The translations under genes were made by a program, and so were the position numbers. 64,000 nt of DNA, taken from the NCBI GenBank assembly GCA_964016885.1, contig OZ024743.1:320664001-320728000 (forward strand). Reading direction: 5' to 3'. The notes under the pieces were generated by a model. It was given only the letters and a program-made list of their open reading frames with translations, had not been told where the DNA came from and searched no databases. Below are positions 1-64,000 of this stretch, in pieces (the stretch's first letter is position 1; every line of letters begins with the position of its first letter). This DNA comes from Eledone cirrhosa. Taxonomy: Eukaryota.

Positions 1-235
1 AAAGAATCGCTGGAGAGATTTTACGGGCAAAACCAACCGGCAGGAGATCCAGGGGTAGATTCCGAACAAGATGGTTGGATAACAGCCATGAGCTTGGCTG
101 GTCTCGTTTGAGGATCCAGCGGGATCAGTTGGAGACGGTTGCTTCTTACAGGAACCACTGGGAGGTATGTGTGAGGACTCTGCCCCCACGAACCTATCAG
201 GAATAAGTGGGCAAAGAAAAAAAGGAAGAAAAAGA
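1..235 (+). mobile_element. 3' end fragment of RTE-clade LINE
   Basis: Translates ...KPTGRRSRGRFRTRWLDN...QLETVASYRNHW..., homologous to the RTE C-terminus at 20300-20520; ends in a GAA/A-rich tail. Confidence 0.7.
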
Positions 236-299
236 TGAAAATATTTCAATTGTATCCGGGTTTAGAAGATTAGCAAATTGTGTTCTGAACCCCACATGG

Positions 300-940
300 A
301 TGTATCTCTTTGAAGAGAGGAGGACTGAAATCACGTTTCTGATAGCAGGTTTCGAATAGGAATTTGTATTACGAAGTCGGTGGATGGTCTGCCAAAATAA
401 TTTATCTGCTATCTGACGTCTTCCCTTGTCTTAACTTTGGACGCCATTATTGTCTCTGTTGCGACATTTTGCGCCTGATTTACCGCAAGTGATAAATGGG
501 GAAACTATTTACAAGTCAATCTTTGTAGGTCTCCTTCTTTAGTCAGATGGCATATTTGACCCCTTTATTGGACCAATGGACCACCCAGTGTCACGCCAAA
601 CCAATTTCGGCTACAACATTTAACAGCTGAATTAGAAACTACCGAGCTAAACAGTCACTACTCTGTTTCAACGCCATCGCTTTACTCAGTTCTCTGAATT
701 TGTATGCAATAGTATCCGCATAACTGTTCCTTATTTTCTTATCCGTCAACGCTTCCCACTTAATTCCGTAGACGTCTTAACACTGCCAGATCTGTGGGCT
801 CTCTTGACATTAGTTAGTCTCAAGTTACAAATAACTAGATGGTGATCAATTAACAATTCAGCCTCTCTTGCTGCATAGATGCACGAGAGAAGTGAATGAT
901 TACTGAAAAGCAATTTGGCGAAACTGCAGTCTGGACTGTG
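300..940 (-). mobile_element. Decayed LINE (RTE-like) endonuclease-region remnant
   Basis: Minus strand near 815-860 reads ...IDHHLVICNLRL, resembling the APE C-terminal S/TDH motif; the rest is degraded. Confidence 0.4.
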
Positions 941-1610
941 AATAAAAATAGGTATATTTTTCTCTATTATTTACTCGCATTTTTAGTTTGATAAATAGCT
1001 CTGATTAATTGATTATTTTAACTCTTTCGGTCATTGAGCAAAACTAGTCAACGCCGGAGCCGTATACACATATACTAGTGCATCTTTCTGTGCAACTCAT
1101 TACTATTAGTATATATATGTGTGTGTGTATGTGTGCGCGTGTGTATGCATTTAAAAAATTATATTTTCGTAACGTTGTATGAGAAATATTTCACACGCCA
1201 AAATATAATACAAAATACACTTAGTCAATTTTCAGGAACACTTGTTTCTAGAAGTAAAGCTGTAATGAATCTGAAGGTGCCTGGCCATCAACATCGTTTG
1301 TGCAGTCGAGAAAATATTAAAGGTATGGCATTTAACTAATTACAGGATCGGAAGACCACTTAGTTTGCATATCATCATCATTTATTCATTGATTAATTGA
1401 ATACGTTAAGAGTTCAACGAAGACTATAATTGATTAACCATAATTAAAACCCATGTTAATACTTCAAGGATTATGAGAAGTTCTCTTCTAGTACCCCATA
1501 TCCTTCATACGGCTGTACATCCTAATTTCGGGTTATGCAAAGATATGAAGGGAACATTTATAGATTTTCAAGTAAGTGCTCAAAATATCGATACATAATG
1601 TCGTACATAC

Positions 1611-2177
1611 CTCCACAAGTTTTTTCAACCAATTTCTTTTCGATTGATTTTAGAACATCAAAGTTGTCGACTGAAAATACATATTCACTGCTTGGCGAGC
1701 TACCAATCGTATTTAACTCAGCTTTTCCAATACCTTTGCCGATTCCAATAGCAAAAACTATCGTGTTCTCTTTTCGTAATTTCCTTGCTGCCTCAGCTGT
1801 TAAGGTTGCATTTTTAGATTTTCCATCAGTTATAACGATAGCAATATTCGGGGCATTTTGTCTATCTCCATTGCTTGCCTTAAAAGCACTAGTTCTCAAG
1901 TAATTAAGAACCTTGTGCGTGTAAGTAGATCCTCTCTTGTAAGGTATTCTATCGATAGCTTTTATTATGTCGTTCTTCGTATAATATTTCTTCAGGTAAA
2001 ACACATTTGTGGGATTGGAACTGAATTTTACGACTCCAACACGAATGCTGTCGCGACCGATGTCAAAAGAACTCACTATGTCTTTAACAAAATTCCTCAT
2101 TTTTTTAAAGTTGTGGAGTTTAACACTACCGGATTCATCCAGCACGAACACAACATCAGCAACTGCGTTATTACAAG
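1611..2177 (-). CDS. Exon 6 of secreted EGF-vWA protein: complete von Willebrand A domain (matrilin/collagen VI-XII-like)
   Basis: Acceptor ttttacttttAG at 2179-2178, donor GTATGT at 1610-1605; 567 nt, phase 1-1. MIDAS DESGS, GSTYT and ITDG motifs; flanking Cys at both ends (CNNAVADVVFVLD...VEKTC). Confidence 0.93.
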
Positions 2178-2483
2178 CTAAAAGTAAAACATAAAATATT
2201 GCCAAGACATGAAAAAAAACACGATAGTAAAGTTTACATCATTTAGAAAGTAAGATTATAAGTAGCTTTATATTAATATATATGATTGTATATATTTTAT
2301 TGTAATTCATACTATCGTAGAAGATTACGGCAATTTCTATTAAGCAATTATTATTAAGTATCATTATGATTATAGGGATATTACTGCTGTAAGTGTGGAT
2401 GGGTGCTATGGTGACATCAGTAGAACGTCGGATAAAATGCCTTATATGTTATGTTTTCAAATTCTGCTGAGGTCGATTCGGTT

Positions 2484-2730
2484 GTAAACCTTGCATTTTC
2501 AGATTTTCCCTTGTATATAATGATTGCAATATTCAGGACACTTAGCATATCTACGAATCATGGATTAAAATATTTTCTCAAGTAACCAAGAACCTTGTGA
2601 GTGTAGGCACTTCCAATTTGTATGTTATTCTACCGATAACCCTCCTAATATCTCATTGACTTAATATTTATGTTGGTTAAACTTCACTTTGGTTTGGAAA
2701 CTGAATGATAGGGCTCCGACTCTAACGCTG
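2484..2730 (-). pseudogene. Decayed partial duplicate of the vWA exon (pseudo-exon)
   Basis: Collinear matches to 1798-2050, e.g. ttgcattttcagattttcc vs ttgcatttttagattttcc and ttctcaagtaaccaagaaccttgtg vs ttctcaagtaattaagaaccttgtg; contains stops and frameshifts. Confidence 0.75.
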
Positions 2731-3949
2731 TTTTGATAGTTTGCCTTGATTTCATTTTCTGTTTTTTATGGGCATATTCCAGAGGATTATGGCCAAGCTG
2801 ATGTCATATACCATGTTTAGTATATTTTTATACTGCTTCTTGTCCAGTTTCATGAAGATTTGTCATACTGTCCAGTGGATATAGTTGTCAATTCGAGCAT
2901 ACTCGTGTATCTATTCAGAATTGGGAAGAACCGGGCTTTCAGAGGTAATGGAGTCAACAGTAATGCTTGTACGTTCTCCATTTAGTTTTAGGATCCGTTT
3001 CTATTATTCTATTCTCATAGTTCTTCATGACCAAACTTTCGCTTCATGAACTAGTACTTCCGTTTTTGTTTTGACCCTGAAGCATCTGAGCCTTTCCTGG
3101 CATACAAGTTGATATAATTTCTTTCTGACACGCCTTACCAAATATTGGCCATGGTATTGTCTATCCCAGCCTGTCTTCGATTCTAGCTTATTAGACATGT
3201 CGACTCTAACGGCACTCTCGAAGTGAATGTTGATAACAACGTAGATATATTTGACATCAGAGGTTTTGCTGACATCTGCGTAATAGATATTAAAACAAAC
3301 CATAGCTTATTGCTACTATATTGCCATCAGTTGAGGCTCCGGAAATTGTCACAAATTAAGCAAGGCAATGTGTCCCACTACTTCATCATTATCAGCAGTA
3401 TTGGCCAGGGGCAAGTAGCATCCAGCAGTAGAAATGTCCAAGCTACCAGTGTCTTTTCAGTGAGAACTTAAAAATGGGTCTTCCGAATCATTATAATGAG
3501 TCAATGAGGTTAAAATATAACTTGTATACAGAACGTGAAAATATATAAATTGTATACAGAGTGAAAAAAAAAATGGTCGACCATTTCTACACACCCGCGG
3601 TTTCGACACCCAGAACACAATCTCAAACAAAACCCACTGGACTCTCGAATTACTTTAACTTGAGAGCTAGCCTAACGTGAAATTGCCATAGCATCTTAAG
3701 GAAAGTGACGAAACATTAAACTGATGTGGCAGGTAAAATGACCCTTATAAGGAAGCAGATTTGATGAAGAAAACAGCAAGTTTCTAGCCACGAATTGAGA
3801 TTCTTTTTCTAAAGTTGGAGAGGAAATATAGTCAGCATTGAGGCTGTTGATAAAGAAATGTTGTTTTTTTGTGCGTGGTTTGACAGTAACAATGCCAGGA
3901 TTGAATATTGAATGGGATGTTGGATATACGGACGGATGGATTGATAAAT

Positions 3950-4012
3950 TGATAAATAGATAGAGAGACAGATATTTAGATAGATATTAGATAGATAGAT
4001 AGATAGAGAGAT

Positions 4013-4065
<53 letters not shown>

Positions 4066-4106
4066 ACCCAGAAAGATAGACATATATGTATATATGTGTA
4101 TGTGTG

Positions 4107-4139
<33 letters not shown>

Positions 4140-4150
4140 GGAGAGATAGG

Positions 4151-4221
<71 letters not shown>

Positions 4222-4260
4222 TGAGGGAGATAGAGAGAGAGACAGACAGAGTGATTCATA
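3950..4260. repeat. Compound (GATA)n/(GA)n/(TA)n microsatellite
   Basis: Direct inspection. Confidence 0.95.
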
Positions 4261-4321
4261 GACGAATATATTGATAGATAAGGGAGAGAGTAAGAGAGTG
4301 ATAACAAATCAGTTAACTTAC

Positions 4322-4342
4322 ATTTCGTTGCAGGTTGTTTGC
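4322..4342 (-). CDS. Exon 5: 21-nt linker microexon (S)KQPATK(S)
   Basis: atgtttctctacttttatcgggacAG|GCAAACAACCTGCAACGAAAT|GTAAGT; phase 1-1, in frame between the EGF and vWA exons. Confidence 0.72.
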
Positions 4343-4777
4343 CTGTCCCGATAAAAGTAGAGAAACATAATCAATATGATAGAAATGATTGAAATGTAAC
4401 CAATGGTAAAGTTTACAAAAACAAAAACTAACTTTAAATCAACTATGATACAATATATATTTTCATACCAGTGTCATTAAATAGTATACCAACAGCAACA
4501 ACAACAACAAAAACGAATAAAACTAAGAGGAAATACATTTGAAATACGATGTTTTCACTTTTTAAATATTTCAAAATGTCTACATTTAGAAAATGTAAAT
4601 GTTTATTGAAAGTTTAAAAGAAAAACATTTGAGCAACATCTAAAATAAGTGTATATATTTGTATTTCTTCGCTGGTAGCAGTCAGGGGGCTGCAGTCATG
4701 CTGTGACATAATATTTAATGTTCGTTTAGTCTATTGGTACCAGTCCACTAATTTGATTGGACTTTCATTCCACACAG

Positions 4778-4832
<55 letters not shown>

Positions 4833-5306
4833 TTTCAACAATGTCATTATTCCGTGTGTCATAATTCTCGATTAACATTGTAACATTGATTCATAGGTTT
4901 CAAACGACTCCGCCCACCTCAACGATGCCAAACTTAAATTAATATGCATAATGCCAATTATGGAGTGAGAGGGGAGAGTAAGAAACAGAGAGGCATAGTG
5001 AACGCTGTAACTATTACCATGTGTGCGTGTGTATTTACGTGCACGTATGTTTATGTGTGTGAGCGTGCTTGCAACGTTCCGGAGAAAGTAAAAGCAAATC
5101 AACTTTATCAAACAGTGAACTACAGCGGCGACGGCTTGCAGCCAGGAATGAAGAAAACGGCCCGAACAGCGCCATCGGAACGCCGAACTTCAGAGGCGAA
5201 GACGTGCCGCCATGCACATCTCCAACGAAACACTGGAGCCAAGCAGCGACGGCGTGCTGCGGTGGTTGAAGACGAACTGGCTGATCATCATCTTTTATAT
5301 TATTTA

Positions 5307-5658
5307 TCTATATCTACATATAATATAAAAGATTGGAACTTCCATCATCCTTTTGTGAAATGTGGAACAACCACGTCTATGCAATGATACACGTTTTACA
5401 GTCAGGCAGAAGATGAACCATCTCCTAGAGGTCACTATTCTAGGTGGGAGCACATAGAATTGTTCATATACTATGCACAAACGGTACAAAGAAGAATCTG
5501 GTATACCTGGAAGATTTTTTTACTGTTTTTTGTATCACACAGACACATCGGACTCGCCTCATACTGTAAACAGACAAACATCGAATACAGTCATTTTCTC
5601 TTTTACCTGTCTTCTCTTATCATCTTTTTACCCGGGCGAAGCTGGGTACGTCAGCTAG
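5307..5658 (+). mobile_element. Non-autonomous Helitron-like element
   Basis: 5' A|TCTATATCTACATATAATATAAAA; 3' GC-rich hairpin ACCCGGGCGAAGCTGGGT followed by CTAG|T; no TSD. Confidence 0.65.
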
Positions 5659-5996
5659 TATATATATATACAAACATTTGATTTTGATTTTAATTTTAAA
5701 CCTTTCGTTTTTAACTCCTAACAATTCTTTTTAATTTTTTACACTCAACATTTGATAAGATAGATTTTAATAACACATCGAAACCGGTAATTCTTCATAT
5801 ACTTTATATACATCATAAAAAATTGTTTTAAAAAGAATTGTCCCTCTCATTTTTTAATAACATTATCTTTTCAATAATGTCACTTTGACGAATCAAAAGT
5901 GAAAAACAGACCCTTAAATATATCTCCCGTGCTATTTCCAGCTTAACCTTTTCTCTATATCAACTGTTTTGTATAGAACCTTACTTCCCTTTTCTA

Positions 5997-6056
<60 letters not shown>

Positions 6057-6597
6057 GTGTGTTTGTGTGTGTGGGGGGGGGGTATGTGTGTGTGTGTGTG
6101 TGTGTGTATGTGTCTGTGTCAGTATCCGTGTGTATGTGTGTGTGTTTGTGTATGTGTGTATCTATGTGTGTGTGTGTCTGTGTGTTATAAAATATATGGA
6201 TCATGCTTCTCGAATTATATTCGAAATGATATCTAAGCGTATTTATATGATATAATTCGAAATGGTTCATCTAAATAATTGTCGAGTAAATGAATTGGAA
6301 TACGGGAGAGAGAGAGAGAGAGACGGATGTGCGGAGAACAGGTGAGCATAAAAGGTCTTCAGTGGACTGTAGAATTACTTCAAGCTCCATTTAATTGGTT
6401 CTTTCCCCACTGAAGCAATAGATTTGTATCTCTTGAAATCTCTCCTGCTTTGAATTTCGGCTGCTTTCTTGCTGGTGATGCATCTCTCTTGTTAGTTCAA
6501 ATACATTCATATTTCTTCTAGACAAGTAGACGTTGGACCTTTTAACGAACCAGTACATGTCGTTCAGTTTGGCTAGTTATATGAGCATTACGGCAGT

Positions 6598-6995
6598 TCG
6601 TTAGATAATTGTTTCTACTTTAGGCACAAGGCCAGCAATTACCCAGTGCGTTACAGGTACTTTATTTCATCGACCCCGTAAGGATGAAAGGCAAAGTCAA
6701 CCTCGGCGGGATTTGAACTCAGATCGTAAAGGGACGTAACTATGCTGGAAAGCATGGCGTCCGACCCTCTACCGATACTGCCAATCCACCGCCCTTCGTT
6801 AGATAATTGTTTCTACTATTGGCACAAGGCCAGAAATTACCCAGTAAATTACTGGTACTTTATTTTATCGACCCCGAAAGGATGAAAGGCAAAGTTAACC
6901 TCGGCGGGATTTGAACTCAGAATGGCAAGGGCCGTAGCTCTATGCGTCAAAGCATGGCGTCCGAACCTCTACCGATACTGCCAATCCAATGCCTT
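6598..6995 (-). mobile_element. Two tandem tRNA-derived SINE copies
   Basis: B-box-like GAGTTCAAATCCC, core GCCTTTCATCC..GGGGTCGAT..AGTACC, tail GGCCTTGTGCC..AGTAGAAACAATT. TTCGTTAGATAATT is repeated at ~6597 and ~6795 (likely TSD). Confidence 0.88.
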
Positions 6996-7493
6996 TGAAG
7001 AATGCTCTCTGTTCTCAAAAATATCTTGTGCTGATCGGATCTAACTTAATCTGTCGTCCATCTCTGGTTGACAAACTAAAATTAGCTGGGATCCCACCTC
7101 AGCATGTAAATACCATAATAATAAAATTAAAAAAATTAAATAAATAAATAAAATGTATGGTTTCGATCTCCACTGCCAAAAAAAATGTTGTGGTTTGGTC
7201 CATCTGGTGCAGATTTTCAGCAGCAGCAACTTCGGAATAGTTTCATCTGCAGGTTAACCGCTTCCCCATATCAACAGCTTGTTTTTACCTTTCTTCTAAA
7301 CGTTGTAAATATTTAATAGCAACTATAATTAACATACACACTCGAAAGCTTACTGTGAACAGTATTGCAAGTCTAGCTATGACAACACTATTTATATTTG
7401 TTTTACCAATAATATTTATAAATCTAAGTGAGAAAAGTGACTAATAGAATACTTATCCCTTAATTTCAAGAGTTGTAATTATCATTTATTATT

Positions 7494-7678
7494 TTGGCAG
7501 TATCGGTAGAGGGTATGACGCCATGCTTTCCAGCATAGAGTTACGTCCCTTTACGGTATAAGTTCAAATCCCGCCGAGGTTAACTTTGCCTTTCATCCTT
7601 GCGGGGTCGATAAAATAAAGTACCAGTAATGCACTGGGATAATTGTTGGTATTGTGCCAAAAGTAGAAACAATTATTT
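7494..7678 (+). mobile_element. tRNA-derived SINE (same family)
   Basis: TGGCAGTATCGGTAG A-box-like head, AGTTCAAATCCC B-box, same core and tail. Confidence 0.88.
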
Positions 7679-7922
7679 TACGATATCATTTTTATACGTT
7701 TTACGACCCCTCCTTCGTATATTATGTATATTACGTCGGTGCTAGCTAGTACCATGCCGGACACTATCTATTTACAATACATACACTCTACTTTCCCAAG
7801 TATCGAGTGCTTAGCTGAATATGGTCATACTAGTCTACATTGGTAGCGCTAAATCTCTCTCTCTCTATATATATATATAGGGAGAAAAAGATATATACAT
7901 ATATATATATATGTATGTATAG

Positions 7923-8193
7923 ATATCTTTCTTTATTTGCCATAAGGGCGTACAAAAATGGGACATTACAAGAAGTGACGGCGGGGATTTTACATAAAAT
8001 CTTTAACAATGATGAATAACAATAGACTATATATAAAATAAAACAATCGAAATCCCCAAAAGGGGGAACGTTCCTGCGGGGTTGTTTTACACCCCGTTTA
8101 TAGAACAACCCCCAACACCAGGAACACGTTTTGTAGGTGTTCCCGTCTTCCCTCTGTTTATCTTCCTCAACCTACAGGTTTATATACAGAGAA
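7923..8193 (-). mobile_element. Solo 3' fragment of the Tx1-like LINE, abutting (GATA)n at 8195-8332
   Basis: Minus strand: ...TATATAAACCTGTAG, then a 3' UTR ending GCCCTTATGGCAAATAAAGAAA, closest to array unit G (57300-57579). Confidence 0.85.
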
Positions 8194-8202
8194 GATATAG
8201 AC

Positions 8203-8268
<66 letters not shown>

Positions 8269-8276
8269 ATAGATAA

Positions 8277-8331
<55 letters not shown>

Positions 8332-8426
8332 TACGCTTTCATATAATATATATGTAATTTTGAAATTATACACAAATGTTTATTGTAAATTACTTTTATT
8401 TTGTTTACATTTACAGTGTGACTTAC

Positions 8427-8537
8427 TTGTTTGGCAATTCTTTCCGCTGAAACCGTCTTTACATACGCACCTATATCCCAAAAGAAACGGATGACAACTT
8501 CCATTGTTCTGACAAGGTTTTCGGTGGCATGGTCCCT
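8427..8537 (-). CDS. Exon 4: EGF-like domain
   Basis: tattttAG|...|GTAAGT; 111 nt, phase 1-1; GPCHRKPCQNNGSCHPFLLGYRCVCKDGFSGKNCQT has six Cys in EGF spacing. This frame is not in the ORF track. Confidence 0.92.
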
Positions 8538-8554
8538 CTAAAATACAGACGTGT

Positions 8555-8615
<61 letters not shown>

Positions 8616-9040
8616 CAAAAGAATGAGTGAATGAAAGAGTTACTAGTCGTTAAAACATATCTTTATATAGCTCTTACACGTGTTCTGAATCCGAGTAACT
8701 TCTTAGATGAATTGATCATATGAAGATACAACTTCGATCCAAATTGGCATTATTTTTCTAGGCCTTCAAATTCGCACCCCAACGTGTCCCCATACATTAG
8801 GTATATATGTGTACAGTGTTTAACGACATTACCAACAGTCTATCATATTCACACATAAACACGGCATCATTTATGCTGAGTTGACCAACCCCACATATGT
8901 TAATTCCTTTTAAATAAATAAAAAATGTTTTCCCATAGCTTGTATTGGACATAAGTAATGCAGTAAACTGTCTACAGGCACCGGTAATTACCTCCCTTAG
9001 CGAATTATACCCTTTTCACCGTATTTATTATATATATATT

Positions 9041-9157
<117 letters not shown>

Positions 9158-9332
9158 AATATATATATATATATATATGTGTACATATATATATATATAT
9201 GTGGGTATGTATGTATATATATGTATATATATATATATATGTATATATATATGTAGCGAAGGAAAAGTTGTAAGGAACCAGGTGGACCATAACGCACCAA
9301 AGTACTCAATACTTAGGGTAGTAGGGAGGGTG

Positions 9333-9459
9333 ATAGGAGTAAGTAAGACCCCGACGGCTGAGCTCAAGCCGTTTCGACGGCTAATTCAGTACAGAATTAG
9401 TACAGAATTAGCCGTCGAAACGGCTTGAGCTCAGCCGTCGGGGTCTTACTTACTCCTAT
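9333..9459. mobile_element. Fold-back PLE pLTR remnant containing the 3' half of a hammerhead
   Basis: 55-bp inverted arms 9333-9387 / 9405-9459; GAA-ACGGCT-tgagctc-AGCCGT-C is stem III plus a GUC site; lies between (TA)n tracts. Confidence 0.7.
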
Positions 9460-9509
9460 ATATATATATGTATATATATATAGAGATAGATAGATATATA
9501 TATACACAC

Positions 9510-9582
<73 letters not shown>

Positions 9583-9727
9583 CATACATATATATATGTG
9601 TGTGTGTGTATGTATATATATGTATATATATATATATATATATAGTACGTTATTCCGGGTTGAATCGGAGGTAACCACAGTAAGTAAGGTACTCAATACA
9701 TTGCAGAGTATAAAAGTTTTAATATAG

Positions 9728-9815
9728 ATGAGATTCTACAGGACTAGAACTGTTTCATTCTTTAGAAATCATCATGATGATTTCTAAAGAATGAAACAGT
9801 TCTAGTCCTGTAGAA

Positions 9816-9821
<6 letters not shown>
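9728..9821. mobile_element. Perfect 94-bp palindrome derived from a hammerhead-bearing pLTR
   Basis: Centre 9774/9775 falls inside the (C)TGATGA core; same family as the intact hammerhead at 59351-59401; followed by (TA)n. Confidence 0.8.
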
Positions 9822-9909
<88 letters not shown>

Positions 9910-10580
9910 TTACACACACACATTAATATTAATTTTTAAGAGAAATAATTACCGCCATCATTTTACATCCAAATGTGTAAGTATTATATGAAAATACAAA
10001 TGCGTACATTTAAATAGATAACATTAATTGTTTCTATTTTTAGCACAGGCCAGCACATTAAAGGGGGTGGGGGTAATCGATTAACTAGATCCCGTAAGGA
10101 TGAGCTCAACTAGTAAATGGACGTAACTATATGCTACAAAGCATATTTCCGACGCTCTACCGATGTCATTAATGAATATTTTTATTGATTGAAGCAATAT
10201 TAAAGTATACGTTTTATAACAATACCAATTTGATTTATCCCATAAAATCTATTTAGTTACAAATTAGTAATTGCAGCCGATAATAAGTTGATTATAAAGT
10301 TTGGGAATATATTAGATACTGTTAAAATAATATGTATGAATAATGCTGGGAAGGTCATATCTGGCCGCTAGTTAGTCGTATATGATATGAGGCGAAATAA
10401 CCACACTACCAATTCAAAAGCCAAACTAATTGATTAGTTCATTGAACATAATTATATGATAATCGAGTTATTGTAGAACCCATGCCCTTACCCAGGCACA
10501 CACACACACATATATATGTATATATATATAAAAAAGTGAAGAATAACATGGTCAACACTCAAACAAGGAGATTTATTTAC

Positions 10581-10687
10581 AGTCTAACAATTGTTTCCAT
10601 GATAGAGTTGTCTAGAAATTGCTAAACACTGAAGACAGCATAACTCAATTTAAAATACATGCAACCTCCATCATTTCATCATAAACT
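10581..10687 (-). ncRNA. Degenerate type-I hammerhead (core ATGATGA)
   Basis: Stem I AGTTT/AGACT, long stem II ATGATGGAGGTTG/CAACTCTATCAT, GAA, palindromic stem III ACAATTGT, site GUU; C3 is mutated. Confidence 0.6.
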
Positions 10688-11440
10688 TATGAGAAATACA
10701 AAATACATGCGTAACGGTAAACATATAAATTCAAATTACTACATCAATAATAGTATTAATGAAAAAGAAATAAAGGAAGGGGGACAGATGTAAAGGAGAG
10801 GGGGGAAAAGAACAGCGAAAGAGAGAACGAAGATATAGTTAAATGTATAACCGACAAAGTTACGAAATCAAACTATCACATCAAAATAAATATAATATTA
10901 ATAATAAAGATACAGATAGAAAGAAAGAAGGGGGATGTAGTAAAGGCAGAGAAGAAAAAGAAGGATGAATAAGGAAGAGGAGAAAGAGATAGAGGAAGAT
11001 TAAGAAGGAGGCAGGAAGCAGGGAAGGATAATAATTATTGATGAATACGGGATAGGAAGGAGGAAAAAGGAAGATAAACAGACGGACGAATATACATTAC
11101 TGCAGGGATGAAAGCAAATAAGAAATAGAGATTTAAGCAAAGAGATAAATAAATAAATAAATAAATAAATAAGTAAATAAATAAATAAATGCATAAATAA
11201 AAGGATAGATAAATAGATAAATAAATAGATAGATAAATAAATAAACAATTTACATCTATTGTTATATAAAATGGTATAATATGTGAAACGTAGAGATGAG
11301 AATAAATAAATAAATAAATAATAAATAAATAAATAAATAATTGGATATTTAAATTAGCTAATTTGAGATGTCTTACATGATAGGATAAAATGATCACCCG
11401 TCTTCGGGTGTGTAGTTGGTGGTGCGAGTACGGAGTTAAT

Positions 11441-11742
11441 TATTATAAAATAACAGGAGGCTCGACTGGTGTAAATCCTTGAAAGGTTTATTATACTATG
11501 ATCATTTCAATGACAGGGTTCAGTATGAATCCGGTGACATCATCAGGTAATTCAAAATATAACGAAGGAATATAACAGATAAAATCCATTGTGCTGAAAA
11601 TCAGAGACGGGAGGGCGACCGGCAATTTAGCAGCATCTACCTCTGTCACCGGATTCATACTGAACCCGGTCATTGAAATGATCATAGTATAATAAACCTT
11701 TCAAGGATTTACACCAGTCCAGCCTCCTGTTATTTTATAATA
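11441..11742. mobile_element. Fold-back PLE pLTR remnant (99-bp arms)
   Basis: Inverted arms 11441-11539 / 11644-11742 with about 2 mismatches; ends in TA repeats. Confidence 0.8.
11494..11549 (-). ncRNA. Type-I hammerhead ribozyme (PLE-associated)
   Basis: TAC-CTGATGA-[stem II]-GAA-ATGATCAT-A-GTA; palindromic stem III, short stem I. Confidence 0.68.
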
Positions 11743-11975
11743 TATATATATAGTATCTGCGTACATGTTTAAGATATATATGAGTGTTTGTGTATACGTG
11801 TGTCATCCATTTTTGATTGTCAGTTCATAAAATCATAAGAATAGTGAGAGGAAAAAGAAAGACAAAAGATAATTGCAGTAATTTTAAAACATGATACCAA
11901 AAGATAATGTAGACAAAAACACACGAAACAATAATAACAAACCTATGCAGAATTATGCAGTAAAATATTTCATAA

Positions 11976-13305
11976 ATGATGTTCGAAACGTTTGGTATCT
12001 GGACGATGCTACGTTGGGCCGGCCCGTATGGACGGTCTACCATGACCTTCAATCGGTGGTTCCTGCCCTGGCGGGAATCTGCCAAGTCGGAGGTGCTGAA
12101 TGTCAGCCTCGATGCTGCGAGCTTTGCAGCCTCCGTCTTGGACGTGCGGTCCGTTCTCCATCAGGCTCAGGTGACCCCCAAAGAGGATGTCCTCATCCTC
12201 GGGTCACCGATCCACCCGCCGGCCATCCGCTCCACCATCAGGTCCAGGCTTCAACAACTCCAGACTCTCACTAGCCGACTGGGCTTAATTGACGACCACC
12301 CAGCTCTCTTTCTGCTGAGGAACTGGTTCGCCATGCCGAAGCTCCTCTATACCCTCCGCAGCGCTCCGTGCTACACCCAGACATCTCTCCTCCTGACATC
12401 GATACTTGTATCCGAGCACCAGCCGAGGAGATATGCAACGTCAAGTTTGACGACATAGGGTGGCAACAGGCAACTTTACCTGTCAGGTATGGCGGCCTTG
12501 GCCTCCGGTCCCCGATCTCACTAGCTTTGCCGGCGTATCTTTCGTTGGTAACCTCGTGCCATGTCCTCGTCAGCAGGGTTCTTCAAAACACAACAGAACC
12601 CTCTATGTTCAGAGAACGTGAGGCCGCCTGTGAGACGTCGGCCTCCACCCGCTATCCTGTCCCCACAGTGCCGGCCGAATTCCACACTATACTGTCCTCA
12701 ATGAGGTCATTAAGCATGGCTTGGACGCTGCAGGATTCCCTTCCCAGCTCGAGCCGGTGGGGCTGGATCGAGGGGACGGCAAAAGGCCAGATGGAATGAC
12801 CAACTTCCCGTTCCGCGGTGGCAAACCCCTCGTCTGGGATGTCACTTGCACCGACACTTTCTGCAGCCGCAACCTGGTGCAGTCTGCGACTGACCCAGGT
12901 TCTGCTGCACGTCGGGCTGAGGAGGCCAACCTCCTCAAATACCGGTCGCTCTCCGACAGATTTGCGGTCGTACCCCTGGCAGTAGAGACTTCTGGTGTCC
13001 TCGGCCCCAGGGCTACCTCCTTACTCACCACCATAGGCGTTGAGCTGATCAGCCGCAGGTGTGAGCCCCGCGAGTTGGAGTGGCTTTTCCAGCGCGTCTC
13101 CCTTGCCGTACTCCGGGGAAACGCCTTCTCCATTCTGTCAGCCGGGGCTGTGGATGGGTCCCATCGCGTATCATTTTTGTAAATATGACAACAATCGATT
13201 CAACTAACGACGTATTATCTTCGCTTTTATTAAAAATGTTTGTTGTTTATGCGTTCCTTATTTTTAGCATAAATGACTACGTCACTTTAAATATTAAAAA
13301 AAAAA
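11976..13305 (+). mobile_element. 5'-truncated, frameshifted CRE-like (restriction-endonuclease) non-LTR retrotransposon
   Basis: RT motif VWYLDD, LPVRYGGLGL, RLE motifs GKRPDG...WDVTC...KY...PLAVETSG...LAVLRGNA; A-rich 3' end near 13295. Confidence 0.82.
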
Positions 13306-13429
13306 TATATTTACAAAATTATTTTTTTCAAAAATGTTAAACTAACTTCTAAAAATGTGCTGTTAATCATGAAATTATCTGAGTCGCATTTGCAATGAAA
13401 ATATTACCTTTGTCCAATGCATTTAACAG

Positions 13430-13840
13430 ATAATGGTTTCTGATTTAGGCACAAGGCCAACAGTTCTGTGGGAGAGGAAATTCAATGTAATTGGCCGCAG
13501 TGCATTATTGATGCTTTATTTATCGACACCGTAAGCAAACCTCGTCGGAATTCGAACTCAGAAGTAAAGAACCATAACTATATGCCGCAAAGCATCTTGT
13601 CCGAAGTTCTACAGATACTGCCAATCCATCGCCCTAGAAGGTCTGATAATAATGGTTTCTGATGTAGGCACAAGGCCAGCAATTTAAAGGGGAGGGGAAG
13701 GTCTATTAAATCGACCCCAGTGCATTACTGGTGCTTTATTTATCAACACCGGAAGGATGAAAGGCAAAGCTAACCTCAGCAGGATTTGAACTCAGAACGT
13801 AAAGGGACGTTCTGCCGATTCTGCCAATCCACCGCCCAAG
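13430..13840 (-). mobile_element. Two tandem SINE copies
   Basis: Same head, core and tail as 6598-6995. Confidence 0.85.
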
Positions 13841-13974
13841 TAGGCCCAATAATAACGGAAACAATCAGTTGCTGGCAATATTTTACGTATAGGTAAATCA
13901 GTTGTTTTTTTTTTGTTTTAATTGCTGGTTAGATATTTTATTCAAGAAGATTAGAAATGTGATTAAAAACTTAC

Positions 13975-13992
13975 TGAAAATGTTTCCCAAAA
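13975..13992 (-). CDS. Exon 3: 18-nt microexon (F)LGNIF(K)
   Basis: catttattttcttacAG|TTTTGGGAAACATTTTCA|GTAAGT; phase 1-1; its inclusion avoids a TAG at the exon 2/exon 4 junction. Confidence 0.8.
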
Positions 13993-14159
13993 CTGTAAGA
14001 AAATAAATGTGTAAATTATTAAACTATACATTCACAAATAGATTATAAAGATGAATATGACGATGAAGATGCTGGTGATTATGAGGATAGTGATAAAATA
14101 TGTGTGGATGATGAAAATAAGTACAAATGCAAAAAAAAACAAAACAAAAAAAAACGCGC

Positions 14160-14210
<51 letters not shown>

Positions 14211-14319
14211 AAACTTGGACGGGAACAAAAACAGAGAGGCAGTACAAATAAAATTTATTAGGTATATATATATATCAATAATATTAATAAATGGAAACTA
14301 TCTTTATAAAGCCATATTT

Positions 14320-14380
14320 ATTGTATTATATATATTTCAAGGGTTTTCAACATTTTGGGTACGCTCTCATCAGATAAAAT
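14320..14380 (-). ncRNA. Type-I hammerhead ribozyme in pLTR remnant (~14270-14415)
   Basis: ATTTTAT-CTGATGA-[stem II]-GAA-ATATATAT-A-ATACAAT; same family as 59152-59215 and 60026-60088. Confidence 0.7.
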
Positions 14381-14419
14381 ACAAAAGTTGTTTTACAGAT
14401 AGTTACATACCCAAAACAA

Positions 14420-15100
14420 GAATTTGGACAGGCCATCTTGTAAGGATAAATGACAAGCGAATGTCGAAGAGCTACTTTATGGCGAGCTCCAAATGGGAAA
14501 AGGGAACGCGAGCAAACCCAAGAGGCGTTTTAAGGACTGCATCAAGGGGGCGCTGATGAAAGGTAACATCCCTTGTGAGTAATGGGAAGCATGCGCTAGC
14601 GATCGATCGTATTGGAGGAAAGCAGTGGCTAGTGGCAAGAGTCTATTTGAAGAAACAAGAAGAAGGCACGCGACACTAAAGAGAGATGTCCGGAAAGGAA
14701 TCCATATTGGCCTTCCCGAAGGCACTGACAGACGGCCTGCCCTGACATGTGAGACCTGTAATAGGGTTTGTCTGAGCATGGCAGGTCTAAAGAGTCACCT
14801 GAGAGTGCACAAGAACAGGGAAGCAGGCACCTGTGGAGTTATAAGTGTTCATCATACGACGACATGTGATGTTTGTGGAAGGGTATGCAGGTCGAGTAGT
14901 GATCTCACATGACACCTTGGATCACATGGTGCTATGGGCCCAGCACTAGGTGTCAATAATTGTCACAAGTGTAGTGTTTGTACCAGAGTTTTCAAGTCGC
15001 TTGCTGGACTAAAAAGCCACACTCGTTCAGCGCAACGGTAAGGGTTCTCCTACATGGATATGAAGTAGTGGCCGTACTCGAAAACGAGTTGGCAGCCACC

Positions 15101-15103
<3 letters not shown>
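14420..15103 (+). mobile_element. 3' fragment of RTE/BovB-like LINE with C-terminal C2H2-type fingers
   Basis: WTGHLVRINDKR...LLYGEL...KPKRRFKD...DRSYWR; CETCNRVCLSMAGLKSHLRVH plus two further CxxC...H units; terminal hairpin CTCGAAAACGAG. Confidence 0.8.
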
Positions 15104-15140
<37 letters not shown>

Positions 15141-15905
15141 TGAGAAGCATTCTCGTGATTCTATTGAATATATATATAAGCCTCGATGCCATTTGTAAAA
15201 GCGCATTCAATGAATTATCGCGCACACATAAATTAGCAATAGTAATATTCGTAAAGTCGTTTGGGTAGATATATGGTTAATCGTGTATTGTATGAATAAT
15301 TGTAAGTAAAAAGCTGAACATTATGTTTGGAAAGTAAATGTGTACTACACAGTTCACTATAACTTCCTCGTGATATACCACCCGCCGTTCGCTCCTCTTC
15401 CTTTTGGGAGATTTTTACTATATTCTGCACAACTTATCTCCTCTTCTATCATGTGGTACTACCCCAACAATCAGACTTGCTTACTACAATCCCACCATTT
15501 TCCGTCTGTGTGTCACCTACTCTCTATCTTGTTTTGCCTCTCTGGTTTAATTGAAAATCTTCTTCACTCATTGTTTGAAATGTTGAACATTTTCATTATA
15601 TATGAAATTTTCCCTTGAAATTTAATTTCAGGTACGTTCTGCTTTATCTGATTACATTATCATTCATGTTCAAATTCAGTATTCTAGTTTCAAATCGTCC
15701 TTGTCGGGTAAAATACTCCAGGGTTCTGTTTAATTATCTTGTTTAATACTGCGATCCCGGATGAATCAGCAGTCAAAACTGTTTAAATTCATCCGTACAG
15801 TCAATAGCTACGAATTTCTTGTTTCTGTATCATCTGTATGTCATTGTGTCACCAGTTTGTCCCTATCTATGCTTCTATAAGGTTTTATTATCTTTGATGC
15901 AGGTG

Positions 15906-16067
15906 GGTGGGTTGGCAGTATCTTTGTAGCATAGAGTTACGCCCCTTTACGATCTGAGTTCAAATCCCGCTGAGGTTAACTTTGCCTTTCATCCTTACCT
16001 GGTACATAAAATAAAGTACCAGTAATGCACTGAGACAATTGCTGGCCTTGTGCCAAAAGTAGAAACA
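15906..16067 (+). mobile_element. SINE with 19-bp target-site duplication
   Basis: ATTATCTTTGATGCAGGTG at 15887-15905 and 16068-16086. Confidence 0.9.
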
Positions 16068-16429
16068 ATTATCTTTGATGCAGGTGAAACCATTCTCCTC
16101 TTTTAATAAAATGCAAACTATATTTATATAGACACACAATTATACATACACAATCATACATATACATGTATGATTGTGTGTATGTATCTATATAAATATA
16201 GTTTGCATATATATATATATATAAGCAAAGAGTTATTTAATTTGTTGGTTATTCAATAAATTTATTCCTACATACATAAACATGCATGACTGCGGTTAAT
16301 GTGTTGTATTATATGTATAATGTGTTGTATATATATATATATGTCATATATATATATTATATATATATGTCATATATATATATGTTATATATATGTGTGT
16401 GTTATATGTATAATGTGTTATATATATAT

Positions 16430-16514
<85 letters not shown>

Positions 16515-16540
16515 TTAAAGATTTATTAAATTTTACTTAC

Positions 16541-16585
16541 ATGGATCAGGTCTTCCTGCTACGCTCAGGCATAAAGTTAGAACAC
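16541..16585 (-). CDS. Exon 2: end of signal peptide, (G)VLTLCLSVAGRPDP
   Basis: catttttatcattgcAG|...|GTAAGT; 45 nt, phase 1-1. Confidence 0.85.
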
Positions 16586-16857
16586 CTGCAATGATAAAAA
16601 TGTATTAAATGTATTATATCATCTAAAGTAACTATATTACTTTCTTGATGGAAATAATACTGTATTGATTAATATATTTTGGGCGATTTAATTATTGTTG
16701 CTATAAATCTAATACATATTTTGAGATGCGAAGATCGTAACGTAGTGTTAGAGATGGTGTTTTCTCTTGGTTCTTCATGCTTACTTATAAGTATGGTATC
16801 TATTAATAAGACAAAACAGAAATGTTATTATCCAAGAAATAGTAAACTGATAAATAC

Positions 16858-16888
16858 CAGCAAGAGCCGCAATAACCGATAACTTCAT
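16858..16888 (-). CDS. Exon 1 (coding part): start of signal peptide, MKLSVIAALA(G)
   Basis: gccaagATG context; donor G|GTATTT, phase 1; joins exon 2 to give the hydrophobic signal peptide MKLSVIAALAGVLTLCLSVAG. Confidence 0.82.
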
Positions 16889-16925
16889 CTTGGCGATTTG
16901 TGGTGCCAATTATAAAATTTGGGAC

Positions 16926-16933
16926 CTTATATA
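16926..16933 (-). promoter_or_regulatory. Candidate TATA box of the EGF-vWA gene
   Basis: TATATAAG about 40 nt upstream of the ATG; the region is AT-rich, so the match is weak. Confidence 0.4.
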
Positions 16934-17576
16934 ACATTCTAAATAGAAAAATCAATATACAAAAATGTAACACGCGTTATATGTAGCACAGCTGTTGTCT
17001 AAAGGGCAGTAAAAATGAAATAAGTGGGAACTAACTTAATGAGGGTTGGGTGTATACGTTACCAGCACCATAATTAATTGATTGGTAATCAATGTGTTTT
17101 AGAGGGAGCAGTGAAGCTTAGCATATTTCAGAAACCAATATATCTGACGTCCTAATCATTTTTTTCTACCTGTTACTCTTGATTTAGGAATCAACTTCGT
17201 TTTATCTGTTTGCGTGACTTATGTTTCATTGCAATGTGTTGAAAACTAGCTTCAATTGTGCCGAGTGAGACAATTATGGTTTCACCGTATACTAAACAGC
17301 GTGTGGGAAAAGGAAGTGTAAGTAATTCGGAGTAGAACATAGGTATTTCGTTAAGAAACAGAGGAAGATTTATTTCCCGTAGAAATGATATTTATAGAAC
17401 TAGAAATGTTTCATTCGTTCGAAGTCATAGCTATACAATGAAGTCAAATGCATAAATAATTAAATAAGGTTTAATTTGTGTTATACTTGTGGGAAATCGA
17501 ATGTCCGAATGTATTCGACGTTTGTCCTTCATCATGAAAGTATAATGTTAGGAGACAATATATATATGTGGGATAG

Positions 17577-17698
<122 letters not shown>

Positions 17699-17769
17699 TA
17701 TATTTACATATATATATATGTACATATATATATGTATATATATATATTTATTTACTCATATATATTTTT

Positions 17770-18990
17770 ATCTTAGACATATTACGTGTTAGATTCCCGG
17801 ACTTCCACACGGGAATATACCGCGACGATGGACTGACTTTATCGAGCCATAAAAGTGGTCACGACCACGACCGGTTTAAAAAAGACTAAGCTTCTACCTT
17901 CAATGAGTTAGGCCTTATCAGTATTAGAATATCAGTACTAGAATCTCAAACCTCTCCTCTAATAAGGCTATCTTTTACAGGGTGTCACCCTATCTATAAC
18001 ACGGCGTTGGCTAACAGCGGCTTCTCATCACCTATCATTACTCTCCCACTAGCAACAACACCATTCAGAAAAGTAAGCGCAACAATAGACAAACTATCTG
18101 GTTCTCTCCTCCCTTCTCACTCAATGTTAAAACCAATGTAGGAAAAACATTTCTAGCCCCCTTAGATAGACACTTCCCCATAGGTCATAAATACCGCTCC
18201 ATCTTTAACCGACACAAAGTTAAACTAGGATACTCCTGCGCTAAGAACATGAAGGCCCACATCACCAGCAGCCCTAGGAGCAACACCCCACTAGGGTGCT
18301 CTTGCCGTAAGCCTGAAGCTTGCCCCCTTCAACAGCAATGCAAGACACCAGCTGTAATCTATGAAGCTGTGGTCACTTCCAACCGACCAAACGAACCACA
18401 GGAGGTCAAATCCTGTGGACATGGCGGAGGGCCGATTCAAGGAGCGTTTCCTGAACCACCAGTCTACCTTCAGATACCCGGACAGACGTTCATCCACGAA
18501 ACTCGCGAGCCACGTATGGTCCCTCAAGGACTCAAGTATAGGGTACTCCATTCAATGGAAAGCCATCACTAAGTCCAAGGGGAAATCCGACGCGTGGCTT
18601 ATGTATTGACGAACGAATAACTATCCTAAAGAGATTACGCAATAGTGATTGCCTAAACACGAGAAGTGAATTGTTCACACGTTGTCCACACTTTACCAAA
18701 CATCTATTGCATAACTACAAGGCTCCGGACTGATTCTTTGTAATTTTATTTTTAATTCTTTTTATTTTATTTTCAACCTAAAAACTTTCCGGACTTTCGC
18801 AGTTATCTCCCTTACACCTCCCGCACGCAGTCTAGTATTGCCTGTGGGAAGTGACCGAGTTTCTGCGCATGTGCGTTCGTACGGTTGTCCTTCCTGTTCC
18901 TATAACCATACACATCCCGAGCTGAAGATCCTCGAAGGTGAAACAATTGTTCTCGGTATGGTGAACTAACTGCTGTGTAAACACTTCTCT
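17770..18990 (+). mobile_element. 5'-truncated decayed Penelope-like element
   Basis: [10 protein letters not shown] motif, WFSPPFS linker, CSC..CPL, VIYEA (GIY-YIG), FKERFLNH; flanked by TA-rich tracts. Confidence 0.88.
18905..18962 (+). ncRNA. Type-I hammerhead ribozyme in pLTR
   Basis: Stem I CCGAG/CTCGG extended by ACCATA/TATGGT; CTGAAGA; stem II CCT/AGG; GAA; palindromic stem III ACAATTGT; site GUU at 18951. Confidence 0.85.
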
Positions 18991-19559
18991 CTCTATATAT
19001 ATATAGAGAGAGAGAGCCTCATTGATATCAGACAAGACATAAGATACCATTGCAATATAAAATAACCGAAATTTGAAAGTTCGATGGATCGGTTTCTTGT
19101 TAGCTCAAAGATATTTGTTAGTTGTCGTAAACCCACTTTCATTGCAGACAACTGTTTAAAATCTGCAATCTTTCAAACGATATCACAGTGCACATATTTA
19201 AATTACATCGCCAGACATTGTTTGACATTTCAGTTGGCATTCCTGTAGGCACTAAGCCCCTGACATCCATAGTAGTGATTAGAAGGAACGGCGATCCCGA
19301 TTTAAATACAAGCGGAGAGGCCTCATTAGACATCTAATCTAGTAATGCACTCTCTACTATGAACGTCATGAGAACTTGCATGATAAAAATAATTACAATT
19401 TAATAATAGAAATTAAATTGAGTTAAATTAAGAACAAATTATATACAAGTTAATACAGTACATTAATTCTTCTAATTTCAATTAACATTAGTTTATAAAC
19501 TAATTATGTCAACATTCATGCTATGGAGAATTAATACATCTTTAGTAAATAAAGAGAGA

Positions 19560-20230
19560 TGATTCGATTTATCAAGGTTAGAAGTAAAAGTTAACAAGGG
19601 ATTTTGGTTGAGCTGCTTTTATTATAGCACAGGGAGAATGGACAAAATCAAAAGGGTGTGTAAATTAAGGGTATTTAAAGAAAATTAAAGTATAAGAAAA
19701 TGATCTGATAAACAACATTAGCGAAGGTTCTAGTTTCAATACCTCTTCAGTAGTGAGCAATATTGTAAAGTTTATTTGTTGCAGTGTGGACATATGCTGC
19801 ATGTATCGCTCTTGTTTAAATAATTGTCTGATTATAGAGAGCTTTTCAGTTTTTGTCTCCTCTCAACTGAGAGAGTCTAAATTTCCTGCTACCGTTCATA
19901 GAAGCTCTGCACTTCTACACGATCCATTAGATAGTAGTGTAATCAGTAGTCAACATTTTAATTGCATATATGTATGCTTTTCGTTGGGTTTTCTAAAGGT
20001 TATCTAATATAAATCAATTCAGGCGCATAATCCACAGGTAGGGTTTATATTAACCCAAGTGCAGTTCTTTTTTGTAAGGTAAATGTTCTTCTGACATGCG
20101 TCATTACTCTTAATTTGCTATCATCTCTAATGCAATACCGTCTGCGAAATTTAATACTTTGTTTAATAGCTTTTTCGAAACCGAAGCATAAAAGTCTACA
20201 GTCTACAATTGTATCTAACCAATTCTGATA
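19560..20230 (-). mobile_element. Possible heavily decayed Penelope-like RT remnant
   Basis: Patchy similarity to the RT at 23531-25852 (e.g. LLNKVLNFA vs TLNRAIKFA); many stops. Confidence 0.3.
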
Positions 20231-20250
20231 TCGTTGATTATAGCCTATTA

Positions 20251-20251
<1 letters not shown>

Positions 20252-20281
<30 letters not shown>

Positions 20282-21630
20282 CTTCTTCTTCTTCTTCTTC
20301 TTTAGACGACAGTGGGGGAAGTGTACTCAAACACTCCTTCCAGCGCGTCCTGTCAGAAGCAACCGTCTCCAACTGGTTCAACTTGATCCCCAATCGTAAC
20401 CAGTCAACCTGATGGATGTTATCCAACCACCTTGCTCGGGGTCTGCCACTGGGTCTCCTAGCGATTGGGTTTGCCTGTAAAATCGCTTCAACCATTCTTT
20501 TCTGAGACAGTATAACCACAGGCCCATAGTATCGGAGCTGTGAACTCTCAATTCAGAGAAGTATCGGCTCTACCTAGGTTGACTTTCTGATCACCGAGCT
20601 AGACACTATATCGCGTAACGTTATTCCGAAGATCCTTCCGAGGAATCCCATTTCGGCCCCTTGTATTAGCGATCGTATTCCTTCTGTCATTACTCAAGAT
20701 TCATGACACACATATCGGTTGGCATGGATACCGAATTTAAGGTAGCGAATTTGTCTACTCCCTTCTTCTGATTGCTGTATGATGAAACTGATGCATTACT
20801 TCACCAGCTCCTGCAATTCTGGCACTTAATTCCACCCCTTATCTTCCATCACTCGTGATCACGGCCCCAAGATACTTGAAATTCTCCACCTACTTCAGTG
20901 GAACTCCATTCACATGTAGAGTTCACTGCGGAGGCTTCCTTGTGAGGACGGGGATCTCAGTTTTCGCAGCACTGATTTTCATTCCAGCCATGCAGCACTT
21001 GTCATCAACCCTATCAAGGGCACGACGAAGATCACCTACTGTCGTGTTAAGTAATAACATGTCGTCTGCAACTTCCAGCCGACTGATTTTACATCCGCCA
21101 GGCGTGATACTACTCCCAACCCGACTGGGCATATCAATCCTGTACTTGACATTAATGAACAGATCAGGTGATAGTACGCACCCTTGGTGGAGTCCGACTC
21201 CTACATTGAATGGTTTCAATTTAGCACCATTTATCCGAACACAAATACTCGAGCAGACATATAGAGATATCAGAGCAACAAGAAGCTGACCATCAATCCC
21301 ATACACCTGCAGAACCTTCCACGGCACGTCCCGTGGAACACAATCATTTTCCTTTTCGAGTTCAACAAAGCAAGAATACACCTCTTGGCAGTACTCTCAC
21401 GATTTCTCAAAGAGCTGTCGCGTTGCAAATATTTTGTCAGCTCTGATGCGTCCGAAGCGAGAACCAAATTGTTTATCAGATAGATTGGACTGACAATCTC
21501 CCTACATCTCTTTTCCAGACACTTAGCATAGACGTTACAAGAAGATCTCTATAATTAGAGCAATTTCTCTTGTCTGCCATTTTGAAAATTGGGATTATCA
21601 CTCCAAATTGCCATTGCTTATGTTCCTTTT
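20252..21630 (-). mobile_element. 5'-truncated RTE-clade LINE with (GAA)n tail
   Basis: GLHQGCVLSP, ADD RT motif, GRPRARWLD C-terminus; (TTC)n at 20252-20300 is the tail. Confidence 0.9.
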
Positions 21631-22289
21631 CAGAGATTCAGACCTTCAGAGATTTAGTCATTCTAATAAATATCAAATTCCCCACTTTGCCGTTATCATA
21701 TATTACCATAAATGCTCCCTGGTGGTGGTGCTCCAGTTATTATTGTATATTTGAGAGAGTACAGAATCTCAGCGGTTAGATTCTCAGTCAATTTGTGAAA
21801 CAAATATTTTCTGAAAACCTGATATTCAGCTTTCGGATGAAATTGTCTCCGTTACTTAAAATATGACTGATCTTTGTTTTAATTTTTATAATATATCATA
21901 TATTGTGATTTAGGAAGCACGGTGTTGCTTGCTTCGAAAAGTTTAATTACTGTTTCTCTGCATTTTAACAGAGAGACAAATAATTGTATGTATCTCAGAG
22001 TAGAAGAAATAGCTAAATGACTGAAATGTAATAGAGCAGGTTTTTCAGGGGGAAGAGAAGTATTAGTTGAAATACATAGCTGAAAGACACACAGTGCCTG
22101 GCCTACTCCCAGGCACGCGCGTAGCCATTCAAGTAATATGCTCTCCCGCTGAAAATTCTACTCGCAAGCTATTGTGCAGAATAAGTTAATGATAGATTTG
22201 ACTTTTATGCCAATGCCGAGAACACAGGTATAACTGTGCTCTTGAGCTTATTTCACAATTATCATTTAATTCTATAGTATATATATATA

Positions 22290-22324
<35 letters not shown>

Positions 22325-22471
22325 TATTTTCCGTTGTGTTGTAATGTAAATATTACACACAGTAGATTATCAGCTCACGTAGAGTTTGCTCGACGGTTCC
22401 AGTTGTAGTTCCAAAAGTAATCCGGAGAAAAATAGAAAGATTTGAATGGATACAGTTTAGTTGAAAGGAAT

Positions 22472-22588
22472 TTATTGACACGTGTTTCTATAACAGTTAC
22501 ATAACCTAAAATAGCTATCTACAAACTTTTAGTTATGCAGACATTCAATATTTCAATGTTATTATTTACTGTCATTTCATCAGAATAA
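22472..22588 (-). ncRNA. Type-I hammerhead with large branched stem II (3' pLTR)
   Basis: Reverse complement of 27776-27892. Confidence 0.8.
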
Positions 22589-23178
22589 TATTACTGAGGA
22601 CCTATTTAGTTTTTATAGAGAATATTAGGAGGAAGGGGTGAAGTTGTTAGAAGAATAGTTGAAGGAGTGGTTTTTCGATAGCAGTGAGAATTCTTGGTGG
22701 CAGTGAGTAATTAGATTCCCATCTGTTGTTTTGACATTTTTTATAGAATATATTATTGGTTATTTTTCTAAATCTATAGAAGGATTAGAGATAGTAAAGA
22801 TATGCGTGGTTGGTTTTGTGTTTGCACTTAACATTCAGACTTAAATTTTTCTTTCAAGTGTACGTATTCTTTCACCCACGCATTCACACACAAATATATT
22901 TGCACACCTCTACAAAATACATATACTCACAATTCACATATTCATACTTACATATATATACACATGCATACACATATATATACACACATGTATTCATGTA
23001 CATACATACGCGCTCATGTGTATACATTTTCATACTCAACTTATCTTTATATATACACACGTATAGACACACACATATATACATACATACTCTAGTCCAT
23101 GTGTACACACATACACATACATACACATCCATATACACATACATACATACACATATATATATACATATATACATATAC

Positions 23179-23209
<31 letters not shown>

Positions 23210-23530
23210 CACATACATATATACACACATATACACACACACACATATATATATATATATAAGCACTTTAATACATGAATACACTTACATCTAACTATAC
23301 ACATCAAACATATATATATATTTACTTATTTATATACATTTTCACATATATATACATACTTATGGACGTTTTTAGACACATTCATTATCGCATATTTGTA
23401 CCTATTCTCATCAGCATATCTTTTCATTATTAGTATGGTAATTTAAGGTTATTAATATATGTTGAGAAGAGATTGTTTTTATATTTTTCTAACTAGATTA
23501 AGGTTTATATAGTTGGGGGATGTCCCTCTT

Positions 23531-25852
23531 TTATGTAATATTCGGCTTGTAGTGGGAAAAAAGGGTTTTAGTTCTGTGACGGCAGAATAATGTTCGTTCA
23601 ATTCTGTTATTCAGCAGTTTCTTCTTGTGTGTGATTATGTAATAAATCTCAAGATTACACAATTTGCAGAAATTTTGGCTCCTGGAAAAGCTTTGGGTTT
23701 TAGCTAATTTTTCCCATTTTAGGGTAAACTTTTGATTGCTATCCCTGAGCGTCCAAGCTTTCTCTGCTAAAGTTGTTACATTTCTTTGGCTCTGGTGTTT
23801 TATTGAGTAAGAATGCCTATACAATCGAGATTTAAACGATGTTGCCGTTGATCCCACGTAATACCACTCGTTGCCTCCGGATTTAATGGTACACTTATAA
23901 ATAATATTTTTTTCCAGGCAGTTATTGCCGAGGGGGCAGTTGTCAGGATAGGTGCAGTTACAGTTGTGTACGTTGGGTTTTCTCTGGAGTAGTATTGCGG
24001 ACGAACTTAGGTGTGGTTTATTTATGTTCTGTAGTGTATTGTCTACTGTTTTTTGGGGGTTCTTTGTACTTAAGTTCTTAGTGTTTTCGTTTAACCTTCT
24101 AGTATTGATCTTTTTTATGTGTTGTTCAAGGTTTAACGCTGTAGAGTATGACAGTCTTATAGTGGTAGGGTTTAGGATTTTGTGGTATTTGTGTGATGTG
24201 GGAAAATGTCTTTCAATTATTTTAAAGAAGAGTACTGGTAAATTTGTACTAATGGAGCTATTGTATTCGGGGTTATACCATAAGTACTCTTTGCATCGCT
24301 TTCTATTAGTTTTGTTTGTTGGTTTACTGGTGTGCATACTATGGTAGTAAGTGTGGTTTGGTGTTGTGTTATTATATCTACCTATGTGGGATTTATTTTG
24401 GGTGTTTTGATTGTTCCCATCTATGTACTCTATTTTGTTGAGGTAGCCTGCTTTACTAAGGGCGTTATCGTAGTACTCGGCGTGTTCCTTAAATACTTGT
24501 ATGTTAGAAGATAGACCCGAGATTCTAAGGGAAATATTTTTAGGGATAGATTTAATTGTAGAGATGGGGTGGTTAGACCCAACATTTACGTATTTGAGAT
24601 TTTCATTCAATTTATGAAACGGTTTAATCAAACCAGAGTTTAAATTGAGTGTGACATCCAGGAAGTTAACTACTTTAAGGTTGTATTCATATGTTATAGT
24701 TAGTCCTATTTCGAGTAGTAGTTTTCTTATATCTTTGCGTAGTTTTTCTAGTTTTTGGTTATTAAGGTTTTTAGCTAGGAGGAGAACATCGTCGCGGTAT
24801 ATTCCGCCGTGGAGATTGCTGAATTTTTCCTGGAGTCTAAAGGCGATAAATAACCCCACAATATCAGTTATTTCCGCCGAATCGTTAGAGCCCATTGTTA
24901 TGTCAAAGTTAGAGGGTCTATCTTTACGTACCCAATAACTGTTCTCAAATTTGACTATAGTTTTCCTAGCTTCTAATATAATCTTAATTTCATCGTTTGT
25001 AAGGTCGGAGTTATCCTTAGCAAACTTAATGGCTCTATTCAAAGTTTCAGGTGATATCGATGAGTAATATTCATCGATATCAAACTGGATAAACTTAGAT
25101 TTATTCTTATTGCTAATGCTATTAAACCATCTTATTGCTTCTTGGGTCTTCCCCCAGAGTTTAATGTTAACCTTAGCCTTAATTTGGGGGATGATTCTAT
25201 CTAAGATATATTTGCTTATTTTACCTATATCTGATTTAGAGGGGCAGATTAATCTAATTTTAGGGTCATTATCAAAGTTTACCTTGTGGTCCTTAAGATT
25301 GAAAGTGGGTACCGCCGGTAAGAGTGGTCCTGTCCTATCTTCGATTCCGAGATTTTTCACTATTTCGCATGCCTCATCATTGATGTGCTTAAGGGTTACT
25401 TCACTCGTTTTTCTATATTTTTTATGTAATTCTTTTCGAATGAAGTTGTTGTATGTAGTGCAATCCATAGTGTACAGGTTTGATGTTTTGTCCGCTTTTA
25501 CTACAATTCCTTTGGTGTTTTTAAGGTCGTCCAGTAGTTTTTTTATATCTTTCTGTAATTTGCTGTTGGTGTTGCGTCCTTTGAATTTAATTTTAAGGAT
25601 TAAGTTCATAAGGTCCTGCTCAAATGCACCTAATAGTGGGTTGGTGGGTGGGTTTTTACAAGTCCTAAAACCGAATTTGTTGTTTACACCACTTTCTAAT
25701 GTTGAGTTCATACGGCTTCTATCATAGTGGAGCGTTTTCCACCTGACACGTCGAATGAATTCATTAGTTTTTTGAATCATGCTCAATAAATATTCCTTTC
25801 TACCTTGGGTTGGTATGTTTTTGAGTGACATATCCCGGTAGTGTTTTTCCAT
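23531..25852 (-). CDS. Penelope-like reverse transcriptase + GIY-YIG endonuclease (773 aa, uninterrupted)
   Basis: KADK, FDIDEYY, MGS, GIYRDD, NFLDV RT motifs; CNC..CPL; IIYKC...YYVGST; CKLC; FCRH. Confidence 0.95.
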   Translation of the reverse strand: MEKHYRDMSLKNIPTQGRKEYLLSMIQKTNEFIRRVRWKTLHYDRSRMNSTLESGVNNKFGFRTCKNPPTNPLLGAFEQDLMNLILKIKFKGRNTNSKLQKDIKKLLDDLKNTKGIVVKADKTSNLYTMDCTTYNNFIRKELHKKYRKTSEVTLKHINDEACEIVKNLGIEDRTGPLLPAVPTFNLKDHKVNFDNDPKIRLICPSKSDIGKISKYILDRIIPQIKAKVNIKLWGKTQEAIRWFNSISNKNKSKFIQFDIDEYYSSISPETLNRAIKFAKDNSDLTNDEIKIILEARKTIVKFENSYWVRKDRPSNFDITMGSNDSAEITDIVGLFIAFRLQEKFSNLHGGIYRDDVLLLAKNLNNQKLEKLRKDIRKLLLEIGLTITYEYNLKVVNFLDVTLNLNSGLIKPFHKLNENLKYVNVGSNHPISTIKSIPKNISLRISGLSSNIQVFKEHAEYYDNALSKAGYLNKIEYIDGNNQNTQNKSHIGRYNNTTPNHTYYHSMHTSKPTNKTNRKRCKEYLWYNPEYNSSISTNLPVLFFKIIERHFPTSHKYHKILNPTTIRLSYSTALNLEQHIKKINTRRLNENTKNLSTKNPQKTVDNTLQNINKPHLSSSAILLQRKPNVHNCNCTYPDNCPLGNNCLEKNIIYKCTIKSGGNEWYYVGSTATSFKSRLYRHSYSIKHQSQRNVTTLAEKAWTLRDSNQKFTLKWEKLAKTQSFSRSQNFCKLCNLEIYYIITHKKKLLNNRIERTLFCRHRTKTLFSHYKPNIT

Positions 25853-27154
25853 TGTTGTGGTTGCGTTTGCTGTGTGGGTTGCTCGACTTTACAGGAGGTA
25901 AATATACAGTATTTTCCGTTGTGTTGTAATGTAAATATTACACACAGTAGATTATCAGCTCACGTAGAGTTTGCTCGACGGTTCCAGTTGTAGTTCCAAA
26001 AGTAATCCGGAGAAAAATAGAAAGATTTGAATGGATACAGTTTAGTTGAAAGGAATTTATTGACACGTGTTTCTATAACAGTTACATAACCTAAAATAGC
26101 TATCTACAAACTTTTAGTTACGCAGACATTCAATATTTCAAAAATAATTAAAAGACATTTTCCCACATCACACAAATACCACAAAATCCTAAACCCTACC
26201 ACTATAAGACTGTCATACTCTACAGCGTTAAACCTTGAACAACACATAAAAAAGATCAATACTAGAAGGTTAAACGAAAACACTAAGAACTTAAGTACAA
26301 AGAACCCCCAAAAAACAGTAGACAATACACTACAGAACATAAATAAACCACACCTAAGTTCGTCCGCAATACTACTCCAGAGAAAACCCAACGTACACAA
26401 CTGTAACTGCACCTATCCTGACAACTGCCCCCTCGGCAATAACTGCCTGGAAAAAAATATTATTTATAAGTGTACCATTAAATCCGGAGGCAACGAGTGG
26501 TATTACGTGGGATCAACGGCAACATCGTTTAAATCTCGATTGTATAGGCATTCTTACTCAATAAAACACCAGAGCCAAAGAAATGTAACAACTTTAGCAG
26601 AGAAAGCTTGGACGCTCAGGGATAGCAATCAAAAGTTTACCCTAAAATGGGAAAAATTAGCTAAAACCCAAAGCTTTTCCAGGAGCCAAAATTTCTGCAA
26701 ATTGTGTAATCTTGAGATTTATTACATAATCACACACAAGAAGAAACTGCTGAATAACAGAATTGAACGAACATTATTCTGCCGTCACAGAACTAAAACC
26801 CTTTTTTCCCACTACAAGCCGAATATTACATAAAAGAGGGACATCCCCCAACTATATAAACCTTAATCTAGTTAGAAAAATATAAAAACAATCTCTTCTC
26901 AACATATATTAATAACCTTAAATTACCATACTAATAATGAAAAGATATGCTGATGAGAATAGGTACAAATATGCGATAATGAATGTGTCTAAAAACGTCC
27001 ATAAGTATGTATATATATGTGAAAATGTATATAAATAAGTAAATATATATATATGTTTGATGTGTATAGTTAGATGTAAGTGTATTCATGTATTAAAGTG
27101 CTTATATATATATATATATGTGTGTGTGTGTATATGTGTGTATATATGTATGTG

Positions 27155-27185
<31 letters not shown>

Positions 27186-27775
27186 GTATATGTATATATG
27201 TATATATATATGTGTATGTATGTATGTGTATATGGATGTGTATGTATGTGTATGTGTGTACACATGGACTAGAGTATGTATGTATATATGTGTGTGTCTA
27301 TACGTGTGTATATATAAAGATAAGTTGAGTATGAAAATGTATACACATGAGCGCGTATGTATGTACATGAATACATGTGTGTATATATATGTGTATGCAT
27401 GTGTATATATATGTAAGTATGAATATGTGAATTGTGAGTATATGTATTTTGTAGAGGTGTGCAAATATATTTGTGTGTGAATGCGTGGGTGAAAGAATAC
27501 GTACACTTGAAAGAAAAATTTAAGTCTGAATGTTAAGTGCAAACACAAAACCAACCACGCATATCTTTACTATCTCTAATCCTTCTATAGATTTAGAAAA
27601 ATAACCAATAATATATTCTATAAAAAATGTCAAAACAACAGATGGGAATCTAATTACTCACTGCCACCAAGAATTCTCACTGCTATCGAAAAACCACTCC
27701 TTCAACTATTCTTCTAACAACTTCAGCCCTTCCTCCTAATATTCTCTATAAAAACTAAATAGGTCCTCAGTAATA

Positions 27776-27892
27776 TTATTCTGATGAAATGACAGTAAAT
27801 AATAACATTGAAATATTGAATGTCTGCATAACTAAAAGTTTGTAGATAGCTATTTTAGGTTATGTAACTGTTATAGAAACACGTGTCAATAA
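27776..27892 (+). ncRNA. Type-I hammerhead with large branched stem II
   Basis: Stem I TTATT/AATAA; CTGATGA; stem II ATGACAGT/ACTGTTAT enclosing about 70 nt; GAA; palindromic stem III ACACGTGT; site GUC at 27887. Confidence 0.8.
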
Positions 27893-27926
27893 ATTCCTTT
27901 CAACTAAACTGTATCCATTCAAATCT

Positions 27927-28003
<77 letters not shown>

Positions 28004-28549
28004 GATAGGGTGGAAGAAAAAAATGGCTTCACTTGTGCTTTCAACAAATTTATTTTTTTCACAAAATCCAAAAATATTTTTTTTCCGGATTAGAAAAATT
28101 TTTTGTTTTCTAATTTTTTTATAAATTAAGTCGTTGGTTGTTGGTTAGGTCTTAGGAGTTCTTGGTTAACGTAGGTGGTATTGTTTCGTTTTTAGAAAGA
28201 CCTTTCACGCTGAGGTGCGCTTGTCAAACTGATGTGTGTGGTGTGTTGTTCTATATATAGGGATTTAACATGTTTGTGGTGCGGTGGGGTTAGTGTAGGG
28301 GTGTAGGTGTGTTGAAAAAATGTTAATAGCAGTAATGAGTTGAGACGGTGAGTAGGGTTGGGTGGGGAAAAATGTAGCAAGCGCGTCCTGCCCCGGTCAT
28401 TCTCGAAAATTTCCTTTATTCAGAGGAAAAAGCTTTTAGTATTCCTTTGTATCGAAAATGGTCATCGGCAAACCGCACCTGCCAAGCTTGTAAACAATTA
28501 TTTTTTTCTGAAGAATTTGTCTACGTCCATCCCAAAATGAGTCCTTTGG

Positions 28550-28741
28550 TCAACACACACATATGCGCGTATATACGTACATACACACACGGGCATATGT
28601 AGGAATATATAGGCACACACCATCAATCACACACCCATGTACATATAAATCCACATACATACATAAAAACATATAGAGACACATATAAAAACACATATAC
28701 ACATACGTACACACACGAATATGTACTCATACCTCCACATG

Positions 28742-28783
<42 letters not shown>

Positions 28784-29030
28784 CATATACATATATATAC
28801 ACACACATAAAGATACATAACTAAATATACATATATACACATACATACACACACGTGTACACACACACACACACATATACATATGTCCGTATATATACAT
28901 CCGTTCACACATACATGCATACACACACACACATACACACACACACATATATATATATATATACATATACATACATACATACATATACATATATATATAT
29001 ATATATATGTACACACAAACACATAAAGAC

Positions 29031-29061
<31 letters not shown>

Positions 29062-29420
29062 TACATCTACATACATACATATACACATACAGAAACATAC
29101 ATACACGTACACACATATATACATATATGCACATACATACACACACACACATATATAGATACATACATATACATACACACACATATAAACATATATCTAT
29201 ATACATATATATATATATATACACACATATATATATATACAAATATACACATACATACATATACATATATATATATATATATACATACACACATACATAT
29301 ATATATATATATACACACACACATACATACATACACACATCCATACATATATATACACACACATACACACACCCACATACATATATACTCACACGTACAT
29401 ACATCCATACATACCTACAC
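28550..29420. repeat. Long compound (CA)/(TA)/(CATA)n microsatellite
   Basis: Direct inspection. Confidence 0.95.
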
Positions 29421-29860
29421 ACCGTTCACTCAGATATTCATGTGTACACATAAGAAGAGGGGGGGGGGGGATTAGTGAAATGGAATTTTACCTCCGAGTG
29501 TTAATTCATTTTTTCGTGTTCAGTAGTGGTTTATATATATATAGTTTAGCGAGGTTTTTTATATGAAATCGTGTGTCGAAACAAATATTATTATACTTGA
29601 GGAAAAAATATAACACCACTGACGATGTTGCAGATGTGCAACGAAAGATTTATGTAAATTATGTAAACTATATATATGCGTTTGTGTCTATATTGTATCT
29701 GTATTATTTTTGACCGTCGGTCAGTCAATGGCAACATAGAGGACCGATTAAGTTAGATCGGAGATATAAAAGACAGCGAGAAGCGAAAACCAACCAAACA
29801 GTGAGTGTGTTCTGTTATTAATTCTGGCAATATTACACAAATATGACCCTCCACAAGTAT

Positions 29861-29893
<33 letters not shown>

Positions 29894-30099
29894 ATTATAA
29901 AATGTGGAGAAGGAGCACACGAGTTGGAATATATATATATATGAAAATAGGGAGAAAAAGACGATTATTAGGAAGAAAAATATATATTTTTCCTTTTATT
30001 CTCTTCTCTTTTTTTCTGGGTTAGAAAATGTTTAAAACAAAATATTTTACTTTGTGTGAAGTGTTAAGGTATTAGTTAATTAATTTATTAATTAACAAC

Positions 30100-32205
30100 G
30101 GCTTTTATTTATTTATTTATTTAAATATTTAATAATTGTCTATTACCCGTTTCAGTATTTTATGCATTATCAAAGGGGGCAATTTGTATTGGTATAAAAT
30201 GTTGGAGAGAAAATAACGTGATGTTGAACATGTTAAATAAATGGGAAAGAAAGAATAATATTATTTACAAACAAGGTTTTTGAAGTAAAAAGAAAAAAGA
30301 AAAAAAAGGGGGTGATGTGGAACATAATAAGGTAATGGGAAAGAAAGAATATTATTTGCAGGCATAGTTTTCAGAATAAGCAGTTCAAAATGTGTTATTA
30401 TGGCAAGAGCGCTTGGTTGGTCCATAATGGAGAAAAATAGTAGTCTGGGGTTTGATATGATTTCCCTTTTTAGAGAGTTAATATACAGGGGAGAGGGGGT
30501 AATTCAGGGTGGTCAGGCAGGGGAGAGAGAAATGAGACGGGGTAATTCATATATATAAGAAAAAGGATTAGGTAGGGTGTTAGGCAGGTAACTCTTTAGA
30601 GAACATAGGAATTGGGCTTTGGTTCATTGTTCGTTCCAATTTTGGTTTAGTCCGAAGCTTAGTCCATTAAGTAGAGGTTGGAATTTGTTAATGAAGTACG
30701 TTTCCTTATTGGTACGATGGATGAAAGAAGCGTTGTCTATGAATTTGTAACTGGGGAAAATGTTAAAGTTTCGATGTTGGTTAGGTGTACAATTGGCGAT
30801 ATGTTCACTAAAAGCAATCTTTCTGTATTCCTGTATTTTGATTTGTGATCTATGGACGGAGGCTGTTTTTTGTCTGTCCTATTTAGTGCTCTCGACAACT
30901 TGAGCAGGTCAAAACATAGATTAGATTTTCAGATGCACATGCACATTAACTGTGAAATGTTGTCCTTGTTTAAAATGGAATGTTGAAACTTCTATTAGAT
31001 TTATGCAAATACCGCAGTTGGGCCTTCCGCATTTTTTTTACTGTAGGTTTCATTGTGAGGGTTGGTTGGATTTTGGCTTGTCTGGGGATGTTTTTTATGG
31101 ATATAGGTTGCCTTTCGCTCTTTATGATGTTGTGTATTTGGAGGATTTTGTTCATTCTTGGGTCTCTTTTTAGTAAAGGAATGTTCTGGAGGATGGTGCC
31201 GAATGCCTCATTGTTGACGGGGTTGTGTGTGGAGATGTATGGTAGAGTTTTCTGTTGCGGTTCATTCCTGGGTTTGGGGTGTCTGAGTTCCTGGATGTTG
31301 AGTTTTAGGGCACGTTGGAATCCATTGTTGATTAGGGAAGGTGAGTAGTTTCTGCTGATAAGTGTGTTCTTTAATACTTCTAGTCATGTTTAGCATGTGT
31401 ATTTATCTGAAACTATTGTGCAGATCCTTCTGGCTAGGTTATAAGGAATTGCCATTTTGGTATGGCGAGGAAGACAAGACTTAAATGGAAGATATTGTTT
31501 GGAGTCTGTGAGTTTGTAGTATATGTCTGTTTCTACTTTGTTGTTTGTTTTCTTGATGAGGATGTCGAGGAAAGGGAGTTGTTCATGGCTGTAATCCATT
31601 GTAAATTGTAAGTTTGTGTTGCGTCCATTTAGAAGGGTTTTAAACTCAATCAGTCTTTCTATACTCTCATGCCAGAGGAAGAAGCAGTCGTCCAGATATC
31701 TCTTCCAGTTTTTTCTATGTGTAGGTAGACGTGGTTACCGTATTTGTCTAGGACTTTGCGGTAGAGAATGGTTTCCAAATATCCCATGACAAGGTTGGCG
31801 TATGGCAGTCCCAGATTTCTGTCTGTAGTATTTGGCATCGAATTCGAAGAAGTTGTTTTCCAAGATGAATTTGAGTCCCTCCAACACAAATTCTTTTGGG
31901 ATGCGTTGTGGAAGTTCACTATGGAAATTTTCAAGCCAGAATTGTATTGCCTCTATACCTAGGTTGTGTTGGATATTGGAATATAGATTGATGACATCAA
32001 AGGTTACTAGTAGGGTATGTTCATTATTAAGTGTTGTTGGGAGGTGGTTGAGCACGTCAAGGTCATCCCTTATGAAGCTTTTTATGTGTTTTACGAAAGG
32101 TTTAAGCAGAATATCTAGGAAGTTTCTTAGACGGTGGGTTTCACATGTGGTACCTGGTATTATGGGTCTTAATTTAAGGTCATCAGGAGGGGGTATATTG
32201 ATGTA
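30100..32205 (-). mobile_element. 5'-truncated decayed Penelope-like element (different family)
   Basis: LRPII, LVTFDVINLYSNI, YYRQKSGTA, RYLDDCF, LPFLDI motifs with frameshifts; degenerate hammerhead TTGATAA...GAAACGGGTA near 30140-30180. Confidence 0.85.
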
Positions 32206-32613
32206 AATGTCTGTGGCCTGCTTGCATATATATATATATATGTGTGTGCGGGTGTGTGTGTGCGTGTGTGTGTCAATGTAGGTGTGTGTATAAGTGTGAG
32301 TGCGTTTCTGTGTGACTGTAATGGCGTATCAATATTGATATATTCATGCTGGCGATTTCTGTCATCACATTCGATACTAGATGCCTCATACAAAATATAG
32401 GATAATTTTTCCAAACTATAATCAATATGAACAATAATATTACATGATGCACAGGTGTTACATTAAATGTAATATAAAGTGTTATATATTTTGTGTCGGA
32501 AATTTTTTAAAGCACATTTTGTTACAGCCTAAAAATTTATTGATTTTAAATTATTGCACATTTGAGGCAGTACCGAATACTAATTCTCAAGTTCTTAATA
32601 TATCTGACAATAC

Positions 32614-35600
32614 AATGAGGCCGGAGAGAATCTCCAAAATACCCGAAAAAGTTATCATCGACGACAACAACAAAATAAACATTTCGGTAGAAGGGCGTAA
32701 ATTTCTTTACTTTCGCTGTGGTAGCTAGCACATCACACCTAAAAGACTCCTGTCCTTCACAAACACACCACAACCCAACAACATCATTAAAAAACACTAT
32801 TACCAACACCAACACCAAAACAACCACCATCACCACAACTACAACAACAGAGGAAACGAGCAACCACACCAAAAAAAAACAGCTACTCAACCAACAACAA
32901 CAGAAAAAACAGAGACAACACCCCTGAAGAACACAGCCCCACCCCATCCCACTCCATAAAACACTACCACAAACACACACACCGAAACACCACCACCACC
33001 ACACAACATACCCCTACCCCACACTCCTGACGATGATTATTAATTGACAGATGAGGCTGCTTCTCCTGCTTTAAGTGAAGAAGAGCGAGAGCCGCGGAAA
33101 TTTAAAAATCAAAAAAAGAGACACCACAAAACCCCCAAAACTCCAATCACCAACACCAACACACAACCACAGACACAAATAACAACAGAAACAATAGCAC
33201 AATCAAACATCGCCCTACCAGCAAAACCAACAGCAACACCACCCCAAGCAAAAGCACCCACCATAAAAAGAAAACTCCTGGACGAACAACAAACTAAAAC
33301 AACACAATAAAAACGCAAACAACAATATGCATACATCAACACAAACAACAAGAGTTTGATGGAGGTCATCTCCCAAAACCCAAAGGTAAAGACGGAGGGC
33401 AAAACTTTCGTCAAAGCAGAATCGTCTCCAAGACTTAAACTTCTAAGGGTTTCTATGGAAACATATAATGACCTAAAAATAAATTTTCACAGGACGTGGG
33501 CAACCCTGCCAGAAACCCATCAACCGCGTCCTGTTCAAATGTTTCCCCACCCCACCCAACATCCCATCCAGCACCCAAATGGAGATTGAACAACCCGATC
33601 TCCAGGAAACGAACAGGTAAGTGCACTTTTCGTCCTTTTTCTCCAACTCTTCTTCACCAACATGGCTAGTTTACGAGTTGGAAGCGTGAATGCGCGTGGC
33701 CTAGGGATGCCCTGGAAACAGGGCCAACTTTTAAACGACCTTAGGTCACACAGTATGGATGTAATAGCCATCACCGAGTCCAGGATCCACAACAGGCAGC
33801 AACTATCCACCATCTTCGACGACTTTGAGATCTACGCATCTCTCTGTCAGCCAGGAGGTGGAGGTGGAGTGGCTGTCATGTTTCGGAAGAACCTGGAGGT
33901 CGAAGTACAACAAGTACATTTGGACCCGGAGGGTAGACTGGTAGTCCTAGACGTGAACAGTATTGGAGGTGAAGCCTTCAGACTGGTGGCCGTTTATGCC
34001 CCGACCGGGCAATCGCAATCACGGCCAGACTTCTTTAAGCGTCTAGAGTCTTTTCTGGGAATGTCTCGCTCCTTGCTTTTAGTGGGGGACTAGAATGGTA
34101 TCCTAGATGCACGATGGAACTATGTGGGAGCATGTCCCAGTAGAGCAGGGTTAAACAGCCTCAAAACTTTAATCGACCAATTCCAACTGGCCGATAGGTA
34201 TCGACTGGATCTTCCGACTGCACCACAGTGGACGTGGGCAAACCGCAATAGATGGTGGTACACTCTCAAGAAAGCAATTAAAATAGAATCGATAGGGTTT
34301 AGCAGAGAGTTAGCCTTAGAGAAAAACAAAATAGAAAGAGAACTATTAGCCAAGGTAGAGGAGGCACTTAGAAGTGGCAACGCGGCTAGAGTGTTAGCGT
34401 CGAGAACGGCACTGGACCAGTTCTTCGATGCAAAACACGAAGGCTGCGTGGTCAGAAGCAACTAACGTGCTCTAGGAAACGAAGGAGCGAAAGCTGTCAG
34501 CTGGGCCCGAGTAGCGAAGGCAGAAAGGGGCAACAAGTCCACGATTCGGTCTTTGAAAGACCAAAACGGACGCGTGCTACTTGACCCCAAGCAAATGTGC
34601 GCGACCTTTCAGCAGCACTTTGTTCGACTGTTTGAGCAGAACGACGGTGAACCTAACGGGGCAAAGGACTTTAGTTCATACCTCGACGGCCTGCCTCGTC
34701 TCTCGAACACGGACGCCGAGTTCTGCGAAAGACCGATCACGGACACTGAGATACGGGACGCTCTGGGCCGCTGCGGGAAACGCAAGTCACCCGGTCTAGA
34801 TGATCTCCCCAATCGGTTTTACATAGGCGTGCCGGACTTGTTCTCTGGCGTCCTCGAAGCCGTCTACTGCAATTGGAAGCAGAACGGGAGCATACCCAGT
34901 TCTGCAGGCAAGGGCGTAGTAACGCTGATCAGGAAAGACGAGAACCAGGTGGTCGAAATTAACAACTTCAGGCCCATAACTCCGCTCAACACAGAATTAA
35001 AGATTTGGGCCAAGATGCTAGCGACGAGACTGGCGCTTGTCGTCGAGAACCTGGTAGGGAAAGCGCAAACGTGTGCAATCCCGACCAGGTCCATACACGT
35101 CAACCTCCACCTCACGCGATACATCATAGAGAGGGTGGGTAGTAAACCCGGATTCGGTGGGCTCTGATCAATTTGGATCAGTCTAAGGCATTCGATAGTG
35201 TCGACCATCGATACTTGGAAGCGGTTCTCAAGGCGGCCGGTTTCGGTCTCGTTTTCAGAGGTTGGATCGAGGCGATGCACACCAGTATCTGCTCGAGGGT
35301 CAAGGTGAACGGCTACCTATCGGAGCCGTTTGCAATCACGCATTCCATTCGACAGGGGTGCCCTCTCTCCTCCATTCTGTATGTATTGGCTCTAGAGCTA
35401 CTACTGCAGAAATTGGAGCTGTTGCAGGGCATCCCTCTAGAACCGGGACTGCGCAATGTGACTTTACAGTAATGGTCTCGAGCACCTCGGAAATCGGGGA
35501 GATCGGCAACTTACTGAAAGAATACGAAACGCTGACGGGAGCAAAACTAAACCCAAACAAGTCTGTCGGTTTGCAACTCGCTACGTGGAGAGGCAAACCG

Positions 35601-37009
35601 ATGACCTCCGACAGCGTCGTTGGACGCTGGACGGACGGAGCGGTGAAATTGCTCGGGGTCTGGTTCGGTCCAGACCTCCAGGTGGAGAAAAACTGGAACG
35701 AGGTCACGGCCAAGGTGTTTGCGCTCACCCAGAAGTGGGCAGAGTGCAAACTGTCCTTGAAAGGTCGAGCGTAGGTGGCGAACATTTTCATAGCATCCGT
35801 CATCTACTACCGCTTGACTGTCGTGCCTTGTCCCCGTGAACACCTCGACAAGATGGAACGCATACTCTTCCAGTTTCTGCGGAAGAAGCAGGCTCCGCTG
35901 GTGCGGAGATCCGTCTGCTGCCAGCACCCTTCCAACGGAGGGCTGGGGCATCACCGACCCCCCAACCGATGTGGGCACCGTTTGTGAGACAGGCTTTCCC
36001 ACAGCTCGTTTCACTGACGGAGCTGCAGTCATGGGTCAAGAAAAGACCGAAAACGATGGGCGCCTGGCACATTGAATGCGCTGAGGCGCTCACAGTCCTC
36101 TGGCAAGCGGGTGCAGCAATCAGTGGAGACTCCACTTCGACATTCTATAAAGGGTCTGTACGTTACAAGGGCGACGACGTGCTCGGAGAGACTCTGGGCG
36201 TCGAAGATGATGAGCTCACCAGTCTGTTTGGTAGGACTTTCCGCCCGGGACCTATGGACAACTTCCAGAGGTCCCTGGCCTGGCAGTGCTACCGCGGAGC
36301 TCTACCAGTTCGTGACAAGATCTACAGGCACGGACGCCTCGGCACGGATCCTTCCAAGAAGACGTGTCCAAGATGCGAACAGGACATTGAAACAGTCCTG
36401 CACGCAATTGCAGACTGCACGGGCGTAACCGACTTGTGGAACTATGTAGAACAACTGCTGTCGAGTATGGGATAAAACCAGTTGACTGCCGAGTCTATAG
36501 TAAGGATCAAACCGCCAGCATCTTTCAAAAACGAAAGAGAGGCTGTTTTCCTCTGTACAGTGCCTATGGTGAAAGAAGTTATATGGTGGACGAGTTTGAG
36601 AGACTGAGGACAGATGCCTTTCTCTCCGGACAACAATTGATTCCCTTCTTTAAGTATCACTTTAGAAGGAGAATCAGAGAGGAGAGAGAGGAACTGCACC
36701 CCAGTAAATTTACTGAAAGGTGGGTGAATGAAGCGAAAATGGCCCGAGTAATTGTGCCTTCTCTGTTTATTAGCCTATATGTTAAAAAAGAGAGCAAAAG
36801 GAAGAAAGAAGGACTTGCACAACTCGTTCCTGGAGTTGAGGGTTGTTCTGTCGACGGGGTATTAAACAACCCATTTGTGGAGCTTCCCCTCTATTGGGGA
36901 TTTCGATTGTTGTAATTGTGTTTTATATATTTTACAGGACTGTATGTAAAATCCCCGGCATAACTTTGTATTGTCCCCTTTTGTTGTGAGCCTTTGTGGC
37001 AAATAAAGA

Positions 37010-37011
<2 letters not shown>
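32614..37011 (+). mobile_element. Tx1/L1-clade LINE, array unit A (5'-truncated in ORF1, defective)
   Basis: ORF1 remnant; ORF2 from ATG 33662 with APE, RT (QGCPLS, YADD deleted) and C-terminal Cys/His motif; ends GTGGCAAATAAAGAAA + (TCTA)n. Confidence 0.92.
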
Positions 37012-37042
<31 letters not shown>

Positions 37043-37065
37043 ATCTATCTATCTATCTCTCTATC

Positions 37066-40000
37066 AGACGTGTATAACTTCGCGGAGAAGTTTCCGTTAA
37101 TTTATGTAAGAAAAAACGTGAGTTTTTACTTAAATTTTATATCATTGTGTAACTTGACCCCCCGTCTGAACCTTCAGGTGTTGGGTCAACTCATTTTCGC
37201 CCCCTATAGGGGCGGAATATCCATTAAAAAAATTTTTCTCCATCGAATCTTGGAAAAAAATATTGTAAAATTTTGATTACGTTATGAACGCTGCGTCCAA
37301 CGATAATGGTGGTGGAGAGGCGTTAAGACTACAAAGCTCGCAGTCAACAACGTCTTCTTCACTAGATACTATAGAGATGGAAAGACAAAATGAAAATAAA
37401 AAAACGAATTCGTATCCAAACAACACAAATGACACCAAACAGTTCAATGACAACAAAAATAACAGCAAAACCAATAATGATGATAAAAGCAACAATGATA
37501 ACAACAACAAAGAAAAAAATAAAGACAACGCCAATAACACCAGCATCAAAGACAACAAAAACACCAAGGAAAATACGGATGATACCAACATCGGTGACAA
37601 CAAGAATAACAACAAGAATAACAACAATAATGACAACACCACCAATACGGATTCCACAAAGAAACCAAAACTCTCCTTACGGATAAAGTTCAAAAGAAAG
37701 AAGAATTGATATATCTCGACATAACAAATGCTGAACAACTTTTAAAGGACGCTAAGAGATATGTCACTTTCGATAAAAATGGTGCTTTCAGCATCAATTC
37801 TCCGGTAGAAATTCGCAAGGAAACTGCTCTCAAAACGATAGTTTTTAGGACAGTTTCCAATTCTACCCGAAAACCAGTCCAATTGTCACAGAAAGAAATT
37901 GAAATGGTTTTCAAAAATTCAATGAATGATATTGCATTCATTCAAAGAAGCAAACTTTTGGGAGTATTTCGGTACTCATGAAGGATCAATTGACGGCCCA
38001 AAATTACTCTGTGTCGCCAATTGTATCCAACCTGTACACCTTTTTCCCTACATACATGGGAAAAAGGACACAAAAGATCAGAATCACAAGTGTCACACCG
38101 AAGGTGAACATATGGTGGATACTGTGCGGCTTCATCAATTTTGATGAAGACAGAATACTGTCAGTAGGAAAGTCCCCCAGAGATGTATTCAATGGGACTA
38201 GCATTGAAGTTCTGGTGCAAATGAGCCCAGAGCGAATAACTATGATCACACAGCGTGTACTCCTGGACGGACTCACCTACATAAACCTTTCGGTTAAGGG
38301 TAGGCGACCTTCATGTTACCATTGCTTTAGCAGGGGTCACCTGAGGGCTTCCTGTTCTAAACTAATGAACCAAAAAAAGGCTCTTCTGCCGACACCCATC
38401 AAAACAACACAACCACCAACACCACCACAACAACAACAACACCAACACACAAAAATAACCACAACAAACACAGTCCCACCCAACCCCACTCCACCTAAAA
38501 CCACTGCAAAATCACATACAGACACAACAGCTCCCCAAGACATAACCCTCCCCAATCACACAGACGATACAACAGATGAGGCTATCTCGCCATCACCCAG
38601 TGAAGACGAGGGAGAACCCCATCGCTCGAAAAGAAAGAAAAGACATCACAAAAGCATAAAACCAGCAAACACTACCACAAACATACAACCACCAACACAA
38701 ACAACAAAAATATCACAAACAAAACCCCCACCTCCTGAAAACAAAATACCTACAACAAAACGAAAACACACACAAGAACTACAGACAAAAACAAACACAA
38801 CACAAGAAAATTACACTTACACTTACATAAACACTGAAAACAAAACACTAATCGAGACCATCACGAACGACCCTTCGGTTTTCACCGAAGGGAAAACTTT
38901 CGCCCACTCTATAAAAAATAGCAAAAAAACTGAACCTAAAACTGATTAGGGTCCCTATACAAACTTATAGGTCCCTAAAAGAAACATTTGAGAAGGATGT
39001 GGGTAATTCCTGCGTGAAACCACTCAACCGCGTCCTTCTCAAATGCCTCCCCACCCCAGACACCCCCATCCCACCAGACCCCACCCCACCTAACATCTGC
39101 GTCCCCACCCCGCCGGAAACCACCACCCATCCAGACAACCCCTCCAACACCCCCATGGAAATCGCGTGGCCTGGTCCCCAGGAGGCGAAGGGTGAGTGAT
39201 CTCTTTTCCTCTTTTAACTTTTCAGCACCAACATGGCCAATATAAGAGTTGGATGTGTGAACGTACGCGACCTGGGGATGCCCTGGAAACAGGGCAAACT
39301 CTTAAACGACCTCAGGTCGCACAGTATGGATGTGGTAGCCATTTGCGAGTCCAGGATCCACAGCGAGTGACAGCTGGCCCCCATCTTCGATGACTTTGAG
39401 ATCTCCGCATCTCTCTGTCAACCGGGGGGTGGGGGCGGAGTTGCCGCTTTGCTGCGGAAACACCTGGGCCTCGTAACACAGACGGTACATCTGGACCCAG
39501 AGGGTCGACTGGTGGTCCTAGACGTTGACGGTAGTGAAGGTGGAGCCTTCAGGCTGGTGGCCGCATATGCCCCATCCGGGACACCGCGGCCAGACTTCTT
39601 CAAACGTCTAGAGACTTTTCTGGGAACGTCCCGCTCCTTGCTTTTAGTGGGGGACTGGAATGGAATCCTAGATGCACGTTGGGACTATGTGGGAGCATGT
39701 CCCGATAAAGGGGGGTGTAACAGCCTCAAACAGTTAATCGACCGATTTGACCTGGCCGATAGATATCGACTAGATTTTCCGACTGCGCCACTGTGGACGT
39801 GGAGTAATCGTAGCGGAACATCTAGATCGTACCTAGATAGGGTTCTAGTTAGAAATAAGGATAGGGACATGTTAAGCTGTCCACAAATGTTCATGGTTGC
39901 CTATTCAGATCACAAACTAGTGACCTGTATGGCCAACCTTGATAGAACCCATAGACAAGGACCCGGCTACTGGAAGCTGAACTTGTCATTACCGACAAGC

Positions 40001-42910
40001 AAAGCCTACAGTAGACGGATTAGCACTTTAGTTAAACAGCACTTGACAGGGGCCATTGTCAACAACAGATGGTGGTACTCTCTCAAGAGGGCAGTTAGAT
40101 TAGACTCGATAGTTTTTAGTAAAGAATTAGCGTTAGATAGAAATAGAACCGAGAAGGAACTGGTAGATAAAGTAGAAGAGGCAATTAGAAGTGGCAACGT
40201 AGCCAGCGTGCTAGCAACAAGAACGGCCTTGGACCAGTTCTTCGACGCAAAGCACGAGGGCTGCGTTGTCAGAAGCAAAATACGTGCTCTGGGAAACGAG
40301 GGAGCCAAAGCTGTTAGCTGGGCCCGAGTGATGGAGGCAAAAAGTGGCAACAAGTCCACAATCCGGTCTTTGAAGGACCAAAACGGACGCGTGATACGTG
40401 AGCCGAAGCAGATGTGTGCGGCTTTTCAGCGGCATTTTGCTCGGATGTTCGCGCGGAGCGGCGCGCCGGGAGAGGCTATGGATTTCGGTCCATACCTCGA
40501 CGGCCTACCGCGACTCTCGGACAGTGGGGCGAAGTTCTGCGAAAAGCCGATTTCAGCCACTGAGATAGGGGACGCGCTGAGCCAATGCGGCAAACGCAAA
40601 TCTCCAGGTCTCGACGGTCTACCCTACGAATTTTACGTAGCAATGCCGCACTTATTCTCCGGTCTCCTGGAAGCGGTCTACTGCAACTGGCAACAGAACG
40701 GGAGAATTCCCAGTTCTGTAACCGGGGGCGTGGTCACACTAATCAGGAAGGACGAGAATAAGGGGGATGACACAGGCAACTTCCGGCCCATAACTCTGCT
40801 AAACACAGAGTTACAGATTTCGTGCAAGGTGCTGGCAAAGAGGCTGGCGCTTGTCGTCGAGAACCTGATGGGAGAAGCGCAGACATGCGCAATCCCGGCC
40901 AGGTCCATACACGACAACCTCCACCTCATGCGATACATCGTAGAGAGGGTAGGGTGTAAACCCGGCTTCGGTGGGGCCCTGATCAACTTGGATCAGTCTA
41001 AAGCTTTCGATAGGGTTGACCATCGTTACCTGGATGCGGTGCTCGAGGCGGCAGGCTTCAGACCCGTGTTCAGGGGCTGGATTGCTGCAATGCACAAAAG
41101 CAACATCTGCTCAAGGGTCAAGGTGAACGGCTACCTCTCGGAGCCGTTCCATATTACGCGATCCATTCGACAGGGATGCCCTCTCTCCTCCCTTCTGTAC
41201 GTACTGACTCTCGAGCCACTACTGCGGAAGTTGGAGGTATTGCATGGCATCCCTCTGGAACCGGGACTGCGGAAAGCGGCGTGGAACTACGCCGACGACG
41301 TGACAGTAATGGTGTCGAGCGCCTCGCAAATCGAGGAAGTCGGCACCTTACTGAAGGAATACGAAAGTCTAACAGGAGCGAAGCTGAACCGGGAGCAAGT
41401 CCATCGGTTTGCAACTCGGATCGTGGAGAGGCAGACCGATGCCTTCCGTTGGCGTCGTCGGACGCTGGACGGAAGGACCGTTAAAGCTGTTCGGGGTCTG
41501 GTTTGGTCCGGACCTCCAGGTGGAGAAGAACTGGAACGAAGTGACGGCCAAGTTGTTTGCACTCACCCAGAAGTGGGCCGAGTGCAAACTATCCTTGAAA
41601 GGTCGAGCGGAGGTGGCGAACACTTTTATAGCGTCCGCCATCTACTACCGCTTGACCGTCGCGCCTTGTCCAGCCAAAACGCTCGCCAAAATGGAGCGCG
41701 CGCTCTTCCGATTCCTTTGGAAGAGGCGGGCTCCTTTGGTGAGAACATCCATCTGCTGCCAACACCCTTCTAACGGAGGGCTGCGAATGCCGTGGTTGAC
41801 GATGCGCAAACACGCGCTCAGGCTGCGGCATCTCTACGTATTCCTCACCGGACAGCCGGTGTGGGCCCCGTTCGTGAGGCGAGCCTTCCCAAGACTCGTC
41901 TCGCTGACCGAGCTGCAGTCCTGGGTCAAGCAGAAATCGAGGAAAATGGGCGACTGGCACATCGAATGTGCTCAGGCGCTCACAGCCCTCTGGCAGGCGG
42001 ACCCGGCGATCAGTGGAGACTCCACTTCGTCATTCTATAGAGGGTTGGTCCGCAGCAAGTGCGACGACGTGCTCGGTGAAACTCTAGGCGTAGAGGAAGA
42101 TGAACTGGCCAGTCTGTTCGGTAGGACCTTCCGCCCGGGACCGATGGACAACTTCCAAAAGTCCCTGGCCTGGCAGTGCTACCGAGGAGCTCTACCATTT
42201 CGAGACAAGCTCTACAGACATGGGCGCCCGGGCAGGGACCCTGCAAAAAAGATCTGTCCGTGGTGCGTGCGAGACGAAGAAACCGTCGCGCACGCATTCA
42301 TACACTGCTTGGGCGTCACTGACCTGTGGGGCTATGTAGAACGACTATTGTCGCGGGTGGGACCAATCCAGTTGACCACCGAATCCATTGCCATGATCAA
42401 ACCGCCACCCTCCTTCAAAATCGAAGGAGAGGCGGTTTTCCTTTGTGTGATAGCTATGGCGAAAGAGGTTGTATGGTGGACAAGGTTGAAAGGGCTGAGG
42501 TCAGACACCTTTCTCTCCGGCCAACAACTGATTCTTTTTTTCAAATACCACTTTGGAAGAAGAATCAGGATGGAGAGAGAGGTGCTGTACCCCAGCAAGT
42601 TTTATGAAAGGTGGGTGAAAGTGGCAACAATGGCTCGAGTGAATAGGCCTTCTCTCTATATCAGCCTGTAGGTTGAGGAAAAGGAGGAGGAGAGGAAAGG
42701 AGTACAAACTCTTCGTACTCCTGGGGATGAGGGTTGCACATTTTCTTTCGGGGGTATGTGTTACCCATATAAACTGTCTCCCTCTATTGGGGAAAATCGA
42801 CTAACTTTTTAAATTCCATTTGTGATAACATTTTACACGTTTTTATTGTATTTAAACTTCCCTCTTTGTACTTGTCCCCTTCTTTTGTGCCCCTGTGGCT
42901 AATAAAGAAA
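37066..42910 (+). mobile_element. Tx1/L1-clade LINE, array unit B (near full length, a few frameshifts)
   Basis: ORF1 ~37284-39199 with CYHCFSRGHLRASC knuckle; ORF2 39233-42671 with GDWN, YLDR, SDH, DQSKAFDRVDH, QGCPLS, YADD, CPWC..H..C. Confidence 0.95.
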
Positions 42911-42940
42911 TCTATCTATCTATCTATCTATCTTTCTGTC

Positions 42941-45900
42941 TGACGTGTGGAACATCGCCGGTAAGCTTTTTTGTTAATTTCTATGCAAAAAACCGATCTA
43001 ATTGTTTGAAAAAACACAACACTTTGTAGATTAACCCCCAAGCTGAATTGTCAGCTGGGTGGTAATCCCATTGTTCGCCCATGTAGGGGCGAACATTTTA
43101 TTTTAAAATTTTGTTTTAAAATATCAGATTTTACAAAGTAAATAACTTGAGCAACACAAGAACGCTGGAGAACGTTAATAGAGAAAAGAGAGAGAAAGAG
43201 GCAGATATTAACGTTATATCTGCTTCTGCTACTATGGACGTCGCCATATATACAACTGTCACAAAAGAAAAAAATATATTAACACCTGAAAATTTTACAA
43301 TTTCTACCGCCGAAGCGGAGTAAAATAACAATAACACACAGGAAAACACAGCAAAAAAACCCATTGACATGCACATGAAAAAGACATCAACAACTCTACA
43401 GATACATCTACACAAAGTTTCACCTCGACAAAGAACTGAGATTTCCAACAACGATAACAACATCATCAACAGCAACACCACACAAAAAAAAAAAGAAAAT
43501 GTCTTTCGCTGAAACAGTGATCAAAAAACAAGATTTTATAAATCTTGATATCTCCAACGCAAGAGATATGCTCCAGCAAGGGAGAAAATTTGTAACTTTC
43601 GAAGAAAGAGGTGGGTTTAGAATTAACTCACCCCTTGAAATAAAGGAAGACACAAACCGCAGATCAGTCACTTTTCGGTCTGTGTCAAATTCGACAAGAA
43701 ATCCGACATTTGTTAATCAAGCAGATATAGAAGATTCTTTTAAGGAAATTCTAGCAAATGTCGATTTTCTCCAGCGAGGAAAACAGTACGGAAGTGTTTC
43801 CGTACTGTTTAAAAGCGAGGCCCTCGCCCAAAAAACTCTGTGACACCAATAGTGTCAAAAGCATACACCTTTTTCCCTACATACATGGGGAAAAGGACAC
43901 AAAAAATAAAAATAAAAAACATACCTCCAAACATTAACATCTGGTGGATCTTGGCTGGCTTCGTAGAGCCAGAAACAGACATAATACTTACAATACGAAA
44001 ATCAATTCGACAAAGGTGGGCGGGCACAGATTTGGAGATTCTGTTGAAAATGAAACTGGAGAGAATCTCCAAAATACCCGAAAAAGTCGTTATTGATAAT
44101 AACAACAAAATAAACATTTAGGTAGAAGGACGAAAATTTCATTGCTTTCGCTGTGGTAGCACAGCTCACCTAAAAGCCTCTTGTCGACAAACACACAACA
44201 ACAACATCATAAAAAAAGGCTATTACCAACACCAACACCAAAACAACCACCACCACCACAAGTACAACGACAGACGGAACGAGCAACCACACCAAAACAA
44301 ACAGACACTCAACCAACAACAACAGAAAAAACAGAGACAACACCCCTGAAGAACACTTCCCCACTCCATCCTACTCCATCAAACACTACCACAAACACAC
44401 ATACCGAAACACCACCACCACCACACAACATACCCTTACCCCACACACCTGACGATGATTATTCATCGACGGATAAAGCTGCTTCTCCTTCTTTAAGTGA
44501 AGAAGAGGGAGAACCACGGAAATCTAAAAAAACAAAAAAGAGACACCACGAAACCCCCAAAACTCCAATCACCGACACCAACACACAACCACAGACACAA
44601 ACAACAACACAAACAACACCACAGTCAAACATCCCCCTATCAGCAAAACCAGCACCGACACCACCCCAAACACAAGCATCCACCATAAAAAGAAAACTCC
44701 CGGATGAACAACAAACTAAAACAATACAACAAAAACACAAACAACAAAAACTCAAACAACAATACACATACATCAACACAAACAAATAGAGTTTGATGGA
44801 GGTCATCTCCCAAAACCCCAAGGTGGAGACGGAGGGCAAAACTTTCGTCAAGGCAGAATCGTCTCCACACCTTAAACTTATAAGGGTTTCTATGGAAACC
44901 TATAAAGACCTAAAAATAAAATTTTCACAGGACGTGGGAAACCCCTGCCACAACCCCATCAACCGCGTCCTGTTGAAATTTTTCCCCACCCCACCCAACA
45001 CCCCATCCAGCACCCAAATGGAGATTGAACAACCCGATCTCCAGGTAAGTGCACCTTTCGTCCTTTTTCTCCAACTTTTCATCACCAACATGGCTGGTTT
45101 ACGAGTTGGAACCGTGAATGTGCGTCGCCTAGGGATGCCCTGGAAAGAGGGCCAACTCTTAAACGACCTTAGGTCACACAGTATGGATGTAATAGCCATC
45201 ACCGAGTCCAGGATCCACAACAGGCAGCAACTAACCCCCATCTTCGACGACTTTGAGATCTACGCATCTCTCTGTCAGCCAGGAGGTGGAGGTGAAGTGG
45301 CTGTTATGTTTCGGAAGAACCTGGACGTCGGAGTACAGCAAGTACACTTGCACCCGGAGGGTAGACTGGTAGTCCTAGACGTGAACAGTATCGGAGGTGG
45401 AGCCTTCAGACTGGTGGCCGTTTATGCCCCGACCGGGCAATCGCAATCACGGCCAGACTTCTTTAAGCGTCTAGAGTCTTTTCTGGGAACGTCTCGCTCC
45501 TTACTTTTAGTGGGGGGGGGACTGGAATGGTATCCTAGATGCACGATGGGACTATGTGGGAGCATGTAGAGCGGGGTGCAACAGCCTCAAAACTTTAATC
45601 GGCCAATTCCAACTGGCCGATAGGTATCGACTGGATTTCCCGACTGCACCACAGTGGACGTGGGTAAACCGCAGTGGGACATCTAGATCGTATTTAGATA
45701 GGTTCTTCATTAGAGAAAGGGACAAGGAGATGTTAAGCTGTCCACGAATGCACATGGTTGCCTACTCAGATCGCAAGTTAGTCGTCTGCTTAGTCAACCG
45801 TGATAGAATGCATAGACAGGGTGCCGGATACTGGAAGCTGAGCGTGTCGTTGCCGGCACGTAAAGCTTACAGTGAACGGATAAGTAGACTAGTCAAGCAA

Positions 45901-48546
45901 CAGTTAACGGGAGCCATCGTCAACAATAGATGGTGGTACACTCTCAAGAAAGCAATTAGAATAGAATCGATAGGGTAGAGCAGAGAGTTAGCCTTAGAGA
46001 AAAACAAAATAGAAAGAGAACTATTAGCCAAGGTAGAGGAGGCACTTAGAAGTGGCAACGCGGCTAGAGTGTTAGCGTCGAGAACGGCACTGGACCAGTT
46101 CTTCGATGCAAAACACGAAGGCTGCGTGGTCAGAAGCAACTAACGTGCTCTAGGAAACGAAGGAGCGAAAGCTGTCAGCTGGGCCCGAGTGGCGAAGGCA
46201 GAAAGTGGCAACAAGTCCACGATTCGGTCTTTGAAAGACCAGAACGGACGCGTGCTACTTGACCCCAAGCAAATGTGCGCCGCCTTTCAGCAGCACTTTG
46301 CGCGACTGTTTGAGCAGAACGACGGTGAACCAAACGGGGCAAAGGACTTTAGTTCATACCTCAACGGCCTGCCGCGTCTCTCGAACACGGACGCCGAGTT
46401 CTGCGAAAGTCCGGTCACGGAAACTGAGATACGGGACGCTCTGGGCTGCTGCGGGAAACGCAAGTCACCCGGTCTAGATGATCTCCCCAATCGGTTTTAC
46501 ATAGGCGTGCCGGACTTGTTCTCTGGCGTCCTCGAAGCCGTCTACTGCAATTGGCAGTAGAACGGGAGCATTCCCAGTTCTGCAGGCAAGGGCGTAGTAA
46601 CGCTGATCAGGAAAGACGAGAACAAGGTGGTCGAAATTAACAACTTCAGGCCCATAACTCTGCTCAACACAGAATTAAAGATTTTGGCCAAGGTGCTAGC
46701 GACGAGACTGGCGCTTGTCGTCGAGAACCTGGTAGGGAAAGCGCAAACGTTTGCAATCCCGACCAAGTCCATACACGACAACCTCCACCTCACGCGATAC
46801 ATCATAGAGAGGGTGGGTAGTAAACCCGGCTTCGGTGGGGCTCTGATCAACTTGGATCAGTCTAAGGCATTCGATAGGGTCGACCATCGATACTTGGAAC
46901 GGTTCTCAAGGCGGCCGGTTTCGGTCCCGTTTTCAGAGGTTGGATCGAGGCGATGCACACCAGCATCTGCTCGGGGGTCAAGGTGAACGGCTACCTATCG
47001 GAGCCGTTTGCACTCACGGGTTCCATTCGACAGGGGTGCCCTCTCTCCTCCATTCTGTATGTATTGACTCTAGAGCTACTACTGCAGAAATTGGAGCTGT
47101 TGCAGGGAATCCCTCTAGAACCGGAACTGCGCAAAGCGACGTTACAATAATGGTCTCGAGCATCTCGGAAATCGGGGTGATCGGCAACTTACTGAAAGAA
47201 TATGAAACGCTGACGGGAGCAAAACTAAACCCAAACAAGTCTGTCGGTTTGCAACTCGGTACGTGGAGAGGCAAACCGATGACCTCCGACAGCGTCGTTG
47301 GACGCTGGACGGACGGAGCGGTGAAATTGCTCGGGGTCTGGTTCGGTCCAGACCTCCAGGTGGAGAAAAACTGGAACGATGTCACGGCCAAGGTGTTTGC
47401 CCTCACCCAGAAGTGGGCAGAGTGCAAACGAAACGTCGAGCGGAGGTGGCGAACATTTTCATAGCGTCCGTCATCTACTACCGCTTGACTGTCGTGCCTT
47501 GTCCCCGTGAACACGTCGACAAGATGGAACGCATACTCTTCCAGTTTCTGCGGAAGAAGCAGGCTCCGCTGGTGAGGAGATCCGTCTGCTGCCAGCACCC
47601 TTCCAACGGAGGGCTGGGCATCACTGACCCCCCAACCGATGTGGGCACCGTTTATGAGACAGGCTTTCCCACAGCTCGTTTCACTGACGGAGCTGCAGTC
47701 ATGGGTCAAGAAAAGACCGAAAACGATGGGCGCCTGGCACATTGAATGCGCTGAGGCGCTCACAGTCCTCTGGCAAGCGGGTGCTGCTATCAGTGGAGAC
47801 TCCACTTCGACATTCTATAGAGGGATTGTACGTTACAAAGGCGACGACGTGCTAGGAGAGACTCTGGGCGTCGAAGACAATGAGCTCACCAGTCTGTTTG
47901 GTAGGACTTTCCGCCCGGGACCTATGGACAACTTCCAGAGGTCCCTGGCCTGGCAGTTCTACCGCGGAGCTCTACCAGTTCGTGACAAGATCTACAGGCA
48001 AGGACGCCTCGGCAAGGATCCTTCCAAGAGGACGTGTCCAAGATGCGAGCAGGACATTGAAACAGTCCTGCACGCACATTGTTGACTGCACGAGCGTAAC
48101 CGACCTGTGGAACTATGCAGAACAACTGCTGTCGCGTATGGGACAAAACCATTATACTGCCGAGTCTATAGTAAGGATCAAACCGCCAGCATCTTTCGAA
48201 AACGAAAGAGAGGCTGTTTTCCTCTGTACAGTGCCTATGGTGAAAGAAGTTATATGGTGAATGAAGCGAAAATGGCCCGAGTAATTGTGCCTTCTCTGTT
48301 TATAAGCCTATATGTTAAAGAAGAGAGCAAAAGGAAGAAAGGAGGACTTGCACAACTCGTTCCTGGAGTTGAGGGTTGTTCTGTCGACGGGGTATTAAAC
48401 AACCCATTTGTGGCGCTTCCCCTCTATTGGGGATTTCGATTGTTGTAATTGTTTGTTTTATATTTTTTACACGACTGTATGTAAAATCCCCGGCATAACT
48501 TTGTATTTTCCCCTTTTGTTGTGAGCCTTTGTGGCAAATAAAGAAA
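42941..48546 (+). mobile_element. Tx1/L1-clade LINE, array unit C (full length, defective; same subfamily as A)
   Basis: 5' UTR, broken ORF1, ORF2 from ATG 45090 with stops and YADD deletion; (TATC)n at both ends. Confidence 0.93.
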
Positions 48547-48568
48547 TTATCTATCTATCTATCTATCT

Positions 48569-50696
48569 AACAGGGGGGACGATATAAATAATTTCAGGCC
48601 CATAACTCTGCTAAATACAGAGTTACAGATTTTGGCCAAGCTGCTAGCAAAGAGGTTGGTGCTTGTCGGGGGCAACCGAGTGGGAGATGCGCAGACATGT
48701 GCTATCCCGTCCAGATCCATCCGCGACAACCTCCACCTCATGCGATGCATCATATAGAGGGTTGTGAGCGAGCCCAGCTTTGGTGCGGCCCTGATCGACT
48801 TGGATCAATCTAAGGCGTTCGATAGGTTCGACCATGGTTACCTGGATGCGGTGCTAGCGGCGTCAGGCTTCGGACCCGTTTTCAGGGTCTGGATCATTGC
48901 CATGCACAGCAGCCGCATCTGCTCTAGGGTCAAGGTGAACGGCTACCTCTCGGAGCCATTCGAAATCGCGCGATCCATCCGACAAAGGTGCCCACTCTCC
49001 TCCCTTCTGTATGTAATGACTCTAGAGCCACTGCTGCGGAAGTTGGAGTTGTTGCAGGGCATCCCGTTGGAACCGGGATTGCGGAAAGCAGTGTCGGCCT
49101 ACGCCGATGACGTAACAGTAATGGTGTCGACCGCCTCGTAAATCGGGGCGATCGGCACCTTACTGGAGGAGTACGAAAGTTTTACAGGGGCTAAGCTGAA
49201 CCGGGACAAGTCGATCGGTCTGCAACTCGGCACGTGGAGGGGCAAATCTATGCCCTCCGATGGCGTCGTCGGGCGCTGGACGGAGGGCCCGGTGAAGCTG
49301 CTCGGGGTCTGGACCCAGAAGTGGACCGAGTGCAAAATTGTCCCTGAAAGATCGGGCGGAGGTGGCGAACACTTATATAGCGTCCGTCATCTACTACCGC
49401 CTGACCGTCGTGCCCTGCCCAAGGAAACGCTCGCCAAAATGGAGCGCGCACTCTTCCAATTCCTTTGGAAGAAGCAGGCTCCTATGGTTAGGAGATCCAT
49501 CTGCTGTCAACACCCTTCGAAAGGAGGGTTGGGGCATGCCGTGGCTGGTGATGCGTAAACACGCATTAAGGCTACGGGACCTCCAGATATTCCTCATCGG
49601 TCAACCGGTGTGGGCTCCGTTTGTGAGGCGAGCCTTTCCCAGACTCGTCACGCTCACCGACCTGCAATCCTGGGTCAAGCAAAGACCGCTAAAACTGGGC
49701 GCCTGGCACACCGTGTGTGCCCAGGCGTTCACGGCTCTCTGGCAGGCGGACCCGGCTGTCAGTGGAGAATCCACCTCGTCATTCTATAGAGGGCTGGTGG
49801 TTAGCAGGTGTGACGACGCCCTCCGAGGAGCCCTAGGCATGGAGGAAAACGAACTGACCAAACTGTTCGGTAGGACATTCAGCCAGGGACCTATGGATAA
49901 CTTCCAGAGGTCTTTTGCCTGGCAGTGCTACCGAGGGACTCTGCCCGTTCGAGAAAGGCTCTACAGACACGAGCGCCCGGGTAGGGAACCCTCGAAAAAG
50001 ATCTGTCCCAGATGCGTGTGCGATGAGGAAACCATTGCACACACATTGGTACACTGCTCGGGCATTGCCGATCTGTGGGGCTATGTCGAACGACCGCTGT
50101 CACGGGTGGGACCGATCCGGTTGACCACCGAGTCTATTGTAACGATCAAGCCGCCTCTCTTCAAAAACGAATGAGAGGCGGTGTTTCTGTGCGTAATAGC
50201 CATGGTGAAACAGGTTGTATGGTGGACGCGTCTGAAAGGACTTAGGTCAGACACCTTTCTCTCTGGCCAACAACTGGTTCGTTTCTTCCGATATCATTTC
50301 GGAAGAAGGATCAGGAGGGAGAGAGAGGTGCTGCACCCCAGTCGTTTTTATGAAAGATGGGTGAAAGTGGCGAGAATGGCCCGTGTGAATGGGCCTTCAC
50401 TCTACATCAGACTGTAGGTGAGAAAGATGAAAGATCAAGGGAGCACCCTCTCTCTGTGCTCCTGAGGAGAAGGGTTGCACACTGTTTTTTTGGGGGGGGG
50501 GGGGGTGCGACCCCCCAAGGCGCCTCCTCCCTATTGAGGATTTTGTTATTCAATTTATTTTTGTCATATTTTATATCTTATATTTTTATATTTTGTTATT
50601 GCCTCCTCCTTATTAGAGACGCCTTTTTATGTAACCCCCCCCCCCACCATTGTACTTGTCCCACTCTTTGATGCCCTGGTGGCAAATAAAAAGAAA
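48569..50696 (+). mobile_element. Tx1/L1-clade LINE, array unit D (5'-truncated within RT; same subfamily as E)
   Basis: Begins at ...GDDINNFRPITLLN directly after (TATC)n; SAYADD; ORF2 stop at 50417. Confidence 0.93.
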
Positions 50697-50745
50697 GTTA
50701 TCTATCTATATACCTATCTATCTATCTATCTATCTATCTATATAC

Positions 50746-53700
50746 CTGATGGACACATGTGCTGAGCTCGCTCGGTAAGTTTCGTTTAAATTTATCTGGA
50801 AATTGTGAACTGTAAACGTTCATTTTCGTACCATTTTGTAGAGGGACTGCCAGGTCAAATTTTGATCTGGTTAGTCTCTCAAAATATTCTACGCCTTTAG
50901 GCGAAATAGTGTTATAAAAATTTTACTTTCGAAAAATCCTATTTTGAAAAAAATGGCTGAAGCATCTTCACCAACAGTCAAAGAAAGAAAAGGGAAGTCA
51001 TACTCACAGCTTTCTCCTGCCACTGTCACAGCAGCAGATGCCAAAGGCAGAGGTCAGCCAGAGGAAGAATTTTCTTCACCTGTTGACCGACAACTTGATG
51101 TAGCCACAACTATACAAGAAACTGAAAACAACAACAACAACGACAACAACAGCAACAATAAAGACAACAAAAACAACACAAACGTCACATATGTAGTAAA
51201 CACTTCCTTTCGTAAAGAAAGGGAATTTCACACAATAAAAAAGAAAATAACAGCCCACAACAGACACCAAAAAATACAGAAAATTAAAAAATTGAAAACA
51301 CATCCAACAATACCAATCAAAAGGAAAAAAATGTCAACACAAACACCAAAGAAAATACAAACAACAGTGACAACAACAGCAAAATTTCTTTTGCTGATAC
51401 CGTAAAAAAAACGGAAATATTTCAACTTTGGGATTTAACCAACGCGAAACAAAAGTTGGAAGATGCTAAACAATATGTGACTTTTGGACCCAATGGGTCA
51501 TTTAGCATAAATTCACCACAAGAACTAAGGAGAGAAAATGCCCTGAACACGGTGGTTTTCAGGACAATCTCAAATGCATCAAAAAAACCAGCTCAACTAT
51601 CTCAGAGTGAGATTGAGCTAGTATTAAGGAACCACATGGATAACATTTCATTTATTCAGAAAGCCAAACTTTTCGGCAGCATCTCGGTGCTAATGAAAAA
51701 CAACATAACAGCACAAAAATATTCCATCGCGCCCATTGTGTCCACCCATTTTACATTTTTCCCTACATACATGGGAAAAAGAACGCAAAAAATAAAAATT
51801 ACATGTATAAGACCCAAAGTAGATATTTGGTGGATACTTTATGGCCTAATTGACCTTGAACAAGACACTTTGATCTCAGTAGGAAAATCCTCCAGAGATA
51901 TATTTAGTGGGACTAGCATCGAAATTCTGGTGCAGATGAGCCGAGAACGTATAATGAAAATCCCACAGAGAGTACCTCTGGATGGACAGATCTACATAAA
52001 CATTTCGGTTGAGGGTAGGCGGTCCGCATGTTACCACTGCGCAAGCAGAGGTCACCTAAGGGCTGCCTGTCCTCAATTGACAAAAAAAAAACACTTTTAC
52101 CAACACCACAAATAACAACACAACCACCACCACCACGACAACAAGAAAAAACAACAGAGAACAATATTCCACCCAACTCCTCCCCACCCAAAACAAATAC
52201 AAAAACACACACAGACACTACAGAACCCCAAAACATACCCCTACCCATCAACACGGATGAGGAACCCCTATCGACGGCACCCAGCGGCGATGAGGAGGAA
52301 CCCTTCCAACCCGTGAAAAGAATAAAAAGAAAGAACCGCATGAACAAAAACGAAACAAACACACAAACACCAGCACAAACAGCACAAAAATCACAAACAA
52401 AAGTTCCCCCTCCCGAAAACAAAACACCCACAACAAAGAGAAAACACGTGCAGGAACCACAGACAAAAACAAACACAACACAGGAAAAGTACACATACAC
52501 TTACATAAACGAAGAAAATAGAACACTGATGGAGACCATCAGAAACAACCCTTTGGTCAAAACCGAAGCGAAAACTTTGGATAGCTCCAACAAAAACAAA
52601 AAAATGAACCTAAAACTGATCAGGGTCCCTATAGGAACTTATAGATCCCTAAAAGAAACATTTGTAGAGGACGTGGGGAATTCCTGCGTGAAACCAATCA
52701 ACCGCGTCCTCTACAAAGGCCTCCCCACCACAGGCACCCCCACCCAAGTCATCCCCAACCCACCAGACACCCTTTCCCCACCAAACACCTCCGTCCCCAC
52801 CCCGCCAGAAACCACCACCCCACCCAACAACCCATCCCCCACCCTCATGGAAATTGTGCAGCCCGATACCCGGGACTTAGAGAGGTAAGTGCCTTTTCTC
52901 TTCACCACCAACATGGCTATGCTAAGAGTAGGCTGTTTAAATGCGCGTGGCCTGGGCTCAACTTGGAAGCAAGCAATGCTTCTAAATGACCTCAGGTCAC
53001 AACGTATAGATGTGATGGTTATTTGGGAGGCCCCGATCAGCAACGTGCGACAGCTGGCCCCCACCTTTGATGACTTTGAGATGCACGCATCTCTCTGTCA
53101 GCCCGGAGGTGGGGGTGGGGTTGTCGATCTGCTGCAAAAACATCTGGGTCTCGCAACACAGATGGTACATTTGGACCCGAAAGGTCGACTAGTGATTCTG
53201 GACCTTGGCAGTGGTGAAGGCGGAGCATTTAGGTTGGTAGCCGCCTACGGCCCTTTCGGGTCAATGCGGCCGGACTTCTTCCATCGTCTGGAGAATTTTC
53301 GAGGGACGTCCCGCTCCTTGCTATTAGTGGGGGACTGGAATGGTATCCTAGATGCACGCTGGGACTACGTAGGGGCCTGTCCCGATAGAGAGGGGTGCAA
53401 TAGCCTCAAAGGGTTAATCGGTCGATTTGACCTGGCCGATAGATATCGACTAGATTTTCCGACTGCGCCAACCTGGACTTGGGAAAATCGTAGCGGATCA
53501 TCTAGGTCGTACCTAGATAGGTTCTCAGTTAGAATTAAGGATAAGGACTTTTTAAGTTGTCCAAAACTGCGCATGGTTGGCTATTCAGACCACAAGTTAG
53601 TGACCTACATGGTCAACCTTGACAGAACTCATAGACAGGGACCCGCTTAATGGAAGCTCAACTTGTCCTTACCGGCAAGTAAGGCTTACAGGGACCGGAT

Positions 53701-56437
53701 TAGCACTTTAGTTAAGGAGCGGTTGACGGGCGCCATCGTCAACAGCAGGTGGTGGGGATCTCTCAAAAGAGAGATTAGAGTAGTCTCTATAGAATTTAGT
53801 AAGGAGTTAGCCTCTAATAGAAACAGGAAGGAAAGGGAGTTGGTAGATAGTGTAGAAGAGGCAATTAGAAGCAGCAACGTGGCCAGAGTGCTAGCGTCGA
53901 GAACGGCCCTGGGGCAGTTCTTCGACGCGAAACACGAAGGCTGCATCGTCCGAAGCAAAATACGTGCTCTGGCAAACGAGGGGACCAAAGCTGTTAGCTG
54001 GGCCCGCGTGACAGAAGCCAAAAGAGGGAGCAGATCCACTATCCGGTCTTTGCGAGACCAGGGTGGACGGGTGATCCTTGAACCTAAGCAGATGTGCGAG
54101 GCTTTTCAAAAGCACTTTGCCGGATTGTTCGGAAGGGGCGGGGGGCCGGTTGGGGATGTGGACTTCGGTCCATACCTCGACGGCCTGCCGCGTCTCTCGG
54201 ACAGGGAGGCGAAGTCCTGCGAGGAGCCGATCTCAGCCGCTGAGATAGAGGACGTGCTGAGCCAATGCGGCAAACGCAAATCCCCGGGTCTCGACGGTCT
54301 TCCATACGAACTATATCTAGCTATGCCGGACTTGTTCCCCGATCTCCTCGAGGCGGTCTACTGCAACTGGCAACAGAACGGGAGAATTCCCTATGCTGTG
54401 ACCAAGGGCGTAGTCACGCTAGTGAGGAAGGACGAGAACAAGGGGGACGATATAAATAATTTCAGGCCCATAACTCTGCTAAATACAGAGTTACAGATTT
54501 TGGCCAAGTTGCTAGCAAAGAGGTTGGCGCTTGTCGTGGGCAACATGGTGGGAGACGCGCAGACATGTGCTATCCCGTCCAGGTCCATCCACGACAACCT
54601 CCACCTCATGCGATACATCATAGAGAGGGTTGGGAACGAACCCGGCTTTGGTGGGGCCCTGATCAACTTGGATCAATCTAAGGCATTCGATAGGGTCGAC
54701 CATGGTTACCTGGATGCGGTGCTAGCGGCGGCAGGATTCGGACCCGTTTTCAGGGGCTGGATCAATGCCATGCACAGCAGCCGCATCTGCTCTAGGGTCA
54801 AGGTGAACGGCTACCTCTCGGAGCCGTTCGAAATCGCGCGGTCCATCCAACAGGGGTGCCCTCTCTCCTCCCTTCTGTATGTAATGACTCTAGAGCCACT
54901 GCTGCGGAAGTTGGAAGCATTGCAGGGCATCCCGTTGGAACTGGGATTGCGGAAAGCGGTGTCGGCCTACGCCGACGACGTAACAGTAATTGTGTCTACG
55001 GCCTCGGAAATTGGGGCGATCGGCACCTTACTGGAGGAGTACGAAAGGTTTACAGGGGCTAAGTTGAACCGGGACAAGTCGATCGGTCTGCAACTCGGCA
55101 CGTGGAGTGGCAGATCGATGCCCTCCGATGGCGTCGTCGGGCGCTGGACGGAGGGCCCGGTGAAGTTGCTCGGGGTCTGGTTCGGACAAGACCTCCAGAT
55201 GGAGAAGAACTGGGGTGAGGTAACGAACAGGGTGTTTGCAATGACCCAGAAGTGGGCCGAGTGCAAACTGTCCCTGAAAGGTCGGGTGGAGGTGGCGAAC
55301 TCTTATATAGCGTCCGTCATCTACTACCGCCTGACCGCTGTGCCTTGCCCAATGGAAACGCTCGCCAAAATGGAGCGCGCACTCTTCCAATTCCTTTGGA
55401 AGAAGAGGGCTCCTATGGTGAGGAGATCCATCTGCTGTCAACACCCTTCGAAAGGAGGGCTGGGGCATGCCGTGGCTGGTGATGCGTAAACACGTATTAA
55501 GGCTACGGCACCTCCAGGTATTCCTCTCCGGTCAACCGGTGTGGGCCCCGTTTGTGAGGCGAGCCATTCCCAGACTCGTCTCACTCACCGAGCTGCAATC
55601 CTGGGTCAAGCAAAGACCGAGAAAACTGGGCGCCTGGCACACCGAGTGTGCCCAGGCGCTCACGGCTCTCTGGCAGGCGGACCCGAGGACCCATGGATAA
55701 CTTCCAGAGGTCCCTGGCCTGGCAGTGCTACAGAAGGGCTCTGCCCGTTCGAGAAAGGCTCTACAGACACGGGCGCCCGGGTAGGGACCCCTCGAAAAAG
55801 ATCTGTCTCAGATGCGTGTGCGACGAGGAAACCGTTGCACACGCATTGGTACACTGCTCGGGCATTGCTGATCTGTGGGGCTATATTGAACAACTGCTGT
55901 CAAGGGTGGGACCCATCCGGTTGACCACCGAGTCTATTGTAACGATCAAGCCACCTCCCCTCTTCAAAAACGAAGGAGAGGCGGTGTTTCTGTGCGTAAT
56001 AGCCATGGCGAAAGAGGTTGTATGGTGGACGCATCTGAAAGGACTAAGGTCAGACACCTTTCTCTCTGGCCAACAACTGGGCCGTTTCTTCCGATATTAT
56101 TTCGGAAGAAGGATCAGGATGGAGAGAGAGGTGCTGCACCCCAGCCGTTTTTATGAAAGATGGGTGAAAGTGGCCAGAATGGCCCGTGTGAATGGGCCGT
56201 CACTCTACATCAGATTATAGGCGAGGAAAAGGGTTGCACACTTTTTTTTGGTGGGGGGGGCGAACCCCTAAGGCGCCTTCTCTCTATTGAGGATTTTGTT
56301 ATATATTTTATTCTGTTATATTTTATTTTATTTTTATATTTTGTTATTGCCTCCTCCTTATTGAGGATGCCTTGTTTTGTAAACTCCCCCCATTGTACTT
56401 GTCCCACTTTTGATGCCCTGGTGGCAAATAAAAGAAA
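50746..56437 (+). mobile_element. Tx1/L1-clade LINE, array unit E (near full length)
   Basis: ORF1 ~50953-52888 with CYHCASRGHLRAAC; ORF2 52913-56220 with one stop, frameshifts and an internal deletion near 55685. Confidence 0.95.
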
Positions 56438-56493
56438 CATATCCATCTATCTACCTATATCTCTCCCTATCTATCTACCTATCTACCTATCTG

Positions 56494-56536
<43 letters not shown>

Positions 56537-56544
56537 CTATCTCG

Positions 56545-56578
<34 letters not shown>

Positions 56579-56580
56579 CT

Positions 56581-56686
56581 GTTGTAATTGTTTGTTTTTA
56601 TATTTTTTACACAACTGTATGTAAAATCCCCGGCATGTCTTTGTATTGTCCCCTTTTCTTGTGCGCCCTTGTGGCTAATAAAAAAA
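56581..56686 (+). mobile_element. Array unit F: 3' UTR-only Tx1-like insertion
   Basis: Matches the last ~105 nt of units A/C; (TATC)n on both sides. Confidence 0.85.
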
Positions 56687-56705
56687 TATATCTATCTATC
56701 TCTAT

Positions 56706-57579
56706 AAGTGCGACGACGTTCTCGTGGAAACTCTAAGCATGGAGGAGGACGAACTGTCCAGTCTGTTTGGGAGGACTTTCCGTCCAGGGCCTATGGATAA
56801 CTTCCAGAGGTCTCTGGCCTGGCAGGTCTACCGAGAAGCTCTACCAGTTCGAGACAAAATCTACAGGCACGGACGCCCTGGCAGAGATCCTGCCAAAAGG
56901 ACTTGTCCAAGATGCGAGCAGGACATCGAAACTGTTCTGCACGCAATTGTTCAGGGCCCAGGTGTGACTGACCAATGGAATTATGTCGAACAGCTACTGT
57001 CACGCGTGGGACGCATCCAGTTGTCAATCGAGTCCATCATTATGATCACCCCTCTGCCTTCATTCAAGAATGAAGGAGAGGCGGTTTTCCTCTGTCTGGT
57101 GGCTATGGCGAAAGAGGTAATATGGTGGACGAGGTTAAAAGGACTGAGGGCAAACACCTTTCTCTCCGGACAACAACTTATCCCCTTCTTTAAGTACCAC
57201 TTCAGAAGGAATGTGGGAGTGGAGAGAGATGTGCTACATCCCAGTAAATTCGTTGAAAGGGGGGTGAATGTGGCGAAAATGTCCCGAGTGAATGGGCGTT
57301 CTCTGTATATAAACCTGTAAGTTGAAGAAGACGAGAACACCTACAAAACGTGTTCCTGGTAGTGAGGGTTGTTCTATCCACGGGGTGTAAAACAACCCCA
57401 CAGTAACGTGTCCCCCCCCCCAAAAAAAAAAAAACCGAATGGGGATTTCAATTGTTATTTTATTATGTATAGTTTATTGTTATTTATTAATGTTAAAGTT
57501 ATATGATTTTTATTTAAAACCACCGCCGTCACGTCTCGTAATGTCCCATTCGTGTACGCCCCTGTGGCAAATAAAGAAA
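56706..57579 (+). mobile_element. Tx1/L1-clade LINE, array unit G (5'-truncated)
   Basis: ORF2 C-terminus 56724-57320 (GPMDNFQRSLAWQ, CPRC..H); conserved 3' end. Confidence 0.92.
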
Positions 57580-57603
57580 TATATATATATCTCTCTCTAT
57601 ATA

Positions 57604-57635
<32 letters not shown>

Positions 57636-57857
57636 GCGAGTTTTTGATTCCAGATTCGGGCCAAAACGATACAGATCGAACCTTGGGCTAATTAATAGCG
57701 AAACGCGCGTCAGTGATCAATAAACGTAATGAAGACTTAACAAATCGTCCTTGTTTTATTATACACTCTATCTAGCTCTACACCTCGCCACTGACGTGAA
57801 CCTAAATGTGGTCATCAGGGTGAACCTACAGTAACTTCACGTTACACTCCCTGGATA
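57636..57857 (+). mobile_element. Probable pLTR remnant with hammerhead 3' half
   Basis: GCTA-attaa-TAGC-GAA-ACGCGCGT-C at ~57687-57711; the CTGANGA half is absent; TA tracts on both sides. Confidence 0.5.
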
Positions 57858-57869
57858 TATATATATACA

Positions 57870-58090
57870 TAATTGTTTCTACTTTAGGCACAAGGCCAGC
57901 AATTTAAAGGGGAGGGGAAAGTCGATTAAATCGACCCCAGTGCATTACTAGTGCTTTATTTATCGAGCCCGTAAAGATGAAAGGCAAAGTTAAGCTCGGC
58001 GGGATTTGAACTCCGAACGTAAAGTGTCGTAACTCTATGCTGCGAAGCATGGTGTCCGACGTTCTACCGATACTGCCAATCCATCGCCCT
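57870..58090 (-). mobile_element. SINE (full length); a partial copy also at ~58750-58867
   Basis: Same family head, core and tail. Confidence 0.88.
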
Positions 58091-58235
58091 ATAGGCAATA
58101 TACATAATAATAATTTTATACACACTCCGACACACACATATGTGGGTATGGGTGTAGATGTGGGTAAGTGGGTGTTTGTGCGTATGTGTGTATTTATATG
58201 TGTAGGTACTTCTATTTTTAATAAATATATATATA

Positions 58236-58616
58236 CAATGAATCTTCGCTTATCCGGACGGTCGAAACCAAACAGTTCGAAAAAGATCCGGTTAAGTGAA
58301 ATATCCGGATAAGTGAATTCTAAAATCCCATTGTTACATAATGCTCGTGGTTTCTAATGTTTTGGCTTCTTTTAGTCAAAATAAAAGACAAATGCTAAGT
58401 AAAGAAAGTTTATTAGAATAAGAAAAGAACAGCTAGAATTTATAAGAAAATTAATTAAACAAACATAAGAATAACTAAAAACTTGGTAAAACTGAATTGA
58501 GTTAAACCATAAAAAGTTAGTACTTTTTTAAAAAATAAATAAATAGTAGTATAGAAATAGCCGTCCGGTAAATCGAATTTCTGAAAATCGATATCCGGAT
58601 AACCGAAGATGCACTG
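58236..58616. mobile_element. Tc1/mariner-superfamily (pogo/Tigger-like) MITE
   Basis: TIRs CAATGAATCTTCGCTTATCCGGA / CAGTGCATCTTCGGTTATCCGGA (20 of 23 match), TA on both sides, internal TATCCGGATA repeats. Confidence 0.8.
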
Positions 58617-58932
58617 TATTTATATGAGAATAAGGAAAGAAACATTTCAAATCATAATCACCGAAAGCTTTTAGTCCAAAGGAAAAATCATTGAGTTATA
58701 TTCTTCATTGTAGGCATTTCATCGAAAGTTGCTGCAAGTAGAAATATAAATAATTGTTTCTACTTTTGGCACAAGGCCAGCAATTAACCAGTACATTACT
58801 GGTACTTTATTTTATCGACCCCGTAAGGATGAAAGACAAAGTTGACCTCAGCGGGATTTGAACTCTGTGAACTTAAAGATATCTTGGTGGCAAACTTTTA
58901 ATATTGCCTCCGATGTATATGTGGAGGAGAGG

Positions 58933-59108
<176 letters not shown>

Positions 59109-59151
59109 ATATATATAAATAATTGGAAACTATATCTATAAAAGCATATTT

Positions 59152-59215
59152 ATTTTATTATACATATTTCAAGGGCCACCAAGGCAAATTATGGTGCGCT
59201 TTCATCAGATAAAAT
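59152..59215 (-). ncRNA. Type-I hammerhead ribozyme in pLTR remnant (~59118-59292)
   Basis: Stem I ATTTTAT/ATAAAAT; CTGATGA; stem II AAGCGCACCA/TGGTGGCCCTT; GAA; stem III ATATGTAT; site AUA. Confidence 0.8.
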
Positions 59216-59306
59216 ACAATACAGATTTGTTTTATAAGTAAATATTGACATACCCTGAAAAAAGACAACCTTAACGGTTGGAACTTCCTGGATAGTATAT
59301 ATATAT

Positions 59307-59341
<35 letters not shown>

Positions 59342-59350
59342 ATATAGAAA

Positions 59351-59401
59351 AGCTTCTACAGGACTAGAACTGTTTCCTTCGTGAGAAATCATCAGGAAGC
59401 T
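59351..59401 (-). ncRNA. Complete monomeric type-I hammerhead ribozyme
   Basis: AGCTTC-CTGATGA-TTTC(tcac)GAAG-GAA-ACAG(ttctagtc)CTGT-A-GAAGCT; all three stems and the core are intact; site GUA. Confidence 0.88.
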
Positions 59402-59673
59402 GACTCTCCAAGTAATATCGTGGTATTTATATCTTTTCTGGTGGTAGGAAATGGTGGTGAAGGTCATTGGTTGATGGGTTTCAAGAAAAGGGACTTCTTT
59501 AAAAACTATATTTAGAGTAACAAACGCAGAAAGAATTCTATAAACAAGTTCAAACTGGGGGTGCCACACATCATTTTTAAGGTTCTCTTAAGCCAACAAT
59601 ACCTGTAGTCAGGTGTCTATAAGCACATTCACACACACATATATTAAGCCCTTACTCCCACACACTCGCATAC

Positions 59674-60135
<462 letters not shown>

Positions 60136-60309
60136 CTACTCCAAAAACTTGTCGAGTGCTTTATATCAGTTATAAAATATTTACTTGTTGCATCCCAACA
60201 ATTTTAAATAGAACTTTTGCATATATATATATATATATATATATTAATATATATATATATATATTAATATATATATATATATATATTAATATAAATATAT
60301 ATATATAAG

Positions 60310-62031
60310 GTAGCATATACTGAGTATGAAAATAGACCTAGAAGAAATAGATCCCGTCGCATTTGTTGGTTTAACCCACCGTATAATATGGAGGTGGCCA
60401 CACCATTAGCTAAGATCTTTCTTTCCCTTATTACGAAGCATTTTCCCCCTACACATAAACATAGTAAACTTTTTAATAGAAATACTATTAAAATTTCTTA
60501 CTCTACGACTCCTAACCTTGCACATAACATCACAGCTTCAAATTTAGCTAAACTACCTAGCCGTAGGAACACGTGCAACCCTGTAGTTAGTACTAACTGT
60601 AATTGTAGGAATCGGGCTGATTGCCCCCTATCCGGGAAATGCCTCTCTAGTAACATTGTCTACAAATGTAAGGTTGTAACACCCACGTCCCGTAGGGCCT
60701 ACATAGGGTTAACCGCCAATAGTTTCAAGCAGCGTCTTTACATGCATACCCATTCTATTCGTTACCCTCTTAGAAGGAATATGACGTCACTTTCAGCTTA
60801 TATCTGGAGTCTAAAAGACAACCATACCCAATATAAGTTACACTGGGAGATCCTAGCTAGGGCTAGATCGTATAACGGAAATAAAAGACCATGTGACCTC
60901 TGCGCCGCTGAGGCCCTGGAAATACTCTACGCCACGGACCACATCTTAAACAAAAAATCTGAGGCAATTTCGGCTTGTAAACATAAATTGCACAAAACTT
61001 TCCTGTATTACAGCCCCACGTTATACCCTAACGGATAGCACGATCTATACGTGGATATTTTACGTCTTGATGTGGGAGCTAAGTATATGTTTGTTTATTC
61101 CTTTACTTATTTGCATAGGTAAGTATATATTACCCGTATGTTTTGTGAAGGTATGTATACCTTCTCGTACGTATATTTGACTGTTATGGCGTATAATCTT
61201 TACATATTCTGGTATTTAGGGTTTGGCTATGTGTATACGGGAGTTTTGCGTCTGCGTGAGTATGCAGGTTCGTACGTACGGTGGGTGTGTGTATATGTGT
61301 ACTTCTTGTTTTAGTTGACTTACGTCTCCGAACATGCGTGTATTTATATGTAGGTATGCGTGTGCGCTTTTTATATACGTATTTATTTACTTATATACGT
61401 TTATATAATTATTTATTTATTTGTACACAAGCATACACACACACACATATTTATATGTGCGTGGTTTTGTATACCTATGGTAAGGTTTTGCGTATGCTTG
61501 TGTATGTAGGTATCTGTTTGCGTGTATGTATTTATTTATTTCTATTACTTCTGTATTGTATTTATTTACTTTGTTCTTAACTCTGTAGCAGAGATTCATT
61601 TGGTCTCCTAGTTAGAATTTTAGTCTACGACTTCTGCTTACCCTGTACGTGATTTTGTCTTTGCGTGCTATTGTTCTCCACGCTCCACATTTGACTTATT
61701 ATCTTCGTTTTTTCGTTCATTGCCAGAGAATGTCTCTATGCACCACCTAAGAGGACATTAGTCTACGACCTCTTTTATACCAGAAACGTGGTTCTGTCTT
61801 TGCGCGTAATTGTTTTTCACCGCTCCTATTAATGACGTATTATTCGTTTTTTCCCGTTCTTTGCCAGCGAACGTTACCACGAACCAAAGTATCGTCTTCC
61901 TGTCTTCCTCCGGTTGCAACGTTTTTTGAAATATCCAGTTCTGCGTTTACAGATTGACTTTGTTTGTTTCAGAAGATCCCGTTAAGGGTGAAAGCAGCGA
62001 TTCTTTGCTTAAACTTTAATCTGTTATTTTA

Positions 62032-62035
<4 letters not shown>
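60310..62035 (+). mobile_element. 5'-truncated Penelope-like element (GIY-YIG ORF to 61038, then pLTR)
   Basis: WFNPPY, CNCRNRADCPL, IVYKC...AYIG, CDLC, LNKKSE..CKH; flanked by (TA)n. Confidence 0.92.
61950..62023 (+). ncRNA. Hammerhead variant with core CAGAAGA
   Basis: Stem I GTTT/AAAC (plus CAGATTGA/TTAATCTG), stem II CCC/GGG, GAA, stem III AGCAG/TTGCT; U4 is changed to A. Confidence 0.65.
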
Positions 62036-62082
<47 letters not shown>

Positions 62083-62091
62083 TATATATTA

Positions 62092-62173
<82 letters not shown>

Positions 62174-62206
62174 TAATATATATATATATATTAATATATA
62201 TATATT

Positions 62207-62336
<130 letters not shown>

Positions 62337-62354
62337 TATATATATATATATATA

Positions 62355-62387
<33 letters not shown>

Positions 62388-62388
<1 letters not shown>

Positions 62389-63402
62389 TAATTATAAAGA
62401 ATTAATATCTAGTAACATATATATACATACAGATGCATATCAATGCTAGCAAATATATAGGTTTTGTCTTAGTAACTTTGTGGTTCAATGCATGGGGTTG
62501 CAGATCAATAATATGAGAGACGTAAAATAAGAAAATTATAAAATTAACTTACTTACTAAAATATCACTTCCAACTAATTAGTTTCTGGAATGGAATAAAT
62601 ATATTTTCCGAAGAAAACACAGAGAATCATTCCGTCGTCAGGGAAGACTATTCTCATCTAAGTATCCAGGCAAAGCGTGGACTCTGGAAACTTATTAAAA
62701 AATAATTCAGTGGATAGAAAATAGCAAAGCGTGGACTGAATTCCTACCCATTGAGAAAATCACTGCCTCTGCGTCGGTGGCAAATTCAAAAAGAATCAAT
62801 CACGTGACATCGAGGTCAATCAGTGGAAAGTGGTTTGCTAATAAAACAGCGGCCTGCCTGCTACCATAGCAGCAGTCATGGCCAATATTACTCAACAAAT
62901 AATTTGGAGATAATTATAAAGAATTAATATCTAGTAACATATATATACATACAGATGCATATCAATGCTAGCAAATATATAGGTGTTGTCTTAGTAACTT
63001 TGTGGTTCAGTGCATGGGGTTGCAGAACAATAATATGAGAGACGTAAAATAAGAAAATTATAAAATTAACTTACTTACTAATATATCACTTCCAACTAAT
63101 TAGTTTCTGGAATGGAATAAATATATTTTCCGAAGAAAACACAGAGAATCATTCCGTCGTCACGGAAGACTATTCTCATCTAAGTATCCAGGCAAAGCGT
63201 GGACTCTGGACTTTTTTTAATAAGTTTCCAGAGTCCACGCTTTGCCTGGATACTTAGATGAGAATAGTCTTCCCTGACGACGGAATGATTCTCTGTGTTT
63301 TCTTCGGAAAATATATTTATTCCATTCCAGAAACTAATTAGTTGGAAGTGATATTTAGCAAGTAAGTTAATTTTATTATTTTCTTATTTTACGTCTCTCA
63401 TA
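62388..63402 (-). mobile_element. Non-coding 522-bp hammerhead retroelement (retrozyme-like non-autonomous PLE): partial tandem plus inverted segment
   Basis: 62910-63209 repeats 62388-62687 (offset 522); 63213-63402 is inverted; hammerheads at 62567-62646 (-), 63089-63168 (-, C3G) and 63269-63348 (+); (TA)n on both sides. Confidence 0.82.
63269..63348 (+). ncRNA. Type-I hammerhead ribozyme with expanded stem II
   Basis: CTTCC-CTGACGA-cGGAATG...CATTCCa-GAA-ACTAATTAGT-T-GGAAG; palindromic stem III; site GUU at 63343. Confidence 0.82.
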
Positions 63403-63438
63403 TATATATATTAATATATATATATATATATATATATA

Positions 63439-63489
<51 letters not shown>

Positions 63490-63497
<8 letters not shown>

Positions 63498-63930
63498 GTT
63501 GAGACAGTAAACAGAAACCAAAAAAACAACGTGGAAGCGAAGAGGCAATACAAATGTTAATATTAGTTTCACGCTTGAGAGTAGGGGGGGGAGACGACAT
63601 AAGCCCTTCATCAAGAGAAAGGTGGGCAGGAAGAGAGTTCCGAGGGTGTGTGGGGGAGTGGTGGAAAGACATTAAAAAGGGGGAGGGAGAGAAAAGGGAA
63701 GAAAAAGATTTTTTAGGGAGTAAAAAAATTAAAAATAAAAAGAAACAAGTGTTGAAAGGGTGTGAGGCGTGTAGGGGTGGTGGTGGGTGGAGGGGTGGAA
63801 GGGGAGAGGGAGACGTGGGGTCCGAGCAGGGAGGGCTGTAGGTGGTGTGTGTATGAGACGATGGGGCGGCCTCGGTTGTCGGGTTTGTGGATCTTGGGGA
63901 GGAAGTAGATGGTGGAGGTGCGAGGGGTTA
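63490..63930 (-). mobile_element. Internally deleted Penelope-like remnant
   Basis: PRTSTIYFLPKIHKPDNRGRPIVS (PLE RT N-terminal motif) joined to a pyrimidine-rich pLTR with degenerate TTGATGAAGGGC. Confidence 0.7.
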
Positions 63931-63945
63931 TACATATATATATAT

Positions 63946-64000
<55 letters not shown>

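What the first reader, a model, noticed from the sequence alone, without database searches (positions are those of the whole stretch)
37066..50908. Structure-conserved, sequence-divergent 5' UTR module in three Tx1-like subfamilies
Seen in B, C and E, in the same order: GAC(N)TGT..TCGC..G(T/G)AAG at the 5' end, then TTGT, then a long hairpin (TTGACCC/GGGTCAA + CTGAA/TTCAG 37154-37189; GATTA..AGCTGA/TCAGCT..TAATC 43029-43067; GAGGGACT..CCAGGTCAAA/TTTGATCTGG..AGTCTCTC 50841-50880), then a CGCC/GGCG hairpin (37196-37217, 43072-43095, 50885-50908). Pairing is kept despite near-complete sequence change. It does not fit hammerhead or HDV consensus by eye. Inference: an uncharacterised cis-acting RNA for translation, packaging or processing of array read-through transcripts.
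Basis: partly seen in the sequence, partly recalled or inferred. Interest (0 to 1): 0.75.

Follow-up and report, generated by a model that had tools for sequence, protein, structure and literature searches.

The report
LINE promoter, locked intron, twin hairpins
The front end of these repeat-targeting jumping genes has three parts: a likely internal promoter, an intron-shaped segment that none of the genomic copies checked has lost, and two hairpins, of which the first keeps its pairing while its letters change and likely hides the splice acceptor.

Summary
The motifs and hairpins are at the stated coordinates, at the 5' ends of full-length L1/Tx1-group LINEs in (TCTA)n. In 15 leader variants from the genome the module splits in three. 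(1) The first motif resembles the downstream promoter element of insect LINEs and Penelope; in the two leaders with a unique 5' end it lies at +28/+29, so in the other variants transcription is predicted to start inside the target repeat. (2) The next motifs look like a splice donor and acceptor 60-69 nt apart; this stretch does not fold (z -1.6 to +1.3). No spliced genomic copy was found (0 against 314 C-type, 0 against 912 E-type). B has lost both sites and carries a candidate pair further down. (3) Hairpin 1 covaries (11 of 17 pairs changed on both sides; 0 of 400 neutral simulations fold as well) and starts on the acceptor G; hairpin 2 is weaker. No ribozyme or Rfam match. Best reading: Pol II promoter plus splice signals that are bound but rarely cut. 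Nothing is shown at RNA level. The scan noted the intron and hairpins before on other DNA of this genome; the promoter ruler is added here.

The parts
37038..37039 (+). Predicted transcription start of element B, inside the (TCTA)n target repeat
   Evidence: Inference from the +28/+29 spacing measured in leader H and in the RLE leader; not shown by RNA
37066..37073 (+). DPE-like motif of B
   Evidence: Sequence; consensus from PMC2377424; 26 of 27 fetched copies keep it
37086..37152 (+). Intron-shaped segment of B with both splice sites lost
   Evidence: Aligns to B2, C, E, K segments; no GT at its start, no AG at its end
37118..37177 (+). Candidate replacement donor-acceptor pair in B (60 nt; its acceptor lies in the inner stem of hairpin 1)
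   Evidence: Sequence; donor in 26 of 27, acceptor in 27 of 27 copies; same pair in H; function inferred
37152..37191 (+). Hairpin 1 of B
37196..37217 (+). Hairpin 2 of B
   Evidence: z -5.2
37066..42910 (+). Full-length LINE B (ORF1 with CCHC knuckle; APE-RT-zinc ORF2, frameshifted in this copy)
42941..42948 (+). DPE-like motif of C (predicted start 42913-42914 in the repeat)
42961..43029 (+). 69-nt GT-AG intron-shaped segment of C
   Evidence: donor and acceptor each in 29 of 29 copies; spliced-type junction 0 against 314
43029..43068 (+). Hairpin 1 of C; first paired base is the acceptor G
43072..43095 (+). Hairpin 2 of C
   Evidence: z -6.5
42941..48545 (+). Full-length LINE C (decayed ORFs)
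50751..50758 (+). DPE-like motif of E (predicted start 50723-50724 in the repeat; register uncertain by up to 4 nt)
50775..50841 (+). 67-nt GT-AG intron-shaped segment of E
   Evidence: donor 30 of 30, acceptor 29 of 30 copies; 0 of 5 candidates spliced against 912 unspliced
50841..50880 (+). Hairpin 1 of E; first paired base is the acceptor G
50885..50908 (+). Hairpin 2 of E (weak)
   Evidence: z -1.7
50751..56435 (+). Full-length LINE E

Best explanation
The module is the 5' leader of (TCTA)n-inserted L1/Tx1-group LINEs and consists of a likely internal Pol II promoter element, a 60-69-nt intron-shaped segment that is likely bound by the splicing machinery but rarely cut, and two predicted RNA hairpins, the first of which likely hides the acceptor. 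Shown: element anatomy, motif order and spacing in 15 leader variants, 5' ends 27-28 nt before the promoter motif in two leaders with unique ends, compensatory changes in hairpin 1, no spliced genomic copy. Inferred: TFIID reads the motif and starts RNA 27-28 nt upstream, which in most variants is inside the target repeat; U1 binding at the donor near +47 aids transcription, export or protection of the A-rich RNA from early cleavage; hairpin 1 pairs the acceptor G and the following 39 nt, so the RNA that is copied stays unspliced. My odds for the steps: promoter 0.8, hairpin 1 under selection for RNA structure 0.9, motifs are splice signals 0.65, hairpin 1 acts on the acceptor 0.4.
For: Promoter: motif resembles the DPE of Drosophila LINEs and Penelope (PMC2377424); DPE position about +28 to +32 (PMC4748587). 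Leader H has a unique 5' end: 740 matches; in the first 100 listed, 82 share an A 28 nt before the motif with mixed letters upstream, and 16 have a G at the junction that the repeat cannot supply, as a copied cap would give (counted by eye). An RLE-type LINE leader has the motif at +28/+29 from its unique end and a donor after 45-46 nt. Splice signals: GT donor at +47 to +51 in 11 of 15 variants, both common forms of the donor consensus used (K differs from C/E at +3), segment 67-69 nt in 10 and 60 nt in J and N; acceptor AG in 12 of 13 aligned rows; Penelope has a 75-nt intron 46 nt from its start. A second donor covers the ORF1 stop with all three stop codons. Hairpin 1: 72% of cells paired against 57.6% in shuffles, 11 of 17 pairs with a change on both sides, slid controls 25-59%; mean energy -21.2 against -12.1 for neutral decay from a perfectly paired ancestor, 0 of 400; sense strand folds better than antisense in 9 of 10 with RNA parameters; the acceptor-G position can pair in 12 of 12 rows.
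Against: No RNA-level evidence for start site, splicing or structure. B, H and H2 lack the +47 donor and are among the most abundant leaders; their replacement pair is my assignment, and part of that donor may be ancestral sequence. In the automatic alignment the donor columns are no more conserved than the linker (0.67 against 0.67; only 6 of 13 rows in one column, the E group being offset by one), and the linker has 4 invariant columns of its own, so the neutral test of the splice motifs (1 of 5000 or fewer) overstates. N has an unusual acceptor; branch points are not clear except in J. The 12 hairpin rows stand for only about four independent lineages; in K the stem base is open; J lacks a full hairpin 1; the RLE leader keeps donor and acceptor without a strong hairpin (z -1.0), so hairpin 1 is not always needed to keep copies unspliced, if that leader is unspliced throughout (not tested). 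DPE match is poor in C and K at the first position; spacing is off by one from the textbook value when counted from the shared A.
Confidence: 0.5

Rival explanations
1. A true Penelope-type intron: a large share of transcripts is spliced to make the translated mRNA, and only unspliced RNA is copied.
For: Same layout as Penelope, where most transcripts are spliced while genomic copies keep the intron and deleting it abolishes reporter protein (PMC2377424); Chlamys-3_cRei has a similar intron (PMC8557442). Exon 1 ends in G in most variants, so hairpin 1 would survive splicing.
Against: LINE proteins prefer the RNA that made them (established for human L1, recalled); spliced human L1 RNAs leave about 2% of full-length copies (PMC5860796), against 0 here. 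Contigs of run X4 (kind not on record) bridge the segment unspliced in B and C.
Confidence: 0.2
2. The donor- and acceptor-like motifs are DNA sites of the promoter and have nothing to do with splicing; the hairpins serve translation or ORF1 protein binding on their own.
For: In human L1 the 5'UTR donor is kept as part of a RUNX3 site (PMC5860796). Spacing from promoter motif to hairpin 2 is nearly fixed; other linker columns are invariant too; B and H do well without the +47 donor.
Against: The variation at the donor follows the splice consensus (K; also all three stop codons at the ORF1-end donor); a donor-acceptor pair recurs at other spacings in J, N and the RLE leader.
Confidence: 0.17
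3. One reading: one structured cis-acting RNA for translation, packaging or processing of array read-through transcripts.
For: Both hairpins are real predictions in 15 of 15 variants taken together (z -2.5 to -7.5); they lie 80-130 nt before ORF1.
Against: The first ~90 nt do not fold; 5' ends follow promoter spacing; copies occur outside arrays; single copies lose hairpin 2 (L067, L100, L105, L115).
Confidence: 0.1
4. A self-cleaving ribozyme that releases elements from read-through RNA, as in R2 or L1Tc.
For: Such ribozymes exist at LINE 5' ends (L1Tc, PMC4748587); elements form tandem arrays.
Against: No Rfam hit at gathering score in the window; no ribozyme family among 50 matches at E up to 10 in 7 loci; 0 of 15 variants fit my loose HDV descriptor or hold the hammerhead core (descriptors recalled, no positive control run); extra G at H junctions suggests a cap.
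Confidence: 0.03

Closest known systems
Penelope of Drosophila virilis, 5' region (PMC2377424; passages and sections 15, 18 read; figure 4 not held)
   Same: Internal promoter with the same DPE, short intron about 46 nt after the start, kept in genomic copies
   Different: Penelope is a GIY-YIG element with shown splicing; here APE-type LINEs, splicing not shown, two hairpins abut the acceptor, start predicted inside the target repeat
Chlamys-3_cRei 5'UTR intron (PMC8557442; passages read)
   Same: 5'UTR intron overlapping an internal promoter
   Different: 398-nt intron, Penelope-like element, supported by Iso-Seq
DPE promoters of jockey, Doc, F, G, I, SART1, TRAS1 and L1Tc (PMC4748587; passages read)
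   Same: Downstream element about 28 nt after the 5' end
   Different: L1Tc overlays an HDV ribozyme; none here; no intron described in the passages read
Human L1 5'UTR splice sites and SpIREs (PMC5860796; abstract, sections 7 and 10 read)
   Same: Conserved donor in a LINE 5'UTR
   Different: Spliced copies make about 2% of full-length L1s and the donor is kept as a RUNX3 site; here no spliced copy was found
Tx1-clade Kibi, Koshi and crocodilian Tx1 (PMC4494074; passages read)
   Same: APE-type LINEs that target microsatellites
   Different: Target here is (TCTA)n; no leader structure described in the passages read; clade placement not tested
Zebrafish ZfL2-1 5'UTR splice sites (recalled; not confirmed)
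   Same: If my recall is right, a LINE with functional splice sites near its 5' end
   Different: L2 clade; details unchecked

Membership tests
Tx1 clade / L1 group LINE | ORF2 with N-terminal APE endonuclease and RT | tested here: met
   Pfam Exo_endo_phos and RVT_1 above cut-off in 3 of 3 intact ORF2; best solved match human L1 ORF2p, E 2e-34, R2 6e-19
Tx1 clade / L1 group LINE | C-terminal zinc motif in ORF2; ORF1 with CCHC knuckle | tested here: inconclusive
   zf-RVT below cut-off in 3 of 3 intact ORF2, at cut-off in 2 window fragments; CCHC pattern in B, C, E, Pfam zf-CCHC below cut-off in 2 of 4 ORF1
Tx1 clade / L1 group LINE | Insertion in a microsatellite target | tested here: met
   30 of 30 B copies have TCTA-type repeat directly upstream; selection by query that began 6 nt into the repeat
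Tx1 clade / L1 group LINE | RT groups with named Tx1 elements in a tree | not testable with these tools
   No named Tx1 reference among hits
Downstream promoter element (DPE) | Consensus match | tested here: met
   B, B2, O match the printed LINE consensus fully or nearly; C, K deviate at the first positions
Downstream promoter element (DPE) | About +28 from the start | tested here: met
   +28/+29 from the 5' end of inserted copies in H and in the RLE leader; insertion ends stand in for RNA starts
Downstream promoter element (DPE) | Needed for transcription, bound by TFIID | not testable with these tools
   Needs reporter and binding assays
U2-type spliceosomal intron | GT donor and YAG acceptor | tested here: met
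   C and E in the window; 11 of 15 variants with donor at +47 to +51, J at +79; not met at that place in B, H, H2
U2-type spliceosomal intron | Branch point | tested here: inconclusive
   Clear in J (17 of 19 copies), degenerate elsewhere (read by eye)
U2-type spliceosomal intron | Spliced product exists | tested here: inconclusive
   None among genomic copies and no joint in contigs on C; no run on record as RNA was available, so splicing itself was not tested. Not filed as a shown intron
HDV-like ribozyme | Nested double pseudoknot | tested here: not met
   0 of 15 fits (recalled descriptor); no Rfam match
Hammerhead ribozyme | Catalytic core motif | tested here: not met
   0 of 15; no Rfam match
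Conserved RNA structure (hairpin 1) | Compensatory changes beyond controls | tested here: met
   R-scape not available; about four independent lineages

The most novel reading that the evidence does not exclude
APE-type LINEs that carry a working intron and keep it through thousands of retrotranspositions because an RNA hairpin gates the acceptor, within a portable promoter-plus-intron cassette that also fronts an unrelated RLE LINE and mirrors Penelope; in most variants the target microsatellite itself supplies the transcription start and the first 14-18 nt of the RNA, tying promoter function and 5' joining to target choice.
Probability: 0.25. Interest if true: 0.75.

Novelty: new variant of a known kind. 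Interest (0 to 1): 0.5.

Why it matters
Intron retention is treated as a peculiarity of Penelope-like elements and its meaning is stated to be unknown (PMC8557442). A LINE group with 15 natural leader variants, some that lost or moved the sites, gives a ready series for testing what promoter-proximal splice signals do for a retroelement, and whether a target repeat can serve as the initiator.

Tried and rejected
Rfam at gathering score and at E up to 10: only sub-threshold matches, none on the module. Sequencing runs: no RNA holder listed. Laying X1-X4 on 14 kb gave a joint table cut to 15 rows, 737 not shown, so it says nothing on B or E splicing; on C alone no joint at the splice sites. Metagenome loci: 80 loci at 23-38% identity, too distant, not examined for the leader. 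Protein search for longer forms was uninformative. A pattern for promoter motif plus short intron with other acceptors gave 3 matches against 3 for the control. Spliced copies at the ORF1-end donor: none among 33 and 25 listed matches. Splicing from the 5' donor to any other acceptor was not tested. YY1 site, Sm site and spliced-leader RNA were considered from recalled consensus and dropped: not kept across variants. The 'core 6 pairs' test was chosen after seeing the data and is not relied on. One search scanned 17 of the 21 frames first chosen. No covariance model was built. Literature: searches listed no paper describing this leader in Tx1 or octopus LINEs; Repbase entries and subscription papers are outside the library; no supplements were read, and Penelope figure 4 is not held.
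Full report
Observation. The three leaders, their motifs and both hairpins are at the stated coordinates. The hairpin regions fold far better than shuffles (z -3.7, -5.0, -5.5) and the 75-76 nt before them do not. They are the 5' ends of full-length, two-ORF LINEs of about 5.6-5.9 kb in a head-to-tail array joined by (TCTA)n. ORF2 has APE endonuclease and RT and is closest to human L1 ORF2p among solved structures. Placement in the Tx1 clade rests on anatomy and the microsatellite target (PMC4494074, passages) and was not tested by a tree. The closest named protein is from an argonaut.

More variants. Searches and walks in the own genome gave 15 leader variants with 1 to 30 fetched copies each (H2, O, K2 and N rest on one copy). 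Thirteen align almost without gaps from the first motif to hairpin 2; N aligns poorly and J was left out.

Part 1, promoter. The first motif resembles the downstream promoter element printed for Drosophila LINEs and Penelope (PMC2377424, section 15), which lies about +28 to +32 from the start (PMC4748587, passages). Leader H gives a ruler because its 5' end is unique sequence: of 740 matches, the first 100 are listed, and by my count 82 share an A 28 nt before the motif with mixed letters upstream, 16 showing a G at the junction that the repeat cannot supply (the pattern excluded G at its first place, 45 nt upstream). A second ruler came from an earlier scan note: an RLE-type LINE leader has the motif 27 nt after its first unique base, 28 nt after the A that precedes it in 98 of 100 listed copies (that A may come from the TAA target). 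In the other variants only about 9-14 nt of unique sequence precede the motif, so the start is predicted inside the target repeat. This is inference from insertion ends, not from RNA.

Part 2, intron-shaped segment. A GT donor lies at +47 to +51 in 11 of 15 variants and at +79 in J; the segment is 67-69 nt in 10 and 60 nt in J and N, and does not fold (z -1.6 to +1.3). K uses the other common donor form. Penelope has a 75-nt intron 46 nt after its start. B lost both sites; H and H2 lost the donor; these carry a donor 33 nt further on and an acceptor inside hairpin 1, 60 nt apart (B 37118-37177). Against: donor columns are not above linker conservation in the automatic alignment and the linker has invariant columns too. 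No spliced genomic copy was found: C 0 against 314 exact unspliced matches; E, F, G 0 of 5 candidates against 912; B and H 0 of 24 candidates; B2 0 of 48 listed (read). These exact patterns test one acceptor each and miss diverged copies. Human L1 leaves about 2% spliced copies (PMC5860796, section 7). Contigs of run X4, kind not on record, bridge the segment unspliced in B and C.

Part 3, hairpins. On a sequence-only alignment of 12 variants one 17-pair register gives 72.1% paired cells against 57.6% in shuffles (0 of 500), 11 pairs changed on both sides (7 of 500), further pair types not above shuffles (157 of 500), slid controls 25-59%. RNAalifold finds 8 pairs, 5 with double changes, at a weak consensus energy of -2.8 kcal/mol because inner and outer registers slip between groups. 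With relatedness included, neutral decay from a perfectly paired ancestor at the observed 57% identity gives a mean of -12.1 against -21.2 observed (0 of 400; paired cells 3 of 400). Arms swapped between groups fold much worse than native ones. The sense strand folds better in 9 of 10. The stem starts on the acceptor G in C, E, B2, H and O. Hairpin 2 has z below -3 in 10 of 15 and -1.3 to -1.8 in 5 and is deleted in single copies. No Rfam or ribozyme match.

Mechanism. Most likely the host's Pol II machinery reads the promoter motif and starts a capped RNA in or at the edge of the target repeat; U1 binds the donor and helps transcription, export or survival of the A-rich RNA; hairpin 1 covers the acceptor so that the copied RNA stays whole; hairpin 2, and perhaps hairpin 1, may also serve translation or ORF1 protein binding. 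All functional steps are inferred (0.5). Rivals: real Penelope-type splicing (0.2), DNA sites only, as for the RUNX3-overlapping donor of human L1 (0.17), one structured RNA (0.1), ribozyme (0.03). The RLE leader keeps promoter motif, donor and acceptor without a strong hairpin: this fits a host-facing cassette separable from the hairpins, but it weakens the idea that hairpin 1 is required as a lock.

Novelty. Each ingredient has a precedent (DPE in LINEs; retained promoter-proximal intron in Penelope and Chlamys, PMC8557442 passages). Searches listed no description of this combination in Tx1 or octopus LINEs; an Octopus vulgaris repeat annotation only counts L1-Tx1 families (PMC13282606, passages); PMC5753468, PMC3880073 and PMC4754038 (passages) added nothing. 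A zebrafish LINE with 5' splice sites is recalled and unconfirmed. The scan had already noted the segment and hairpins on other DNA of this genome (e1-10316865, e1-10350415, seen after my own analysis); a look-up for the promoter ruler listed no such note among 8 shown. Verdict: real feature, new variant of a known kind, interest 0.5.

Noticed in passing
window 33617, 45045, 52885; L101-L301: A splice-donor consensus covers the ORF1 stop, 28-45 nt before the ORF2 start, with TAA, TGA or TAG in different families. No spliced copy among 58 listed matches. Also noted earlier by the scan.
   Followed up: partly
L107, L158, L288, L294: The ORF1-end donor region is complementary to the sequence just after the ORF2 stop: duplex -50 to -66 against -25 to -31 kcal/mol for shuffles in 4 of 5 copies; the fifth (L301) had a shortened ORF2 and was compared at the wrong place. 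Lead from earlier finding e1-9545361.
   Followed up: partly
L370:6960-7240 (minus), L372-L391: An RLE-type (Dong-like) LINE in (TAA)n arrays carries a leader with the same order of promoter motif, donor and acceptor (54 nt) but no strong hairpin 1; 2042 first-look candidates; body checked as RLE-type in L370 only, similarity to Tx1 leaders weak.
   Followed up: partly
L110, L114, L116, L290, L296, L298: Leaders and ORF1 are combined with different ORF2 and 3' ends, so the subfamilies are mosaics.
   Followed up: no
L117, L118 (C1, 211.90-211.91 Mb and 212.38 Mb): A ~970-bp satellite whose unit holds the E leader up to the first bases of hairpin 1, then unrelated sequence.
   Followed up: partly
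L126, L133, L135: Three B2 copies start at the same place about 25 nt before the acceptor, outside TCTA repeats; cause unknown.
   Followed up: no
window 36985-37010, 42885-42910, 50670-50695: A short conserved hairpin-like motif precedes the polyadenylation signal at every 3' end.
   Followed up: no
L107, L156-L158, L288, L294: Intact 1145-1148-aa ORF2 in six copies: the group was active recently.
   Followed up: no
window 30600-32200 minus; 23531-25888 minus: A decayed RT-like stretch that looks Penelope-like by eye, and a 785-aa frame without Pfam match.
   Followed up: no
P0033: Closest named ORF2 relative is from Argonauta hians (64%), so the host is likely an octopod.
   Followed up: no
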